A DNA stretch of 47,820 nucleotides from Candidatus Aenigmarchaeota archaeon LH_S6 (GTDB lineage: Archaea; Aenigmatarchaeota; Aenigmatarchaeia; QMZS01), in the NCBI GenBank assembly GCA_023659935.1, contig JAGXOK010000003.1, positions 1 through 47,820 on the forward strand. The letters are read 5' to 3'. Numbering within the stretch: position 1 is the stretch's first letter; the number at the start of each line of letters is the position of its first letter. The notes under the pieces were generated by a model. It saw nothing but the letters and a program-made list of their open reading frames with translations. It was not told the DNA's origin and searched no databases. A program made the position numbers and the translations under genes. This document shows, piece after piece, positions 1 through 47,820 of the stretch.

Positions 1-3000
1 AGATATGCCTCTGGAATAATTTTATTTGTACTATTCGCTATTAAACCAAAACTCTCATTTAGAATAGTTAATGTGAAATTGCATCCTTTATTTTTAGACA
101 TTAGGAGAGTTATATCTTCTATAATTTTATCTTCTAAATCACTAACTTTTATAGATTGTAAATAGGTGTATGAAGAGTTACCAACATTACAAAAAGTATC
201 CGTTCCACTTATGTTAAATCCTTCTCTTGTTGTATTCAAATCTATCCAACTTGTTGGATTACTAATTTTAAGGCTTTCGATAAAAGAACTAAGAGGATTT
301 TCTAAATCAGAATAAACTAGGTTTCTTGTCTGGTTCTGTAAATAACCTTTCCAGTTTATATTACCATCATTGCTTATATAAAAAAGATAAGTTACATTTG
401 ATTTTGGATTAACAAATTTGTCTGAATCTAGAACATCTAAATAATGAATATTTCCTGTGAGATTAATAATTAAATTATAATATCCAGAAATATTCTGGTT
501 GTCAGTTAGCACATAAGAGATATTCATTTCCTTACTTGTTATTTTAATTTCAATCACAGTGCAATTAACTTTACCTTCTGCAATCGAGCAAGTTGAACTT
601 GTGAAATTATTTGTTCCGCACAATCTAACATTTATCAAATTAGAGTCTCCATTTAATCCTTCTATTTCAGGTTCAACACAACTCTGATTATCTACTACAC
701 TTAAATTTGTGTTATTGGAGATATAGAAAGAATGACCAGAAAAAGTAAGGTTATATGTATTTCCACTCCAAGTCAGATTTTCTATTTTTATATCCTCAAC
801 TTTAAACAAATCTGGGTAAGTGTTGAAATTTGAAACAACTTTATTACTATCTGAATCTACAATTGTTATTTCTACATCAAAATACCCTAAATCCTTGTCT
901 TCCATCCAGTTTGGAGGGTTAAAAGAGCAGTTTGTTGTATAGTTCTCGCTACCAATTCCAGAGTGAGTCATCTTTGTGTTATTACAAGAACTCCCTTCAC
1001 TAAAAATTGTTCCGTTATCAGACCGGAATCTTAAGGTTATATTTAGTTCTTCATCAGTATAAATTCCATCCCTGTCTTTAGCAGAGATATTAAAATAAAT
1101 TGTATCTGCTGTTTGATTATTTTCTTTGTTTCTATCTATTATTGTTCTGTTATCTTTGTTTCCATGCCAAGTTATATCAATTTCGTAAGGCTGAGTATTT
1201 TCTAAGTTATAGAAACCATCATAACAAGTTTCTAAATTTTTGCAGTCTTCCAATTTATCTATCCACCAATCTCCATAAGAAGAATCATTGTTAGTATCAA
1301 CATTACTATCCCTGACATGAGCTATTGTGTCTATTTTTCCATAACTAAAATCACTTGCAGGTGAAGAGAAATTTTTTGTATTATTTTTGTTGATTGCCAA
1401 CAAAAAATTATATGGATCATAATGATTATAGTTAGTACTTTGTGTATAATTAATCCCTATCCTTGTATAACTTAAATTAAATTTTCCTGTGTTTTTTACA
1501 GTAACATTTATTCCCATCTTCTGGTCATATCTTATATCATGTGTTATTGACCACGCTAAAATTCCATCAATTTTAAACTCCCCAGACTTTGATAAATTCA
1601 AATATCTAATTGGATCACTTAAAGTAAAATTTGAAGAAGAACCATAAGTTGTACCAATAAAAGTGGAGGGATTAGGAGTTACACCCCCATATATATCTAT
1701 TCCAGAATCTGCATAAACCTCTAAAGAACCTTTTGGTAATTCTCTTCCTAAATCAATTACAATATAAGTAGAGTTTCCAACAGCAAATCTATTATCAGTC
1801 TCACCTAAAATGAAACTTGAATTTATCCATTTATTTTTATCAAATTTTGTTACATTCTCTGCCCAATAATAACAAGGAGTGGTAACATTTACTTTCAAAA
1901 TTTCTGCTGAAATATTTGGCAAAAAACCATAGCCACCATCAATTTTTGTAGTCGGAGTTTGGGCAACACAAAAAACTTCCCTCTCAGTGCTGAGATGAGG
2001 ATCTGTAATTGTTATTTCAAAATTGCCATCTGAGTCTGTTGTATCTGCTCCATAATTATGTGAATTGTGAGTTGGATTAAAATCAGAAGAGAAAATATTT
2101 CCATTCAAAGAGCAATGAACATTAGCATTCTTAACATTTTTGTTATTTGATAAAAATTTTATTTTTCCTTCTATCCTTAGTTTTGATGTTGAGTTTATTG
2201 TTGTTTTGAAAGTCGTGTTTAAATCTTCTACTTTAAACTTATCTCTATTTTGAGAATAACTAGAAGTTTTAGAACTTCCATAATTATCATCAACTTTAAA
2301 TTGAATATCAAACTTACCTAAATCAGAAGTAGGCATATTATTTGGTGGGTTCCATGAACAATTTCTGTAGTAATATGGTCCCCTTTTGCCATCCACTCCT
2401 GGTATATTTATTGTTTTATTTTGAGTCATTTTTTTATTTGTACAAACAGTCCAATTATTGCCTTGATCCGATTTAACCCAAATTGTTAAATACTGTTGCA
2501 ATTCATCTTTATCCCCAAGAACTCCATCAATATAATCAGTTGCATTAACTCTTATTGTGATTATATCATTTGTATTTGGAGTTTCTTTATTCCTGTCAAC
2601 AGGATCTGGTGAAGCAAACATAAAAGTTAAGTTTACTGGAGGTTTATCAACAACAGAAACTGTTACAGGACTTTGCCCGGCAACAATAGTTGTAAAACCA
2701 GTTTCTTTATTTGGAAACCTAACCCAACTACTAAAATTGTAGTTCCCAAACTCATGGTATTTTGCTTTCCAAGTTCCAGAATAAGTAACTGTATTTCCAG
2801 GAGCTAAATTCTGGTCAAATTGTATATAACAACCACAAGAACTATGTGGGTCCTCTTCATAGTCTCCCAAGTGTCCACAGGCATCTACCCATCCACCCCC
2901 ATTACAATCTTCGTTTGTTTCCGGATTGGTTCCATCCTCTGAACTAATCTCCCAATATAAATCCTCTTTTGCGAAAGTTAAATCCCCAATATTCTCAAAA

Positions 3001-5567
3001 GTAACATTAAAACTTGCTGATTCATCATGGTATAGAGAAGTGCTATTCCAAACATGATTTGTAGCCTGCAATCCAATATCTATGTTATAAGTCCCACTAC
3101 CAGCAATATCATCAATATCCATAATCTCACAGATAAAAGTGTTTGTTTTTAATGTACTATCTGCAAACTCTTTATCAAGTGCTCCAATATCACAATCAAA
3201 GTTTCCATTAGCCTCTGTTGTGTTGGTGCAACTAAAGCTATCATCCTCTTGAAAATAACATTTAACAGTTTCTCCTGAAACACTACTATCATAGGTTGTG
3301 TATTTTGCTGTTCCTGTTATATGCAAATCTGATGTTGTTCCATAGTGAGCAAGATTTGTTAGGTAAATGTCTTTTACTTCAAATAAATTACTTTCTGTTT
3401 TTTCATCTGTTAAACCTTCATCATCAACAGATTTTATTTTTACATCATAATATCCAATAGGTGAATTGTCTTTTGGATTATAGTTATAATAGCAATTCCA
3501 GTGGTAATTATCTGGGTCGTATTCACAATTAGAAGTAATATCTTTTTCATTTATACTTATTCCACTCTGGTCTTTTGCAATTGTTCCATCAGGTTTGTAA
3601 ATTGTTATATAAACTTTATCCTTATCTAAATTATCCTGATCATAAATTACTGTTGTAATTTTTATTTCAGCATCAGGAGTAAATTTAGAGACTTCATCAT
3701 CCCTATCTAGAGGAGATCTATCTTTTGAAATTGAAGTAATATTTGGATAGGCATACCAAGTTCCTGCCAGGCAGTATTCATCTATTCCATCTGAGTCTAT
3801 GTCTTCTCTAGAAGTATTCAAATAACAGCCATTATTCCAGACACAATCATCTGAATTTGCACAGCAAGCATCTGTGCCATCAGAAGAGCAAGCATCCGAA
3901 TTGCAGGAGCAGGTTATAGCATATTCACTTGAGTCGTCTCCACAACAAGTATCTGGAGAGGAAGCACAATCATTTCCATTAGAACAACTTAATTGCCAGT
4001 TTAAAGTACATGTTCCACAAGTGTTGGAGTTTGTATCAGGGTCATAATTTTTATAAGTGCAGGATTCATACACACTATTTCCATTTATATCAGATACAAT
4101 TGCCTCTTTGTAAGTAGCACCAACTGCTCCAGCACCAGAGCAATAATCTGAAATTAGACTCCCAGCGGATTTATTAATGCAATAATCAGGATTTGAGTTA
4201 GAGCAGTATCCTTCCCTGCCAGGATCACAATTTCCGTTTATTGAGGAATCGTCTCCATCACTGTCAGATGCTACAACATCGTAATCTCTACAATCTTTTG
4301 TTCCTGTATTATAACTAATTCCGCTTTTACAGTATTCTGTTAAAGTATAGCTACTGCAACTATCATAATATGTATTATAGGTACAAGAACCACCAGAACA
4401 AGTAGTATAGTCATAGATATATCCTCCAGTTGTGTAAGCCCAGCAACCATCAGACTCATAGGTATTCTTTGAGGCACAATCCTCCACAGTTGAGCCCCAA
4501 GTATAAGTACAGGTATTAGTATTTAAAATTACATAATAATCCTTATAAGATTTAATCACAGAACCATCACAGGTATTACTGCAAATATCTGAACTATCAC
4601 AATTTTTAGTCGGGCAATTTGTTGTTGTATAAGTACAACTACCCGTCGAATTTACATAATAATCTCTTTTTTGAGAAGAAGGATCTGTTCCACAACCTGC
4701 TGTATTTCCTCCATCATACCAGCCATCATTAGAATCACAAGTTTTTGTTGAAGTTACTGAATATGTACAAGCCCCACCACTGCAAGAATAATCCCTATAT
4801 TCTGCGGTTGGGTCATTCATATTATTACAACCAGGTCCATCATCCCCATAGTCATACCAGCCATCAAAATCATTGCAATTTTTCGTTGCATCAGAACCTA
4901 AATCATTTCCAGAACATTGTTTATCATGAACTACATTCCCATTACAAGTATCATTATATCTAATATCTACCAAGCAACTACCTCCGGAACAGGATTTATT
5001 ATCTATTACATATTCTTTAACTGTCCAACTTGAACCAGAATCATAGCAAGTGTCAGAACCACAATCTACACAATTCCCAGCATAATCGCAATTCCCAGAA
5101 CCATCGCAATAACCCTGACATTTATAATTTCCACCATTTCCATAATTATCATCTCCTGAGCTAGAAGAACATTGCCAAGTTGCATCACACAAACCAGTTC
5201 CAGCTGAATAATTTGTACAAGTTCCTTCATGTCCGGATATATTGCAGGCTTCACAAGTACCACCACAAGCAGAATTACAACAGTAACCATCTACACAATT
5301 TCCAGAACAGCACTCGCTTCCTGCTGAACAGGTATCTCCATTACACCCACAACGTTGATACCAATCCCATATTCCACAATTATCAACCATGCCATCTGTC
5401 CCACATTCACCGTCTCCTTCGCAATACTCTCCTACATTAACATTATCACAGTGAGGACCATCCCTATTCCCTTGGGGACAGGAATCTAGTAACTCAGTAC
5501 AGCATGATCCTAGGACTATCCCAGAAGCATATATAAAAAAAGCTAAAATAATAACAATTTTCCTCAT
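1..5567 (-). CDS. Giant secreted cysteine-rich surface protein, 3'-truncated by the window edge (about 1855 codons in window)
   Basis: Absent from the ORF track because it has no stop codon in the window. Hand translation from the ATG at 5567-5565 gives MRKIVIILAFFIYASGIVLGSCCTELLDSCPQGNRDGPHCDNVNVGEYCEGDGECG... This is a signal peptide followed by dense Cys motifs (GDTCSAGSECCSGNCVDGYCC) and DSDGD-type acidic motifs. Further on there are three divergent beta-sandwich-like modules ending in F(K/E)V(E/K)D(I/L). No other minus-strand ORF is listed in 1-5066, which fits one uninterrupted frame. Confidence 0.8.
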   Translation of the reverse strand, partial: MRKIVIILAFFIYASGIVLGSCCTELLDSCPQGNRDGPHCDNVNVGEYCEGDGECGTDGMVDNCGIWDWYQRCGCNGDTCSAGSECCSGNCVDGYCCNSACGGTCEACNISGHEGTCTNYSAGTGLCDATWQCSSSSGDDNYGNGGNYKCQGYCDGSGNCDYAGNCVDCGSDTCYDSGSSWTVKEYVIDNKSCSGGSCLVDIRYNDTCNGNVVHDKQCSGNDLGSDATKNCNDFDGWYDYGDDGPGCNNMNDPTAEYRDYSCSGGACTYSVTSTKTCDSNDGWYDGGNTAGCGTDPSSQKRDYYVNSTGSCTYTTTNCPTKNCDSSDICSNTCDGSVIKSYKDYYVILNTNTCTYTWGSTVEDCASKNTYESDGCWAYTTGGYIYDYTTCSGGSCTYNTYYDSCSSYTLTEYCKSGISYNTGTKDCRDYDVVASDSDGDDSSINGNCDPGREGYCSNSNPDYCINKSAGSLISDYCSGAGAVGATYKEAIVSDINGNSVYESCTYKNYDPDTNSNTCGTCTLNWQLSCSNGNDCASSPDTCCGDDSSEYAITCSCNSDACSSDGTDACCANSDDCVWNNGCYLNTSREDIDSDGIDEYCLAGTWYAYPNITSISKDRSPLDRDDEVSKFTPDAEIKITTVIYDQDNLDKDKVYITIYKPDGTIAKDQSGISINEKDITSNCEYDPDNYHWNCYYNYNPKDNSPIGYYDVKIKSVDDEGLTDEKTESNLFEVKDIYLTNLAHYGTTSDLHITGTAKYTTYDSSVSGETVKCYFQEDDSFSCTNTTEANGNFDCDIGALDKEFADSTLKTNTFICEIMDIDDIAGSGTYNIDIGLQATNHVWNSTSLYHDESASFNVTFENIGDLTFAKEDLYWEISSEDGTNPETNEDCNGGGWVDACGHLGDYEEDPHSSCGCYIQFDQNLAPGNTVTYSGTWKAKYHEFGNYNFSSWVRFPNKETGFTTIVAGQSPVTVSVVDKPPVNLTFMFASPDPVDRNKETPNTNDIITIRVNATDYIDGVLGDKDELQQYLTIWVKSDQGNNWTVCTNKKMTQNKTINIPGVDGKRGPYYYRNCSWNPPNNMPTSDLGKFDIQFKVDDNYGSSKTSSYSQNRDKFKVEDLNTTFKTTINSTSKLRIEGKIKFLSNNKNVKNANVHCSLNGNIFSSDFNPTHNSHNYGADTTDSDGNFEITITDPHLSTEREVFCVAQTPTTKIDGGYGFLPNISAEILKVNVTTPCYYWAENVTKFDKNKWINSSFILGETDNRFAVGNSTYIVIDLGRELPKGSLEVYADSGIDIYGGVTPNPSTFIGTTYGSSSNFTLSDPIRYLNLSKSGEFKIDGILAWSITHDIRYDQKMGINVTVKNTGKFNLSYTRIGINYTQSTNYNHYDPYNFLLAINKNNTKNFSSPASDFSYGKIDTIAHVRDSNVDTNNDSSYGDWWIDKLEDCKNLETCYDGFYNLENTQPYEIDITWHGNKDNRTIIDRNKENNQTADTIYFNISAKDRDGIYTDEELNITLRFRSDNGTIFSEGSSCNNTKMTHSGIGSENYTTNCSFNPPNWMEDKDLGYFDVEITIVDSDSNKVVSNFNTYPDLFKVEDIKIENLTWSGNTYNLTFSGHSFYISNNTNLSVVDNQSCVEPEIEGLNGDSNLINVRLCGTNNFTSSTCSIAEGKVNCTVIEIKITSKEMNISYVLTDNQNISGYYNLIINLTGNIHYLDVLDSDKFVNPKSNVTYLFYISNDGNINWKGYLQNQTRNLVYSDLENPLSSFIESLKISNPTSWIDLNTTREGFNISGTDTFCNVGNSSYTYLQSIKVSDLEDKIIEDITLLMSKNKGCNFTLTILNESFGLIANSTNKIIPEAY

Positions 5568-5596
5568 AATACTTCTATTATTTATATAATCCATAA

Positions 5597-6070
5597 TTAT
5601 CTCTTTTTCATATTTTGTTGATACCAAAAAAACCAGAAAACAAAGATTAGAGCAAGAAACAGAAAGTTCCACAAAAAGTAATGAAGAGGTTTAAACCAGG
5701 AATAAGAAATAGAACCTACATAAATTGTTATAATAACTCTAAACAGATTATAAAAATATAAAGGAATCAGGAATAATAAAGATTTTAATCTACTTGAAAG
5801 TTTAATTCCTAAAGGTAGGAAAACTAAGGCACAAAAAATATAAAATTGCTTCCACCCAGTACAATCAAAAGTTATTATCGACGAGAAATTTTTTGTTATT
5901 ATCTGGTAACCTTGAGTCTGAAATTCAATACCAAATAAATTTAAAAGCCAGGTAACTTGTGAAAAAAAAATTTGCTGGAAAATTTGGATTTCAAAGTGAA
6001 AAAAAGAGAGGAAAAATAGAGGGGTTATCAAAAGAATTGCTCTCAAAATTAATTTTTCCTTATTATTCAT
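5597..6070 (-). CDS. Archaeosortase/exosortase-family membrane protein (small, 157 aa)
   Basis: Polytopic hydrophobic protein with the ordered Cys / Arg / His signature I associate with the exosortase-archaeosortase core: FDCTGWKQ, then YNLFRV, then PLHYFLW. Confidence 0.6.
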   Translation of the reverse strand: MNNKEKLILRAILLITPLFFLSFFHFEIQIFQQIFFSQVTWLLNLFGIEFQTQGYQIITKNFSSIITFDCTGWKQFYIFCALVFLPLGIKLSSRLKSLLFLIPLYFYNLFRVIITIYVGSISYSWFKPLHYFLWNFLFLALIFVFWFFWYQQNMKKR

Positions 6071-6144
6071 AATAGATTCTACTAACTCAATTAATCTATA
6101 AATTAATATTCAACTAAAACTCCAGTTTTGTCAAAATAAATCTT

Positions 6145-6654
6145 TTACCCAACATAAACTATCACCTCCACAAAATCTTTATTTAAAGTTGCAATTCTTT
6201 TTATGTGCGCAGTTGTACCAAGTTTTTTACCTACAGGCTTACATTTAATCACATTTGTATTATTTAGATAATTAATTTCAACAACTAAATTCTCACTTTC
6301 TAAACCAAAAGAATCTCTAAGTTTTTGAATTTTTGTTAAATCTGTTGTTGAACTACATATTTTCTCAAATTCATTAATTTTTGTTGAATTTAGAGAGTAG
6401 GGCTCAGAGGCAAGACCTATTCTTTCAAAATTAGTTTCATTCCAATTAGCAGGATAACCTTTATCCTTGATTAACAGTTCAGAAATAGAATATGCCTTAG
6501 AATACAAAATATCAGACTGGATATCGTTACTGTAAGTAGGATAAAAACTTATAATAGTATAAACCAAATAAATTGAGAGAGAGATAAACAAAATAGTACT
6601 GATAATAAAGTAAATATTTACCTGTCCCTTAAAATTATTGTCCTTTTCTATCAT
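6145..6654 (-). CDS. Class III signal peptide (type IV pilin-like) protein, GYPxNWN family
   Basis: The track start is a TTG. The ATG at 6654 lies 1 nt after the upstream stop and gives MIEKDNNFKG/QVNIYFIISTILFISLSIYLVY (KGQ followed by a hydrophobic helix). It is a paralog of 44492..44974, sharing GYP(A/K)NWN..N...IGL. Confidence 0.6.
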   Translation of the reverse strand: MIEKDNNFKGQVNIYFIISTILFISLSIYLVYTIISFYPTYSNDIQSDILYSKAYSISELLIKDKGYPANWNETNFERIGLASEPYSLNSTKINEFEKICSSTTDLTKIQKLRDSFGLESENLVVEINYLNNTNVIKCKPVGKKLGTTAHIKRIATLNKDFVEVIVYVG

Positions 6655-6655
6655 C

Positions 6656-7630
6656 TTAAAATAGGCCAATTAAGTTTGCCATAACTATGATAAATAATCC
6701 CAAGAAAAACATAATTAAACCATGCTTTGCTCCTTCCAACCAGCTTTTTGCAGAGATTTGCCCAGCAATTAGTCCAGTAAAAAATCCCTGGATAAGGATC
6801 ATTGTAAAAAATAAGGATTTGTAATATACTGGCAGTGAATTTTGCTCTCCGAAACCAAACATTCCTCCAATAGTATTATAATAACCACAGAGACCATAAC
6901 AAAAAGGCTCATTACAGGCAACGCAAGGAGACTTTGCTTGCATCAACTGAATATTACCTACTGTACTTTCAGTTCCTCCAATTTCAGAAAACATAGGAAT
7001 TAAAAAATTTCCAATTGCAATTGTTAATCCAACAAATAACAAAAAAATACCATACATCATAAACACATGTTGTTGCATCATTGATTTTTTGTCTTTTTCA
7101 CTTTCCATTATTTTGAGCAAAGAAGTTATTAATGTCTCCAAAATATCTTCTATATTTCCTCCACTTCTGTAAGTTTCTAATAGAGTTGAGATGGACCTTG
7201 ATAGAATTCTATTCTCACTCAAACTTTTTTGCATCTGTTTTAAAGCAGAATCTATGCTAATCCCCCAGCTTATATTTTTTTTCAATTTTTCTATATGTTT
7301 ATTTAATTTTCCATAATCACCCTTGCAGGTTTTAATTGCTTCTGGAAAAGAAATACCACTCTTTTTTGCTTCTTTTAAATCATCTAAAAACATAGGAAGC
7401 TTGTCTTCACAATCTTTTATTTCTAGGAAATGTAAATATCTATAAAAGAAAAAAGGTAAAACAAAAACAAAAACTGCAAAAATTAAAAAGTTTAATAGAA
7501 TATTAAAGTTAACAAATAGTAAAGAGAGAACTACTCCAAATAAAATAATAGCAAGAGCTCCAATTGCAGAATAGAATAAAATCTCTTGTTTTTTTGTTAG
7601 TTCCCTACCTAACATTTTCTCTAATTTCAT
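6656..7630 (-). CDS. Type IV pilus/Tad-Epd-like membrane platform protein, single T2SS-F domain (FlaJ/TadC-like)
   Basis: About 6 TM segments plus a cytoplasmic helical domain (LPMFLDDLKEAKKSGISFPEAIK...ISWGISIDSALKQM...RSISTLLETYRSGGNIEDIL) typical of GspF/TadC/FlaJ. Its start forms an ATGA overlap with the upstream gene. A Cys-rich loop is present (CVACNEPFCYGLCGYY). Confidence 0.75.
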   Translation of the reverse strand: MKLEKMLGRELTKKQEILFYSAIGALAIILFGVVLSLLFVNFNILLNFLIFAVFVFVLPFFFYRYLHFLEIKDCEDKLPMFLDDLKEAKKSGISFPEAIKTCKGDYGKLNKHIEKLKKNISWGISIDSALKQMQKSLSENRILSRSISTLLETYRSGGNIEDILETLITSLLKIMESEKDKKSMMQQHVFMMYGIFLLFVGLTIAIGNFLIPMFSEIGGTESTVGNIQLMQAKSPCVACNEPFCYGLCGYYNTIGGMFGFGEQNSLPVYYKSLFFTMILIQGFFTGLIAGQISAKSWLEGAKHGLIMFFLGLFIIVMANLIGLF

Positions 7631-8484
7631 GGTGAACTAATACCGATATAAAAAGCAAGAACTACAGATATAGCAGGCATTAACATAAAAGAAATCAAAA
7701 CCTGCATTGCAAGAATACTTTCAACTCCCCCCATCATACCCATCACACTTGATAAAATTGTGAAAAAAATTGGACCAACAATCATCACTGTAATATACAT
7801 TTCTATAATCATAGATAAAGTACTAGCATAAGTTTTTATTTTTCTTTGATAATTGTTAAATAAAGAAATTGACTTGTTGTTTAAAAAAAGAGTTAAATCC
7901 GCGCCTGAACTTATTGTCGTTTCTATTCCCAAGAGTAAATCTTTGAATTCTTTTGATGGAGTCCTCTTTGCCTCCCTTCTCAAAGCACTTAAAATATCCA
8001 TTCCAAGAGTATCTACATCTTTTATCACATTTCTTGCTTGTTCTTTTAACTCTGGATATTCATCTAATTTTTTAATTGATTTAAAAATTGAGATAGGTGG
8101 AGCATCAGAACTGGCTGCGGCAGTCATATAACTAACAGAGAAAGGAAGACCTTTTTCTATTTTTGAGGCTAAGTTACTGACTTGTGCTTTTGGATATGTT
8201 GTGAAAAGAAAGAAGATAATTATTGCTCCTGCTCCAGAAAAAATAAAAGATAGTAGGATGGCAAAAACAACATGAATAAAAAAAGATAAAATCAGGGTTA
8301 TAATTGGTAGTTCTGTAACAAAAATGATTAAAGAAACAAAAATTGCAAGTGAGAGGTATTCCGTCAAAGAATATTTCATCCCACTTTTTTTTAAGTCTTC
8401 TGTTACATATTTAAAATTTGGAGCAATCTTTGAAGCAATTTCACCATAAGATAAATAAGCTCTCTTAACAAGGTCTTTAAGCAT
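7627..8484 (-). CDS. Type IV pilus/Tad-Epd-like membrane platform protein, single T2SS-F domain (FlaJ/TadB-like)
   Basis: TM-rich, with a FlaJ-like cytoplasmic domain (LPFSVSYMTAAASSDAPPISIFKSI...NVIKDVDTLGMDILSALRREAKRTPS...LLLGIETTISSGADL). It is paired with 6656..7630 in the same way as TadB/TadC or EpdJ/EpdK. Confidence 0.75.
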   Translation of the reverse strand: MLKDLVKRAYLSYGEIASKIAPNFKYVTEDLKKSGMKYSLTEYLSLAIFVSLIIFVTELPIITLILSFFIHVVFAILLSFIFSGAGAIIIFFLFTTYPKAQVSNLASKIEKGLPFSVSYMTAAASSDAPPISIFKSIKKLDEYPELKEQARNVIKDVDTLGMDILSALRREAKRTPSKEFKDLLLGIETTISSGADLTLFLNNKSISLFNNYQRKIKTYASTLSMIIEMYITVMIVGPIFFTILSSVMGMMGGVESILAMQVLISFMLMPAISVVLAFYIGISSP

Positions 8485-8564
8485 AATATAAACATTTATT
8501 TCTAAAATTATAGATATTCAAGAAAACAGTTCATTAATTACTTATTTATTATTTTTTATTTATT

Positions 8565-8981
8565 ATGGGAGTCTTAAGTTTCAGAATAAAAAAAATAGAA
8601 GGTGATGTTGGAGAGAGAAGAACAGGGGAGTTAAAAGTAAGTTCTTCTCCACCAAGGATAAAAAACGTAATTGAAAGGGAAGTTGGATTGGCAGGAAATA
8701 AAACAAAGGTTCTTGCAATTGATTTTGAATGCAAAACAAAATATGAGCCAATAAATGCGAAAATAAACATTTATGGGGAGGTATTGTACACAGATGAGAG
8801 ACAAAAAGAAATTCTTAAAAAGTGGGAGAAAGAAAAGAAAATTGATGAAAAGGTTGGTTTGTATCTTTTAAATTATATTTTTAAAAGATATGCTGTCCAG
8901 TGTATAAAAATTGCGGATGATTTGCAGTTACCTGCACCAGTCAAATTACCTGAATTTGTGAAGAAGGGAGAAGGTCAATAA
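8565..8981 (+). CDS. Hypothetical protein (weak SecB-like resemblance)
   Basis: ATG start, 138 aa, no competing ORF apart from an antisense artifact. The C-terminal LLNYIFKRYAVQCIKIADDLQLPAPVKLPEF recalls the SecB C-terminal helix and strand. I recognise no firm family. Confidence 0.5.
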   Translation: MGVLSFRIKKIEGDVGERRTGELKVSSSPPRIKNVIEREVGLAGNKTKVLAIDFECKTKYEPINAKINIYGEVLYTDERQKEILKKWEKEKKIDEKVGLYLLNYIFKRYAVQCIKIADDLQLPAPVKLPEFVKKGEGQ

Positions 8982-9039
8982 TCTTATTTTTATATCTAAA
9001 GAAAGTCCTTTTATTATATTTTAGTTTATCTATATTATT

Positions 9040-9462
9040 ATGGCAGAAGATGATAGATGGTTAGAAGAAAATCCTTTTAAATCACTTAGGGATATCCAAA
9101 AAGAATTCCAAAAACAGTTCCAGCCAATTTGGCAGTCATTCCAAAGTTTTCCAGTAGATTTGACAGAAACAGAGAAGGAAGTAATTGCCAGGGCAGAATT
9201 ACCAGGGTTTAAAAAAGAAGATGTACATGTTGAAGCAACAGAAAAAAAAATTTCAATTCATGCAAAAAGAAAAGAAGAAAAAGTAGAAAAGGACGAAGAT
9301 TTTTATAGAAGGGAAAGAAGTTCTGGAGAAGTTAAAAGAGTTTTAGACTTTCCTGTTGATGTTAAACCAGAAGACCCAAAATTGGAATTTAAAGATGGTA
9401 TTTTGGAAATAAAACTTCCCAAAAAAGAAGTTTCAAAGAAGAAGAAATTCAAATTACTTTAA
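9040..9462 (+). CDS. Small heat shock protein, alpha-crystallin/Hsp20 family
   Basis: 140 aa. Alpha-crystallin core pattern: PVDLTETEKEVIARAELPGFKKEDVHVE...ISIHAKRKEE...FYRRERSSGEVKRVLDFPVDV...EFKDGILEIKLPK. Confidence 0.9.
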   Translation: MAEDDRWLEENPFKSLRDIQKEFQKQFQPIWQSFQSFPVDLTETEKEVIARAELPGFKKEDVHVEATEKKISIHAKRKEEKVEKDEDFYRRERSSGEVKRVLDFPVDVKPEDPKLEFKDGILEIKLPKKEVSKKKKFKLL

Positions 9463-9469
9463 TTTTATT

Positions 9470-9556
9470 TTAAGTTTTTCGCGTTACTAATAAATTCATC
9501 GCATTTTTAAGATGTTTTTCTATTCTCCTGATTATAGAAATTGTTCTTATATTCAT
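9470..9556 (-). pseudogene. Possible truncated HEPN (DUF86-like) partner of the MNT gene, 28 codons
   Basis: The ATG overlaps the MNT stop (ATGA at 9553-9556). The product MNIRTISIIRRIEKHLKNAMNLLVTRKT resembles only the first helix of DUF86-type HEPN proteins and then terminates. Confidence 0.25.
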
Positions 9557-9918
9557 GCTAAAACACCTCTACCAATTTTTTTATATAAATAAGTATTGTC
9601 AAGATATTCTCTCAAAACTTGTCTCTTTATTTCCATGAAATAATCTTCATTTCTGACAAAAAGAACTTTTCCATATTTTAAAACTTCAAACTGGATATAT
9701 AAAGGCAATCTGTGAAATGGAGCAACATCCAACTTATTTGATGAATAAGTTGCTACTTCTGTCTCTGTCTCTTTATCATTATCTTTAATTATTACTGCAA
9801 TATCAATATCTGACAGAGGCTTAACCTGATTTTTTGCATAGGAACCAAATAAAATTATTGACATAACTTTTTTATATTTCTTCAGTTCTGAAACCAGGTT
9901 CTTAATTTCCTTATCCAT
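9553..9918 (-). CDS. Minimal nucleotidyltransferase (MNT-type, antitoxin-like)
   Basis: The nucleotidyltransferase-fold signature ILFGSYAKN...SDIDIAVI is present (GS ... DxD). Confidence 0.85.
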   Translation of the reverse strand: MDKEIKNLVSELKKYKKVMSIILFGSYAKNQVKPLSDIDIAVIIKDNDKETETEVATYSSNKLDVAPFHRLPLYIQFEVLKYGKVLFVRNEDYFMEIKRQVLREYLDNTYLYKKIGRGVLA

Positions 9919-10143
9919 AATAAAACTAGAGAAGTTAAATAATGAGTGCTAAAGAACAGATAAAGGAACTTGTTGAGAAATACAATTATACTAGATGACT
10001 TATAATTAGTTCCCAATAAAATTAGAAGTGAATTCATCAGAATACTTTGCTCAATCGCTCATCCTCTTTCTTTATAAATTTTTTAAGTTTTTCTATCTTC
10101 ATAAAAAAAAGAAAATCCTAATTAAATAATTCCCTATACAATT

Positions 10144-12396
10144 ATGAGATTAAGTCTCTCCTTCTCAGAAATCAGGAATAAAGATGTTCCAAAAGTTGGT
10201 GGGAAGAATGCAAGTCTTGGGGAGATGTATTCACAGTTGAAAAATAGAGGGATAAGGGTTCCGAGTGGTTTTGCTTTAACAAGTGAATCCTATGACTACT
10301 TTATCAGGGAAAACAGACTTGACAGGGAAATTAAAGAAACTCTTTCTGATTTAGATGTAAAAAATATTAAAAATTTAAGAGAAAAAGGAAAGAGAGTCAG
10401 AGAATTAATCTTAAAATCAAAAATCCCTAAAAAACTAGAAAAAGAAATTTTAGAGAGTTACAAAAAACTTTGCAGAGAATATAATAAAGAAATATCGGTT
10501 GCTGTGAGGAGTTCTGCAACTGCAGAGGATTTGCCAGAAGCAAGTTTTGCGGGGGCACAGGAAACTTATTTAAATGTAAGAGGAGAGAAAGAATTATTAA
10601 AGGCTATTGTGAAATGTTACTCTTCTCTTTTCACTGACAGAGCAGTTTCCTATAGAAAGGAGAAAGGTTTTGGACAATTTTCTGTTAAATTATCAGTAGG
10701 AATTCAGAAGATGGTCAGGAGTGATGTTGCATGTTCTGGAGTAATGTTTACTCTGGATCCAAACACAGGTTTTAGAAATGTTGTTTCTATTGAAGGAAGT
10801 TATGGGCTTGGAGAATATGTTGTAAAAGGAATTGTAAAACCTGATTCATTTTTTGTATTTAAGCCAACAGGAAAAGTTATCAATAAGGAAATTGGAGACA
10901 AGAAAGTTAAATTAGTTTTTTCAAAAACAGGAACAAAACAGGAGAAAATCAAGTCAAAAGATAAAAACAGATTTATTCTGACCGACAAAGAAGTAGAAGA
11001 ACTTGCGAGTTATGCAATTAAAATTGAAAAATATTATAAAAAACCGATGGATATAGAATTTGCAAAAGATGGAGAAGACAAAAAATTATATATTGTTCAG
11101 GCAAGACCAGAAACAGTCCATACAAAGAAAAAAGAAATTAGTAAATATACTTTAGTTAAAAAAACCAAAAAATTGGCAGAAGGTCTCGCTATTGGTAGGA
11201 AAATATCCTCAGGAAAAGTACATATTATTAAAAATATAAACCAGATAGAAGAATTTAAACAGGGAGAAATTCTTGTTGCAAGGCAGACAAACCCTGATTG
11301 GGAGCCGATAATGAAAATAGCTTCTGGAATTATAACTGAGCAGGGAGGAAGTACAAGTCATGCCTCCATCGTTTCAAGAGAGTTAGGTATCCCCTGCATC
11401 GTGGGAGCACAAAACACAATGAAAAAGTTAAGAAATGGGCAGAAAGTAACAATAGATTGTACAAGTTCAAAAGGAATTGTCTGGGAAGGAAAATTAAATT
11501 ATAAAATCAAAAAAATTAACATTGAAAAGTTACCTAAAACAAAAACAAAAGTTATGCTAATTCTTGGAACTCCTGAAGAATCTTTTGATTTGGCTTTTTT
11601 GCAACCTGATGGAATTGGTCTGGTAAGGATAGAATATATTATAACTAACTGGATAAAAATGCATCCTCTTTACGCAATAGAAAAGAAAAAACAGGAATTT
11701 TATGTTCAGAAACTTGCAGAAGGAATTGGAATGCTTGCCGCCTCAGTTTATCCAAATCAAATTATAGTAAGATTTTCTGATTTCAAGACAAATGAGTACA
11801 GGAATTTACTTGGTGGAAAAAAATATGAGCCAGTAGAAAACAATCCAATGCTTGGTTGGAGAGGGGCATCGAGATATTCAGACGAAAAATTTAAACCCGC
11901 TTTTTTGTTAGAGAGTGAAGCAATAAAAAAAGTCAGGGAGGAAATGGGCTTAAAAAATGTTGATGTAATGGTTCCCTTTTGTAGAACAATTAAAGAAGCA
12001 AAAGATGTTTTAAAAATTTTAAGTGAGAATAAGAGGAAATTAAAAGTTTATGTAATGGCAGAAATTCCTTCAAATATTATTCTTGCAGAGGAATTTTCAA
12101 AATTGTTTGATGGTTTCTCAATTGGCTCGAACGATTTAACCCAGTTGACTTTAGGGATAGATAGAGATAATCCAACTCTTGGTTTTGATGAAAGAAACGA
12201 GGCAGTGAAAAAATTAATATCTGAGTTAATCAGATTTGCACATAAGAATAAAAAACCAGTTGGAATCTGTGGTCAGGCCCCATCAAAATACACTGAATAT
12301 GCAAAATTTTTGTTGGATAATAAAATAGATTCCATCTCTGTTAATCCTGATGTTTTCTTGGAGACAAAAATTAGGGTTTCAAAAATGGAGAAATAG
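10144..12396 (+). CDS. ppsA: Phosphoenolpyruvate synthase (pyruvate, water dikinase)
   Basis: 750 aa. N-terminal ATP-grasp region (VGGKNASLGEM), phosphohistidine swivel motif GGSTSHASIVSRELGIPCIVG, and C-terminal PEP-utilising barrel (GFSIGSNDLTQLTLGIDRD). Confidence 0.95.
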   Translation: MRLSLSFSEIRNKDVPKVGGKNASLGEMYSQLKNRGIRVPSGFALTSESYDYFIRENRLDREIKETLSDLDVKNIKNLREKGKRVRELILKSKIPKKLEKEILESYKKLCREYNKEISVAVRSSATAEDLPEASFAGAQETYLNVRGEKELLKAIVKCYSSLFTDRAVSYRKEKGFGQFSVKLSVGIQKMVRSDVACSGVMFTLDPNTGFRNVVSIEGSYGLGEYVVKGIVKPDSFFVFKPTGKVINKEIGDKKVKLVFSKTGTKQEKIKSKDKNRFILTDKEVEELASYAIKIEKYYKKPMDIEFAKDGEDKKLYIVQARPETVHTKKKEISKYTLVKKTKKLAEGLAIGRKISSGKVHIIKNINQIEEFKQGEILVARQTNPDWEPIMKIASGIITEQGGSTSHASIVSRELGIPCIVGAQNTMKKLRNGQKVTIDCTSSKGIVWEGKLNYKIKKINIEKLPKTKTKVMLILGTPEESFDLAFLQPDGIGLVRIEYIITNWIKMHPLYAIEKKKQEFYVQKLAEGIGMLAASVYPNQIIVRFSDFKTNEYRNLLGGKKYEPVENNPMLGWRGASRYSDEKFKPAFLLESEAIKKVREEMGLKNVDVMVPFCRTIKEAKDVLKILSENKRKLKVYVMAEIPSNIILAEEFSKLFDGFSIGSNDLTQLTLGIDRDNPTLGFDERNEAVKKLISELIRFAHKNKKPVGICGQAPSKYTEYAKFLLDNKIDSISVNPDVFLETKIRVSKMEK

Positions 12397-12530
12397 ACAA
12401 TTACCGAAATAAAAAGAAATGGGTAGTATTATAGTTATATTGTCTGATAATCAACTTGTAGAATATTTTAGGAGGGAGGATATCCAAAAAATATAAGAAG
12501 AATTTATGGTGACAAAAAACAGATATAAAT

Positions 12531-12689
12531 CTATGATGGACTAAAAAGTTTACCTAACCAATCTCCACCCACCACTAATATATTTCCTAAACCACTTAAA
12601 ATTCCATGCTGGATTAGAGCATAAATAACCAAACCAAGTACTATCAGAAAAAGTATAATTCCAAAAACAACTTTCAATGGCATCTCCAT
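12531..12689 (-). CDS. Small hydrophobic protein (52 aa), below the ORF-track threshold
   Basis: Hand translation gives MEMPLKVVFGIILFLIVLGLVIYALIQHGILSGLGNILVVGGDWLGKLFSPS. It sits 41 nt downstream of, and co-oriented with, the pilin-like operon. Confidence 0.3.
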   Translation of the reverse strand: MEMPLKVVFGIILFLIVLGLVIYALIQHGILSGLGNILVVGGDWLGKLFSPS

Positions 12690-12729
12690 AATTTAAGCAT
12701 TTTATTAATATATCAAAAAGGATTGGTTA

Positions 12730-14328
12730 TTAAGATGGTTTATATTTTACAATATATTGGGAAGTTGCTACTAATTTGTTAGGGGGACAATCTTCAATAA
12801 AATCAATTTTGAGACGAGAATACTGTTCATTATTCCAAGTAGTTGAACTAGTTCCCGTGCACTTAGTATCCAAAGTTACATCCCAGGTATATCCTTCAAT
12901 TACTGTTTCTTTTATTGTTTTATTAATTTCCTCTTCTACATTATTTTGAAATTCATCACAATTCAACTCATTAAAGTGATAAGTAAAATCCTTAAATTTG
13001 TTATTTAATCGTTCTATATACCTAGACAAATTAAAATTAATATTTATTCCACCAAGTCCATATTCATAACCACTAGACTCTGCATAAATTGTTAATCTTC
13101 CATTAACTCTTGGAACTTTTGTTAGGTCACAAAGGTCTAAATCACATTTTTCAATTTTGACACCATTAAACTCAAAAAAATAATCTGGCACTCCCTGCAC
13201 CTCTAAAGTTTTGTGCTTTTCTCCACAGTTTAGGTCTATTTTTTTCCATTTTTTAGGTCTTAGATCATCATCTAAAATTATTTCAATATTATCCTGATTT
13301 TTTAGACATTTGTATTCTTTCTCTTCACTTTTGATTTTGTAGCATTTATATTCTCTACTTGATAGGGAGTTTGTTGAACCTTCTGGAGAACAAAGTGGTC
13401 CAGAAGATAAGCAGGAACCACAAAGACCTGAAACACAATCTTCTCCACTTCCACAGTCTGCTCCTTCTGAACAATGATTTTCTAAACTACCACAAACAAA
13501 ATTACTGAATTCTTCTGAAAAAGCTATTGCTCCCTTTCCTTTTTGACTTAGAATTAAAGTTACTGTAACAGGTTTATCTTCCATATCCCTACAATCACAA
13601 TCAGAACCTCCGCAGGAAATTGGTATTTTTAGAGAGAAATCAAAATCCTCACACTCAATTATATCCTCTAAAACTTCATTTAGTTTTTGTGTTAATCCAG
13701 CTTTAAGTTCATTGGAATTTAATTTTTGAAATTCATATCTACCCATATTTGTAAAGAAATTGTCCGCACAACTATAAACTTCTCCTAAATCCATAAAGTC
13801 AAATTCTGTTCTTATTCTTCTTGTTGTATTTATCTCATTTTTTACATCTTCGCCAAACATTTTGCTACTTAAATAAATCCTATAAATATAATTCCAGGTT
13901 AAATTTTTATTTGTATAATCATAAGATAAACTACTACCAGAACCAGAAGTGTTTATAATAGAAGCATTAACTTTTGCTCCTTCCAAAACATAGTTTGAGG
14001 CGAAATAATCATTTGCTGCTTCTCCCAACCTTTCACTGAATAAATCAATAAAACGTGAATAATCTCCCCAACTATCATTCCATGAAATAGGTTCTTCTTG
14101 AATATTACTAAAAAATCTGTCTGAATCCTCTTCTATTGTTCTCTTCAGATTTGTCTCTGTGTGGGTAAAAGAAGATAATAATTCAGAAAACTGAATTTCT
14201 GGCAGAGTATGATAATAGATTGGAGTTTCTCCAACAGAGCCCATTAAAATAACAAATAAACCGGCAGCTACTACAGTAAGAATCATCATAAGTCCTTGAA
14301 TTCCCCCTTTCATTTTTTTAATTCTCAT
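12730..14328 (-). CDS. Large pilin-like (class III signal peptide-like) Cys-rich secreted protein
   Basis: N-terminus MRIKKMKGG/IQGLMMILTVVAAGLFVILMG. Cys-knot-like motif HCSEGADCGSGEDCVSGLCGSC. The N-terminus is paralogous to that of 14331..15362. Confidence 0.6.
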   Translation of the reverse strand: MRIKKMKGGIQGLMMILTVVAAGLFVILMGSVGETPIYYHTLPEIQFSELLSSFTHTETNLKRTIEEDSDRFFSNIQEEPISWNDSWGDYSRFIDLFSERLGEAANDYFASNYVLEGAKVNASIINTSGSGSSLSYDYTNKNLTWNYIYRIYLSSKMFGEDVKNEINTTRRIRTEFDFMDLGEVYSCADNFFTNMGRYEFQKLNSNELKAGLTQKLNEVLEDIIECEDFDFSLKIPISCGGSDCDCRDMEDKPVTVTLILSQKGKGAIAFSEEFSNFVCGSLENHCSEGADCGSGEDCVSGLCGSCLSSGPLCSPEGSTNSLSSREYKCYKIKSEEKEYKCLKNQDNIEIILDDDLRPKKWKKIDLNCGEKHKTLEVQGVPDYFFEFNGVKIEKCDLDLCDLTKVPRVNGRLTIYAESSGYEYGLGGININFNLSRYIERLNNKFKDFTYHFNELNCDEFQNNVEEEINKTIKETVIEGYTWDVTLDTKCTGTSSTTWNNEQYSRLKIDFIEDCPPNKLVATSQYIVKYKPS

Positions 14329-14330
14329 AA

Positions 14331-15362
14331 CTATGTTAACTTAACACTCAATTTATTATCTTTATTACTCCACTCATTCTTACCATCATCTATTACAGTA
14401 AATGTAATTTTATAATCGCCTTTTTTTGTGTAGGTATGACTGAATTCATGGTAAGAATCAGTTGGAGAAAATTTTGTATCATAACTACTGTCATCATAGT
14501 CTAAAATTATTTCATCTATATCAAAATCATCTGTTACATTTATAAAAAATTCTACTTCTGTATCCTCCTCAAATCCCTTTTCAATTGTTTTATCCCACTC
14601 ACTTGTCCCTTCAAATCTTACACCAATATCTTCTACTTCTGGTGGATTATTTTTCAAGCAGAGTCTTGTCCCTTGCTCCTCTACTTTGCATTTTTCTACA
14701 TTGCTACCTCCTCCACATACAACAAGTTTACACGGACCTACTCCACAAGGGTCATTATTACATTCGCTTCTTCCTGGACCTGTCAGATAAGCACTACATT
14801 CTTTAATATCCCCACAACAATAAACAAACTTAATCCTCATATTTTTTGTTTCTTTTGAAAAAATTGGCATATCTTTGTAAAAGCAATTATAAGGATATTC
14901 TTCTGGAAAACTTACTTTCAAACCTTCCAGTTTATCTCTTGGAAGACCCAAAGAAATTATTAACCCTTTTTTGTCTTTAATAATGTAAGAATTATCTCGT
15001 TTTTTTGTCTTTTCTTCTAGTTTATCCATCAATTCATTATATTCCGTTAAATCAACCTCAGAAGAATATCTATCAACAAATTCCTTTCTACTCAAAACTT
15101 CTTTTTTACTATACTCCATTTTTGCCAACTCATTCAAAGTATTCCAACTCTGTGGAGAATAAGAAAGATAAAATAAAACAGAAGAAGGAAAATAATTCAT
15201 CCACCTATACTCTGTATAAGTTTTTACTTCTATTGGCTCTCCAACTAAAACACTTCTGAAATAAAAACCTATTGTCAGGGTAATGACAAATAGCCCAACA
15301 AAAATAAGAATTACTGGTATAACAGACCATTCGATTCCCCCTCTCATTTTTTTTGTTTTCAT
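14331..15362 (-). CDS. Pilin-like protein with Cys-rich region and C-terminal PKD-like domain
   Basis: N-terminus MKTKKMRGG/IEWSVIPVILIFVGLFVITL. The C-terminus ...FSHTYTKKGDYKITFTVIDDGKNEW shows the PKD pattern. Its start forms an ATGA overlap with the upstream gene. Confidence 0.6.
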   Translation of the reverse strand: MKTKKMRGGIEWSVIPVILIFVGLFVITLTIGFYFRSVLVGEPIEVKTYTEYRWMNYFPSSVLFYLSYSPQSWNTLNELAKMEYSKKEVLSRKEFVDRYSSEVDLTEYNELMDKLEEKTKKRDNSYIIKDKKGLIISLGLPRDKLEGLKVSFPEEYPYNCFYKDMPIFSKETKNMRIKFVYCCGDIKECSAYLTGPGRSECNNDPCGVGPCKLVVCGGGSNVEKCKVEEQGTRLCLKNNPPEVEDIGVRFEGTSEWDKTIEKGFEEDTEVEFFINVTDDFDIDEIILDYDDSSYDTKFSPTDSYHEFSHTYTKKGDYKITFTVIDDGKNEWSNKDNKLSVKLT

Positions 15363-17413
15363 ATTAAGATATCTATTCTAGAATCTTTCAAACTATATTC
15401 TATTGTTTTATCCTTCACAGGATAATGTGCAACAATAAAAGCAGATTCAGCATTGTTGTAAGAATACTCTCCTCTGCAAACTTTTTGTGTAATATTAAAA
15501 ACATAATTTTTATCATCAAACACAGCAACATTTGAAGAATTTAAATTTGGCCAGAGTTTCATCTTTGGGCAAAAACCAGTATCTTCTTCACATACAAATA
15601 ATCCTTTTTCAGTTTTTGTCAAATTTTCGCAACAGAGACCACTTGCATTTATTTTCCATGTTATTTCTGCATTTTCATTTGCTGAACAATTAATAGTATC
15701 TATTTCTTCCCCATTAAAAGTTCTGTTTACCAAAATCACAGGTAAGCATTCTGACATTTCTTCTCTTGAAGGCCAGGATTGGTTTAAAACTTCTTGGCAA
15801 GTATATAAACCTTCACTTACGGAAGGAGGATTTTCTAAATAATTTGGAGAGCAGAAACTCCAGTATTCTTCAGAACATTTAGCACATTCATTAGCAACAC
15901 AATGAGTTTCTACACAATCTCCTGCAACTGTGCAATTAAAAATTCCTGGCCAAGAAGAGCAAGCGGATACAATCGCATAAGTTTCTTTATCTTCAATAAT
16001 TTCATCAATACTTTTATCCTCTAATTTTTCTGTTTCAACAACAACATATTTTATACCAATTGCATCTTTTGGGAGTTCATCAAAAAGATGCATTTGTGAC
16101 TTTGCAAAATCGCAAGCCATATTATGACCACAATCTTTAGTTCTAATCTTAGGGTCGGTACAATGATAATTTATACATTGACCTTCACTAAGATACCAAG
16201 GTAAATTTGTTTCACATCTATTTATACAAAAATCTTCTGCTTTATCCTCACCCCAACTTTCCCTTACATTTTCAACAAGAAGGAAAAATTCCAGGTCGTA
16301 TAGTCCACCAGGCCCAGTTATAGTATGTTTATATGCTTCCTTTGGCCTGCAGATTTTTGCTGACAAATTGCTTTCATTTACCACTCGCCTTGGAATCCTT
16401 GTCTTTAATTCACAATCTCCCTCTCCTTTACTTGAGGGAATAACTGAGAGAACATTTGTTGTATTATTAAAATCCCATTTGAAACCACATTTAGCGTAAA
16501 CTTCTTTTGTTGTCATCCATTCAATAGCTTCTTCTTTTTTTCCTTTTAACCAGTTATAAAGGTCACCAACTAAAGGTATACTACCAATTGCTTCATCTAT
16601 CCAAGAATCTATATCTCCAATTGCACCCCCAATTACAGGTAATTTTAAAATTATCTTTTCTGTAAGAATATCTTTAATTAATGTTTTAGATTTTCTCTCG
16701 TTAGTACCACCATTTACAAGGCAACCTTCCGGATAAGGACCTAATCGATAAAAAACATGAGGCTTTCCTTTAACTCCAACCTGATAAATTCCATCTCTTA
16801 ATTGTGTTGCCAAATTAGTTGTTAACCCCGTAACCATTGCGCCAATTTCAACATTATCCTTATCTGCAACAAAGGTTGTCAGAGGACAAATAGAACTTAA
16901 TTTGTTATGTGGCAATTCTCCGGGCTTTCCCTCGATAAAATCTATATTTCCGCTTTTTGTAATATAATTCTGCAACGTTTCGTCTAATTTTTTATAATCT
17001 TTTTCAGATATTTTTAGATTTCCACATTTCTTATAAACAGATTTACTTTCTGGAGGAACATACAAAGAATAAACATCGCTTCCATCAGAGATAAGCATAA
17101 AATAGTCAGAATCTGGTAAAAAGAATTTAGACATATTTTCAAAAATAGAATTTGCTGTTTCTTCCCTTCCACCTGTAGTTTTCCACTCTTTTAATAAAGT
17201 TTTATTAAAAATATTTGGATAAACAGTTAAATTATTCCAGAGAGAAAGCATATAAGCAAGGTCGCAGGCTGTTACCTTTTCTGGAGTCTCGGTTGGAATT
17301 GTCTGAAAATTAAACCAAAACATCGCAATCATAGCCATTATCCCGACAAATATAGCCAGAGTTATTATATAACCAATCATATTTGGAGGTAAAGTTAAAA
17401 GACCTCGTCTCAT
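15359..17413 (-). CDS. Large pilin-like/signal-anchored Cys-rich secreted protein (684 aa)
   Basis: N-terminus MRRG/LLTLPPNMIGYIITLAIFVGIMAMIAMF. The C-terminal half is very Cys-rich. ATGA overlaps occur at both ends (17410-17413 and 15359-15362). Confidence 0.6.
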   Translation of the reverse strand: MRRGLLTLPPNMIGYIITLAIFVGIMAMIAMFWFNFQTIPTETPEKVTACDLAYMLSLWNNLTVYPNIFNKTLLKEWKTTGGREETANSIFENMSKFFLPDSDYFMLISDGSDVYSLYVPPESKSVYKKCGNLKISEKDYKKLDETLQNYITKSGNIDFIEGKPGELPHNKLSSICPLTTFVADKDNVEIGAMVTGLTTNLATQLRDGIYQVGVKGKPHVFYRLGPYPEGCLVNGGTNERKSKTLIKDILTEKIILKLPVIGGAIGDIDSWIDEAIGSIPLVGDLYNWLKGKKEEAIEWMTTKEVYAKCGFKWDFNNTTNVLSVIPSSKGEGDCELKTRIPRRVVNESNLSAKICRPKEAYKHTITGPGGLYDLEFFLLVENVRESWGEDKAEDFCINRCETNLPWYLSEGQCINYHCTDPKIRTKDCGHNMACDFAKSQMHLFDELPKDAIGIKYVVVETEKLEDKSIDEIIEDKETYAIVSACSSWPGIFNCTVAGDCVETHCVANECAKCSEEYWSFCSPNYLENPPSVSEGLYTCQEVLNQSWPSREEMSECLPVILVNRTFNGEEIDTINCSANENAEITWKINASGLCCENLTKTEKGLFVCEEDTGFCPKMKLWPNLNSSNVAVFDDKNYVFNITQKVCRGEYSYNNAESAFIVAHYPVKDKTIEYSLKDSRIDILI

Positions 17414-17880
17414 TTTTCACTTGTTGGCCCAATTATATAAATAGAGTTTTCATCTACTTTCTCAAAACAGAGAAAAACCTCACAGGGTGTTGTATAACCA
17501 TCAACATTTAAAACCTCCCAAGAACTTTTAGTATATTCATATAAATCCATATTCCCAACCAAAGAATCTGACAGATATGCTCCCTCATTAAAACGCTTGT
17601 TTTTAGGACCCCATATTTCTATGTAAGTTGGATGAATAGTTACTCGATTACAATTTCTTAAACTCACACAGGTGTAAGTTTTAACAGGGGCAGATTGCAT
17701 TAAAAACAAAGTATTTTTTATTTGCGCAATTGTATTTATCTTTAATTCACTCATCCTCTGTGTTGCTAAACCCATTCCCATCTGCTGCCACAAACCTAAA
17801 ATTAAAATCGCAAAAATCAAACCGAAAATAAAAAAGAAATATTCTATTTCTATTCCTTTCTTTTCACTTTTGTTAAGCAT
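17410..17880 (-). CDS. Class III signal peptide (pilin-like) protein
   Basis: MLNKSEKKG/IEIEYFFFIFGLIFAILILG. The G-x-x-x-EY motif followed by a hydrophobic helix resembles the Epd-type QxSxEY pilin N-terminus. Confidence 0.6.
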   Translation of the reverse strand: MLNKSEKKGIEIEYFFFIFGLIFAILILGLWQQMGMGLATQRMSELKINTIAQIKNTLFLMQSAPVKTYTCVSLRNCNRVTIHPTYIEIWGPKNKRFNEGAYLSDSLVGNMDLYEYTKSSWEVLNVDGYTTPCEVFLCFEKVDENSIYIIGPTSEK

Positions 17881-17912
17881 AATATAATTAATTCTTAATA
17901 TTTAATTTGAGT

Positions 17913-18092
17913 ATGGGGAAGGGTTCTATTTTAGCTATTGTTATTATAATAGTCTTATTTCTCATATTATTCTTAATAGGTAGCAATATTGGTTCTTTTA
18001 GTTTTGATGTTTCAAATATACCGATATTAGGTTCTATACAAGATTTTATTGTTGATAAGTGGATTACAGTTTATAGGTTTGCACATGGGTGA
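17913..18092 (+). CDS. Doubtful small ORF with a pilin-like N-terminus; its 3' end lies inside the duplicated IS flank
   Basis: MGKG/SILAIVIIIVLFLILFLIG... The last 16 codons and the stop are encoded by repeat copy 18044..18280. It runs on the opposite strand to the operon. Confidence 0.25.
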   Translation: MGKGSILAIVIIIVLFLILFLIGSNIGSFSFDVSNIPILGSIQDFIVDKWITVYRFAHG

Positions 18093-18280
18093 ATTACCCC
18101 CAACAAGTTAAGAGGCTTCCTGCTTCTCCGGGAGGCTAACCTTATTTAAGAGGTGAACTCCTCTCTCCACAAACTTATATTCCGAGTCCTGCCGTAGTGA
18201 TTTATTTTTGATGTTAATTGAGGCATTTAGGTCTCTAGATATTATTAACCCACAATTAGGACATCTATGTGTTCTTATAG
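18044..18280. repeat. Copy 1 of an exact 237-bp direct repeat (TnpB 3' coding end plus 64 nt of downstream flank)
   Basis: Character-by-character comparison with 18318..18554 found no mismatch. The offset is 274 bp, with a 37-bp unique spacer at 18281..18317. Confidence 0.9.
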
Positions 18281-18317
18281 ATAGTGTTATTTGTATAATA
18301 CACCTTCCCTGACTACT

Positions 18318-18554
18318 TTTTATTGTTGATAAGTGGATTACAGTTTATAGGTTTGCACATGGGTGAATTACCCCCAACAAGTTAAGAGGCTTCCTGCTTC
18401 TCCGGGAGGCTAACCTTATTTAAGAGGTGAACTCCTCTCTCCACAAACTTATATTCCGAGTCCTGCCGTAGTGATTTATTTTTGATGTTAATTGAGGCAT
18501 TTAGGTCTCTAGATATTATTAACCCACAATTAGGACATCTATGTGTTCTTATAG
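18318..18554. repeat. Copy 2 of the exact 237-bp direct repeat (part of the longer TnpB remnant)
   Basis: Identical to 18044..18280. It covers tnpB codons up to the stop at 18382-18384 plus the 64-nt downstream flank. Confidence 0.9.
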
Positions 18555-19071
18555 CTAGAGTTTTTGGAACTTTACAACTACACTGACTACAATCTATTGT
18601 TGTTCCTGCTGGTATAACCTGCTTAACTAACCCACCAGATTCTTCCTCTTTGTAGGTTAGCAATTCAGCAAATTTACCCCAACAGACATCTAAAATATGT
18701 TTTGCTAAATAGGGATGATGAACCATTCCTGTTATATTTAAGTTTTCTATTGCAATATATCCATACTGTTGTGTAAGGTGATAACTTAATTTATGTAGAA
18801 AATCTAATCTTTGGTTTGTTAGGTTTTCATAATCCCTTGCTAATTTCACTCTTTGTTTACTCCTATTAATAGACCTCTTCTTCTTTTTGCTTAATCTTCT
18901 GTGTTCTCTTTTGAGTTTCCTTTCTGTTTTTTTAAGAAATCTTGGATTATCAATAACAGTTCCATCTGATAAAGTAGCAAAATTCTCCCTCCTGAAATAG
19001 TTTGAAAATGCTTTGTTTATCCAAGGCAATTCATTCACCTTGGTTTTCTTGCCTTTGGTTAAGTATAAAGG
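18382..19071 (-). pseudogene. tnpB: 5'-truncated IS200/IS605-family TnpB (OrfB) RNA-guided nuclease remnant
   Basis: Retains NFATLSDGTVIDNPRFLKK..., the RuvC-II region YIAIENLNI, the zinc finger CSQC...CPNC and RuvC-III SRDLNASINI. The WED/REC half and the RuvC-I GIDLG Asp are missing: the frame opens only at the TAA just upstream of 19071. No tnpA is present. Confidence 0.85.
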
Positions 19072-19133
19072 TTATTTAAGTTTGGGGTTTTTAATCGTTG
19101 TGAAAATTTTTTTACAGAATTTCACTCTGATAA

Positions 19134-19652
19134 TTAATCATATACTCTCTTGACCAAAGTTGAGCCACAGGCGTTTCTTATTAGGTTATATTGTTCAAAT
19201 TCGTTTTTTTTGGCAAAATTTGGGCTCTTGTCTGCCCACTTCTCCCTTAATTTGTCTATTCCAGATGTTCTACAGTCAGATTTAAGATATTTCATTGTTT
19301 CCAGGTCTTTTTCTAAAATTTCGGGTTTTGTCCAAGGATTTTGTGGCGGATTCTCTTCACTTTCCACACAGTTTGAGTACCATCTCGAACATTCTCTCTC
19401 AACTTCATCATAAACAAAAATAGTCTCTACCTCATTCATAAACTTCTCACATGTATTAACAAATTTTTCTGTCCCATACTTTACAACTTCTTCCGCAGTA
19501 AAAACCAAGGGATTTGCCATTCTCTCATATAACCCTTTTTTATCTGTTATTACTTTAATCATACCAAGTGCAGAGGTAATAACAAAAAGTAAAACTACAA
19601 CAAGAATAACTAATAAAACAGCATTTTTTGCACTTCCTTTCATCATTTGCAT
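19134..19652 (-). CDS. Pilin-like (class III signal peptide-like) protein
   Basis: MQMMKG/SAKNAVLLVILVVVLLFVITSALG. Several in-frame ATGs overlap the upstream stop (19643-19645), so the exact start is uncertain. Confidence 0.55.
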   Translation of the reverse strand: MQMMKGSAKNAVLLVILVVVLLFVITSALGMIKVITDKKGLYERMANPLVFTAEEVVKYGTEKFVNTCEKFMNEVETIFVYDEVERECSRWYSNCVESEENPPQNPWTKPEILEKDLETMKYLKSDCRTSGIDKLREKWADKSPNFAKKNEFEQYNLIRNACGSTLVKRVYD

Positions 19653-19906
19653 TTTGACATAAGAGCCCCAAGATTCTTACAATAAGATTTGCATTCTGAT
19701 ATTGTATTACATTCTGATATTAAACGGGAAGGAATTGGTTCTTCACAGTTCCACATTTCACAAACTGTCTTTAATTCAGTCTTATTTTGAAAATCAAATA
19801 TATATTGGCCCTGAAATTTAAAAATCAAAAAGCCACTCATAATAAAAACTAGAGTTACTAATATCAAAATTCCAAACAATATATTCCATTGCACACCTTT
19901 TATCAT
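19643..19906 (-). CDS. Small pilin-like Cys-rich protein (87 aa)
   Basis: MIKG/VQWNILFGILILVTLVFIMSG, followed by a Cys-rich tail (CEMWNCEE...CNTISECKSYCKNLG). Confidence 0.55.
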   Translation of the reverse strand: MIKGVQWNILFGILILVTLVFIMSGFLIFKFQGQYIFDFQNKTELKTVCEMWNCEEPIPSRLISECNTISECKSYCKNLGALMSKCK

Positions 19907-19908
19907 AA

Positions 19909-20073
19909 TTAAGATAATATTCCTATAAATGGACTAAGCACACTTTGAATTATTTCAGTGATCTTATCTGTAATAGGTAAAAATCCTCCAGTTATAATCA
20001 TCATTGCTACAACAAAAATAATAATTAAAGCCACTATACCAAGAACTGGTGAGATATGGAAATCCCCTTTCAT
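19909..20073 (-). CDS. Small pilin-like protein (54 aa), below the ORF-track threshold
   Basis: Hand translation gives MKG/DFHISPVLGIVALIIIFVVAMMIITGGFLPITDKITEIIQSVLSPFIGILS. It begins 3 nt after the stop of 20077..22638 and ends 2 nt before the next ATG. Confidence 0.5.
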   Translation of the reverse strand: MKGDFHISPVLGIVALIIIFVVAMMIITGGFLPITDKITEIIQSVLSPFIGILS

Positions 20074-20076
20074 AAT

Positions 20077-22638
20077 CTATTCATACAAATCTTTTATCTC
20101 CTCAATTATATTGTTCATTTCAAAAGATTTATTAAATTCTGAAGTAGCACAAATTTTACTCCAATCTCCCTTACAAGGATAGGTCCAGGGATTTCCTGAA
20201 GACTTGTCCCAGTCAACAATGTAAATCGGATTTGACCAGACTTCATCATAAACATTTCTCCATACATATGGGTTGTCTACTGAAACTATATTTTCTTCTT
20301 TAGTCAAATTCACAAATTTATCATAACCTACCTCAAATTTTTCTGGTCCAGTTATTGTATTAGTAATAAAGTCTTTAACTTCAGGAGGACTGCTAAATAA
20401 AGTGGCGTTTCCACCTGTTGGCTCAGAAATATTATAAAATAAATCTTTTAACTGGCTACTTATCCCTGTACTCCGGTTACCCCATAAACCAAAGATTGTC
20501 ACATTATTTTCTATTGCTGCATCCGCTGCTTTTTTTACAGAGGAACTATCATTTGTAGAACAAGAGACACCCCCACAAAAAGAGAATTCATCACTAGCAA
20601 CAAACAAAATTTTTGATAATATATCTTCTCTCCAAGAATGATTTTTTACAGCCCATTCTGCTCCTGGACCCCAACTTTCCATATAACAGTTACTATCACT
20701 ACAATCAAGAGACAAACCCAAATCTGAATTTATATCCGAACAATTGAGTAAAACATAAGGACAAGATGGGGTAACACCTATACGTTTACTTTTTTCACCA
20801 AGAGCATATAAAGTAATATTTAATTTGTAATCCTCTTCCTCAAGTTCTACTTTTATATCATCTATAATATCACATAAAGTATCCCACTCACCATCCATAC
20901 TCCCACTTGTATCAGTAACAAAAACCAAATCCACAGTTTTCTGGAAAGTTATAAACTCTGGCTTATTGTACTGTCTCGCAGCCCATTCACAACCTTCCTG
21001 GCATTTTGTAATTTTTGTTCCATTTCCATAATACCCATCCCTTGAAGCGCAGAAAGTTTTGCACAGAACAAAAGGATTATCTAACTCTGAATCTGTTCTG
21101 TGGGTTGTTGAGCAGTTACATCTTTTGTCACAATCATTTTCATCTTTGCATTTATTATCTTCTCCTTTACACCCTATATCACTATATTCACAAACTTCAT
21201 CACAGCACTGACTATAACAACAATAATTATTTGGATTATAGCAACTTTCTCCTGGATGAGGTTCTTTTGTTGTAATTGTTGCCACAGCCCAAGCAAGACC
21301 TCTGTAATCTGGTTTTAAATCTAAATTACCAATTTTAAAAGTTGAATAATTTCCCGTCTTTATCTGGAAGGTTGATTTCTCTATTTTAAGGAATTTTTCA
21401 CAACCATGTTTTTGGTCATCACCTGTTAAAACCGATTCTTCCTCACAGAAGAGATAATTTGCCAGGTCAAACTCTTTATCTTTAAAAGTATCATTACAAT
21501 AATAACAACCGCATTTATCTTCACAATCTTTAGCATTTCCTGTTTCAACAAAACAGTCCCTGTAGCAGTTCATCTCTTTTCCTTTTTTACAACCAAGAAT
21601 ACAGTTTCCAGAATCTCCCTCAAAATCTTCACTATTACAATAGTTTTCACAGATTTTTGAAGAATCTTCATCATAATATCTCTGTTCTGTGTAGCAATCA
21701 CATTCTATTCTGCAATCACTTTCAGTACCTGCAGTTCTACAATCTTTATAACAATCCCAATTATCCCCAATATAACAACTTCTTTCTCTTCCAGCAATTT
21801 TGTTAGATGGCTGGTCATCAAGAAAAGAAACAAAATTCTTACAACCCTCTTTTTTATCATGATTTAAATTATCACAATCATCAGCTTTTTCAGCATTCAA
21901 GTTTGCAAATTTACAACCTTCTTCGCAACTTATTTGTTCTTTACCTTCATAATCATCACCACATTCTTCTTTGCACCTTGATAAAGGAGAAGTAGAATTA
22001 AAAATCCTTGCACTAACTTTTTCAACAGTTTTTTCTCCTCTTAATTTGATTCCACCATACAAAGAAAGTTTTGGTTTTTTTCCGGGTTCAACAACAATAA
22101 CAGAAGGCTGCCCTCTTATTTCTACAAAACTCTGTTTTTCCAAATCTTTCCCGATACTTGATTTATATTCCGTTCCAAAATCAAGACTCCTTCTTTCTGT
22201 TAAAAAATCTTTTCCTTCCCATCCTGGTACATCTTTATCCAAACAAAGACAGCCTGGTCTGAGGAAGTTATAGCAGTAGCCATTTAACTTGATTCCATGA
22301 GGTAAAGAGTCATTAATATCTTGCCATTCTATTTCTTTATCCTCGCCAGAAAAACCCTGCTTTTTTTCTACAATGAAACAATTATCCCACATAGTTTTGT
22401 TTTCGGTTTTTAAATTTCCTTTTAGATTCTTAAAATCGGTTTTATCTATATCAGGGGGAATAAAACAACCCAAAGAAACTCTGTCAGAAACAATAATATC
22501 TGTTCTTTCTCTAACATCCTCCAAAAAAGGGATATCTTCAGATTTATTTTTAATTTCACCCCAGAAATAAACACATATAACCAAGACTGTAAGAGCAAAA
22601 ACTACTGAAAACAAAATCAAGAAAGTTGTCCGTTTCAT
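20077..22638 (-). CDS. Large Cys-rich secreted protein with C-terminal von Willebrand factor A (vWA) domain
   Basis: N-terminal signal anchor MKRTTFLILFSVVFALTVLVICVYFW. A long CxxC/Cys-rich middle section. vWA MIDAS motif VDLVFVTDTSGSMDGEW, then ...ILFVASDEFS... Its start forms an ATGA overlap with 22635..22826. Confidence 0.75.
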   Translation of the reverse strand: MKRTTFLILFSVVFALTVLVICVYFWGEIKNKSEDIPFLEDVRERTDIIVSDRVSLGCFIPPDIDKTDFKNLKGNLKTENKTMWDNCFIVEKKQGFSGEDKEIEWQDINDSLPHGIKLNGYCYNFLRPGCLCLDKDVPGWEGKDFLTERRSLDFGTEYKSSIGKDLEKQSFVEIRGQPSVIVVEPGKKPKLSLYGGIKLRGEKTVEKVSARIFNSTSPLSRCKEECGDDYEGKEQISCEEGCKFANLNAEKADDCDNLNHDKKEGCKNFVSFLDDQPSNKIAGRERSCYIGDNWDCYKDCRTAGTESDCRIECDCYTEQRYYDEDSSKICENYCNSEDFEGDSGNCILGCKKGKEMNCYRDCFVETGNAKDCEDKCGCYYCNDTFKDKEFDLANYLFCEEESVLTGDDQKHGCEKFLKIEKSTFQIKTGNYSTFKIGNLDLKPDYRGLAWAVATITTKEPHPGESCYNPNNYCCYSQCCDEVCEYSDIGCKGEDNKCKDENDCDKRCNCSTTHRTDSELDNPFVLCKTFCASRDGYYGNGTKITKCQEGCEWAARQYNKPEFITFQKTVDLVFVTDTSGSMDGEWDTLCDIIDDIKVELEEEDYKLNITLYALGEKSKRIGVTPSCPYVLLNCSDINSDLGLSLDCSDSNCYMESWGPGAEWAVKNHSWREDILSKILFVASDEFSFCGGVSCSTNDSSSVKKAADAAIENNVTIFGLWGNRSTGISSQLKDLFYNISEPTGGNATLFSSPPEVKDFITNTITGPEKFEVGYDKFVNLTKEENIVSVDNPYVWRNVYDEVWSNPIYIVDWDKSSGNPWTYPCKGDWSKICATSEFNKSFEMNNIIEEIKDLYE

Positions 22639-22826
22639 GTGAAGAGAAGGCTTGACATAGCGCCTTTGGTGAGAGAAAGAAATACAGAGACGATATTATT
22701 AAGAAAATCAAAAGCGAGTTGTCCTTTCCCTGTCATAAGAGCAAGTAATATAATGAGAGGTAATAAACAAATAATAAAATAAATAACATATTTAGGGATA
22801 TCTATTCCTTTCATTTTGTATTCCAT
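22635..22826 (-). CDS. Small pilin-like membrane protein, first gene of the operon
   Basis: MEYKMKG/IDIPKYVIYFIICLLPLIILLAL, followed by a second KGQLAFDFL motif. Confidence 0.5.
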   Translation of the reverse strand: MEYKMKGIDIPKYVIYFIICLLPLIILLALMTGKGQLAFDFLNNIVSVFLSLTKGAMSSLLFT

Positions 22827-22930
22827 TATTTAATTAATTTTTTAATATAAATCTCTACAGCAGTTTTAACCTGATTAAAACAAACCTTGTTAAAAACTTA
22901 TATTAGTTAATTCTTTTTTTGGATTAATTT

Positions 22931-23413
22931 ATGGCAATAGAGAGAACTTTTGTGGCAGTAAAGCCAGACGGTGTGAGGAGAGGTTTAATTGGAGATATTA
23001 TAAAAAGATTTGAGCAGAGGGGTCTAAAAATTGTTGGTTTTAAAATGATTTGGGCTGACGAAAAATTCGCAGCTGAGCATTATTTTGAACATAAAGATAA
23101 ACCTTTTTTTGGAAATTTGAAAGAATATCTGAAAAGTGGCCCTATTGTTGCAGCAGTAGTAGAAGGAGCTGATGCGATAGATGTCGTAAGAAAAATTGTG
23201 GGTCCAACTTCAGGAGATGTTGCTCCACCTGGAACAATAAGAGGAGATTTTGGACATATGGGAATAAAACATGCTGATGGAAAAGGTAGAATCTATTTCA
23301 ATTTAGTTCATGCTTCTGACAAAAAAGAAACCGCTGAAAGAGAAATTAAATTATGGTTCAAACCAGAAGAATTGCATAGCTACAAAAGGGTAGATGAAGA
23401 AGAAGTTATGTAA
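22931..23413 (+). CDS. ndk: Nucleoside diphosphate kinase
   Basis: ERTFVAVKPDGVRRGLIGDIIKRFEQRGLKIVG..., GTIRGDF, and the catalytic-His motif NLVHASD. Confidence 0.95.
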   Translation: MAIERTFVAVKPDGVRRGLIGDIIKRFEQRGLKIVGFKMIWADEKFAAEHYFEHKDKPFFGNLKEYLKSGPIVAAVVEGADAIDVVRKIVGPTSGDVAPPGTIRGDFGHMGIKHADGKGRIYFNLVHASDKKETAEREIKLWFKPEELHSYKRVDEEEVM

Positions 23414-23421
23414 AGAGTAGG

Positions 23422-26400
23422 CTAAACCTTAATTTCTACATACATTTGTCCAATCATAGATTTACATAAAACTCCTGTTATTGTATTTTCACCCTCCTTA
23501 AGTTCCTTATTACTGAAAATATAAATATCTCCTGTTTCATCTCTTATTTTATAAATAAACTCTTCTTTGGAGGTCTTCTGAATAAATGAAACTTCACCTT
23601 TGAGTGTTACTTCTCTATTAACAAATTTAGGATCACTTATCATTTGTTTTATTTTGAGTTTTTTCCTTTTTATATTAACTTTATCTTTTAGTTTTATTTT
23701 TCCAAATTTATGTTTTAATTTTGTTACCAAACCTTTTAAGTATCTAAAAAAAGAAACAGGTAAAGATATAATCCAGATTAACAAAGCAGTTGGAACTAAT
23801 TTTTCTTTTAAAAGAGATTCCTTATTTTCTTTTTTCCCTCTTATTTTCCCCCTAACCTCAAAAATCGTTTGTTGGGTTTTGACTAAAATATCTTTAAATG
23901 TTTTTTCATTAATTTTCCTTAAAAAATATTTTTTTTCTGTTTCTTTTCTTGAATTTACAAGTCCCTGCTTTTTTTCTTCCAAGCTCCTTATTTCCCTACT
24001 AAGTCTAAAATGAGGATAAATAATTTGAGTTATTAAATAAGAGAATATTAAGGTAAGAATCACTAGTAAAATTAAGCTCCATTTGTTTTCGAGTAGGAAC
24101 TTTTTTATTTTTAAGGTCAAAAGTTTGTTCTCTATATAACCAACTTTTAAGTTAATTTCATCTGTCTGTTTTTTTAGGTTATCTAGACTATCTGTTTTTA
24201 TGCTTAAAGTTGAATTCTCAATAAGTGTTTTTATTTCTCTTATTTTTATCTCTAAATCAGTAACATCAACTCCAGTTTCTTTATATTTCTTTATTTCTTC
24301 TTCTAATTTTGGTAATTTATTTTTAATTGATTTTAAATAAGAAATAGAAGGATTTTCTTTAACAACTATTCTCAAATTTTCTTCTTTCTCTACTCCCTCA
24401 CTTTCTACCTTAAACTTTATTGAATACTCTCCTGCCCCTTGAGAAAGATTGGGATGAACTAAAATTGGTAATACTTTTGTTTCCTTTTTCTCAAGTTCTA
24501 AACTCTTGGTATAATTTAAATCACAACATTCTTTCTCTGCTGAAATTGTTAAAGAAAGTTTTGCTCCTCCTATATTCTCAAGTTTTATTGAATCTTTTTT
24601 TGTTTTTCCCTGGTCAATTTCTAGTATTTCTTGATCAATTGAAATTCTAAAATCTTTTTCTGGTATACAAACAGGATTATAAACACATTGTTTTTCTGCT
24701 GAACAACCAGCTGGATTACATACTCTTGTTTGATACTTCTCTGTTGCGGAGCAGTTAGATAAACCACAGCCTTTATCTTTCCACTCTGTGCAGGTACAAT
24801 TAGTTATTCCTGGAACACCACCATTGCCCCCAGTAGTGGTCTCACCGCCTGTTTTGCTTTCCCCCTCTGGGGTTTTGGTTGTTGTGAACATCCTCCCTGT
24901 ATACCCAAGATTTCCACCAAAATAAGAACTTGAATAAACAAAAATTTCAAAGTTCTCGTTTGGAGCTGTAAAGATAGAACTGCCTTTATAACGTCCTGTT
25001 TCTGAATCAAAAGTTAATCTTGCATAATCTTTAGTGCACTTTGGACAATAAGCAGTCACAGCAGCACCCTCTACAACTTCACTGTGCATATCTACTACAG
25101 AGACATTCATATCTACTCCTGTATTTGGAGGATAGTACCCTGTTTCCGGGTAAATAATTTCTGTAGGAATTTCTTCAGAGACAACAAAACTCTCATCGTA
25201 TTCTCCTTTATTTCCATTTTTCTTTACATTTACATAAATTATATAATCTGTAGAAGCAGCACTTGTTTTGTCAGCTCCAGGCTCATCTTCTGGTTCTATC
25301 TGATAACTTCCAAAGTTTGTAATAGTATTGTTAACTAAGGTAACATTCTCACCATCCTTGTTAAGTATTAAAGTTAGATTAAATCCTTCTACAGATAAAT
25401 TTCTAACATCTTTTACAGATACATTGAAATCTATTTTATCTCCTTTGTTGTAAGGATTGTAGGTAAGTGTAACTGTTTCATATTTATTTGTTACATTAAA
25501 TTCCTCTGTTGTTGTATTTGTACACTTACCAGCAAGATTACAAGAATAAATTTTAAATTCGTAAGTTCCATTTTCAGTTGTTCCATTAAAGTTTATCTCA
25601 TACAAATTATTTGGGTTTAAAGTTGCAGAGATATTATTCTTGGTAGTATTATACGGCCATGTTACTTCAACAGAAACATTCTTTATCGCTGTTTCATTTT
25701 CTGTTGTATTTATTACAAATTTATTTATATTATTCAAATTTGTCTTATTATAATAGTTAAATTTGTTTATTTCTGGAGGGGTATTATCATTTTGAATTAC
25801 GCTAATATTTATACTTTTGCTTTTGCTTTCATTCAGATTTGGAGAATAAGCTGTTATATTTATCGTTGTAGTTCCATTCGCTGTTGAATCAATTGGGAAA
25901 AATACTCCCTTACCCTGATAATTGTCTTTCCATAAAATATCCCCTATATTACTTGTTTTATTTGTTGAGTTTATAATGATTTCATTTTCTATGGATATGT
26001 TTACAGATATATTTAATAAATCACCCTTGTTAGGAACAATAAATATTGGGAGATCGTAACTTGTGTTTTCTACAAGAGTTCTGTCTTCAGCATTTATTGA
26101 AATGTTTCCATAAGATACATTAAAGTTCGCCTGCTCTGTTTTATTGATTTTTGAACTTAATATTACTGTTGTATTTACAGAGTAATTTCCAGAAAGATCA
26201 ATATTTGAATAATTTCCATTATAAAGATAGATGTTGTTGGTCTCATTTTCAAAATTAAAATTTATAGTTTCAATTGAATTATCTGGTTTTGAAATTTTTG
26301 CTTCCACTTTAGAGATTGCGGAAGCATTTCCTGATATATTTGCGGAAAAAATTTGGGTTTTATTTATTTCTATTGATTGATTAGAGAGGGAAGAACTCAG

Positions 26401-29400
26401 GTTTAATTCAATAATTTCAAAGAAATCTGTTAAGTTAACTTCTTCCAAATTTCCAGAGGTATCATTCAGATAAATTTTTGTTATATTATAAGTTCCTAGA
26501 TTATCGGTTTTATTTGTAAATTTCCAAATATCAAATTCTGTATATTGGCTTTCTAAGTTTAAACTTTTATTTGTATAATTACTATTATTAAATATTTCAG
26601 CAAAAACATTTTCTATTTCAACATTATCTTTTGCCTTAACAAAATATTCTACTGTCTCATTTTTGTTGAAACTCTTGTTTATTGAAGTATTTATATCTGA
26701 AATAAAATTATCTAGGTTTGAGCTCCAAGATTTCCCTAAAAGTTCTGGTAGTTTTATATCTTCAACTTTAACTTTGTAACTTTTTGTTGTTGTATAATTT
26801 CCTGTACCCTCTTCTACTCTTATATTTAATGTATAGATCCCTACATCTGATATATTGAAATCAACTTCTGTATAATTCGAGGAATCTGATTCCAAGTCTC
26901 CTAAAGATACACTTTTTTCCTTTATACCTGAACTTAAATTAAATAAAACATTATAAGCCTCTCCTGTATGATTTGTAAGATTTTCATTTTTTATCGTAAA
27001 ATTTAAATAAAATCCTCTACTCTGATTCACAATACAAGTTTTTTCATTGAAAGAATTGCACCTGTTACAGGTTATATTGGTAATATTTAATAGAGGTGTT
27101 TTTATCTTTGTTGTCTCTGAATAATTTTTTCCTAGAAATTCCAGATTCCAGGTTGAATTTAAATCTTGGCTTGGAGTTCCTACACTTATACTTGTATTTA
27201 ACTTTAATCCGGTTATATTCTGACCGACTGTTACGTTTGGGTTACTAAAATTACAATTTACACAATTCCAAGAGGTGAGGTTGCTATAATAATCTGAATC
27301 TGGAATATATAAAGTTAAGTTCTGATTTGAAACTGTTTTGTTGAAATTGAAAGTTAAATTAAAACTTGAATCTCTTCCAGCGTCAATTTCATTATTTTCT
27401 CCAAAATCTATTTCAACTGATGGTTCAACAACTTTAAAACTTAAATTTAATTCGGTTTCATTTAAGTTTCCTAAGGAATCATTTGCAAATACCTTTGTGA
27501 TATTATATAAACCTATTTCTGTTGGAGTTATTGAGGTAGTCCAAGTTCCATTTGTTTGATCTCCACTTTTTAAATCTAGTATTTTTATTTCACTTGTAGA
27601 ACTATTTGTTATGTTAACTGAAACTTTGCTCACCTCTCTTAAATCAGTAATATCTGTAGAAAAATTAACTGAGTCCCCAAGATAAATTCTACTATCATTA
27701 AAATTCTGATCCTCTGATATATTTATTATGCAATCTCTTATCTCTGGAGGTTTCTTATCAATTCTTATCAAAGAAGAGTTTTTTATTGTTTCGTTATTTC
27801 CTGCTTTGTCTAAACTGTAATAGCTAATATATTTTTCACAGATTTCTCCTTCTTCACAAGTTATATTTATTTTAGTAGTGTCATTGTAAGTAACATTAAG
27901 AGTACAAGTTTCAGATTTGTTTGCAATACAATAGTAAGTAGAATTGCAGCCTGAACCTTCATCTGAGCAAGTTAATTCTATTGTTTGGTTTTTTCCATAC
28001 CAAGGTTCACTTACACTTGAGTTATCTGTTGTGTTTGGAACTTGTTTATCAATTCTTATTTCCTCTGAAGTTTTTATATTTTCTAAGTTTCCTAAAGTAT
28101 CATTACTTCTATACCTTATGTAATTTTTACAAACATATCCTTCATTGCAACCAATTTTTATTTTATTTGTATTGTTGTAAATATCTGTTGGCTCACAAGT
28201 TCCTGAGGTATCAACACAGTATGAAGTTGTGTTGCAGCCTGAGCCTGAATCTGAGCAATTTAATTCTATTGTTTGGTTTTTATTTGTCCATTCTGAGGAA
28301 GAATTGTCTGTTGTGTTTGGAGCTTGTTTGTCAATCAAAATTAAATTTGATTTATTTACATTTTCTTGATTTCCTACTGTGTCATTAGAATGATAAAAAA
28401 CTGTTTTGTTACAGGTATTATCTTCTGAACAACTAACTTCTACTGGATTTTGGTAATTTTGATTTGGTGTGCAATTTCCATCTGAGTTATTTATACAATA
28501 CAAAGTTTTATCACATCCTGAACCAGAAGTTCCATCAGATAAATTTGGATCTAAACAAGTTAAATTAACAATTTTATTCTGTTTAAACCAAGTACTGTTC
28601 CAAGTTGAATTTGTACTATCTGTTGTGTTTGGAGCTACTCTATCCACTGAAAACCAATTTAAGTCTGTTCCCTCATTTCCATTGGTCTGATTAGCATAAA
28701 AACTTAGGTTGTATTTCCCATCCGACCAATCAGAGATATTTATAAAATCGGTGAAAGAGAATTCTGCCTGATTTGTAGCAGTTGAGTTATTGGCTGCAGT
28801 ATCTCCTGTTGAATTTGTTATGTTATAAGAGGCAAAAGAAAGATTATTATTAGAGGTTGCAACTGCAGTTAAATTTAAATCAAAACTTTGATTTAGATAA
28901 ATCATTTTAGGATAATAAATAACAACGGAAGGTAAAGAGTTATCAACAGTAAAATTTCTGCTAGTATTATATTTTGGATTCCCTAAAGAATCATTTGCTG
29001 AAACAAGAAAAGTAACATTTTCCCTTTCTGAAATATCTGCTGTGCTATTCCAAGTTGTATCAAAATCCCCAGTTAAATTTCCTTCATCAAAAACTTGGCT
29101 TTTGTTTGTTTTGTTCACAATTTTATACCAAGATTCATTTACTCCAACATCTTCTGTTATTGTTGTTTCTAAACTTACAATTCCAGATTTTGTTTCATTT
29201 TCTTCGGGACTATCTATCGAAATTTCAGGAGGTTTTTTATCAATTTTTATTTGATTTGAGGTTTCTATATCTTCTAAATTTCCAAGAGAATCATTACTTC
29301 TATACCTTATGTAGTTTTTACAAACTTCCCCCTCATTGCAACCAATTTCTATTTTATTTGTACTACTATAAGTTATATTTGGTGTACAAGTTCCAGTTGT

Positions 29401-31893
29401 ATCAACACAGTATGAAGTTGTGTTGCAACCGATTCCATTATCAGAGCAATTTAATTCTATTGTTTGATTATCCTCTGTCCATTCTGAGGAAGAATTGTCT
29501 GTTGTGTTTGGTGGTGTGTTATCAACGGTTATATCAACTCTCTTTGTATTATTAAGGTTTCCCAAAGAATCATTTGCATAAATTGTAAGATTATATTCTC
29601 CATCTGATACAGAAGTTGTATCAAGAGTTCCAAGCCAATAACTTCCACTTTGAGATAAATCAGATGAGTTTGACCAAGTTGAATTACTCAAATTATAATA
29701 AACCTGGTCTACTGTTTGATTATCTGTTATAGTAGTATTTACTAATATATTCTCATTCACAAATCCTGAAGTAGGAGAAGTTATATTCACTTCAGGAGGT
29801 TTCTTATCTATTCTTATCAAAGAAGAGTTTTTTGTTTTTTCGTTATTTCCTGCATTATCAGTACTGTAATAATTAATATATTTCTCACAGATTTCTCCTT
29901 CTTCACAAGTTATATTTACTTTAGTAGTGTTATTGTAAACTTTTGTTGGATTACAAGTTTCAGATTTATTTGCAATACAATAGTAAGTTGTGTTACAACC
30001 TGAGCCAGGAGAGCCATCAGCCAAGTTAGGATCAGAACAACTTAGTTCTACTATTTGATTTTTTCCATACCAAGGTTCATCTACACTGGAGTTGTCTGTT
30101 GTGTTTGGAGGAGTTAAATCTATTGAAAAACCTCTCCCTGAAGAATTAAAGTTTCCTGCCAAATCTTCACAGGTTATATTCCAATTATGAGATCCCTCTA
30201 ATAAATTAGAAGCAGAAAAATTTGTATTTGTATTGTTTGAGACCGAAGAGTTTGTCTGGTTTAAAGTTCTATCTAAATAAAGGGAACAGTTTGCCTCAGG
30301 AGAAAATTCATCTGTAAAATTAAAAACAAAAGTCAAATTTGTTGAGTTCAGCCAGGCATCAACCTCAGGGGAAATTAGATTTATTGTTGAAGAGTTTCTA
30401 TCTAAGATTATCCAATCTGATACATAAGTTTCCTCACCATAATATCCCAAATTTCCTGCTTTATCTCTAATTCTCACATAAATTGTCCTGTTTCCATCTC
30501 CTGAATTACAACCAAAATTTGAATCTGTAATATTAAAATTGGAATAAGTTTTCTGGTAAGGAACCCAATCTGTCCAATTTGTGTTATTGCAGGAAAAAGC
30601 CATATAATCTGTATCTTCCAGATCGGCAGAATTAATCTTTATTTCTGGTTTTTCTTTATCGGTATATCTGTCTCCATCTTCTATTTTTATTGGGGGTTTG
30701 TTAAATCCTGGCTGAATTTTATCAACCACAAAACTATAATTATCAAATTTTCCCCAATATCCATCAGAATCATTACAATGAGTATTAACTATATAAATAC
30801 CAGAATAATCACTGACATTAATACTTCCATTCACCACTTCATTTGAAGAATCAAAATTTCCATCAGTTGCATTCATACCTGTTCCATTTCCTTCCCCTGT
30901 TGAATTAACAAAAAACTCTGCTCCTGTTATGTTTCCAAAAAGTTGTGGATTAATACAGGTTGCATTTACTTTAGGGTTCATCTTTCTAAGACAATAATCA
31001 GCTTCCGGATTACAGGTAATATTTAAATCCTCCCAATTTGTATTATCAAGACTTCTCGCATAAAATTTTGTCCCCTCTGTTTTTGGACTCCCTAAATAAT
31101 TAATTGTCCTGTTCATCACTGTTATCCTCTCATCACTATTATTAATTCCCTCAAAACCAAAGGCAAAATAAGCAACTTTATAACCCTCTGAACCTCCTGT
31201 ATCTGCTTTTATCGCTCCTGGAAGATCATCTTTCTGTAATGTGTACCAATCACCTGTGTCACATTTTACTACTCCAGATTTTTCTGTACTATAAGCAAAT
31301 ACATTTTCGTCTGTTGCTTCCTCACCATTATGCCAAATTAAAGAAGGATACTCTTGATTTTCTGCTCCCCCACTAATATTTATTAATAATCCATCCCCTA
31401 TTTCATCATTACTCTCCCCAATCAAATTGTAATCATCTATATCATCCTTACAATAAATTGCATGTAAATAATCCTCATAAAAATCAGTTGCACCAATATC
31501 ATATCCAATATCCTGCCCTGTTATGAATAATTTACCTCCATTATCTAAGTATTTTTGAAGTTCTTCCTGATCTGTAGAGGTTAAAGTAAAAAAAGGGTCA
31601 CCATAATCGTTTCCAGTAAACCAGATAACAATATCATAGTTTTTCATTCCCCCAATATCTTCATCACAATCCCCTTCTCCATCATAAGCAGGTCCACTAT
31701 CAGTTCCATCTGGTACGGTACAGTTAGTATAATTCAAATCAAGGGAATCCAAGGCTTGAGTATAATAAGGGGCAAGATCAGAATTACTATAATCATAATG
31801 AGCATCTTTAACCAGCAAAATATTCTCCTGTGGACTTGCAAAAACACAGTTTATGGATAACAGCAGAAATAAAACTAAAACTATCCTTTTCAT
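23422..31893 (-). CDS. Giant (2823 aa) surface protein: signal peptide, many Ig-like/beta-sandwich repeats, TM segments and an OB-fold-like C-terminal domain
   Basis: Signal peptide MKRIVLVLFLLLSINCVFASP. Extremely dense in N-x-S/T sequons. Five copies of a PPNTTDNSS...CSD.GSGCN.T.YC...IRIDK(K/Q)PPE module. A TM helix WSLILLVILTLIFSYLITQII near the C-terminus, then a basic coiled region, a second hydrophobic helix, and a terminal VTLKGEVSFIQKTSKEEFIYKIRDETGDIYIFSNKE... segment. Confidence 0.9.
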   Translation of the reverse strand: MKRIVLVLFLLLSINCVFASPQENILLVKDAHYDYSNSDLAPYYTQALDSLDLNYTNCTVPDGTDSGPAYDGEGDCDEDIGGMKNYDIVIWFTGNDYGDPFFTLTSTDQEELQKYLDNGGKLFITGQDIGYDIGATDFYEDYLHAIYCKDDIDDYNLIGESNDEIGDGLLINISGGAENQEYPSLIWHNGEEATDENVFAYSTEKSGVVKCDTGDWYTLQKDDLPGAIKADTGGSEGYKVAYFAFGFEGINNSDERITVMNRTINYLGSPKTEGTKFYARSLDNTNWEDLNITCNPEADYCLRKMNPKVNATCINPQLFGNITGAEFFVNSTGEGNGTGMNATDGNFDSSNEVVNGSINVSDYSGIYIVNTHCNDSDGYWGKFDNYSFVVDKIQPGFNKPPIKIEDGDRYTDKEKPEIKINSADLEDTDYMAFSCNNTNWTDWVPYQKTYSNFNITDSNFGCNSGDGNRTIYVRIRDKAGNLGYYGEETYVSDWIILDRNSSTINLISPEVDAWLNSTNLTFVFNFTDEFSPEANCSLYLDRTLNQTNSSVSNNTNTNFSASNLLEGSHNWNITCEDLAGNFNSSGRGFSIDLTPPNTTDNSSVDEPWYGKNQIVELSCSDPNLADGSPGSGCNTTYYCIANKSETCNPTKVYNNTTKVNITCEEGEICEKYINYYSTDNAGNNEKTKNSSLIRIDKKPPEVNITSPTSGFVNENILVNTTITDNQTVDQVYYNLSNSTWSNSSDLSQSGSYWLGTLDTTSVSDGEYNLTIYANDSLGNLNNTKRVDITVDNTPPNTTDNSSSEWTEDNQTIELNCSDNGIGCNTTSYCVDTTGTCTPNITYSSTNKIEIGCNEGEVCKNYIRYRSNDSLGNLEDIETSNQIKIDKKPPEISIDSPEENETKSGIVSLETTITEDVGVNESWYKIVNKTNKSQVFDEGNLTGDFDTTWNSTADISERENVTFLVSANDSLGNPKYNTSRNFTVDNSLPSVVIYYPKMIYLNQSFDLNLTAVATSNNNLSFASYNITNSTGDTAANNSTATNQAEFSFTDFINISDWSDGKYNLSFYANQTNGNEGTDLNWFSVDRVAPNTTDSTNSTWNSTWFKQNKIVNLTCLDPNLSDGTSGSGCDKTLYCINNSDGNCTPNQNYQNPVEVSCSEDNTCNKTVFYHSNDTVGNQENVNKSNLILIDKQAPNTTDNSSSEWTNKNQTIELNCSDSGSGCNTTSYCVDTSGTCEPTDIYNNTNKIKIGCNEGYVCKNYIRYRSNDTLGNLENIKTSEEIRIDKQVPNTTDNSSVSEPWYGKNQTIELTCSDEGSGCNSTYYCIANKSETCTLNVTYNDTTKINITCEEGEICEKYISYYSLDKAGNNETIKNSSLIRIDKKPPEIRDCIINISEDQNFNDSRIYLGDSVNFSTDITDLREVSKVSVNITNSSTSEIKILDLKSGDQTNGTWTTSITPTEIGLYNITKVFANDSLGNLNETELNLSFKVVEPSVEIDFGENNEIDAGRDSSFNLTFNFNKTVSNQNLTLYIPDSDYYSNLTSWNCVNCNFSNPNVTVGQNITGLKLNTSISVGTPSQDLNSTWNLEFLGKNYSETTKIKTPLLNITNITCNRCNSFNEKTCIVNQSRGFYLNFTIKNENLTNHTGEAYNVLFNLSSGIKEKSVSLGDLESDSSNYTEVDFNISDVGIYTLNIRVEEGTGNYTTTKSYKVKVEDIKLPELLGKSWSSNLDNFISDINTSINKSFNKNETVEYFVKAKDNVEIENVFAEIFNNSNYTNKSLNLESQYTEFDIWKFTNKTDNLGTYNITKIYLNDTSGNLEEVNLTDFFEIIELNLSSSLSNQSIEINKTQIFSANISGNASAISKVEAKISKPDNSIETINFNFENETNNIYLYNGNYSNIDLSGNYSVNTTVILSSKINKTEQANFNVSYGNISINAEDRTLVENTSYDLPIFIVPNKGDLLNISVNISIENEIIINSTNKTSNIGDILWKDNYQGKGVFFPIDSTANGTTTINITAYSPNLNESKSKSINISVIQNDNTPPEINKFNYYNKTNLNNINKFVINTTENETAIKNVSVEVTWPYNTTKNNISATLNPNNLYEINFNGTTENGTYEFKIYSCNLAGKCTNTTTEEFNVTNKYETVTLTYNPYNKGDKIDFNVSVKDVRNLSVEGFNLTLILNKDGENVTLVNNTITNFGSYQIEPEDEPGADKTSAASTDYIIYVNVKKNGNKGEYDESFVVSEEIPTEIIYPETGYYPPNTGVDMNVSVVDMHSEVVEGAAVTAYCPKCTKDYARLTFDSETGRYKGSSIFTAPNENFEIFVYSSSYFGGNLGYTGRMFTTTKTPEGESKTGGETTTGGNGGVPGITNCTCTEWKDKGCGLSNCSATEKYQTRVCNPAGCSAEKQCVYNPVCIPEKDFRISIDQEILEIDQGKTKKDSIKLENIGGAKLSLTISAEKECCDLNYTKSLELEKKETKVLPILVHPNLSQGAGEYSIKFKVESEGVEKEENLRIVVKENPSISYLKSIKNKLPKLEEEIKKYKETGVDVTDLEIKIREIKTLIENSTLSIKTDSLDNLKKQTDEINLKVGYIENKLLTLKIKKFLLENKWSLILLVILTLIFSYLITQIIYPHFRLSREIRSLEEKKQGLVNSRKETEKKYFLRKINEKTFKDILVKTQQTIFEVRGKIRGKKENKESLLKEKLVPTALLIWIISLPVSFFRYLKGLVTKLKHKFGKIKLKDKVNIKRKKLKIKQMISDPKFVNREVTLKGEVSFIQKTSKEEFIYKIRDETGDIYIFSNKELKEGENTITGVLCKSMIGQMYVEIKV
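27746..28041. repeat. Intragenic repeat R5 (pairs with R1 at 29794..30110)
   Basis: Long near-identical stretches seen by eye, e.g. ggaggtttcttatc[a/t]attcttatcaaagaagagtttttt... and ...ccataccaaggttca...gtgtttgga. Boundaries are approximate. Confidence 0.75.
28042..28322. repeat. Intragenic repeat R4 (pairs with R2 at 29228..29512)
   Basis: Shared runs such as atcattacttctataccttatgta[a/g]tttttacaaac and caacacagtatgaagttgtgttgca[g/a]cc...gagcaatttaattctattgtttg. Boundaries are approximate. Confidence 0.7.
29228..29512. repeat. Intragenic repeat R2 (pairs with R4)
   Basis: See 28042..28322. I estimate the pair at roughly four-fifths identical by eye; this was not computed. Confidence 0.7.
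29794..30110. repeat. Intragenic repeat R1 (pairs with R5)
   Basis: Same module as 27746..28041, with about 21 extra nt encoding the PNLADGSPGSG-type insert. Boundaries are approximate. Confidence 0.75.
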
Positions 31894-31955
31894 AATAAAG
31901 TAAAGTCATATTTAATAAACTAATAAATTCTTTGATTTATCCTTGATATTCTTAA

Positions 31956-32025
31956 ACTATCCCTTAATTATAGGTAAATAAAAGTATTAATTAAAATGTT
32001 AATTTTTCTTTTAAATAATCTTTTA
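31956..32025. repeat. Left copy of a 70-bp direct repeat bounding a 1776-bp insertion
   Basis: actatcccttaattataggtaaataaaagtAttaattaaaatgttaatttttcttttaaataatctttta. One mismatch (A/G) relative to 33732..33801. Confidence 0.9.
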
Positions 32026-32125
32026 TAAAGGTGTGTGAAATAAAATAATAAACTAATCAATTCTCTCCAGGAAGCCTAATTTCGCACACTTACTTCACTA
32101 AAGAGATAATTTCCATCTTACTATT

Positions 32126-32728
32126 TTAGATTCTAAATCTGCTGAATTCCCTGAGACTTATTTTGTCGCAGATAATACTGTCAATAGCAGTTATCAATAT
32201 TGCACTCAATGAAGCAAAAACAACAGATGTTTTTCTTATGATCCCTCTAACTTTCTGCCAACCTTTATCCATAGCATTCTTTATAATTGCATTGAATTGC
32301 TCAACTAAGCCTTTTATTGGTTAAGTCAATTAAAAAGGCTTAAGCCAAAAATATAAATTGGATAAAACCTATCTTTTCTTCTTTAGTATCATAGGTGTTT
32401 TAAATCTTCTCTCATCTCTCCTTCTATTCTTTGCTATTATTGGTTTTGCTTTAATTTTCCTGCAGGCTTTTCTATTAGTCTCCAAAGCATAACCAGCATC
32501 TGCTAAAATAAGTTCACAAGAAACCAATAACTCTGGTAAGAAAGGGGAATCATGTTTGTTTCCTGTTGTTAGAATTACTTTTAGAGGCAATCCAAGCTGG
32601 TTTACAGAAAGATGTGTCTTAAAACCTTTGAAGGCTCCTCTCGAGTAAAACCAACTTTGGCATCTGCCTTTCTGAGATGGAGCAATCTCTTTGTTTACCG
32701 TTAATCTTACTATATTGGTACCTCTCAC
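32126..32728 (-). pseudogene. IS4/IS5-family DDE transposase remnant (N-terminally truncated, three in-frame stops)
   Basis: The listed ORF 32369..32728 (…GFKTHLSVNQLGLPLKVILTTGNKHDS…ILADAGYALETNRK…) continues in the same frame after TAG (32369), TAA (32330) and TAA (32321) into …GLVEQFNAIIKNAMDKGWQKVRGIIRKTSVVFASLSAILITAI… This is the typical IS5-type C-terminus that carries the catalytic Glu. Confidence 0.7.
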
Positions 32729-32832
32729 AACGAAAATTGTTAATTTTGGTTAATTTCGCACATCTCTAAAGTGAAAAAATAAAAAAGGTTTTTTCGGATT
32801 GTTCCGTACTCTCCTGACTGGTTAAAGTTGGT

Positions 32833-33447
32833 TTAGTCAGCTACCTGGCTGAGATCAAATACTACCTTGATGACCACGCCATCCCCCTGGGGAGCGTTAC
32901 TATACTTATCAGTAGGATCCAGCGTTACATCGAGCCTCAGTTTTTCCTTCTCATCTGCGGTAAGACCAACCTGGTCAGACAAGTCAGCATTAGCCACCTC
33001 CTTAAGGTCTATGTAGGTATTTCCATCACTATTAGTATCACTAATCCCTGAAAGAAGGTTATTGGCCTCCCAGGTAAGTGTCTCAACCTTAAGAGCTTCA
33101 GCGTACTCAGTATCACTCATATCGTTGCCACTAGCATCCGGAGATTTTGGGTTGTTGCCATCCGCCTCGCCTGTGATGCTGATGCTTAGGTCCATCTGTG
33201 CTCCATCTATGGTTCCAGAATTGAATACAGTTATGGACTGTGCCACATTATCTACTCCAGGTGCCAAATTGGTCAAGCCGCTGACGAAAGCTGCAGAAGT
33301 GTCAGGCGTCAAGTCCAGCGTCCCTGCAGTAAAAGTATTACCTGTTGATTCTTCTGTATCACTGAAAAATGCTCCTGTCATTGCTCCTCCGACTGCCATT
33401 GCAGTTAATCCGATTACTAACACACTCATCAAGATTTTTGTATTCAT
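32833..33447 (-). CDS. TasA/camelysin (peptidase M73-like) family secreted protein with SipW-type signal peptide
   Basis: MNTKILMSVLVIGLTAMAVGGAMTGAFFSDTEESTGNTFTAGTLDL...NLAPGVDNV...FNSGTIDG... parallels B. subtilis TasA (GGGTWAAFNDIKSKDATFASGTLDL...NLKPGD...NNGSL) as I recall it. My hand-counted G+C in two 60-nt samples was 52% and 43%. Confidence 0.75.
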   Translation of the reverse strand: MNTKILMSVLVIGLTAMAVGGAMTGAFFSDTEESTGNTFTAGTLDLTPDTSAAFVSGLTNLAPGVDNVAQSITVFNSGTIDGAQMDLSISITGEADGNNPKSPDASGNDMSDTEYAEALKVETLTWEANNLLSGISDTNSDGNTYIDLKEVANADLSDQVGLTADEKEKLRLDVTLDPTDKYSNAPQGDGVVIKVVFDLSQVAD

Positions 33448-33493
33448 TTTTTCATCTGAATATAATTTGTAAGAAAACTTTAAATACTTTTAG

Positions 33494-33540
33494 ATAATTG
33501 TAATTGTTCCGTAATTGTTCCGTAATTGTTCCGTAATTGC
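33494..33540. repeat. Tandem 11-bp repeat (gtaattgttcc x3 plus partial units)
   Basis: ataattg taattgttccg taattgttccg taattgttccg taattgc, located upstream of the TasA-like gene. The core attgttccgta recurs once at 32798..32808, downstream of that gene. Confidence 0.85.
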
Positions 33541-33731
33541 TTTAAAGTAAAAGTTTCTGTATGAACCCTCTGAGAGTATCTAAGCATATCAAGTCTTCTT
33601 TGAAAACTTTGATGAAAAAGGTCTTACATACTTAAAACCTCTTTGCACTTTCTTACAAACTTCAAAATCTTAGAAATTCTTCTTACCATAACTGACTTAG
33701 AGGCTCTAAATCAGAGGATTTCTACAGAACC

Positions 33732-33801
33732 ACTATCCCTTAATTATAGGTAAATAAAAGTGTTAATTAAAATGTTAATTTTTCTTTTAAATAATCTTTT
33801 A
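33732..33801. repeat. Right copy of the 70-bp direct repeat (immediately upstream of KaiC-like gene 33821)
   Basis: Same 70 nt with a single A/G difference; offset exactly 1776 bp. Confidence 0.9.
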
Positions 33802-33820
33802 AATATAAATAATATATATT

Positions 33821-34486
33821 ATGGCAGAAATAAAAAGAATCAAAACAGGAATTCCGGGTTTAGACAAATTGATTGAGGGAGGTCTTTTAGAAAATTCTGT
33901 AACTTTAGTAAGTGGTGGAACAGGGACTGGGAAAACAATTCTTTCAATGCAATTCCTAAAGAAATTAGCAGAAAACAAAGAGAAGGTTTTATATATTTCA
34001 ACAGAAGAAAATGAGAAGAGTATAAAAGAAGGTTTTAAAATTTTTGGATGGGATCTGGATAAATTGAAAATAGAGGTTATGAATCTTGGCCCTGATGAGT
34101 TAGAAGAAGAGTGGGAGCCTTTATTATCAAATAAAATAGACAGGGAAAAAGTAAAAAGAGTGGTGATTGATTCAATCAGTCTTACAGGTATTTATTACAG
34201 AGATGAATATAGTACGAGGAAATATATTTACAGACTTATTTCCTCTCTAAAAGAGAGGAATATTACCTGCTTATTAACTTCAGAGGTTCCTGAAAATGAG
34301 AAAAGTCTTAGTAAAATGGGTGTAGAAGAATTCGTTTGTGATGGAGTTATTTTGCTGCAATTCCTTGGAATGGGTGGAAAGTATGAAAGGGGTCTGACAG
34401 TAAGAAAGATGAGATGGACTAATCATACTCAGGAAACACACCCCTACAAAATGGTAAAAGGTAGAGGAGTTGTCTTGAGAAAATAG
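33821..34486 (+). CDS. KaiC-like single-domain RecA-superfamily ATPase (intact Walker A)
   Basis: IKTGIPGLDKLIEGGLLENSVTLVSGGTGTGKTILSMQF..., STEE, Walker B RVVIDSIS, and the C-terminal VRKMRWTNH motif. Confidence 0.85.
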   Translation: MAEIKRIKTGIPGLDKLIEGGLLENSVTLVSGGTGTGKTILSMQFLKKLAENKEKVLYISTEENEKSIKEGFKIFGWDLDKLKIEVMNLGPDELEEEWEPLLSNKIDREKVKRVVIDSISLTGIYYRDEYSTRKYIYRLISSLKERNITCLLTSEVPENEKSLSKMGVEEFVCDGVILLQFLGMGGKYERGLTVRKMRWTNHTQETHPYKMVKGRGVVLRK

Positions 34487-34509
34487 TTTATTTTCTTTTA
34501 GTTTTATTT

Positions 34510-34590
34510 ATGGATAAAGTAAAAACCTATATATCAGGATTGGATGAATTAACTGAAGGTGGTTTAATCAAAAAAATAAAAATTATCTAA
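34510..34590 (+). pseudogene. 5' remnant (26 codons) of a KaiC-like gene
   Basis: [26 protein letters not shown]. The first ~60 nt closely match the start of 38918..39637 (MEKVKTYISGLDELIEGGLIPNS...). It ends 8 nt into the convergent fae gene. Confidence 0.7.
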
Positions 34591-35071
34591 AAGGATGTTT
34601 TGCTGCGTTCTTCTTTTCTAGAACTTCCTTTATTGAAGGTTCATTATTCATTGCTCTTTTTATTGCTAATTTTACTGCTTCATAGTTGTATTCATAGATT
34701 TTAGCCTTATCTTTTGCTTGTGGGTGAATAAATACTGAGCAGACTATCACAAGGTCCTCAACTTTCTTTTTTTCTATTACTCCTTCTTCAACACAGTCCG
34801 CAACTGCCTTGGCAACTGCTGCTTGAGCAGGACCAAAGATTAAGCCTGCTTGTTCCATCCCTTTTATTGTTACTTTTGGCACAATTAAAGTTGAAGGTTT
34901 TGGTTGTAAATTTGGCTCCAAAACTGCAAGCAAAGGAGTATGTCCCTCTTTTGGCTCTGCTAAAGAACTTGCAAATGCTTCCCCAACTGCACCTTCCTTA
35001 CCTCCAATTATCAAGTCTATATGAGCAATCTCATTTCCGGCTCCAATCAAAGCTTCGCCAATTTTCACCAT
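34583..35071 (-). CDS. fae: Formaldehyde-activating enzyme
   Basis: From the ATG at 35071: [27 protein letters not shown]...[17 protein letters not shown]...[12 protein letters not shown]...[28 protein letters not shown]...AAKHPF. This aligns along its whole length with the Methylobacterium Fae sequence as I remember it. Confidence 0.85.
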
Positions 35072-35097
35072 AATTATATTAATATATAACAAGAAGA

Positions 35098-35610
35098 CTA
35101 CCTGTGTTTATATATTTTATAAATTTCATAACATTTTCCTGTTTTTTCATCGTATTTTAAATAACTTGCATGGACATGTCTATCTAAAAGCCTTGATAGA
35201 TTCCTTTCCATAAAATACAAACTAAATCTGCATAAAGGACAGGCTCCTCTTTCTAAAGTTTTTCTGTTAACTGTTAAAATACAATTACTTTCCCTAAAAC
35301 TAATAACCATTTCTGTATATCCTTTTTTCTCTTCTATTGATTCAATTTTAAGTTCACCAACTGTTCCTAGCTTAGCCCATAACTTTTCTAAATGTTTGCC
35401 TGCATCTTCAACTTTATCAAATTTTGGCAAAGTCTTAAAACCAACATCTGATAGTGCATAGCCTATTTCTCTCAAAAAAACTTCTCCTGCTCTACCTGCT
35501 ATTTTTGTACCTGCCTTATCTATTGCTTCCAAAACTGAAACTAAATTAGATTCATAACGCTCAACAATTTTTTCTTTGCTCATCCCCTCTATAAACTTTG
35601 GTACTACCAT
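35098..35610 (-). CDS. V4R (4-vinyl reductase-like) domain protein
   Basis: The C-terminal pattern ...FRESNC...[21 protein letters not shown]...[12 protein letters not shown] resembles the Cys-containing V4R small-molecule-binding domain. Operonic with the Roadblock and GTPase genes. Confidence 0.45.
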
Positions 35611-35615
35611 TTTAT

Positions 35616-35981
35616 CTAACTCAAAAGCCTGCTAATTTTATTACTTGCTTTTTCCATACTAATCAAAACTAAACCTATATTTGCATCTTTGTTTATTAAA
35701 CAAACTAGAAAAGCTTCCTTCCCAGACCCTATAGCAACATATTGTCCATCGGTTGCATCTACTAAAACTTTTTTGAATTTACCAATTTTTAATTCATTTG
35801 TAGATGTCTCTGCAGTTCCAACAATTGCTGCAGCCATCGCAGAAACATTTCTTGCATCAACATCTTGAGATAACTTAGAGATAATAAGTAAACCATCTTT
35901 TCTGATAATTAAAGAGCCTAAGATATCACCAACATCTCGCAATTCTTTAAGTATATCTTCCAACTCTTTTTTGCTTACCAT
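35616..35981 (-). CDS. Roadblock/LC7 (MglB-like) domain protein
   Basis: 121 aa. LKELRDVGDILGSLIIRKDGLLIIS...NVSAMAAAIVGTAETSTNEL.IGKFKKVLVDATDGQYVAIGSGKEAFLVCL. Starts 3 nt downstream of the GTPase gene. Confidence 0.8.
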   Translation of the reverse strand: MVSKKELEDILKELRDVGDILGSLIIRKDGLLIISKLSQDVDARNVSAMAAAIVGTAETSTNELKIGKFKKVLVDATDGQYVAIGSGKEAFLVCLINKDANIGLVLISMEKASNKISRLLS

Positions 35982-35984
35982 AAT

Positions 35985-37115
35985 TTATACTTTAAATATT
36001 TTATTTATAAGAACTTTAAAGCCTTTTTCCAAACTTTCAGATTCTAAAGCATTTACGGGTAAGATATCTGCATAGCCAATTCTTTTCTTGATTTCCTCTA
36101 TTTCTAAATGGTTTGGTATGTTTTGCTTATTTGCAAAAACAACAAAAAGAAGTTTTTCTCCCTCAACTTTCTTTAACATCTCTTTTGCTCTACCGAAAGT
36201 CTCAGGAGCTGTTGAATCTATAACTAGAATAATACCCCAAATATCTTTAGATAATACCTTTAAAATCCAGTCAAATCTTTCTTGACCAGGAGTTCCGAAA
36301 ATATCACAAATAATCCCTTTTCTTTCAATATATCCATGGTCTAACGCAACTGTTGTAGATACTCTATCAACAGAAATAGATCCCTCTGAAAGATTTTTTA
36401 CTGTTGTTGATTTTCCAGCATGATATGGGCCAGTAACAAGAATTTTTGGAATATATAAATTAACTCCAGTGAGAGTTATCCAAAAGAAAATCTTTGGACT
36501 AGCCCCAACAAAAAAATAATCCATCCACAAATATTTTTTCTCAACAGAACCAAGTTCTATCACTAAATCAAAACAAGTTTTTATTTTTTCAATTTTCTCT
36601 TTTTCATAACCCCAATCTGTCAACAAAAAAAAGGCTGTTGACCCTCCATGAGATTTTTTTAAATTATTTATAAAATCAACAGTTTCATCAATCCTATAAC
36701 CCATTATACTTTCCAAAGAATCAAAAATATCTATCTTGAAACCTTTTGTTTCTTTTATTGCTTTATCCCACAACTCACTTATTTTCGGTAAAATATTTGT
36801 TCCGTCAATTAGTTTCTCCTTTAAAAAATATTTTGTTTTCTGTTCTTTTCCAAGAGTTGAGGAAATGCAATCAACATATTTTATATTTTTTGTTTCCCAT
36901 CCGTGTTCTTCCAAATTTTTTTCTATTTGCTCTGGTATTTTAGAAGTTGTTAAATAAATTCCTTTATCTTCTTCGGAAATTCTTGTTGAAAAAATATGTT
37001 GGGCAAAACTTGATTTGTCAACTAGAGGACTTGCAAGTAATAGAACAGAACTTTTGTCATCAATACCACCACCTAAGATTTCATTTAGTTTCTCTATTCC
37101 TGTATTTAATTTCAT
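35985..37115 (-). CDS. Fusion protein: degenerate KaiC-like domain + small Ras-superfamily GTPase (MglA/COG2229-like)
   Basis: N-terminal half: TGIEKLNEILGGGIDDKSSVLLLASPLVDKSSF (KaiC-like fold, Walker A lost). C-terminal half: G1 GPYHAGKST, G3 DIFGTPGQERF, G4 ANKQN (Asn where the canonical NKxD has Asp). Confidence 0.75.
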   Translation of the reverse strand: MKLNTGIEKLNEILGGGIDDKSSVLLLASPLVDKSSFAQHIFSTRISEEDKGIYLTTSKIPEQIEKNLEEHGWETKNIKYVDCISSTLGKEQKTKYFLKEKLIDGTNILPKISELWDKAIKETKGFKIDIFDSLESIMGYRIDETVDFINNLKKSHGGSTAFFLLTDWGYEKEKIEKIKTCFDLVIELGSVEKKYLWMDYFFVGASPKIFFWITLTGVNLYIPKILVTGPYHAGKSTTVKNLSEGSISVDRVSTTVALDHGYIERKGIICDIFGTPGQERFDWILKVLSKDIWGIILVIDSTAPETFGRAKEMLKKVEGEKLLFVVFANKQNIPNHLEIEEIKKRIGYADILPVNALESESLEKGFKVLINKIFKV

Positions 37116-37170
37116 AATATATAAAAGTTTTTATTTAAAGGGTTACTTTATTATTAGGGGTTATAATTTT

Positions 37171-37653
37171 ATGCTGCTGGAGAATAAGTTCATAACATTT
37201 GGTCCTGGAAAGTTTGATTCGACAAGAAAAAAGGTTGTGAGGGAATTTATAAAGGAAGGAGATTGTATCTATATAACAGTAAATAAACCAAAAGATATTT
37301 TGGTCAAAGAATTTAGGAATAAAGTTGATGTTAAAAAGATTTTTTTCATGGATTTAGTTTCTAAAACAAATCTATTTTCTGAAACCTCTACCTGTATCTT
37401 TTTGCCTTTCCCAGAAGATTTGCTTGGTCTGGCAATTAAGGTAATGAAAAAAGTTGAAGATAAGAAATTTAAAACAATTATCTTAGATTCTTTTTCAACT
37501 CTTCTATTGTATAATGGTGTTGATAAAACAATAAAATTTATCCATTATCTGGTAAATAAATTAAATGTCCGCAACATTCCTCTCATTGTTATTTCTTTAG
37601 AAATTAACAGAGAAATTAAATCTCAACTATTCCAATTTTTTAAATATGTTTAA
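37171..37653 (+). CDS. Degenerate KaiC-like domain protein (Walker A not intact)
   Basis: The track start at 37015 overlaps the opposite-strand gene, so I use the ATG at 37171. FGPGKFDSTRK replaces the P-loop; a Walker-B-like TIILDSFSTLL is retained. The stop overlaps the start of 37646 by 8 nt. Confidence 0.5.
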   Translation: MLLENKFITFGPGKFDSTRKKVVREFIKEGDCIYITVNKPKDILVKEFRNKVDVKKIFFMDLVSKTNLFSETSTCIFLPFPEDLLGLAIKVMKKVEDKKFKTIILDSFSTLLLYNGVDKTIKFIHYLVNKLNVRNIPLIVISLEINREIKSQLFQFFKYV

Positions 37654-38344
37654 AAAAGTATTCACGGGGATAAAAGGGTTTGATTCAATTGTTGGAGGGG
37701 GTTTCCCTATAAGTAGTATGGTTTTAGTTACTGGCCCAGCAGGAGTTGGAAAAACTACTTTTGGCATACAATTTCTTGTCAAAGGAGCTGAACTTGGGGA
37801 GCCTGGGCTTTATATATCAATGGAGGAAGATGTTGAGAAATTACATATTTTTGAATATTTATTTGGTTTTAATATCAGTAAGTTTGAAAATGAAAAAAAA
37901 ATAAAAATTGTTAGATTTGAATTAATGGAGTGGAAAGAATTATATTCAATAAATAGACTGGAAAAAATGATTGATAAATTGATAAATAAGATAAATGCTA
38001 AGAGAGTTGTTTTAGATTCTAGTTCTATCTTAGGGTATTATCTAAAAAATGAATTTAATTTAAGAAGGTTTCTTTTTAGTCTATCAAAAAAATTTGAAAA
38101 GCATGGGATAACTTCAATTATTATCTCTGATATTCCATATAATTCAAACAAACTTTCTACATTTGGTGTTGAAGAATTTGTTTCAGATGGAATAATTTTG
38201 CTTTCTTATAGCAAGATAAAAACTTATTTCAACAGACGTTTAGAAGTAAAAAAGCTAAGGTTTACAGATTTTTCTAATTTTAAGGTCCCATTTCAAATTG
38301 GTAGGGAAGGTATAGAAGTTTTTCCAACTCAAGAGATTTTTTAA
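37646..38344 (+). CDS. KaiC-like single-domain ATPase (intact Walker A)
   Basis: FTGIKGFDSIVGGGFPISSMVLVTGPAGVGKTTFGIQFL, SMEE, Walker B RVVLDSSS, and LEVKKLRFTD. Confidence 0.85.
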   Translation: MFKKVFTGIKGFDSIVGGGFPISSMVLVTGPAGVGKTTFGIQFLVKGAELGEPGLYISMEEDVEKLHIFEYLFGFNISKFENEKKIKIVRFELMEWKELYSINRLEKMIDKLINKINAKRVVLDSSSILGYYLKNEFNLRRFLFSLSKKFEKHGITSIIISDIPYNSNKLSTFGVEEFVSDGIILLSYSKIKTYFNRRLEVKKLRFTDFSNFKVPFQIGREGIEVFPTQEIF

Positions 38345-38907
38345 ATTTCTTTTTCAAATTTTTCTGTCATTATTTTTGTTTTTTCATTCATTTCTATCAC
38401 TATATCAAAAAATCTTTTAAATTTATCTGCCAACATTTTATTAATTTCGATTACACATGCAACTCTACATTTACTTATCTCTCTCATAAAAACCGCAGAA
38501 AATCTAACTGCTAAATCTGGAGGTATATAATCGAGCAACCTGCTATAGCCTTCTATATAGCATCTTTTTATTGAATTTTCTCTTTTAATAACTTTGAGAG
38601 CATGAATCAAAATACTATTTAAATCAGAAGGATTCACAATTATAATATTATTTGTTGGTTGTGCTTTTCCTGTAACATCTATAAATATTATTTTCCCTTC
38701 CATATACCTTTTTTTAAGTTCTTCTGTTATTTTATTTGCGGGATTCCTAAAAGTTATATATAAAATAGCCCCTCTATCTTTTATTCCTTCTGCAATGAAC
38801 CGAAAAGGAAAACTCTCTACTTGTTCCATAGAGCCTGTTAATAAAACCGTATTCCCTTCCTCTATCTTAATTTCTTTATCAATTTTTTCTATTCCTGTTT
38901 TTATCAT
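38341..38907 (-). CDS. Degenerate KaiC-like domain protein (Walker A lost)
   Basis: MIKTGIEKIDKEIKIEEGNTVLLTGSMEQVESFPFRFIAEG... has a KaiC-like layout without the GxxGxGK(T/S) P-loop. Confidence 0.5.
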   Translation of the reverse strand: MIKTGIEKIDKEIKIEEGNTVLLTGSMEQVESFPFRFIAEGIKDRGAILYITFRNPANKITEELKKRYMEGKIIFIDVTGKAQPTNNIIIVNPSDLNSILIHALKVIKRENSIKRCYIEGYSRLLDYIPPDLAVRFSAVFMREISKCRVACVIEINKMLADKFKRFFDIVIEMNEKTKIMTEKFEKEI

Positions 38908-38917
38908 AAATATATAT

Positions 38918-39637
38918 ATGGAGAAAGTAAAGACTTATATATCAGGATTGGATGAACTAATCGAAGGAGGCCTAATTCCAAATTCAACAACTCTAATTAC
39001 CGGAAAAACAGGAACGGGTAAATCAAGTTTCTGTGTTTCTTTTATCTATTTTGGAGCAATGAGTGGTGAACCTGGAATTTATGTTTTAACAGAGGAAACA
39101 GTCCAAAATATTAAAGAAGAAACCAAAAATGTTTTTGGTTTTAGGTTGGAAAAGTTAGAGGAACAAAATTTATTGAAAATCCTTGCTATTAAACCAGAAT
39201 TCCCTACCCAAGTATCAGGAATAGAAGAATCAAAGATTCTAAAAATATATGTCTATGATCTAGTAGACCAAATTTCAGAATTAGTAAAAGAAATTAATGC
39301 AAAAAGAGTGGTTTTTGATTCTACTTCAATACTTGAATTATTTGTTAAGGATAAGTATCTTGGGAGAATTGCAATTGCTTATTTAATAAATTCTCTAAAA
39401 GAAATGGGGGTTACTTCTCTTCTGGTTGGGACAATTCCAGAAAGTGGTGAAGATTTATCAACCTTAGGCATTATAGAATTTCTTGTTGATGGGATTATAA
39501 AAGTTGAGTTTGTTCCAATTGCAGAAGAGTTCAAGAGAACCTTATCAATTAGAAAGATGAGACAGATTAACCACTCAACTTTCATTCATCCTTTTGAAAT
39601 TACAGAAGAGGGAATAAAAATCCTAAAAATTACCTAA
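38918..39637 (+). CDS. KaiC-like single-domain ATPase (intact Walker A)
   Basis: The ATG at 38918 is used because the track start at 38795 runs antisense through 38341..38907. YISGLDELIEGGLIPNSTTLITGKTGTGKSSFCVSF, TEE, Walker B RVVFDSTS, and LSIRKMRQINH. Confidence 0.85.
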   Translation: MEKVKTYISGLDELIEGGLIPNSTTLITGKTGTGKSSFCVSFIYFGAMSGEPGIYVLTEETVQNIKEETKNVFGFRLEKLEEQNLLKILAIKPEFPTQVSGIEESKILKIYVYDLVDQISELVKEINAKRVVFDSTSILELFVKDKYLGRIAIAYLINSLKEMGVTSLLVGTIPESGEDLSTLGIIEFLVDGIIKVEFVPIAEEFKRTLSIRKMRQINHSTFIHPFEITEEGIKILKIT

Positions 39638-39683
39638 AAATTAATAAAATAAAGCCTTTTATATTAAAAAGAAATGTTATATT

Positions 39684-40115
39684 ATGGCAAAAGGACAAGT
39701 TTCGTTAGAATACTTGATGACATATGGTATAGCAATAGCGATTATAGTAATAGCAGTAGGAGCATTGTATTCAATGGGTGCTTTTACTCCAGGTAGTTCA
39801 ACAAGCAATCCACCTTGCACACCTTGCTTCAGTGATTTTGCATATAATGAACATACCTATGAGGAACCTTCTTTAAAGTTAGAAGTTAAAAATGGTCCAA
39901 GTGGGATAAATAACTTAAGTTGTACAGCATCTAGTGATTCAGCATCTGCTAATTGTAGTGTTAGTTCTGAAACAGTAAATCCAAATGCAGTATTTACTGT
40001 TAGTATACCAGGGGATGGAACAGCAGATGTAAACACAACAATAAGTTTCATAAAGGAAGGGAGTGAGTTAAATGTAACCAGAACAGAAAGTATATCAAAA
40101 GACTACTTCTCCTAA
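39684..40115 (+). CDS. Archaeal type IV pilin, Epd-type class III signal peptide (candidate major pilin)
   Basis: MAKG/QVSLEYLMTYGIAIAIIVIAVGALYS matches the KGQxSxEYL class III signal peptide signature. 143 aa with a Ser/Thr-rich globular part. Confidence 0.8.
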   Translation: MAKGQVSLEYLMTYGIAIAIIVIAVGALYSMGAFTPGSSTSNPPCTPCFSDFAYNEHTYEEPSLKLEVKNGPSGINNLSCTASSDSASANCSVSSETVNPNAVFTVSIPGDGTADVNTTISFIKEGSELNVTRTESISKDYFS

Positions 40116-40143
40116 TAATTTTATTTTTTTAAGTATTCTTCTT

Positions 40144-41358
40144 CTACTCAAAGTAATTGTTATAAGAACTATCATCTATTTTAAAATATTTGAATGAAGA
40201 ACTATTTGTAGAACTTTCGTTGAGACCTTTTGATTCTCCAAGGATTCCATTTATATATTTGTAGGCAATATTTGTGGCATTTTTATCTATGTCCAAATCG
40301 AGTCCTAAAAGATGGTTTTTGTCAACAAAGGTTTCTAAACCTACATTTCCCCCTGTGCAATAAGAGCAGTAAGTTTTTCCTTCTAATCTATCAAAAAAAC
40401 TCGGTCCTGAGGTAGAATTTATATACCAAGAATTTTCTACATGCTTAATAAAGTTTGTGATATTCCATACTTTTCCTTTTTCTCCAGAGAGCAGAATTTC
40501 TGAGTTTATATAATTAGTTAAATTTGAGATAGAAGAAACCTTTAAATAAGAGATATTAACTGAAGTTTCATTATTTTCAAAAATTGTTCCACAGAATTTA
40601 TTTACTCCTATTGTTACTGTTTTATTTACAAAAATTTTTTTCTCAGATTCATCAGCATTTATATTATCTGTTAATTCACCATAACACCATGCCTTGCCAG
40701 TACCACTAACAATAAGTTTAGTAAAATTATCTATGTATTTACTTTTCTTTATAATCCTTGAACCCCTTCCTTCTGTTATGTTTATTAAATATAGAGGGTC
40801 CTCAAAATCATTGATAGAAATTCTTTCTGAAATTTTTATTTTTCTTGAAAACCTTGCAACTCCTGTCTTTGAAATGTTTACTTCAGAACTTGAATTGAAT
40901 AAAATATGAAAAGAATCATTAATAGTTATAGAAATTTTATCCGGATCTAGCTCAATACTCACATTATATTTTCTTGGCTCACCTGTATAAAAAATCTCCA
41001 AATCACTAATTGCTTTATCCAAGGTATTATTTTTCATAAAGGGTACCTCCTCTCCTCTCAAAGTTCCATTTAATATTAATTCCTTTAAATTTTCTTCTGT
41101 TTTCCCACTCTCAAAAAAACTTTCATTTTCTATTATATAATTCAAAGAAGAAACTATTGCCCTCTTTGTTGTTACATCAGCAAGAATGTGCAAACTTCTA
41201 CTAATACTATTATAAGCATAATCCATATCCTCAAGTTGTTGTTTCATGGAAAGTTGCTCCCTCTCAAAGGAAATTGTTTCCCTCTGCAAAATTAATATTG
41301 AAAACACAATTACAACTACTAAAATTGAAATCAAAGAAAACAAAACCCCTTTTTTCAT
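40144..41358 (-). CDS. Pilin-like (class III signal peptide-like) secreted protein, 404 aa
   Basis: MKKG/VLFSLISILVVVIVFSILIL. Its start overlaps the end of 41355..41870 by 4 nt. Confidence 0.55.
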   Translation of the reverse strand: MKKGVLFSLISILVVVIVFSILILQRETISFEREQLSMKQQLEDMDYAYNSISRSLHILADVTTKRAIVSSLNYIIENESFFESGKTEENLKELILNGTLRGEEVPFMKNNTLDKAISDLEIFYTGEPRKYNVSIELDPDKISITINDSFHILFNSSSEVNISKTGVARFSRKIKISERISINDFEDPLYLINITEGRGSRIIKKSKYIDNFTKLIVSGTGKAWCYGELTDNINADESEKKIFVNKTVTIGVNKFCGTIFENNETSVNISYLKVSSISNLTNYINSEILLSGEKGKVWNITNFIKHVENSWYINSTSGPSFFDRLEGKTYCSYCTGGNVGLETFVDKNHLLGLDLDIDKNATNIAYKYINGILGESKGLNESSTNSSSFKYFKIDDSSYNNYFE

Positions 41359-41870
41359 TTTTGTTTTAAATACTTTAAACTAACCAAAAATATAGCAATG
41401 ATAATTATCGCAAGAATAATTAACTCTTTATTTGCTGTTTTCCTGTAGGGTCTTATATTTTTGATAATATCATTATTTACTAAATCTGATAAATTATCTA
41501 CTACTACAAACCTATCTTCTGTTGTGTTATTGGTTTCTACTATCACCCTTACTTTGTCCTCTTCAAACTCTAAATTGTTTTCCTCTGCAAATTTTGATTT
41601 ATTTTCTGCTCTTATTAAGCCACTCAAGTTATCACCAATTCTATCACTTCCTCCACTACTTCTCTCTTCTCTATTCTTAATTGGTATAGAAAATATACCA
41701 TCTATAGTTGAGTAAGGAATTTCATTGGAATTTTCATCTAAAAATTTACTAACTTCAATTGTTAGGGAAGTGTTTTCCCCTTCATCACCTACCACTCTGA
41801 AAAAAATTTCTGCCAGCAAAAAATCTCCTGTAAAACTTTCATTTAAATCAAGGTTGATTTTAGTTTTCAT
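41355..41870 (-). CDS. C-terminally anchored protein lacking a signal peptide (weak cohesin-like N-terminal segment); possibly the detached C-terminus of 41875..44499
   Basis: No N-terminal hydrophobic segment. GDFLLAEIFFRVVGDEGENTSLTIEV...IDGIFSI. C-terminus ELIILAIIIIAIFLVSLKYLKQK (TM helix plus basic tail). The ATG lies 4 nt after the upstream stop, and that stop directly follows an A7 run. Confidence 0.5.
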   Translation of the reverse strand: MKTKINLDLNESFTGDFLLAEIFFRVVGDEGENTSLTIEVSKFLDENSNEIPYSTIDGIFSIPIKNREERSSGGSDRIGDNLSGLIRAENKSKFAEENNLEFEEDKVRVIVETNNTTEDRFVVVDNLSDLVNNDIIKNIRPYRKTANKELIILAIIIIAIFLVSLKYLKQK

Positions 41871-41874
41871 AATA

Positions 41875-44499
41875 TTATTTTTTTGAATAGATTAACTTAA
41901 CTAAAGTTGTGTTAGATACTGTTCTTACCCCATGAATAGTATTTGTACCTGTATTAACCCCTAAAATTGAAATTCTTTTCCCTGTTAAATTAAATATCTT
42001 CTCTTCCAGCCTATTTCTTGCATCTTCTTCTGCTTCTTCCAAAGAATTAAAAGTTGAGCCATACCCAACATATCCTAGAACTTTCAAGGAGTAAATTAAT
42101 TTACTGTCATTTGAAACAGGAATACTGTCTGTTTCATTTATTCCCAAAAATATTTGAACTTTATTTGTCCCATTAGAAATTTTTTCTCTAGGGATAGAAA
42201 TTATGAAAGGATCCCCAAGATCCCTGTAGTCTCCATATTTTGATAAGTTATAAATAGTTATATTTTCTTCACTTGAATTTGTTAAAACAACCAGATTTGT
42301 CCAGTAATCTCCTGAATAAGAAGTAACTTCCCCCTCTATAATTTCAGTTTCACTTGGTTTATAAAAAGAGCAATTTCCTGCTGAGGAAAAATTCTCTTCA
42401 AAGGTTATAGAAAATTCACCATAACCAAAATCAATTTCTGTTTCATTGTAATTAAATTCTATAGAAGAATCATTATATAATAGATTCCCTCCTATGCTAA
42501 CATTTCTCTCAACACTAACTTTCTGGGTTGTATAACTTATTGAAACAATGGACTGGGCAATATTTCTGTAAATCTCCTGTAATCCAGAAGCATTCTGGCT
42601 ACTATAATAATCCCCTTTTCCACAGTCTGCTATTGCTTGAAGTGTTTGATTTGCATTTGGACAGTTAGAAACGGGCCCAAATCCTATCGAATCGACTGTT
42701 GCATTTAGCTTGCTGTAAACTCTACACGAAGACCAGTTTGCATTTTGAATTGCACAATCACAATCGTTTCCAGTGCAGTCCTCAGAATCTCCAGCGCAAT
42801 GTAAAGCTCCCCATCCAATTGTAGTAGTTCTTGTTCCTGTACAGAGATCTTGGGTAGAAGAGCCACAGGAGTGAGTAGGAATTCCATCGGACATAACAGT
42901 AACATACTTTTTTCTCGGAGCGTTTGATTGGGAATCCAAAATTTCATATGCCTTATTTTCAGCACAACAGATGCAGGTCCCACCTTTAGTAAAATAGTTG
43001 TCTATCTCTTGTTTAAGACTGGTCTTGTTAGTGGAAAGATTATGAAAAATTACCCTACCTTTATAGGGTGGTTTCTCATCACCATAAAACCCAACTAAAC
43101 CAACTCTGTTTCCTGTGGTGTTAAGAATTATATCAACAAACTCTTTGTCCAGGCACTTGGCCAATGATATGCGCTTAGTATCATTATTATACAAATCAGA
43201 ATCGTTGCACTCGCGTTCAATGCCTTCTTCCCCACTATCCAGTCTCCAGTCCATTGAGCCAGACAAATCCGTGATTAATATGACGTCGGCATTTCCAATT
43301 TCCTGCTCTGTAAAATTTGTTGATTTCATTCCAAGCCTTAGTGGAGTTGTTGTTTTGCTTAAATTATTGTAACTCAAACCAGAACCCAATATTGAGGAAC
43401 TTATATTTGAATTGTTTAAACTAACATTTACTTCCCCTATTTCATCGCTTTCAAAAATTGTTGAATTTGCAATATTCAGATAAACAACCCCATTTGTTAC
43501 ATTATTTTTATAATGTAAATAAACACTCAAATTATTCAAATCTCCAGGAACATAAAACCCGTCATAAAGATTTATAATCCCCTCTATTTCAGGAAAATAA
43601 TATCTTTTCTTTCCTACTTCCTTTTCTTCAAAAAATTCTGTTGTATTATAATTAACTCTTAAAAAACCTCCTCCAAGATAATGCTCAGTTAAATTAACTG
43701 AATTGAAAACAAATTTTATTGTATTATTTCCTTTTTTAAAATTAGATATATTTACAGGAGATTTGATATTTGCACTAAAGTTTCCAACTGTTGGAGATAT
43801 TGAGAAATTCCCGGAGAAATTCCTATTTACAAATAAGGAAAAATTAGAACCAGAAGAAACTTCTAAATAGGATGATATCAAATTATCTGCTTTTTCTGGA
43901 ATATAGAGATTGAATGTTAAATTTCCCTGCCCAACAAAACCCCCGAAATATAAATAACTTTTTTTCTCTGCTTTAATTTCATTTAAATAGGCTCTTGCCA
44001 TATACCCATATTTTGGCTCACTTGAGCTATAAGTATTTTCAATTAAACTTGAAACAGTAATTGGACCTGAAATGTTTGTATAATTTCCAAAAACTAAATC
44101 CTCTCCGACAGATAAACTAAAATTAACTCCCTCCAAAACCTCAACAGAATTAATCATCTCTCTTGTTACATTTTCAGCAATCTGTTTTTTTACTGTATCG
44201 TTTTCGTCTTTATATTGAGCCCAGTTGCTCAAAATAAAATTGAGCACAGAAAGTTCCTTTTCATCATCCTTCAAATTTCCAATTAGATTTTTTATTGTTG
44301 TACTCTTGTTTTCAGCCTCAGAAACTTTTAATTCTGCGAGAGAATTAAGAAAATCATTTGCAACAAACTTTTGTTGCTCATAACTTCTCTCTTCATAAGT
44401 TTTAGGAATTGAGAATAAATAAAAACTTGAAATTAAAACGATTAATAAGAGAGAAATTCCAATAAAAATATCCAAAGAAAAAACAATCCCTTTATTCAT
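41875..44499 (-). CDS. Large pilin-like protein with vWA domain (874 aa from the ATG at 44499)
   Basis: MNKG/IVFSLDIFIGISLLLIVLISS. vWA MIDAS motif ADVILITDLSGSMDW, ...RVGLVGF..., ...YVTVMSDGIPT. The start overlaps the upstream gene by 8 nt. Confidence 0.75.
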   Translation of the reverse strand: MNKGIVFSLDIFIGISLLLIVLISSFYLFSIPKTYEERSYEQQKFVANDFLNSLAELKVSEAENKSTTIKNLIGNLKDDEKELSVLNFILSNWAQYKDENDTVKKQIAENVTREMINSVEVLEGVNFSLSVGEDLVFGNYTNISGPITVSSLIENTYSSSEPKYGYMARAYLNEIKAEKKSYLYFGGFVGQGNLTFNLYIPEKADNLISSYLEVSSGSNFSLFVNRNFSGNFSISPTVGNFSANIKSPVNISNFKKGNNTIKFVFNSVNLTEHYLGGGFLRVNYNTTEFFEEKEVGKKRYYFPEIEGIINLYDGFYVPGDLNNLSVYLHYKNNVTNGVVYLNIANSTIFESDEIGEVNVSLNNSNISSSILGSGLSYNNLSKTTTPLRLGMKSTNFTEQEIGNADVILITDLSGSMDWRLDSGEEGIERECNDSDLYNNDTKRISLAKCLDKEFVDIILNTTGNRVGLVGFYGDEKPPYKGRVIFHNLSTNKTSLKQEIDNYFTKGGTCICCAENKAYEILDSQSNAPRKKYVTVMSDGIPTHSCGSSTQDLCTGTRTTTIGWGALHCAGDSEDCTGNDCDCAIQNANWSSCRVYSKLNATVDSIGFGPVSNCPNANQTLQAIADCGKGDYYSSQNASGLQEIYRNIAQSIVSISYTTQKVSVERNVSIGGNLLYNDSSIEFNYNETEIDFGYGEFSITFEENFSSAGNCSFYKPSETEIIEGEVTSYSGDYWTNLVVLTNSSEENITIYNLSKYGDYRDLGDPFIISIPREKISNGTNKVQIFLGINETDSIPVSNDSKLIYSLKVLGYVGYGSTFNSLEEAEEDARNRLEEKIFNLTGKRISILGVNTGTNTIHGVRTVSNTTLVKLIYSKK
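41878..41884 (-). other. A7 homopolymer immediately before the stop codon of 41875..44499
   Basis: The minus strand reads ...TAT TCA AAA AAA TAA TATT ATG AAA ACT... Removing one A gives TCA AAA AAT AAT ATT ATG AAA, which is in frame with 41355..41870. Confidence 0.9.
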
Positions 44500-44974
44500 A
44501 ATTAAATAACAAAACTTGAAGTGAAACAATAGAGTTATTTAAAATTCCTACTCTATCAACCTTAACAATTGAAGAAGCATTTTCTATATTTTTTCCAAAA
44601 CTATAAAGAGCTGAATTGTCTTCAAAAATTGTTATATTATAATCATTTTTTAAACCAAGCAAAACCAAAGATTTTTGGTATCCTATTTCTTCTAGACTTT
44701 TAAGTTTGCTCCAACTGATCCTATTATTTGCTTCCAACCCAATAACTGCAACATTACTGCTATTCCAATTTTTTGGATAACCTTCATCAAAAAAAATCTC
44801 ACTTAGTTTATAGGTTTCATCAATTAGTTCATTTTTATCCCTGATTTCATTTAACTCTTTTGTATTATGACCTACTTGGGCTAATAGTATTGCAGTAATA
44901 AGAATAAATAGAGTAGTAGCTATTAAAAAATCAAAGGAGAGAGCCTGGCCTTTTAGTTTCTTACATACTTCCAT
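44492..44974 (-). CDS. Class III signal peptide (pilin-like) protein, GYPxNWN family
   Basis: MEVCKKLKG/QALSFDFLIATTLFILITAILLAQ, then ...EGYPKNWNSSNVAVIGLE... Paralog of 6145..6654. Confidence 0.6.
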   Translation of the reverse strand: MEVCKKLKGQALSFDFLIATTLFILITAILLAQVGHNTKELNEIRDKNELIDETYKLSEIFFDEGYPKNWNSSNVAVIGLEANNRISWSKLKSLEEIGYQKSLVLLGLKNDYNITIFEDNSALYSFGKNIENASSIVKVDRVGILNNSIVSLQVLLFNYE

Positions 44975-45002
44975 AATTAAATTATTTCTTACAACAAAAG
45001 GA

Positions 45003-45593
45003 TTAAATAATCTTTTTGGACTTTAATAAGTAATAACAAATTCCAGCGATGATTATTAGGATAGGTATAGGTTTTTCTTTTGGTTTTTCTACTGGAGCAG
45101 AGTTACAACTTAAAGTTGTTCTGTTACAACAATATTCACAACTCTCTATTGTTGTCCAGGTATTGTCTTTGCATTCCTGTAGGTTATTATCAGAGCATTT
45201 CTTCTCTCCTTCAGTGCAGATTTTTTCTGGAATTTCTGCTTGTTTTTTATTACATTTTAGTAGAGTTGAATTGCAACCATATTCACATTCCTCTATCAAT
45301 TTCCAAGAGTTATTTATACATTGCTCTAAGTTATTATCTGAACATCTTTTTTCTCCTTCAGTGCAAATTTCTTCAATAATTTCCCCGTGTATCTTCTTTA
45401 TTGTTAAGTTTGCTGTGTATTTGCAAGTCTCTCTATTTTTATTATAAGGTTTATATTTGGACAATCCACTTAACCTATATACTTTGTTAAAATCAAAAAC
45501 CACTAATTTATTTCTATTAATTACAGATAAAATATATTGTTCGGTCTTTGAGATTCCTTTATAACTTATAATAGGTTCCTTTTGTTTTTTCAT
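45003..45593 (-). CDS. Chimeric Cys-rich membrane-anchored protein (no signal peptide; C-terminal two-thirds duplicated from the neighbouring gene)
   Basis: Two CTEGEK(R/K)CSDNNL(E/Q)(Q/E)C..N.W......CEY.CN..(L)(K/S)CN modules plus a TM anchor PIPILIIIAGICYYLLKSKKII. Nucleotides ~45104..45365 closely match ~45774..46035. Confidence 0.6.
   Translation of the reverse strand: MKKQKEPIISYKGISKTEQYILSVINRNKLVVFDFNKVYRLSGLSKYKPYNKNRETCKYTANLTIKKIHGEIIEEICTEGEKRCSDNNLEQCINNSWKLIEECEYGCNSTLLKCNKKQAEIPEKICTEGEKKCSDNNLQECKDNTWTTIESCEYCCNRTTLSCNSAPVEKPKEKPIPILIIIAGICYYLLKSKKII
45104..45365. repeat. Dispersed duplicate (copy A) of the Cys-rich module coding region
   Basis: High identity by eye to 45774..46035 (offset 670-672 bp), including an almost exact stretch of about 135 nt (ttgttctgttacaac...cagtgcagattttttctggaatttctgct). 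Confidence 0.8.
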
Positions 45594-45638
45594 AATATAT
45601 TAATAAAGATTATAAAGGAGTTTTCTATTTTTTATCAA

Positions 45639-47820
45639 TTATTTCTTTTCCTTCCTAGTTTTTCTTTTCTTGCCCTTTATAAGACTAACCAAAACTCCAG
45701 CTAATATTCCAATCACTAGAAGAGCTAATAGAGGAATTAAGTAATTTGGCTTTTCTACCTCAGGCTCTGGATTGCAGCTTAAGGTTGTTCTGTTACAACC
45801 ATATTCACAACTATCTATCGTTGTCCAGGTATTGTCTTTGCATTCCTGTAGATTATTATCAGAGCATTTCTTCTCTCCTTCAGTGCAGATTTTTTCTGGA
45901 ATTTCTGCTGGTTTTATTAGATTACAGGTTAAACTTGTTGAATTGCAACCATATTCACAGCTCTCTGCTATTTGCCAGGAATTATTTGAACATCTCTCTA
46001 AGTTATTATTTGAACATCTTTTTTCTCCTTCATCACAAACTTTTACTACTTTTTCCTCTCCACCAAGTGCAAAGTAACTGAATCCTGGAGTTTCTGCTTC
46101 ATAGTTTATATAATCACTTGTTTCATTTAGTAGTTTTGTTTTTAACTTCTGCCATTCCTCACCAGCAAACCTGTAAAGATAAATTTTGTTTTTATCTAAA
46201 TTGTTTTTTGTAATCCAAGATTTATTAACTTCAAATTGGATTTTTGCTTTCTCCAGGTTGGTTTCTTCCAAATTTTCCGTGTTAATCTCCAAATATTTGT
46301 AAGTTTTTCCCTCTATTCCTTTTGTAACAGAAGCTGGCTTTCCTTTTAATTTGGTTACTGTTAGTTTAACATTGTTTGCCTGATTTTTTACTTCTATTTC
46401 AATTTGTTTTAATCCAATTTCTTTCTTTGTTATTTTCATTATTTCTGCAACTCCTGGGGTTAGTTTCATCCAAAGAGAGGATTGTCTTGGTGCTGGTGGT
46501 GTGTAAGTTCCTCCTCCTCCACCACTATAAGAATGACATTTATTGTCTGAGCCACAGTAATCAGAACAGTGAGAGTCTTTATAACATTCCCAACCTGAAG
46601 GTTTGCACAATCCAGATAAACAGTTACCTGAAGAACATTCATTGTCTACTGAACAGGAATTGTCATTCGAATATTTTATATTTAGGTATAAAGTTGTTGA
46701 ATTTACTTTGTTTCCAGCATTGTCAGTTGCTTCAACAGTTATTGTATGATTTCCTTCTGATAAAGTTGATAGATTTACTGAAGTTAGGGTGTTGTTATCT
46801 GCTGTTCCTGTTTCGTTTGAATCTCCATCTATATAGAAAGTGTATTCTATTGCAGAATCTAAATTATCTGTTAGATTGAAAGTTATTTCTGGAGTATTAT
46901 CATTTGTCCAGGTATCGTTTTCTGGGGAGGTGATTTCTGAGGTTGGATTTGTTGTATCTAGTAGAATTGTCTTTGTTTCTGTCTGATTTGTATTTCCTGC
47001 TGTATCATTAATATAAGCCTTTATTGTGTAAGTTCCATCTGATAAGGAAGTTTTATTCTCCCAATATATATCTCCATCCTGGTTATCAAAACTTTCATTA
47101 GTTCCATTCCATTCAAATAGAACAGTATCTTTGTTTGTATCTGAGGCTGTTATATTTATGAAAGTCCAGTTTTGGGAGTGATTTCCTGTTTCTGTTGTTG
47201 GGTCTGTGAAGTTTATTGTTGGGTTTGTTGTGTCTATTTCTATTGTCCTTGTTTCTGTTTTATTTGTATGTCCCAGAGTATCATTTACTGTTGCGTTTAA
47301 GTAATAGGTATCATCTGGTAAACCCGTGTAATTAATATAGATTTGTGTGTCTGAGGTTGTGTTTTCTTGGTATAGTCCTGTTGAGTTGTAGAGGGAGAGA
47401 GTTAGGGTATCAAAGTTTGTATCTGATGCAGTTACATTTGCTGAGATCCAGTCTTGGGAGTAATTTCCTGTTTCTGTTGTTGGGTCTGTGAAGTTTATTG
47501 TTGGGTTTATTGTATCTATTTCAATATTAGTTATTGTTGTTGTATTTGAATTTCCTGCTGTATCATAAGCAGTTGCAGTTATGTTATAAACTCCATCTGG
47601 AGCATATAAAGATACTTCCCAATCGGAAGAAGAATTTGTTGTTGAGTTTATGATTGTACCTCCTTGCTTTATTGATATATTTGTATAGTTTAGGTTAAGG
47701 TCTGATGAGGTTCCGTTTATAATGTAATTGTTTACAAGGGAATCTGAAGAAGGATGGGTTATTGATATTGTTGGGTTTGTTGTGTCTATTTCTATTGTCC
47801 TTGTTTCTGTTTTATTTGTA
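45639..47820 (-). CDS. Large surface protein, 5'-truncated by the window edge: tandem Ig-like domains, Cys knot, PGF-pre-PGF-like domain, two Cys-rich modules, TM anchor with basic tail
   Basis: The track starts at a TTG (46610), but hand translation upstream stays open as far as I checked (about 46980): ...TLSEGNHTITVEATDNAGNKVNSTTLYLNIKYSNDNSCSVDNECSSGNCLSGLCKPSGWEC... The C-terminus is NYLIPLLALLVIGILAGVLVSLIKGKKRKTRKEKK. Confidence 0.8.
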   Translation of the reverse strand, partial: TNKTETRTIEIDTTNPTISITHPSSDSLVNNYIINGTSSDLNLNYTNISIKQGGTIINSTTNSSSDWEVSLYAPDGVYNITATAYDTAGNSNTTTITNIEIDTINPTINFTDPTTETGNYSQDWISANVTASDTNFDTLTLSLYNSTGLYQENTTSDTQIYINYTGLPDDTYYLNATVNDTLGHTNKTETRTIEIDTTNPTINFTDPTTETGNHSQNWTFINITASDTNKDTVLFEWNGTNESFDNQDGDIYWENKTSLSDGTYTIKAYINDTAGNTNQTETKTILLDTTNPTSEITSPENDTWTNDNTPEITFNLTDNLDSAIEYTFYIDGDSNETGTADNNTLTSVNLSTLSEGNHTITVEATDNAGNKVNSTTLYLNIKYSNDNSCSVDNECSSGNCLSGLCKPSGWECYKDSHCSDYCGSDNKCHSYSGGGGGTYTPPAPRQSSLWMKLTPGVAEIMKITKKEIGLKQIEIEVKNQANNVKLTVTKLKGKPASVTKGIEGKTYKYLEINTENLEETNLEKAKIQFEVNKSWITKNNLDKNKIYLYRFAGEEWQKLKTKLLNETSDYINYEAETPGFSYFALGGEEKVVKVCDEGEKRCSNNNLERCSNNSWQIAESCEYGCNSTSLTCNLIKPAEIPEKICTEGEKKCSDNNLQECKDNTWTTIDSCEYGCNRTTLSCNPEPEVEKPNYLIPLLALLVIGILAGVLVSLIKGKKRKTRKEKK
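45774..46035. repeat. Dispersed duplicate (copy B) of the Cys-rich module coding region
   Basis: See 45104..45365. Confidence 0.8.
46930..47820. repeat. Tandem coding repeats (period about 270-282 bp, one Ig-like domain each)
   Basis: Domain-boundary motif attgttgggttt(g/a)ttgt(g/a)tctattt... occurs at ~46945, 47215, 47497 and 47767. 47215..47268 and 47767..47820 are an exact 54-nt match. Confidence 0.8.

Follow-up and report, generated by a model that had tools for sequence, protein, structure and literature searches.

A conserved Aenigmarchaeota gene cluster encoding pilin-like and Cys-rich proteins: candidate subunits of a lineage-specific type IV filament

The window, meaning the whole 47,820-nt stretch of DNA analysed here, comes from a DPANN archaeon of the Candidatus Aenigmarchaeota, which bears out an earlier suggestion, made from the letters alone, that the organism might belong to the DPANN. 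The nine minus-strand ORFs which that sequence-only reading had placed between 12730 and 22826 are all present, and their tight packing was correctly described, with 4-nt overlaps at 22635-22638, 17410-17413 and 15359-15362 and gaps of 2-3 nt between g853 and g54, g54 and g87, and g343 and g532. The overlap between g87 and g172 is 10 nt, or 1 nt if g172 begins at the methionine of its MKG motif, as it does in the orthologues. However, the nine genes do not form the unbroken back-to-back row that had been described, as 1253 nt separate g172 from g156, and this interval holds a TnpB remnant, a 274-nt tandem duplication (18044-18591) and a divergent small ORF. The locus consists of two blocks, A (g63-g853-g54-g87-g172) and B (g156-g684-g343-g532-g50). 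The features are as follows, a slash marking the position after the motif glycine, and related loci are given below by L numbers.

22635-22826, minus strand: g63, small membrane protein of 63 aa (MEYKMKG/IDIP...) with an internal GKGQLAFDFL segment, opens block A; ORF with one N-terminal hydrophobic segment
20077-22638, minus strand: g853, 853 aa and 54 Cys, signal-anchor-like N-terminal helix without [K/R]G, vWA/MIDAS domain; Pfam VWA, AF2 and Foldseek
19909-20073, minus strand: g54, pilin-like, 54 aa (MKG/DFHISPVLG...); ORF and orthologues
19643-19906, minus strand: g87, 87 aa, pilin-like helix (MIKG/VQWN...) and 6-Cys mini-domain; ORF and orthologues
19134-19652, minus strand: g172, pilin-like, 172 aa (..MKG/SAKNAVLLV...), closes block A; one N-terminal TM and orthologues
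18382-19038, minus strand: TnpB remnant, 5'-truncated (IS200/IS605-type RNA-guided nuclease); Pfam OrfB_IS605 and Cas12f1-like_TNB
17907-18092, plus strand: small divergent membrane-protein ORF between the blocks, 59-61 aa (MGKGSILAIV...); gene call in L001
17410-17880, minus strand: g156, pilin-like subunit, 156 aa (..KKG/IEIEYFFFIFG...), opens block B; conservation and AF2
15359-17413, minus strand: g684, Cys-rich pilin-like, 684 aa (MRRG/LLTLPP...), variable C-terminal extension; conservation and strict FlaFind-type pattern
14331-15362, minus strand: g343, pilin-like, 343 aa (..MRGG/IEWSV...), C-terminal PKD-like module; orthologues and sub-threshold Pfam match
12730-14328, minus strand: g532, Cys-rich pilin-like, 532 aa (..MKGG/IQGLMM...); conservation and strict FlaFind-type pattern
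12531-12683, minus strand: g50, small membrane protein of 50-52 aa (MEMPLKVVFGII...), without KG, closes block B; conserved across loci
6656-8484, minus strand: split FlaJ/TadC/UpsF-type platform, two T2SSF genes of 285 and 324 aa; Pfam T2SSF in both genes

The TnpB remnant covers positions 185-359 of the 360-position NCBIfam TnpB profile, and L007 carries a more decayed remnant at the identical site. It interrupts the cluster and does not belong to the system. The plus-strand ORF has a 95% identical counterpart in L007, and divergent 53-aa genes without KG occupy its position in L002, L004 and L010; its membership of the system is uncertain.

Conservation of the gene order in related genomes, on which the sequence-only reading had made its proposal depend, was confirmed: at least 10 distinct Candidatus Aenigmarchaeota contigs share the order, with protein identities of 28-85%. 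The order is shared by L002/L003, L004/L005/L013, L006, L007, L008, L009, L010 and L011, is present as fragments in L012 and L014-L016 and is rearranged in L019/L020; all named records with the syntenic cluster are Candidatus Aenigmarchaeota. Even the small ORFs of 50-63 aa are conserved in position: orthologues of g63 (51-63 aa) lie upstream of the vWA gene in L004, L006, L007, L010, L011 and L014, those of g54 immediately follow it in seven other loci, and g50 is called in L001 and L006 and present in L007, L008 and L009. The nine cluster genes evolve fast, with dN/dS values of 0.44-0.91 (0.91 for g87 against L007) versus 0.04-0.10 for NDK and PEP synthase; the value for g50 is 0.15. Furthermore, the C-terminal modules of g684 and g343 differ between orthologues.

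Each of the nine proteins has a single hydrophobic segment, located at the N-terminus, and in eight this is directly preceded by [K/R]G or [K/R]GG. The chance of finding the motif in seven of nine proteins is about 1e-7 at a Gly frequency of 6.5%, and 3e-4 at a generous p of 0.2. The motif Gly is conserved among orthologues in seven families (g54, g87, g172, g156, g684, g343 and g532), which retain [K/R]G down to 28-32% identity. The claim that all nine N-termini are of the pilin type is thus supported for these seven families and fails for g853, a plain signal-anchor type that never has [K/R]G in any orthologue (MKRTTF, MNRSSF or MIKIKF), and for g63, in which KG is confined to close relatives (the window, L007 and L006). 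A FlaFind-style check gave a similarly divided answer: part of the g684 and g532 families matches the strict, published-style pattern (4/7 and 3/5 orthologues, respectively), and the other 7/9 families fail it owing to the 4-8 partly polar or charged residues that come after the Gly. Profile-profile similarity between the families is limited to the first 30 or so residues, as expected of pilins, and PibD can cleave leaders as short as 3 residues (PMC4187195). The Cys richness reported for the large proteins was confirmed; Cys content is 1.6-6.9% in eight of the nine (g63 the lowest, the others 2.6-6.9%) versus 0.84% in neighbouring non-surface genes, and g54 has no Cys.

In block A, the vWA/MIDAS domain of g853 is backed by its predicted structure, although its Pfam VWA match is weak (E = 0.031). 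The AF2 model has a pLDDT of 52 overall and about 70-85 in the vWA region (about residues 568-760), Foldseek matches this region to integrin beta-I/alpha-I domains (E about 2e-5), and the DTSGS motif at 577-581 is conserved in the family. Twelve Aenigmarchaeota relatives share 39-84% identity with g853 and many invariant Cys. The g54 family, for which no Pfam or NCBIfam family was found, has an invariant G followed by D/E; g54 is a candidate filament subunit, with a size and layout like those of an Flp/EpdE-type pilin. KG is present in 9/10 distinct g87 orthologue N-termini, the exception being L006, where the gene adjoins a TnpB insertion. MKG is present in 10/10 g172 orthologues, with KG/Q in a 28%-identical homologue in L019.

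In block B, g156 is the best conserved of the small pilin-like proteins, with G9 and E13 (+4) invariant in 13 sequences; distant members keep both residues (KG/LSVEY, KG/LISEY, KG/LEHEV). Its AF2 model (pLDDT 73), a helix at residues 4-63 followed by 9 beta strands, predicts a pilin shape of a roughly 60-residue helix and a beta domain. Foldseek with this model retrieved no solved pilin or archaellin (best E = 0.06), and an exhaustive HMM search of 1.84 billion representatives gave 10 clusters and no link to a known pilin family. In g684, conservation is high at M1, at G4 and over the first 125 residues, and length is variable: orthologues range from 708 to 1063 aa, with 966 aa in the 85%-identical protein of L007. 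A 32%-identical homologue in L019 has KG, and the L010 orthologue weakly matches Pfam Pilin_N (E = 0.021); no PDB relative of g684, a candidate modular pilin or adhesin, was found. Eight g343 orthologues keep [K/R/E]GG with I/L and a Glu after it. The PKD-like domain claimed for it was seen only below threshold (PKD_4, E = 3e-5, 24.3 bits against a cut-off of 27), and in L010 the module is swapped, MopE-like Cys repeats replacing the C-terminus. In g532, for which no PDB relative was found, M-K-G is invariant and residues 26-73, past the helix, are almost so.

The split T2SSF pair lies 4.2 kb from the cluster, outside 12730-22826. It matches the N- and C-terminal halves of NCBIfam ArlJ/UpsF/BasF, and the scores of the halves against BasF, UpsF and ArlJ are close to equal. 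In L004/L005 a single VTT-domain gene stands between block A and the pair, about 0.9 kb downstream, and in L002, L008, L009 and L011 the pair is unlinked from the cluster. A conserved 138-aa protein adjoins the pair in the window and in L018, and a 40%-identical homologue of it is encoded within the g172-g156-g684 cluster of L019/L020. We consider the pair the probable assembly platform of the cluster. The sequence-only reading had looked to a prepilin peptidase and a PilB/FlaI ATPase elsewhere in the genome; neither a Peptidase_A24 gene nor a T2SSE-type assembly ATPase was found in the window or in the fetched flanks of relatives. Two Epd-type class III sites lie elsewhere in the window, MAKG/QVSLEY at 39684 and KLKG/QALSF at 44974, and agree with the KGQ[VIL] sites listed in PMC4371748; the genome is therefore expected to have a type IV filament system and a signal peptidase. 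A separate 884-aa protein (41875-44529) joins NKG/IVFSL to a DLSGS motif.

Among known systems, archaeal System 1, reported in methanogens and some DPANN, has its platform in two parts and numerous pilins, together with adhesin-like accessories (bioRxiv 10.64898/2026.04.22.720090; PMC4858521). System 1 and the Epd pilus of Methanococcus maripaludis (clade 1 of Makarova 2016) resemble the cluster, with a platform split into two genes, a variety of class-III-signal pilins, at least 5 minor pilins by prediction, a very small major pilin and large adhesin-like accessories in the locus. In contrast to Epd, which has KGQ sites, Glu at +5 and a dedicated EppA, KG is followed in the cluster by I, D, V, S, L or G, without the +1 Gln; canonical KGQ sites are confined to the window's other two pilin loci. 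Moreover, the cluster adhesins lack a DUF2341/PilY-like domain, ATPase and peptidase are unlinked, and sequence searches detected no homologue of the Epd proteins. As in the bacterial T4aP minor-pilin/PilY1 tip complex and Tad Flp-TadE-TadF-TadG, small pilin-like proteins are encoded with a large vWA non-pilin or pseudopilin; the small g54 is similar to Flp in its size and layout, g853 lacks a class III signal, as does PilY1, and g156 has a conserved Glu near its mature N-terminus. Unlike these systems, the cluster has no PilY1 beta-propeller or TadE/Flp HMM match, places the Glu at +4 rather than +5, belongs to an archaeal envelope without a secretin and encodes three further giant pilin-like proteins without bacterial counterpart.

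Modular type IV pilins, surveyed in bacteria only, include Streptococcus sanguinis PilB with a vWA domain and PilC with a lectin (PMC8179133). A pilin N-terminus carrying bulky, lineage-variable modules, with tip display proposed, is common to these and to the cluster (the g684 C-terminal extension; PKD-like or MopE-like modules in g343), although here the vWA domain, unlike that of PilB, sits on a protein without a class III site. In the Pyrobaculum/Thermoproteus subsystems 4E/4G, pilin-like components are numerous and evolve fast, large proteins with signal peptides occur (adhesin or minor pilin), and nearly every component has several conserved Cys (PMC4858521). The cluster shares fast-evolving, Cys-bearing pilin-like parts with these and resembles the Sulfolobus bindosome, which has large non-filament proteins with class III signals; it differs in that they belong to other phyla, sequence similarity was not found, ATPase, platform and MinD-like genes lie beside the pilins there, and the cluster lacks substrate-binding domains.

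We propose, with a probability of roughly 0.6, that the cluster encodes the structural subunits of an Aenigmarchaeota-specific type IV filament, either a pilus or a short pseudopilus. Its small proteins would be core pilins, the three large Cys-rich ones modular pilins whose C-termini vary, and the vWA protein an accessory component of the PilY1/TadG kind. [quoted passage not shown] The FlaJ/TadC-type platform, together with an unlinked PilB/FlaI-type ATPase, would then assemble the subunits into a polymer by way of their hydrophobic N-terminal helices. In this scheme g54, g87, g172 and g156 may form the filament core or a priming complex, and g684, g343 and g532 would hold their conserved N-terminal parts in the filament and display variable, disulfide-stabilised C-terminal modules, probably at the tip. 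Finally, g853 may act alongside the minor pilins as an accessory adhesin or anchor.

An unlikely though by no means negligible alternative is that the genes form an operon for surface proteins with an N-terminal anchor (type II, signal-anchor), which would make up a membrane-tethered adhesion or envelope complex and be neither processed by a prepilin peptidase nor polymerised, with [K/R]G as a conserved positive-inside and helix-start feature. The single N-terminal TM of every protein, the polar or charged residues after the Gly with which most families fail the strict pattern, the clearly plain anchor of g853 and flanks devoid of ATPase and peptidase genes are all consistent with it, as is the lack of pilin matches: none of the Pfam or NCBIfam models for pilins, class III signals, Flp or TadE was significant for the cluster proteins, and no solved pilin structure matched them. 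However, positive-inside anchoring needs no Gly, yet the Gly is kept in seven families at 28-85% identity while its neighbours vary, and the Sec/anchor-type surface proteins next door (a 2823-aa giant and an M73-like protein) lack the KG motif. The invariant +4 Glu at the g156 helix start, the modelled 60-residue helix and beta head of that protein, and the recurrence of the cluster near T2SSF platform genes and the shared 138-aa neighbour likewise argue against simple anchoring.

That the proteins are class-III-processed and build no filament, large surface proteins being kept at the envelope for binding or uptake, either by their pilin-like N-terminus or by a very short pseudopilus, strikes us as improbable. 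Such an arrangement is established for the non-filament sugar-binding proteins of Sulfolobus (PMC4371748, PMC4858521), and would suit both the four large products (343-853 aa) and the near-equal BasF, UpsF and ArlJ scores of the platform halves; against it, none of the cluster products showed a solute-binding or enzyme domain, several subunits are small and pilin-sized, including the well-conserved 156-aa protein, and adhesion is the function suggested by the vWA and PKD-like modules. Least credible is that these are ordinary Sec/SPase-I secreted proteins or spurious small ORFs, a reading already largely refuted by conservation. AT-rich DNA does give many short ORFs, and KG is not conserved in g853, g63, g50 or the plus-strand ORF, but all ORFs, the 50-63-aa ones included, keep their position, g63 and g50 show few non-synonymous changes against L007, the hydrophobic segments of about 20-30 residues exceed the typical SPase I h-region, and a conserved AxA site is not evident.

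For the type IV filament that we favour, class III cleavage, polymerisation, subunit order, adhesion and a role in host contact are what we infer for the cluster products, and their use in attachment to a host cell is pure conjecture. The contrast drawn earlier with archaeal pilins as uniformly small was overstated, as archaeal type IV pilus loci with large class-III-signal proteins, PilY-like adhesins and Cys-rich components have been described (PMC4858521, PMC4371748, bioRxiv 10.64898/2026.04.22.720090), and DPANN 'dark-matter' pilin islands were noted before (PMC6393860). Since archaeal loci that combine numerous minor pilins with large adhesins and Cys-rich parts are known, the novelty is limited: the description of an undescribed filament or tip complex is right for the protein families and not for the kind of system, which has precedents in other archaea. 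In conclusion, the nine-gene cluster is genuine and conserved within one DPANN lineage, and the protein families that it encodes are new.

We believe that the cluster is best read as a lineage-specific set of subunits for a type IV filament, a reading to which we give a probability of about 0.6. All nine minus-strand ORFs that the sequence-only reading had picked out were recovered at the same coordinates, and a conserved tenth gene follows them. The genes are named here by the length of their products in amino acids.

Genes of the cluster and of the break within it
22635-22826, minus strand: g63, 63 aa, block A
20077-22638, minus strand: g853, 853 aa, block A
19909-20073, minus strand: g54, 54 aa, block A
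19643-19906, minus strand: g87, 87 aa, block A
19134-19652, minus strand: g172, 172 aa, block A
18382-19038: TnpB gene, 5'-truncated, 218 aa, between the blocks (NCBIfam profile positions 185-359 of 360)
17907-18092, plus strand: small divergent ORF between g172 and g156
17410-17880, minus strand: g156, 156 aa, block B
15359-17413, minus strand: g684, 684 aa, block B
14331-15362, minus strand: g343, 343 aa, block B
12730-14328, minus strand: g532, 532 aa, block B
12531-12683: g50, conserved 50-52-aa gene after g532, block B

The nine genes had been described as a tightly packed, back-to-back run. The 4-nt overlaps and the gaps of 2-3 nt are indeed present, but g87 and g172 overlap as well, and the run is broken by 1253 nt between g172 and g156, which hold the TnpB gene, a tandem duplication and the plus-strand ORF. 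The duplicated 274-nt units (18044-18317 and 18318-18591, 96% identical) cover the 3' end of the TnpB gene and 64 nt downstream of it, reaching the 3' end of the ORF. Since an Rfam scan of the window returned nothing, no recognised RNA lies at the TnpB remnant. A more decayed remnant occupies the same site in the related locus L007. Locus L006 has a full-length, unrelated TnpB elsewhere in the cluster, at a point where g54 and the beginning of g87 have been lost. The idea that the cluster itself stems from a mobile element or a virus was considered and rejected, as the flanking housekeeping PEP synthase gene is kept across L006-L009; that the TnpB copies of the window and L006 are unrelated, independent insertions also contradicts such an origin. 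The orthologous PEP synthase gene that follows the cluster in L006 carries an intein with a LAGLIDADG homing endonuclease (21149-22388), an intein that is absent from the PEP synthase of the window (10144-12396).

The cluster is conserved among its relatives, with the same gene order in at least ten independent contigs. Block A runs from a small protein of ~55 aa through a vWA protein of ~800 aa to proteins of 54, ~90 and ~170 aa, and block B encodes proteins of ~160, 684-1063, 343-496, 515-567 and 50 aa. The two blocks adjoin in L008 and L009 and lie ~9 kb apart in L004 and L005, while the more distant L019 and L020 contain rearranged g87-like, g172-like, g156-like and g684-like genes at 28-32% identity. 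In most relatives two further genes stand before block A, one for an MKG-led protein of 533-1197 aa and one for an MKKG protein of 46-47 aa, neither of which occurs in the window. Homologues of g853 and g156 (12 clusters each) are confined to assemblies of Candidatus Aenigmarchaeota/Aenigmatarchaeota, and when the HMM profile of the g156 family was searched exhaustively against 1.84 billion representative proteins, it gave 10 clusters in all and no bridge to known pilins. Compared with L007, to which they are 83-98% identical, the nine genes have dN/dS values of 0.44-0.91; the values are 0.15 for g50, 0.04 for NDK and 0.10 for PEP synthase. The cluster thus consists of real, fast-evolving genes, as is typical of exposed surface proteins.

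Eight of the nine window proteins carry [K/R]G or [K/R]GG directly before the hydrophobic helix, a count with a chance probability of ~1e-7 to 3e-4 depending on the assumptions made. The layout of a class III signal peptide had been ascribed to all nine. Across orthologues the motif glycine is kept in seven families, with variation in the adjacent residues, whereas in the g63 family the motif is restricted to close relatives and in the g853 family it is absent throughout (MKRTTF, MNRSSF or MIKIKF). A relaxed rule that places [K/R]G or [K/R]GG at most 10 residues before the hydrophobic core holds, and is conserved, in seven of the nine families. Marking the predicted cleavage site by a slash after the glycine, the family N-termini read M[K/R/E]G[D/E] for g54, KG in 9/10 members for g87, MKG in 10/10 for g172 (KG/Q in L019), M[K/R](R)G[L/V/S][L/I][T/S/P]L for g684, [K/R/E]GG[I/L].E for g343 and MKG for g532. 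The hallmark of type IV pilins is an acidic residue conserved at +5, close to where the mature helix begins. Neither G9 nor E13, which is at +4, varies in the 13 sequences of the g156 family, and even the most distant members keep both residues (KG/LSVEY, KG/LISEY, KG/LSAEI and KG/LEHEV). Compared with the Tad/Flp motif G/XXXXEY, g156 (G/IEIEY) has its E at +4 and its Y at +5, a shift of one residue; G/QVSLEY, which fits the motif exactly, is confined to a separate 143-aa protein (39684-40115), and the Flp_Fap and TadE HMMs matched none of the cluster proteins.

A strict FlaFind-type pattern, in which a short charged leader has K/R at -2 and G/A at -1 and precedes a hydrophobic helix of ~20 residues, matches the window's canonical pilins MAKG/QVSLEY and KLKG/QALSF, used as positive controls, and is found in orthologues of g684 (4/7) and g532 (3/5) but not in the other families. 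These are missed due to the 4-8 partly polar residues that lie between the glycine and the hydrophobic core. A spacer of this sort is also seen in archaellins. PibD is able to cleave leaders as short as three residues (PMC4187195). The Pfam models Pilin_N (PF07790) and Class_IIIsignal (PF04021) and the NCBIfam pilin models matched none of the nine window proteins at E <= 1, the sole match being that of the L010 g684 orthologue to Pilin_N (E = 0.021, below cut-off); these models are insensitive here, since the positive control beginning MAKGQVSLEY scores just E = 0.59. Comparison of eight families with hhalign confined their similarity to the first ~30 residues, so that no paralogy among them is detectable past the N-terminal part.

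The AlphaFold2 model of g156 (13-sequence alignment, pLDDT 73) consists of a continuous helix from residue 4 to 63 followed by nine beta strands. A pilin has an N-terminal alpha-helix of ~50 residues packed on a head rich in beta structure; in this model, cleavage at G9 would leave a 54-residue alpha-1 and hence the 'lollipop' layout of a pilin. As Foldseek found no significant pilin or archaellin match for the model in the PDB (best E = 0.06, to OB-like folds), the predicted fold supports the architecture, not membership of a family.

The model of g853 has a pLDDT of 52 overall, with low confidence in its C-terminal region, and reaches ~70-85 over residues 568-760, where beta and alpha elements alternate. 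With Foldseek this segment matches integrin beta-I and alpha-I domains (E = 2e-5 to 1e-3, target TM-score <= 0.60) and the DTSGS motif at 577-581, of the MIDAS form DxSxS, is conserved in the family; together, the match of this Rossmann-like alpha/beta model and the motif confirm the proposed vWA/MIDAS domain, for which Pfam VWA gives a weak match (E = 0.031). Neither g853 nor any other cluster protein has a Pfam match to the PilY1/PilC beta-propeller (IPR008707) or archaeal DUF2341. A PKD-like domain in g343 (residues 262-335) scores below the cut-offs (PKD_4, 24.3 vs 27 bits; PKD, 22.8 vs 23.5) and is suggestive only; the L010 orthologue has MopE-like Cys repeats at this position. Orthologues of g684 range from 684 to 1063 aa, the 684 aa of the window protein (15359-17413) standing against 966 aa in the 85%-identical L007 (14476-17376). 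The extra C-terminal modules are gained or lost cleanly in frame, other orthologues having 708-1063 aa. In g684, g532 and g343 the N-terminal portions are somewhat better conserved than the C-terminal ones. Searches of the PDB with single sequences and family profiles revealed no relative of g684 or g532 and nothing usable for g853, and Pfam and NCBIfam scans of the nine proteins and their larger orthologues yielded only sub-threshold vWA, PKD and Pilin_N matches. The cysteine richness noted earlier extends by our count to eight of the nine products (2.6-6.9% Cys vs 0.84% in neighbouring non-surface genes), with g54 (none) and g63 (1.6%) as exceptions.

A split FlaJ/TadC/UpsF-type platform, encoded by two T2SSF genes (6656-8484), lies 4.2 kb from the cluster, and in L004 and L005 the same pair is found ~0.9 kb downstream of block A with one VTT-domain gene between. 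Downstream of the window's pair are a KG/Q pilin-like gene, an archaeosortase-like gene and a gene for a giant Cys-rich protein. In this unit (1-8484) the pilin-like protein has 174 aa, the exosortase/archaeosortase-family protein 157 aa (TIGR04178, pacearchaeosortase-like), and the giant secreted protein, which begins at 5567 and continues beyond the window, has 2100 aa judging by L001. The unit is shared by the long contigs L017 and L018, where neither an ATPase nor a prepilin peptidase stands beside the platform genes. A search for these two components found no T2SSE assembly ATPase and no Peptidase_A24 in the window or the relatives' flanks examined. One candidate, a PIN-fused T2SSE ATPase 7 kb from the platform pair of L018, was rejected as an assembly ATPase on its architecture, which typically marks a PilT-like family widespread in archaea and without a tie to pili, and it is probably unrelated to pilus assembly. 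A soluble 138-aa protein (8565-8981, plus strand) adjoins the platform pair divergently in the window and L018, and its homologue (40% identical, E = 2e-39) lies inside the g172-g156-g684 cluster of L019 and L020. These placements connect the cluster with the platform locus by a second, independent route, and make the protein a candidate for a dedicated cytoplasmic partner or regulator of the filament system.

At 39684-44974 lies a second cluster of pilin-like genes with canonical KGQ sites of the Epd type, comparable with those in Table 1 of PMC4371748, from which at least one class III signal peptidase is expected in the genome. Its proteins include one of 143 aa (MAKG/QVSLEY, plus strand, an Epd/Flp-type site), one of 160 aa (KLKG/QALSFDFL), one of 404 aa (MKKG/VLFSL) and one of 884 aa with the N-terminus NKG/IVFSLD and a DLSGS MIDAS-like motif. 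Provided that its vWA domain is genuine, this last protein would be a true fusion of a pilin with a vWA domain; Pfam had no match. N-glycosylation sequons number 4.5-5.1 per 100 aa in the proteins of 404 and 884 aa. Paralogy of the two pilin clusters was rejected, as BLASTP gave no significant match between them. Adjoining the second cluster are two Cys-rich paralogues of 196 and 323 aa (45003-46610, minus strand; 56-60% identical over ~160-180 aa) with repeated CxEGEKxCSxNNL motifs and C-terminal TM anchors.

Other neighbours are also of note. A 2823-aa surface protein (23422-31893, minus strand), with a Sec-type signal, Ig-like domains, C-terminal TM segments and 183 N-glycosylation sequons (6.5 per 100 aa), occupies together with the NDK gene the place of the relatives' MKG-led 533-1197-aa pilin-like protein upstream of block A. 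A 119-aa DDE transposase fragment sits beside a 204-aa camelysin/TasA-like Peptidase_M73 protein with a Sec-type signal (32369-33447, minus strand). Genes for KaiC-like ATPases are dense at 33821-39637, where three are full-length, one is fused to a small Ras/Arf-like GTPase and further ORFs are more weakly KaiC-like; a Roadblock/LC7 protein is also encoded there, which with the GTPase makes a pair resembling MglA/MglB. A role in regulating archaeal type IV pili has been proposed for ATPases of the KaiC family (PMC4858521).

Based on these observations, we propose that g54, g87, g172 and g156 may be small core or priming pilins, g54 having the size of Flp or EpdE pilins and g156 being the most conserved of the small pilin-like subunits. 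The products of g684, g343 and g532 would be modular pilins, all three large and Cys-rich, whose variable modules are displayed. The vWA protein g853, which lacks a class III site, would be an accessory with a function analogous to that of PilY1 or TadG. We infer the steps of cleavage and polymerisation, as well as adhesion and the location at the tip. The main rival, which we consider distinctly less probable, is that the products are uncleaved surface proteins anchored by their N-termini: each of the nine has exactly one hydrophobic segment, and it is N-terminal, as an anchor would be, while the glycine at its start is retained across orthologues in seven families and a platform lies close by. 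A variant of that rival, in which the proteins are processed and form a bindosome-like, non-filamentous assembly, seems to us unlikely.

A more ambitious form of the filament reading, and a doubtful one, is that the two blocks encode a dedicated host-attachment organelle, namely a short type IV filament with a tip hetero-oligomer of the three giant disulfide-rich modular pilins and the MIDAS-bearing vWA protein. Its C-terminal modules would swap rapidly and set host specificity, and the three-residue MKG leaders would be cut by a PibD-like enzyme distinct from that for KGQ-type pilins. If true, it would give the Aenigmarchaeota, a DPANN phylum, a first defined machinery of cell contact.

The proposed subunit set for a type IV filament has precedents. 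Archaeal 'System 1', found in methanogens and some DPANN, is marked by a split platform, many diverse pilins and adhesin-like accessories (bioRxiv 10.64898/2026.04.22.720090; PMC4858521). Large proteins with class III signals, PilY-like adhesins, at least five minor pilins per locus and Cys-rich components are known from archaeal type IV pili (PMC4858521; PMC4371748), 'dark-matter' pilin islands adjoining TadC have been pointed out in DPANN (PMC6393860), and bacteria are known to have modular pilins, among them fusions to vWA domains (PMC8179133). Our literature search found no paper describing this Aenigmarchaeota cluster. Its protein families are orphans; the kind of system is already known.

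In conclusion, the picture of how a type IV filament works is unchanged by this finding, which adds to the catalogue of archaeal filament components a group of orphan families missed by current HMMs and FlaFind-type rules. A relaxed criterion based on conservation, that is, an invariant glycine at the helix start across orthologues, could recover many 'dark-matter' pilins. No member of the Aenigmarchaeota is in culture, and little is known of how DPANN cells attach to surfaces or hosts. For this uncultured DPANN phylum the cluster is of use as a defined candidate for an attachment apparatus, with 10-12 surface proteins that form a concrete set, are conserved and evolve fast.

Follow-up and report, generated by a model that had tools for sequence, protein, structure and literature searches.

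An inactivated-KaiC::GTPase fusion with a Roadblock partner as a probable archaeal signalling module, and its apparent elaboration in an Aenigmatarchaeota KaiC-like gene cluster

In the MglA/MglB system of Myxococcus and Thermus, the gene of a small Ras-superfamily GTPase adjoins a Roadblock/LC7 gene, and MglB, itself a Roadblock dimer, regulates MglA (PMC10933270). The eukaryotic and Asgard Rag/Ragulator and Rab/TRAPP systems combine a small GTPase with Roadblock/longin-fold regulators and a Bet3/V4R-fold subunit; Bet3/TRAPP is related to V4R and forms part of a Rab exchange factor. In Asgard genomes, genes of these types generally lie outside operons (PMC10933270). Many archaeal type IV pilus loci carry KaiC-family ATPases (KaiC arCOGs) and the Roadblock protein arCOG02603 beside pilin operons as predicted regulators (Makarova, Koonin and Albers 2016, PMC4858521). 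KaiC hubs and inactivated KaiC (iKaiC) are credited to Makarova, Galperin and Koonin 2017, as cited in PMC5847659. KaiC hubs, inactivated KaiC, Roadblock-GTPase pairs, and KaiC/Roadblock genes in pilus loci are already published. An iKaiC::GTPase-Roadblock fusion module was not found described in the literature searched, whose scope excluded Makarova, Galperin and Koonin 2017, and the pilus census (PMC4858521) was the only paper found there to connect KaiC with Roadblock and a small GTPase.

We analyzed a window of 47,820 nucleotides (the whole stretch of DNA) from Candidatus Aenigmarchaeota archaeon LH_S6 (DPANN, Aenigmatarchaeota), in which three active-looking and three inactivated KaiC-like genes are arranged around a fusion/Roadblock core (Table 1). 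When the sequence was re-read, every ORF, coordinate, P-loop string, overlap, and spacer of the original prediction was confirmed. In the motif table, the Walker A strings of K1, K2, and K3 were intact; the P-loops of D1, D3, and the fusion N-domain were destroyed. All seven pieces assigned to KaiC were related to it by Pfam, homologue, and partner-gene comparisons. D1 and K2 overlap by 8 nt, as claimed, and direct reading placed D3 and K3 divergently with a 10-bp spacer. A further overlap of 4 nt was found between the 3' ends of K2 and D3. Between the four minus-strand genes lie gaps of 3, 5, and 26 nt, the last of which shrinks to 5 nt if Fae starts at its alternative TTG. Taken as a whole, the original interpretation held for the conserved inactive KaiC domains, the fusion, and Roadblock, but not for the local peculiarity of the locus or its pilus link. 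We favor, with a probability of about 0.6, a conserved archaeal signalling module based on a Roadblock-regulated small-GTPase switch, with a pseudo-ATPase KaiC scaffold and accessory active KaiC-like ATPases.

Table 1. Features of the KaiC-like gene cluster, with positions in the window.
Feature	Description	Position	Strand	Length	Basis
K1	Canonical single-domain KaiC-like ATPase	33821..34486	+	221 aa	Pfam PF06745 1e-56; Walker A GGTGTGKT
Remnant	5' end of a K3-like KaiC gene (MDKVKTYISGLDELTEGGLI...)	34510..34590	+	26 codons	Identity to K3 start
Fae	Formaldehyde-activating enzyme; alternative TTG start 35092	34583..35071	-	162 aa	PF08714 1e-74
170-aa protein	Orphan protein, probable V4R/Bet3/H-NOX-type fold	35098..35610	-	170 aa	AF2 single-sequence model and Foldseek
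Roadblock	Roadblock/LC7 (MglB-like) protein	35616..35981	-	121 aa	PF03259 1e-12
Fusion	Inactivated-KaiC::GTPase fusion	35985..37115	-	376 aa	KaiC PF06745 2e-10, residues 4-191; Arf/Ras 1e-11, residues 224-373
Fusion C-domain	Small Arf/MglA-like GTPase	35985-36470	-	residues about 216 to 376	G1 GPYHAGKS, G3 GTPGQ, G4 NKQN
Fusion N-domain	Inactivated KaiC-like domain	36471-37115	-	residues 1 to about 215	P-loop ASPLVDKSS
D1	Truncated inactivated KaiC-like protein, DUF7504/DUF835-type	37171..37653	+	160 aa	Pfam matches of relatives; GPGKFDST
K2	Canonical KaiC-like ATPase	37646..38344	+	232 aa	PF06745 5e-60; GPAGVGKT
D3	P-loop-less, C-terminally truncated KaiP copy	38341..38907	-	188 aa	blastp to KaiP genes; TGSMEQVES
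K3	Canonical KaiC-like ATPase	38918..39637	+	239 aa	PF06745 4e-57; GKTGTGKS

The AF2 model of the fusion (pLDDT 88.8, pTM 0.83) contains a long strand, residues 217-228, that passes from the KaiC-like domain into beta1 of the GTPase. The N-domain lacks both Walker A and the catalytic glutamates. Its top structural and sequence match (E = 1e-9) was PH0284 (PDB 2dr3), a hexameric KaiC-like RecA-superfamily ATPase of Pyrococcus horikoshii, on which the N-domain of the model superposed with a target-normalised TM of 0.81 and an rmsd of 2.5 Å. This match supports a ring-forming fold, although PH0284 stands alone and was deposited as an ATPase. Throughout the fusion family the P-loop of the N-domain is dead, and motifs G1, G2, and G3 of the GTPase hardly vary. 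As in MglA, G3 of the window GTPase has no canonical Asp and reads xxPGQ. Unlike MglA, the module GTPase is fused to a dead KaiC/RecA-fold domain, is joined by a second KaiC-like pseudo-ATPase, and is nearer to Arf, the closest PDB match of the domain; RomR/RomX-type partners were not seen with the module. Because G4 of the window fusion is NKQN rather than NKQD, this GTPase may depart from a conventional GTP switch.

The homologue search yielded 1123 fusion relatives at E <= 1e-5, and the best 120 were nearly all full length. Full-length genomic matches were found in Aenigmatarchaeota, Nanohaloarchaea, and Woese-, Alti-, Parv- and Nanoarchaeota, as well as in Methanosarcinales/ANME-2/Methanoperedens, Methanobacterium, and Archaeoglobaceae. 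We surveyed the neighbourhoods of 33 fusion genes at 32 loci, all in genomes other than that of the window. A Roadblock gene lay within 300 bp of the fusion in 28/33 cases and a KaiC-like gene in 29/33. The covalent KaiC-GTPase link is widely conserved, as is its Roadblock partner. In Hadarchaeota (L036), the dead-KaiC domain and the GTPase are encoded by separate adjacent genes, which favors a functional unit. Judged by these comparisons, the KaiC-like partner, the dead-KaiC::GTPase, and Roadblock constitute a widespread archaeal module, and the window locus is a lineage-specific elaboration of it. The view of the locus as a peculiar local combination had to be abandoned, as the core is widespread in archaea (>1,000 fusion relatives). 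V4R genes occurred within 5 kb in 6 of the 32 loci, and FIST sensor proteins occupy the V4R position in L005. Canonical KaiC genes were found within 5 kb in 8 of the 32 loci; their participation is optional or coincidental, given that only about a quarter of the loci have one nearby. The expanded single-domain KaiC-like paralogs, P-loop-less adaptor domains, and sensor neighbours (V4R, FIST, Cache-HAMP) resemble the archaeal KaiC hubs and iKaiC as far as the citing paper (PMC5847659) presents them. The cluster recurs in related genomes: it is present in the sister strain (L008), with every ORF intact, including D3, and L011, a different species, has K3-like, K2-like, D1-like, P-loop-less KaiP, and fusion genes together in a rearranged order. 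The five gene families common to the window and L011 share 33-55% protein identity.

KaiP, the KaiC-like partner, is normally sited directly upstream of the fusion. The catalytic glutamates (EE) were absent from every KaiP in the motif table, and Walker A graded from GPPGSGKT through GKE/GKD to none. In the window, the KaiP-fusion adjacency is broken. D3 gave no match in the Pfam search and reached only 1e-3 against NCBIfam KaiC_arch_3. It matched the KaiC-like genes upstream of the fusion in L005, L001, and L007 (blastp, 6e-23, 3e-20, and 8e-19), and a second comparison with the KaiC-like gene preceding the fusion in other genomes gave 3e-22. D3 is 33% identical to KaiP of L011, which likewise has no P-loop. 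It is a displaced, truncated KaiP and the partner of the fusion, not of K3. Between strains, D3 has 7 nonsynonymous changes and 1 synonymous change (dN/dS 1.7 on 8 substitutions, too few to be informative), and it lacks ~36 C-terminal residues; it is possibly decaying. With the adjacency broken and D3 truncated and showing no sign of purifying selection, the window's module may have no functional partner.

D1 alone scored under the Pfam cut-offs. It had 1139 relatives at E <= 1e-3 among 1.84 billion representatives, and of 10 relatives scanned, 9 exceeded the Pfam cut-off for DUF7504 and 6 that for KaiC. By homology, D1 belongs to the large DUF7504/iKaiC family. The presence of a dCache-HAMP-iKaiC receptor (P0204) among its relatives indicates that the D1-type domain serves as a signalling output or adaptor. 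D1 and K2 are predicted to be translationally coupled, and L011 keeps a D1-like plus K2-like pair. The proposed pairing of active and inactive copies therefore stood for D1-K2 but failed for D3-K3, as D3 is the partner of the fusion. Homologue searches upheld D1 and D3 as genuine KaiC family members, and the relatives of D1, KaiP, and the fusion indicate that the inactive copies fall in conserved families and are not random wrecks.

Canonical KaiC-like proteins overall retained Walker A, the EE pair, and Walker B in the motif table, and K1, K2, and K3 each retained the EE pair and Walker B. K2 and K3 have orthologs in L011 (229 and 244 bits), the former with an identical C-terminal GIEVFPTQEIF. 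No specific ortholog of K1 was found in L011, where its best match was the K2-like gene. The 26-codon ORF was, as predicted, a KaiC remnant, near-identical to the K3 start: 18 of its first 20 residues match the K3 N-terminus, with about 85% nucleotide identity over the first 60 nt. Its 3' end overlaps the Fae stop, and the remnant is also present in the sister strain (95.7% conserved).

The top PDB match of Roadblock was an archaeal Roadblock (9jue_D, 1.5e-17), with LAMTOR2 and MglB weaker; the module protein resembles archaeal Roadblocks far more than it does MglB, which it matched weakly (E 0.05). The 170-aa protein had no match by any sequence method tried. Its AF2 single-sequence model was of medium confidence (pLDDT 67, pTM 0.64). 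Foldseek matched this model in the PDB to YslB, BcsD, DmpR/MopR/PoxR, Bet3/TRAPPC3, and H-NOX (E 4e-4 to 1e-2, TM about 0.5), all within the V4R/Bet3/H-NOX/BcsD fold group. A V4R/Bet3/H-NOX-type fold is thus probable, and the protein is a putative small-molecule sensor or GTPase regulator. The operon composition first proposed was borne out by Pfam for the fusion, Roadblock, and Fae; the V4R-like member was not recovered by sequence, its fold being backed by the single-sequence model alone. The likeness of the 170-aa protein to the Bet3/V4R-fold subunit of Rab/TRAPP is at the fold level only, and Rag/Ragulator and Rab/TRAPP have no KaiC/RecA-fold component.

From the observed homologies, motif losses, and conservation of the fusion and its neighbours, we infer how the module parts interact physically and in which direction the signal flows. 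At the core, a catalytically dead KaiC/RecA-fold N-half would be rigidly joined to the C-terminal Arf/MglA-like GTPase. The GTP/GDP state of this GTPase is most likely set by the Roadblock/LC7 protein of the neighbouring gene, in the way that MglB acts on MglA. KaiP (in the window, D3), in which EE is never present and the P-loop threonine or the entire P-loop is often lost, would form a third layer. Because KaiC-like proteins function as rings, the inactive domains (fusion N-domain, KaiP, and D1) may act as oligomerisation or docking scaffolds, displaying the GTPase and linking it to the active K1-K3. K2 would have D1 as its dedicated adaptor, and the V4R/Bet3-fold protein probably provides small-molecule input or exchange-factor-like activity.

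The module could instead specifically regulate the deployment of type IV pili or adhesins, as MglA/MglB does for Myxococcus pili, and might control the attachment of a DPANN symbiont to its host. The cluster is flanked by pilin 39684, which carries an archaeal class-III (type IV pilin) signal peptide, and by other pilin-like or surface genes; in the sister strain, K1 and the giant adhesin gene are immediate, divergent neighbours. Pilin-like genes also abut the module in L023 (Methanobacteriaceae) and L035 (Parvarchaeota). The pilus-locus census offers a parallel, but its KaiC-family and Roadblock genes are separate accessory genes, whereas here one module lies mostly away from pilus genes. None of the 8 Aenigmatarchaeota loci with usable flanks (L001-L007, L011) had pilin or pilus-machinery genes; their neighbours were tRNA synthetase, TFIIB, histone, IF5A, PIN, POR, FIST, or KaiC-like genes. 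A pilin adjoined the module in 2 of the 32 other loci surveyed, besides the window and the sister strain, and no pilus ATPase was found near the cluster, the TadC-like genes being 25 kb off. Small DPANN genomes abound in surface-protein genes, which makes chance adjacency likely. Such a role is unlikely; the pilus link is weak and circumstantial, and the functional connection originally drawn was overstated.

It is rather less likely still that there is no integrated seven-part system, with the KaiC density being a by-product of a paralog-rich family that duplicates, rearranges, and decays locally, and with D3 and the remnant as pseudogenes. The remnant keeps just the 5' end of a K3-like gene and is dead, D3 has the displacement, losses, and substitutions described above, the window and L011 differ in gene order, and the window contains a transposase fragment, TnpB, and, relative to the sister strain, a 1.75-kb insertion between K1 and the adhesin gene. 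However, the families of the fusion, Roadblock, and D1 are large and conserved, L011 repeats the D1-K2 coupling along with the same five gene families, all ORFs, even D3, are intact in two strains, and D1 has a dN/dS of 0.30 (6 synonymous and 7 nonsynonymous changes). A KaiC timekeeping oscillator, an ArlH-like motor regulator, or a RadA/RadB-type recombination function is very improbable. K1-K3 matched KaiC PF06745 and received some score from the circadian KaiC, ArlH, and RadB models, but far under the curated cut-offs (104-111 against 546 bits, 32-52 against 215, and 18-32 against 172, respectively). They are also single-domain proteins, and no KaiA, KaiB, or archaellum genes were seen among the window ORFs scanned. 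The conserved GTPase-switch module remains our preferred reading.

Fae, the last gene of the minus-strand operon, scored 266.8 bits against TIGR03126 (cut-off 118). Among the surveyed loci, it lies beside the module in the window and the sister strain only, and it appears to be a lineage-specific passenger.

The ORF map of the window reproduced all coordinates of the original prediction. The KaiC-like genes and fragments are collected in the table; the fusion, a KaiC-like domain joined to a small GTPase, lies among three canonical KaiC-like genes (K1, K2, and K3) and two small degenerate ORFs (D1 and D3).

KaiC-like genes and fragments of the window, with the match behind each assignment
Feature	Coordinates	Strand	Assignment	Match
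K1	33821-34486	+	Single-domain KaiC-like ATPase	PF06745, 1e-56, 192.3 bits
Remnant	34510 (start), 26 codons		Fragment of K3-like gene	18 of the first 20 residues as in K3, ~85% nucleotide identity
Fusion	35985-37115	-	376 aa, KaiC-like N-half and GTPase	PF06745, 2e-10, 40.8 bits, residues 4-191
D1	37171-37653	+	Predicted truncated, inactivated KaiC-like protein	PF06745, 20.8 bits, under the cut-off of 26.6
K2	37646-38344	+	Single-domain KaiC-like ATPase	PF06745, 5e-60, 203.1 bits
D3	38341-38907	-	Predicted P-loop-less, C-terminally shortened KaiP copy	No Pfam match; NCBIfam 1e-3 only
K3	38918-39637	+	Single-domain KaiC-like ATPase	PF06745, 4e-57, 193.8 bits

The P-loop of the fusion was replaced by ASPLVDKSS, and both Walker A and the Glu pair were lost. 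Its second half matched Arf (PF00025, 1e-11, 45.2 bits against a cut-off of 22.3) and TIGR00231 (44.4 against 42.5 bits). In the AF2 model, obtained with a 29-sequence input (pLDDT 88.8, pTM 0.83), the KaiC-like domain passes directly into β1 of the GTPase along a single long strand. The modeled N-domain superposed on the hexameric KaiC-like protein PH0284 with a target-normalised TM of 0.81 and an rmsd of 2.5 Å, and PH0284 was also its best PDB sequence match (1e-9). The GTPase half was nearest to Arf in the PDB, with Arf, Arl, Rab, and Ypt proteins making up the best 60 matches. When the model (mb528be6d3ae5) was searched with Foldseek, ~440–460 columns were aligned to double-domain cyanobacterial KaiC at 11–14 Å rmsd; along the sequence, the modeled GTPase falls where the second KaiC domain would be, with a different orientation.

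The fusion had 1123 relatives at E ≤ 1e-5, of which the best 120 were almost all 357–415 aa long and matched with near-full coverage. They are named in their sources only as "GTP-binding protein", "small GTP-binding protein", or "ATPase domain-containing protein", and neither Pfam nor NCBIfam has a curated family for the fusion. A scan of species-representative genomes found the full-length fusion in Aenigmatarchaeota, Nanohaloarchaea, and Woese-, Alti-, Parv-, and Nanoarchaeota, and also in Methanosarcinales/ANME-2/Methanoperedens, Methanobacterium, and Archaeoglobaceae. The N-domain P-loop was degenerate in all 118 aligned members, typically in the form xDxxVDK[SA], and the GTPase motifs G1 (GPxxAGKS), G2 (GTT), and G3 (FGTPGQERF) were almost invariant. 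For G4, NKQD was present in 75 of the 118 relatives, NFQN in 30, and NKAN in 8. As far as the alignment can tell, the loss of the guanine-specifying Asp from this motif suggests that some family members have changed their nucleotide specificity; the D-to-N exchange moves the preference of other GTPases to xanthine nucleotides. The window and its sister strain (L008, GCA_023658875.1) both have NKQN at G4 (36122-36136, fusion residues 327–331).

The gene-neighbourhood survey that had been proposed with the original prediction covered 32 loci of other genomes with 33 fusion genes, where ORFs were called and scored with profiles from the window and its relatives. The fusion core recurred: a Roadblock gene was located ≤300 bp from the fusion in 28 of the 33 cases, with contig ends cutting several of the rest, and a KaiC-like gene at the same distance in 29. 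The order KaiP-fusion-Roadblock, with KaiP denoting the KaiC-like partner usually directly upstream of the fusion, was observed in DPANN, some Methanosarcinales, and Methanoperedens, and the order Roadblock-fusion-KaiP(-KaiP) in Methanobacterium and ANME-2. At the surveyed loci, KaiP never carried the catalytic glutamates, and its Walker A ranged from an intact GPPGSGKT, via forms with Glu or Asp in place of the Thr (GKE, GKD), to complete loss (GPPSTERE in a distinct species, L011; GSMEQVES in D3). Canonical KaiC-like genes were present near the module in eight loci, and V4R genes ≤5 kb from it in six; at the locus L005, FIST proteins occupied the V4R place.

Some loci departed from this arrangement. 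In a hadarchaeotal locus (L036, 71-1293), two adjacent ORFs that overlap encode the two halves separately, one the dead KaiC domain of 183 aa and the other the GTPase of 224 aa. This reflects either a frameshift or a fusion that exists in split form; the gene after them is a KaiP whose P-loop is intact. A Halobacteriota MAG (L025, 9276-15824) carried two tandem fusion-Roadblock copies, with V4R-like ORFs after both and extra Roadblock genes between them, so the whole module appears to be duplicated locally. An opposite-strand run of five small genes (100–131 aa) was located beside the module at 9830-11593 in L001 and at the equivalent places in L003 and L004. One of the five was Roadblock-like and the others had no Pfam match; they may be further Roadblock/longin-type regulators.

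In the window, the minus-strand genes follow in the order fusion, 3 nt, Roadblock, 5 nt, a 170-aa orphan (35098-35610), 26 nt, Fae; the last gap shrinks to 5 nt if the alternative TTG start at 35092 is used. The Roadblock and Fae identities held, with 1e-12 and 47.8 bits (cut-off 23) for Roadblock/LC7 (PF03259), and 1e-74 in Pfam and 266.8 bits (equivalog-domain cut-off 118) in TIGR03126 for Fae. The nearest PDB matches of the Roadblock protein were archaeal Roadblock structures, and MglB was only weakly similar. The presence of Fae beside the module is confined to the window lineage.

The orphan had originally been called V4R-like. At the sequence level this name found no support, as Pfam, NCBIfam, PDB phmmer, and hhalign all failed to relate it to V4R (PF02830); hhalign against the V4R proteins of related loci gave a probability of 0.4%. 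What was left of the name is a suggestion at the fold level. A medium-quality single-sequence AF2 model (pLDDT 67, pTM 0.64) returned a coherent set of Foldseek matches, namely YslB, BcsD, the phenol-sensor V4R of DmpR/MopR/PoxR, Bet3/TRAPPC3, and H-NOX (E 4e-4 to 1e-2, TM ~0.5). Six other loci have real V4R genes at comparable places, which makes a V4R/Bet3-type fold plausible for the modeled orphan, although not established. Word-indexed homolog searches with the orphan and with D3 returned near-identical sequences only.

The degenerate ORFs were confirmed as KaiC relatives through related genomes, not by the curated libraries alone. In the motif comparison, both D1 and D3 lacked Walker A and the Glu pair. 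D1 also scored below the cut-off for DUF835 (PF05763, 25.4 against 33.1 bits), and an exhaustive HMMER search found 1139 cluster representatives related to it at E ≤ 1e-3, mostly stand-alone proteins of 170–195 aa. Nine of the 10 relatives scanned were above the DUF7504 (PF24336) cut-off and six were above the KaiC cut-off; D1 is therefore assigned to a large family of truncated, inactivated KaiC-like proteins. D3 matched the ~230-aa KaiC-like gene that directly precedes the fusion in other Aenigmatarchaeota (6e-23, 3e-20, 8e-19), and these upstream genes carry PF06745. The KaiC kinship of both ORFs is thus transitive only, via relatives positive for PF06745 or DUF7504. By these comparisons, D3 is a copy of the usual partner of the fusion, a family in which P-loop loss recurs. 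By the marks of an inactivated KaiC (iKaiC) domain, namely a KaiC/RecA fold, lost nucleotide-binding and catalytic residues, and a conserved family, the N-domain of the fusion (through its modeled fold and its family), D1 (through its relatives), and D3 (through the partner family) are all predicted to be of this type.

One D1 relative, P0204 (557 aa), is a dCache-HAMP membrane receptor that ends in a D1-like inactivated KaiC domain, and so shows a dead domain of this type in the predicted role of the cytoplasmic module of a sensor. A 151-aa gene beside a KaiC gene at L005 was considered as a D1 counterpart and rejected, as it encodes a membrane protein that does not resemble D1.

Conservation of the cluster in related genomes was borne out. 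The sister strain holds the whole set K3-D3-K2-D1-fusion-Roadblock-orphan-Fae-K1 with every ORF intact, and the 26-codon ORF, a true KaiC remnant as proposed, is present there too. In L011, whose fusion is 53% identical to that of the window, five gene families occur together (K3-like, K2-like, D1-like, P-loop-less KaiP, and fusion). As in the window, the D1-like gene directly precedes the K2-like one, but KaiP has kept its place directly upstream of the fusion; in the window lineage, therefore, the D1-K2 pair has come to lie between the fusion and KaiP (D3). D3 has lost ~36 C-terminal residues compared to KaiP. The 8-nt overlap of D1 and K2 and the divergent D3/K3 pair with its 10-bp spacer were read directly from the sequence, together with a further 4-nt overlap at the 3′ ends of K2 and D3. 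Compared to the very close sister strain, dN/dS was 0.30 for D1 (13 substitutions) and 1.7 for D3 (8 substitutions), and because the genes differ by only 2–20 substitutions each, these ratios cannot decide on selection on D3. At most one synonymous change among the eight in D3 would be expected with a chance of ~0.45 under neutrality and ~0.07 if the ratio pooled over the neighbouring genes applied, as calculated by hand with an assumed synonymous-site fraction of ~0.22.

Catalytic competence was judged by Walker A (GxxxxGK[ST]), the catalytic Glu pair after β2, and Walker B (hhhhD). K1, K2, and K3 alone carried all three; their Walker A motifs were intact as first described, and so were the Glu pair and Walker B. 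They are accordingly predicted, by motif, to be catalytically competent KaiC-like ATPases, and several known identities were weighed for them. A circadian KaiC was rejected, as TIGR02655 gave 104.6–111.1 bits against 546 and NF006799 gave 143.8–164.6 against 408; this type requires two tandem domains and all proteins here are single-domain, and the scanned ORFs of the window showed neither KaiB nor KaiA. ArlH (NF052589) was rejected at 52.4, 31.6, and 41.1 bits against an equivalog cut-off of 215, with no archaellum genes among the scanned ORFs, and RadA/RadB membership was ruled out by curated cut-offs. Membership of an anti-phage defence system was rejected with PADLOC, which produced generic P-loop-level matches to K1–K3 only (≤24.5 bits) and no match for the other five proteins. 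Two marks of an MglA/MglB-type switch are present: the fusion contains a predicted Ras-superfamily GTPase with conserved G1, G2, and G3, and a Roadblock/LC7 gene is adjacent in the window. The MglA clade proper, in which the GTPase stands alone and is nearest to MglA, does not fit, as the GTPase here is fused to a KaiC-like domain and MglA is absent from its best 60 PDB matches.

The observed homologies, motif losses, and conserved adjacency are best explained by a small-GTPase switch that would be regulated by Roadblock. In such a switch, the GTPase would sit on a scaffold formed by a dead KaiC/RecA-fold domain, with the KaiC-like partner as a second pseudo-ATPase beside it. If KaiC-like hexamers such as PH0284 are a guide, the dead domains may oligomerise or dock onto active KaiC-like rings (K1–K3); D1 could act as the adaptor of K2, and a V4R/Bet3-type protein could provide the input. 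We infer every interaction here, as well as the signalling direction and the output. A more ambitious proposal is that KaiP, the dead-KaiC::GTPase, and Roadblock form a new pan-archaeal machine, in which pseudo-ATPase modules in a mixed ring display Ras-like GTPases and physically link a KaiC-like ring driven by ATP or phosphorylation to a switch under Roadblock control, gating pili and adhesins for host attachment in DPANN symbionts. We consider this unlikely as a whole, at a probability of roughly 0.2.

Archaeal signal transduction is poorly understood, and KaiC-like ATPases have been proposed as its hubs but hardly tested. This locus suggests a concrete module with a very wide distribution, made up of a dead KaiC scaffold, a Ras-like GTPase, and a Roadblock regulator, the last two being parts that are also combined in the eukaryotic Rag/Ragulator and Rab/TRAPP systems. 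If cultured relatives among Methanosarcinales, Methanobacterium, and Archaeoglobaceae carry the module, the proposed interactions can be tested directly. KaiC hubs, inactivated KaiC domains, Roadblock-GTPase pairs, and KaiC/Roadblock genes in pilus loci are already published. No description of the fusion-Roadblock-KaiP module was found in the literature searched, which did not extend to Makarova, Galperin and Koonin 2017, and an earlier description is possible. On KaiC with Roadblock, GTPase, or V4R, only a 2016 pilus census and a two-component census were found there.

The functional link to pili does not appear to be a general property of the module. Surface-structure genes of the window include a class-III signal peptide pilin at 39684, more pilin-like genes, a PGF-pre-PGF protein, TadC-like genes, a SipW/camelysin-type protein, and the 2823-aa adhesin. 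No pilus genes were seen at the eight Aenigmatarchaeota loci with usable flanks (L001–L007 and L011), where the neighbours were housekeeping, metabolic, and sensor-domain genes. Pilin-like genes adjoined the module only in the window, its sister strain, a Methanobacteriaceae locus (L023), and a Parvarchaeota locus (L035), as detected by a low-sensitivity screen with a regular expression and phmmer. KaiC arCOGs and the Roadblock arCOG02603 had already been noted in archaeal type IV pilus loci in the 2016 census (PMC4858521). A link of this general kind had been hypothesised before; it is possible, but probably not a conserved property of this module. Located beside pilin and giant-adhesin genes, the switch is a candidate regulator of host attachment for DPANN.

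The surface genes themselves differed between the strains. The pilin beside K3 (39684-40115) had a dN of 0.143 and a dS of 0.124 together with a length difference, consistent with rapid or diversifying evolution; dN of the KaiC cluster genes was far lower, at most 0.019. The adhesin was only 77–90% identical, with repeat rearrangements. In the sister strain, K1 is directly divergent from the adhesin, and the window has an insertion of ~1.75 kb between them (~31994-33739). The insertion carries a secreted protein of the SipW/camelysin type (Peptidase_M73; 32833-33447) and a fragment of a DDE transposase (32369-32728). Elsewhere in the window, we observed a PGF-pre-PGF surface protein (45639-46610), a TnpB/IS605 OrfB-type gene with a Cas12f-like TNB domain (18382-19038), and a short exosortase/archaeosortase-like ORF just under the Pfam cut-off (5597-6070).

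Follow-up and report, generated by a model that had tools for sequence, protein, structure and literature searches.

Does a single archaeal gene join a KaiC-like domain that has lost its ATPase motifs to a small GTPase, and what does it mean that this GTPase carries an asparagine where others read guanine with an aspartate? Signalling in archaea is poorly understood. Proposals place KaiC-like ATPases at its hubs, and in pairs of small GTPases and Roadblock proteins the forerunners of GTPase regulation in eukaryotes are seen. The gene in question lies at positions 35985..37115 on the minus strand of a 47,820-nucleotide stretch of contig JAGXOK010000003.1 (Candidatus Aenigmarchaeota archaeon LH_S6, GCA_023659935.1), the whole of which is called the window here. 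According to the ORF list it encodes 376 aa, with an ATG start and a stop codon at 35985-35987.

An earlier note, made from the DNA letters alone, had described the product as a covalent fusion of a KaiC-like domain to a Ras-superfamily GTPase, and this was borne out by Pfam, by an AlphaFold2 (AF2) model and by full-length homologues. In the Pfam search, KaiC (PF06745) matched aa 4-191 (E 2.1e-10, 40.8 bits vs. a cut-off of 26.6) and the C-terminal half matched Arf (PF00025, E 9.6e-12) and Ras (E 4e-09) over aa 224-373; the NCBIfam model small_GTP (TIGR00231) also scored above its cut-off. These matches are not a chance similarity, since full-length homologues were found down to E 2e-142. The AF2 model, computed with 72 homologues as input, reached a pLDDT of 89.2 and a pTM of 0.81 and predicts that the two domains are joined without a linker, a single strand (217-228) continuing from the KaiC domain into β-1 of the GTPase. 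In the 72 homologues, the junction residues F211, G217, Y221, P223 and K224 are invariant. A missed stop codon or a frameshift between two genes, which had been named as a possible source of the fusion, is contradicted by the family-wide conservation of the fused form, and we rejected mis-joined genes as an explanation on the grounds of the invariant junction and of the occurrence of this architecture in hundreds of genomes. As judged from these comparisons, the fusion is genuine and ancient.

The inactivated KaiC/RecA-fold domain spans aa 1-215 (36471..37115, minus strand) and was identified by PF06745, Foldseek and profile search. The model of this half has the predicted KaiC fold, as compared with the KaiC-like protein PH0284 (PDB 2dr3; Foldseek E 5.5e-17, target TM 0.80), and the family profile matched Pyrococcus PH0284 with E 1.8e-24. 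Instead of the Walker A consensus GxxxxGK[ST], the protein carries a degenerate ASPLVDKSS at aa 28-36 (37008..37034, minus strand), of which ASPLVDKS aligned under GGPGTGKT of PH0284, and the same site under GGTGTGKT, GPAGVGKT and GKTGTGKS of the window's own KaiC paralogues, in line with the proposal that the N-terminal ~215 aa are KaiC-like and devoid of a P-loop. Walker A was absent from the fusion N-domains of all 85 related loci inspected. The catalytic Glu pair of KaiC follows strand 2 (E77/E78 in KaiC CI); at this site the fusion has Ser58-Lys59 (36939..36944, minus strand), with YLTTSK aligned to YISTEE, YISMEE and YVLTEE of three neighbouring paralogues, TSK thus replacing TEE or MEE. 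Across the fusion family, K59 and P61 show conservation of at least 90%. The Walker B Asp is retained (DIFDSLES aligns with VVIDSISL), D132 being conserved to at least 90%. On the strength of these motifs, the KaiC domain is predicted to be no longer able to bind or hydrolyse ATP, and the alignments extend this inactivation to the whole fusion family.

The small GTPase domain, Arf/SRβ-like and of the archaeal MglA type, occupies aa 222-376 (35988..36452, minus strand) and rests on the Arf and Ras Pfam matches, TIGR00231 and PDB matches. The motifs G1 and G3 proposed for it were confirmed by Pfam, NCBIfam and motif alignment. G1 (GPYHAGKST, aa 229-237, 36405..36431, minus strand) is intact, with G229, G234 and K235 invariant in the 72 homologues. 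Switch I/G2, SVDRVSTTVALDHGY (aa 248-262, 36330..36374, minus strand), was delimited by its conservation in homologues: T254, T255, D259, H260 and G261 are invariant and Arg251 is mostly conserved. Residues 250-255 are the sole stretch of the model below pLDDT 50, as expected of a mobile switch. G3 (GTPGQERF, aa 274-281, 36273..36296, minus strand) has the catalytic Gln and, compared with the Ras-type DxxGQ, a Gly in place of the canonical Asp, a replacement found across the family and in MglA-type proteins; G274, T275, P276, G277 and Q278 are invariant in the 72 homologues and the motif is identical in 92 of 120 homologues. The expected kinship with the MglA family did not hold in its strict form. 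Arf/Arl proteins were the best matches in PDB sequence and profile searches and solved MglA was not among the top 60 PDB matches of the family profile, so bacterial MglA proper was rejected as the home of the domain; by sequence it is nearest to Arf/Arl/SRβ and to the archaeal 'Group 4 MglA' type.

The G4 motif, NKQN, lies at aa 329-332 (36120..36131, minus strand), as read directly from the DNA and aligned on Arf1. In the phmmer alignment 'vfankqnipn' of the fusion falls residue for residue on 'VFANKQDLPN' of Arf1, and in the family alignment NKQD of the relatives occupies the same columns, so that the reading of NKQN as the canonical G4 stands. The possibility of a true G4 with Asp elsewhere is contradicted, no alternative G4 with Asp being present in the fusion protein. 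A shifted G4 was considered for the nanohaloarchaeal 'NFQNKDD', where a second NKxD begins three residues further, and rejected: its Asp is not conserved (NKEG, NKDE, NMDD), and the window's protein has no alternative Asp nearby. The codon for N332 is AAC (36120-36122), one transition away from GAC (Asp). The sequence comes from a metagenome-type contig, which is what could speak for an artefact, whether the Asn were a sequencing or assembly error or two separate genes had been joined. Against this, an identical fusion protein was found in an independent assembly of run SRR14170883 and N332 is fixed in three strain variants, two of them at 97-98% identity with varying neighbouring residues; since all three keep NKQN, the Asn is not a sequencing error, and with the fused form recurring across hundreds of genomes we consider the probability of an artefact negligible.

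The fusion belongs to a large group of proteins, which we define in this analysis as the archaeal iKaiC-GTPase fusion family. GTDB species genomes that encode a relative number at least 587; they cover many archaeal phyla of DPANN and Euryarchaeota, with Methanosarcinaceae and Methanobacteriaceae among the families represented. The best 80 relatives are all fusions of full length, contributed by DPANN lineages, methanogens, ANME, Archaeoglobi and Altiarchaeota. Homologues of the protein numbered 1123, with nearly all of the top 120 being full-length (370-415 aa), and a library of representatives of 50%-identity clusters yielded 182 matches with E ≤ 1e-30, of which some 94 span the full length. 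The window's protein has the traits of the family: ~380 aa, a KaiC domain without P-loop, the invariant junction, TT..LDHG, GTPGQERF and an adjacent Roadblock gene. In databases, fusion proteins are named only 'GTP-binding protein' or 'ATPase domain-containing protein'. The earlier note took the KaiC-GTPase architecture as not known to have been described. A full-text literature search, with the 2017 KaiC survey (mBio 8:e01959-17) outside its reach, returned no description of a fusion of KaiC and small GTPase with Roadblock, in agreement with that impression; the architecture itself, however, is not rare, given its species count. The family is large and apparently unstudied.

The same note had asked for the fusion and the NKxN variant in other genomes. 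The fusion proved widespread and the Asn recurs, but NKxN is not a family trait: the norm is NKQD, which is found in all the closest relatives (50-60% identity), the closest one outside the strain variants being 60% identical. Asn occupies G4 in 49 of 210 full-length fusions, distributed over five or more separate clades (parsimony on a neighbour-joining tree gives about 11 changes), in 10 of 94 full-length representatives and in 9 of 85 related loci, mostly from GTDB species genomes. Stand-alone GTPase relatives had Asp throughout (22 of 22, a small sample). On the evidence of these alignments, the window's Asn is lineage-specific, and Asn arose repeatedly elsewhere in the family.

The Roadblock/LC7 gene that had been noticed 3 nt downstream of the fusion is confirmed by the ORF list and by PF03259 (E 1.2e-12). 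It encodes an MglB-like protein of 121 aa (35616..35981, minus strand), the 3-nt gap following the stop codon of the fusion. Its nearest structures are the archaeal Roadblock proteins 9jue (1.5e-17) and 7f8m, followed by CvnB5 (3leq, 1.4e-5), LAMTOR2 and MglB (0.05). Of the 85 related loci, 68 carry a Roadblock gene in the same orientation as the fusion and no more than 200 nt from it; 45 carry a KaiC-like gene at a distance of up to 1.5 kb, and in 35 such a gene has an intact Walker A. About half of the 85 loci, including most of those from Methanosarcinales, have no nearby KaiC gene. In the window, three KaiC-like ATPases with an intact Walker A are encoded on the plus strand: 37646..38344 (GPAGVGKT; PF06745 E 5.1e-60), which is a candidate partner of the dead KaiC domain, 38918..39637 (GKTGTGKS; E 3.8e-57) and 33821..34486 (GGTGTGKT; E 1e-56). 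Two further genes are KaiC-like and lack a P-loop. One (37165..37653, plus strand), divergent from the fusion and truncated or degenerate, has sub-threshold matches to DUF835 (E 1.4e-05) and to KaiC (E 2.8e-04) and is called as a 160-aa gene in the independent assembly; the other (38341..38907, minus strand; 188 aa, no Pfam match) was recognised by alignment with the KaiC paralogues, shares 25% identity with the N-domain of the fusion and has SMEQ-VES at the Walker A site.

After a gap of 5 nt, the Roadblock gene is followed by an orphan gene of 170 aa (35098..35610, minus strand), which has no Pfam match even at E 10 and no homologues beyond its own cluster, and which was not conserved beside the fusion in the homologue loci inspected. 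Its single-sequence AF2 model (pLDDT 67) gave Foldseek matches to YslB, BcsD, the DmpR/MopR/PoxR sensors, TRAPPC3/Bet3 and H-NOX (E about 1e-3, TM about 0.5), a weak resemblance from which the protein may possibly have a ligand-binding fold of the V4R/Bet3 (TRAPPC3) type with a Cys cluster. The window also contains two T2SSF genes and many pilin-like ORFs; such a pilus-like context was not seen at the five homologue loci inspected in detail, which lie among housekeeping genes.

On its motifs and neighbours, the protein most likely works as a GTPase switch that is anchored to a signalling hub of the KaiC type and controlled by Roadblock. The dead KaiC domain would act as an adaptor that attaches the GTPase to a ring of KaiC-like ATPases or builds it into one, so that the ATPase and autophosphorylation state of the hub could be coupled to the GTP/GDP switch; from the gene neighbourhood we infer a hetero-oligomer of the fusion with these ATPases. 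The Roadblock dimer would set the nucleotide state of the GTPase, as a GAP and possibly also as a GEF, by analogy with MglB, which acts so on MglA, and with CvnB, which is thought to do so on CvnD. In doing this it would bring into place Gln278, and perhaps Arg251, of the GTPase itself. In the window, the output may concern the surrounding genes for a type-IV-pilus-like surface structure. At G4, the Asp-to-Asn change takes away the carboxylate that reads guanine N1-H and N2-H2. By analogy with other GTPases the Asn probably weakens guanine-nucleotide binding, and the likeliest outcome would be a much weaker binding of GDP and GTP, which would turn the protein into a fast-exchanging, GEF-independent or largely nucleotide-free switch. 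Weakened binding would be a more conservative reading than a shift to xanthine nucleotides, which is one possible consequence. Taken as a whole, the explanation that combines a dead KaiC adaptor on the hub, a catalytically equipped GTPase set by Roadblock and an Asn that weakens guanine-nucleotide binding is the one we favour, with somewhat better than even confidence.

Engineered variants supply the yardstick for other readings of the Asn. Ypt1-D124N has lost the binding of both GDP and GTP, accepts xanthine nucleotides instead and, in its nucleotide-free form, works by sequestering its exchange factor, and a Ran mutant with an engineered D-to-N change is altered in specificity toward xanthine nucleotides. 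With these changes at the same position, the NKxN and NFQN members could be natural switches that depend on xanthine, inosine or adenine nucleotides and are not GTPases, and one clade of 31 NFQN sequences keeps the Asn throughout with G1 and G3 intact, which argues for a retained nucleotide-dependent function. We nevertheless find such a change of specificity improbable: XTP is not known to be abundant in cells; the backbone of G5 likewise reads guanine O6, and the conserved Ala356 of G5 is retained; and co-varying changes of the pocket were not found. In addition, some lineages have both NKAD and NKAN proteins whose G5 motifs are similar, a pattern more in keeping with tolerance than with re-engineering of the pocket. 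The sequestering action of nucleotide-free Ypt1-D124N also provides a precedent for a pseudoGTPase, that is, a non-cycling domain serving in this lineage as a nucleotide-free, permanent platform for Roadblock and KaiC partners. Other members have clearly decayed GTPase motifs (P0193, P0163 and P0147) or are devoid of switch I and G3 (P0210, P0221 and P0234), so that the family does give rise to forms that no longer cycle. Loss of the motifs would, however, be expected wherever nucleotide is never bound, and the retention of G1, the Thr pair of G2, the Gln of G3 and DHG in the window's protein and its strain variants makes this reading doubtful as well. Loss of function is likewise rendered less likely by the intact state of all the other motifs together with the persistence of Asn variants in whole clades elsewhere.

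A plainer possibility is that the Asn is tolerated, neutral or slightly deleterious, and that the protein behaves like its NKQD relatives. A single G-to-A transition suffices, and an AT-rich genome (about 30% GC) favours that change, so the substitution could be nearly neutral drift; the NKQD of the closest relatives and the side-by-side D and N forms in other lineages are in keeping with it. Against it, D-to-N is not silent in well-studied GTPases, and the Asn was seen only in fused forms and in none of the 22 stand-alone relatives, a small sample, which hints that the fusion context makes the Asn tolerable, itself a functional statement; on these grounds we regard mere drift as unlikely. At the other extreme, all Asn members (NKQN here; NKAN, NKSN and NFQN elsewhere) may have moved off guanine nucleotides, being tuned to XTP, ITP or ATP or to a regulated nucleotide-free state, with turnover gated by a KaiC-type ATPase ring through the dead KaiC domain. 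This is a speculation that we hold to be a long shot; if true, it would amount to a 'G-protein-coupled KaiC' device for signalling in archaea, whose base specificity has been re-tuned repeatedly in nature.

Under the favoured reading of a hub-tethered, Roadblock-regulated switch, the family unites the KaiC-hub and the GTPase/Roadblock systems within one polypeptide and thereby offers a concrete, testable link of an ATPase hub to a GTP switch. Its members occur in hundreds of species of archaea, methanogens and ANME among them, but their length places them outside the main survey of prokaryotic small GTPases, which left out proteins of >240 aa (PMC4316618). The repeated Asp-to-Asn change at the guanine-reading site is a ready-made set of natural variants, showing how far base recognition may be relaxed in a G domain that is permanently tethered to its partners. 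If the Asn is neutral, the finding shrinks to a solid annotation of an uncharacterised family.

Among known systems, the eukaryotic Rab/Arf GTPases with longin/Roadblock and Bet3 (TRAPP)/Ragulator partners resemble this locus in that an Arf-like G domain, a Roadblock protein and a possible V4R/Bet3 fold are encoded in one operon; the same three folds have been discussed for Asgard archaea. They differ from it in that the V4R/Bet3 assignment is weak here, on the model scores given above, and that the locus bears no sign of membrane trafficking. The MglA/MglB pair of Myxococcus xanthus and Thermus thermophilus, in which MglB is the GAP (and GEF) for MglA, likewise consists of a GTPase without the canonical G3 Asp but with PGQ, encoded beside Roadblock/LC7, and Myxococcus MglA controls type-IV-pilus motility; in the window, pilus-like genes surround the fusion. 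Group 4 MglA, which occurs in methanogenic Euryarchaeota and is closest to Arf/Sar/SRβ (Wuichet and Sogaard-Andersen, 2014), matches the fusion GTPase in this affinity. Unlike MglA, a single-domain protein of 150-240 aa, the fusion has 376 aa in two domains, with a dead KaiC domain at its N-terminus and NKQN at G4, and it lacks the insertion of bacterial MglA between G1 and G2. Because the fusion GTPase resembles Arf/Arl more closely in sequence than it does solved MglA, the analogy is indirect.

Earlier work noted that type-IV-pilus loci of archaea can contain KaiC ATPases and Roadblock proteins (arCOG02603). The name and concept of iKaiC are credited in PMC5847659 to Makarova, Galperin and Koonin (2017; mBio 8:e01959-17), and the fusion resembles such iKaiC domains and archaeal KaiC hubs in combining a KaiC fold without ATPase motifs with a signalling domain, among active KaiC paralogues. 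Conservons (CvnA-D; Mfp in mycobacteria) are operons that couple an MglA-type GTPase (CvnD/MfpB) and a Roadblock protein (CvnB/MfpD, likely a GAP) to an ATP-dependent autokinase. The small GTPase-Roadblock operon of the window is of the same kind, and its Roadblock matches CvnB5; moreover, stand-alone relatives of the fusion GTPase carry TTVAMDFG...LFGTPGQERF, which we take to be the signature of CvnD-type GTPases. A Pfam scan of the genes surrounding the fusion turned up neither the CvnA histidine kinase nor the CvnC/DUF742 GEF. The fusion locus differs from a conservon in being archaeal and in having KaiC-like ATPases in the place of the kinase, to which the GTPase would be linked covalently through its dead KaiC domain.

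The gene at 35985..37115 (minus strand) is a single ORF of 376 aa, on which Pfam identified KaiC (PF06745) at aa 4-191 (E 2.1e-10) and, spanning aa 224-373, a G domain of the Arf/Ras type (E 9.6e-12 for Arf and 4e-09 for Ras), all exceeding the curated cut-offs; in agreement with Pfam, small_GTP of NCBIfam (TIGR00231) also exceeded its cut-off. AlphaFold2, run on 72 homologues, gave a confident model (pLDDT 89.2, pTM 0.81), with pLDDT below 50 only at residues 250-255 of switch I. In Foldseek, the N-terminal half of this model matched PH0284, a KaiC-like RecA-superfamily ATPase (2dr3; E 5.5e-17, target TM 0.80), as well as cyanobacterial KaiC. The covalent fusion of a KaiC-like domain to a Ras-superfamily GTPase, described in an earlier note from sequence alone, is thus upheld by the single ORF, both Pfam assignments and full-length relatives, and the KaiC-like fold of its N-terminal half by the Pfam, Foldseek and AlphaFold2 results.

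The Walker A motif of PH0284 (GGPGTGKT) is aligned with ASPLVDKS of the fusion, and the same degenerate loop falls under GGTGTGKT, GPAGVGKT and GKTGTGKS of the three intact KaiC paralogues of the window, in line with the P-loop loss noticed earlier. TSK of the fusion lies under TEE or MEE of these paralogues, which we take to be the KaiC catalytic Glu pair, and the Walker B Asp (FDS) is kept. With Walker A and the Glu pair lost, the N-terminal domain is predicted to be a KaiC fold without phosphate binding and without catalysis. No GxxxxGK[ST] was found in the N-terminal domain in any of 85 related loci, nor in the fusion of the window; the Walker A position reads PG[VI][ED]xxxF in most of these loci and xDxxVDK[SA] in the branch of Aenigmatarchaeota and Nanohaloarchaea. 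The reciprocal inactivation was observed in a sub-family comprising the homologues P0210, P0221 and P0234 (one cluster member is named Candidatus Hecatellales archaeon), where the KaiC domain retains Walker A (GDxGSGKS), an acidic pair (EE/DE) at the catalytic Glu position and Walker B, and the G domain retains G1 and NKQD and lacks the switch I Thr pair and G3.

The G domain carries G1 (GPYHAGKST), an invariant Thr-Thr with a DHG motif in switch I, and G3 (GTPGQERF), which keeps the Gln and has Gly where Asp is usual, a feature shared with MglA-type proteins; G1, the Thr pair and GTPGQERF are near-invariant across the family. R251 (36363-36365), an Arg conserved in most members of the family alignment A1, stands three residues before the G2 Thr (DR.GTT), presumably the same spacing as that of the G-alpha catalytic Arg, so that it could be an intrinsic arginine finger. 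Three stand-alone G-domain relatives (P0241, P0245, P0252) are extended at the C-terminus by about 70 conserved aa (L..L.WR.L..ADW), possibly a module for DNA binding or dimerisation.

Among 5.8 billion proteins searched, 1123 relatives were returned, and nearly all of the best 120 were full-length (370-415 aa). A profile search of 1.84 billion cluster representatives gave 182 at E<=1e-30, of which about 94 were fusions of full length, and when a single genome of each GTDB species was scanned, at least 587 genomes encoded a relative. The best 80 of these were all full-length and came from DPANN lineages (Aenigmatarchaeota, Micrarchaeota, Nanohaloarchaea, Woesearchaeota) and Altiarchaeota, from methanogens and their relatives (Methanobacteriaceae, Methanosarcinales, ANME-2, Methanoperedens, Methanocellales, Methanomicrobiales), and from Archaeoglobaceae, Hydrothermarchaeota, Thermoplasmatota and Alkanophaga. 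The closest relatives (50-60% identity) are annotated as Aenigmatarchaeota; the GC content of the window is about 30%, and its source is probably a DPANN archaeon related to them. At the junction, all 72 sequences share F211, G217, Y221, P223 and K224, and in the model a single strand (217-228) leaves the KaiC domain and continues as beta-1 of the G domain, pointing to a conserved and probably rigid junction; nothing suggests a flexible linker. The full-length relatives, their presence in so many species and the invariant junction ruled out an artefactual fusion, and the architecture is far from rare. Database names for the family are only "GTP-binding protein", "small GTP-binding protein" and "ATPase domain-containing protein".

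The G4 motif of the fusion is NKQN (aa 329-332), with Asn in place of the usual guanine-reading Asp. In phmmer, "vfankqnipn" fell on Arf1 "VFANKQDLPN" residue for residue, and the same columns of the family alignment read NKQD in most members; at the level of these alignments the canonical G4 assignment, as originally proposed, is not in doubt. The N332 codon is AAC (36120-36122), one transition from GAC. A sequencing error was ruled out by an identical protein in an independent assembly of run SRR14170883 and by two strain variants (97-98% identity), which retain N332 and vary at the next residue and at others. N332 is lineage-specific, since all the closest relatives have NKQD. Of 210 full-length fusions, 152 have Asp at this position and 49 have Asn, the other 9 having different residues; normalised for diversity, Asn is found in 10 of 94 cluster representatives and 9 of 85 related loci. 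The Asn forms stand in separate places of a rough neighbour-joining tree (NFQN; NKAN/NKSN; two further NKQN groups, namely P0144 with P0167, and P0146; an NKVN/NKCN pair; the window), on which parsimony needs about 11 changes at this position. NKAD and NKAN both occur among Altiarchaeota and Woesearchaeota proteins, with similar G5 motifs. Asp was present in 22/22 stand-alone G-domain relatives, a small sample suggesting that the tethered context may tolerate Asn. As judged from these sequences, NKQN is real, fixed and recurrent, yet an exception within the family: the search for NKxN elsewhere that the earlier note had proposed returned Asn in several clades, but not as the family norm. In Nanohaloarchaeal homologues (e.g. 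loci L003, L016 and L027; proteins P0071-P0117), G4 is NFQN, with both Lys and Asp replaced; this clade of 31 members has intact G1 and G3, and the second, shifted NK[DE]D-like string after NFQN is not conserved.

An engineered Asp-to-Asn change at G4 shifts Ypt1 from guanine to xanthine specificity; this mutant fails to bind GDP or GTP and works without nucleotide by sequestering its exchange factor (PMC2120555); a Ran mutant of the same type has been used likewise (PMC2120845). The premise that such a change shifts specificity towards xanthine nucleotides is therefore sound, as far as these sources go. XTP is not known to be abundant, so that weak guanine-nucleotide binding, and not a working XTPase, would be the conservative expectation where Asn occurs naturally.

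The Roadblock/LC7 gene (35616..35981; PF03259, E 1.2e-12) starts 3 nt past the fusion stop codon, as previously remarked. In 68/85 loci a Roadblock gene lies no more than 200 nt away on the same strand, and in 74/85 one lies within 3 kb, several of the loci with no Roadblock nearby being cut by contig ends. A KaiC-like gene lies within 1.5 kb in 45/85 loci, and in 35/85 the Walker A of this neighbour is intact and the two genes often overlap. The window is especially KaiC-rich, with an island (33821-39637) around the fusion gene: the paralogues at 33821-34486, 37646-38344 and 38918-39637 are intact, and those at 37165-37653 (DUF835-like) and 38341-38907 (no Pfam match) are degenerate. In Methanobacteriaceae, Methanomicrobiales and ANME-2/Methanosarcinales members (e.g. 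loci L017, L021, L024, L033, L038), Roadblock is upstream and not downstream of the fusion and adjoins one or two KaiC-like genes with GPPK[VT]GKS loops; these members also have an insertion of about five residues in switch I (SVDRKALGAFPTTIAMDIGH).

The Roadblock gene is followed by a gene for a 170-aa protein (35098-35610, minus strand) and the gene for a formaldehyde-activating enzyme, Fae (34583-35092, minus strand; E 1.2e-74), with gaps of 3, 5 and 5 nt from the fusion onwards. The Fae gene, found here in an apparently DPANN-type genome, seems to share a transcript with those for the GTPase and Roadblock. For the 170-aa protein, sequence searches gave no Pfam match and no homologues outside its own cluster. 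Its single-sequence model, of medium confidence (pLDDT 67), resembled YslB, BcsD, the V4R sensor domains of DmpR, MopR and PoxR, TRAPPC3/Bet3 and H-NOX (E ~1e-3, TM ~0.5), and three of its Cys residues (C134, C137, C159) form a cluster of a kind that binds zinc in V4R domains. As a lead only, it may resemble a V4R/Bet3-type ligand-binding fold, in which case the operon would unite an Arf-like G domain, Roadblock and a Bet3/V4R fold, a trio discussed for Asgard archaea.

Elsewhere, the window holds type-IV-pilus-like machinery (6656-8484 and 12730-17880, both minus strand; 39684-46610), with two T2SSF (TadC/PilC-like) genes and many ORFs with class-III-signal-peptide-like N-termini (KGQ, KGG or RGG, then a hydrophobic helix), one of which has a PKD domain. 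A 2823-aa ORF with a signal-peptide-like N-terminus (23422-31893, minus strand) adjoins a camelysin/TasA-like (Peptidase_M73) secreted protein (32833-33447, minus strand). Mobile-element remnants are a short TnpB/OrfB_IS605-type gene (218 aa; 18382-19038, minus strand) and a DDE transposase fragment (119 aa; 32369-32728, minus strand). At 1-5596 the ORF list has no ORF of at least 90 aa and the one minus-strand frame checked was closed; this region is most likely one very long ORF running off the left end.

Observed here are the architecture, an ATPase domain without its motifs, intact motifs G1-G3, a conserved junction, Roadblock as a conserved neighbour and KaiC genes as frequent ones; the mechanism that follows is the most likely one. 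KaiC-like ATPase rings are hexameric, and the dead KaiC domain would be an adaptor docking the G domain onto them, coupling an ATPase/autophosphorylation hub to a GTP switch. The Roadblock protein would control the nucleotide state of the G domain; MglB is both GAP and GEF of MglA, and CvnB/MfpD are thought to control nucleotide state in actinobacterial G-protein systems. Catalysis would use the G domain's own Gln278, perhaps with Arg251, and in the lineage of the window Asn would probably produce a fast-exchanging or largely nucleotide-free switch. Output in this organism may concern the surface-structure genes around the locus, such as those for T2SSF; archaeal type-IV-pilus loci have been reported to contain KaiC ATPases and Roadblock proteins (PMC4858521); this step is weak because the five homologue loci inspected sit among housekeeping genes.

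When the family profile was compared with the PDB, the G domain was nearest to Arf/Arl (E ~1e-15), and no solved MglA was among the best 60 matches. The archaeal "Group 4 MglA" of Wuichet and Sogaard-Andersen is closest to Arf/Sar/SRbeta and was present in 56% of the methanogenic Euryarchaeota genomes surveyed; sequences >240 aa were dropped from that survey (PMC4316618), which would have removed the present family. The Roadblock of the window is nearest to archaeal Roadblock structures (9jue, 7f8m), then to Streptomyces CvnB5, LAMTOR2 and, weakly, MglB. Makarova, Galperin and Koonin (2017) are credited with the idea of inactivated KaiC (iKaiC) domains in fusion with signalling modules. A KaiC-GTPase fusion was not found in the searchable literature, a scope outside which that paper falls, and arCOG-based work may already list this architecture. 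As a whole, the observation in the earlier note is confirmed, both for the architecture and for NKQN, and its interpretation is supported in part; the fusion is not rare, and NKxN is not family-wide. Nothing in these findings contradicts current understanding; this is a signalling family, uncharacterised but open to testing, whose natural variation at G4 is unusual, and the fusion combines an MglA/Roadblock-type module with a putative iKaiC adaptor, both of known kinds.
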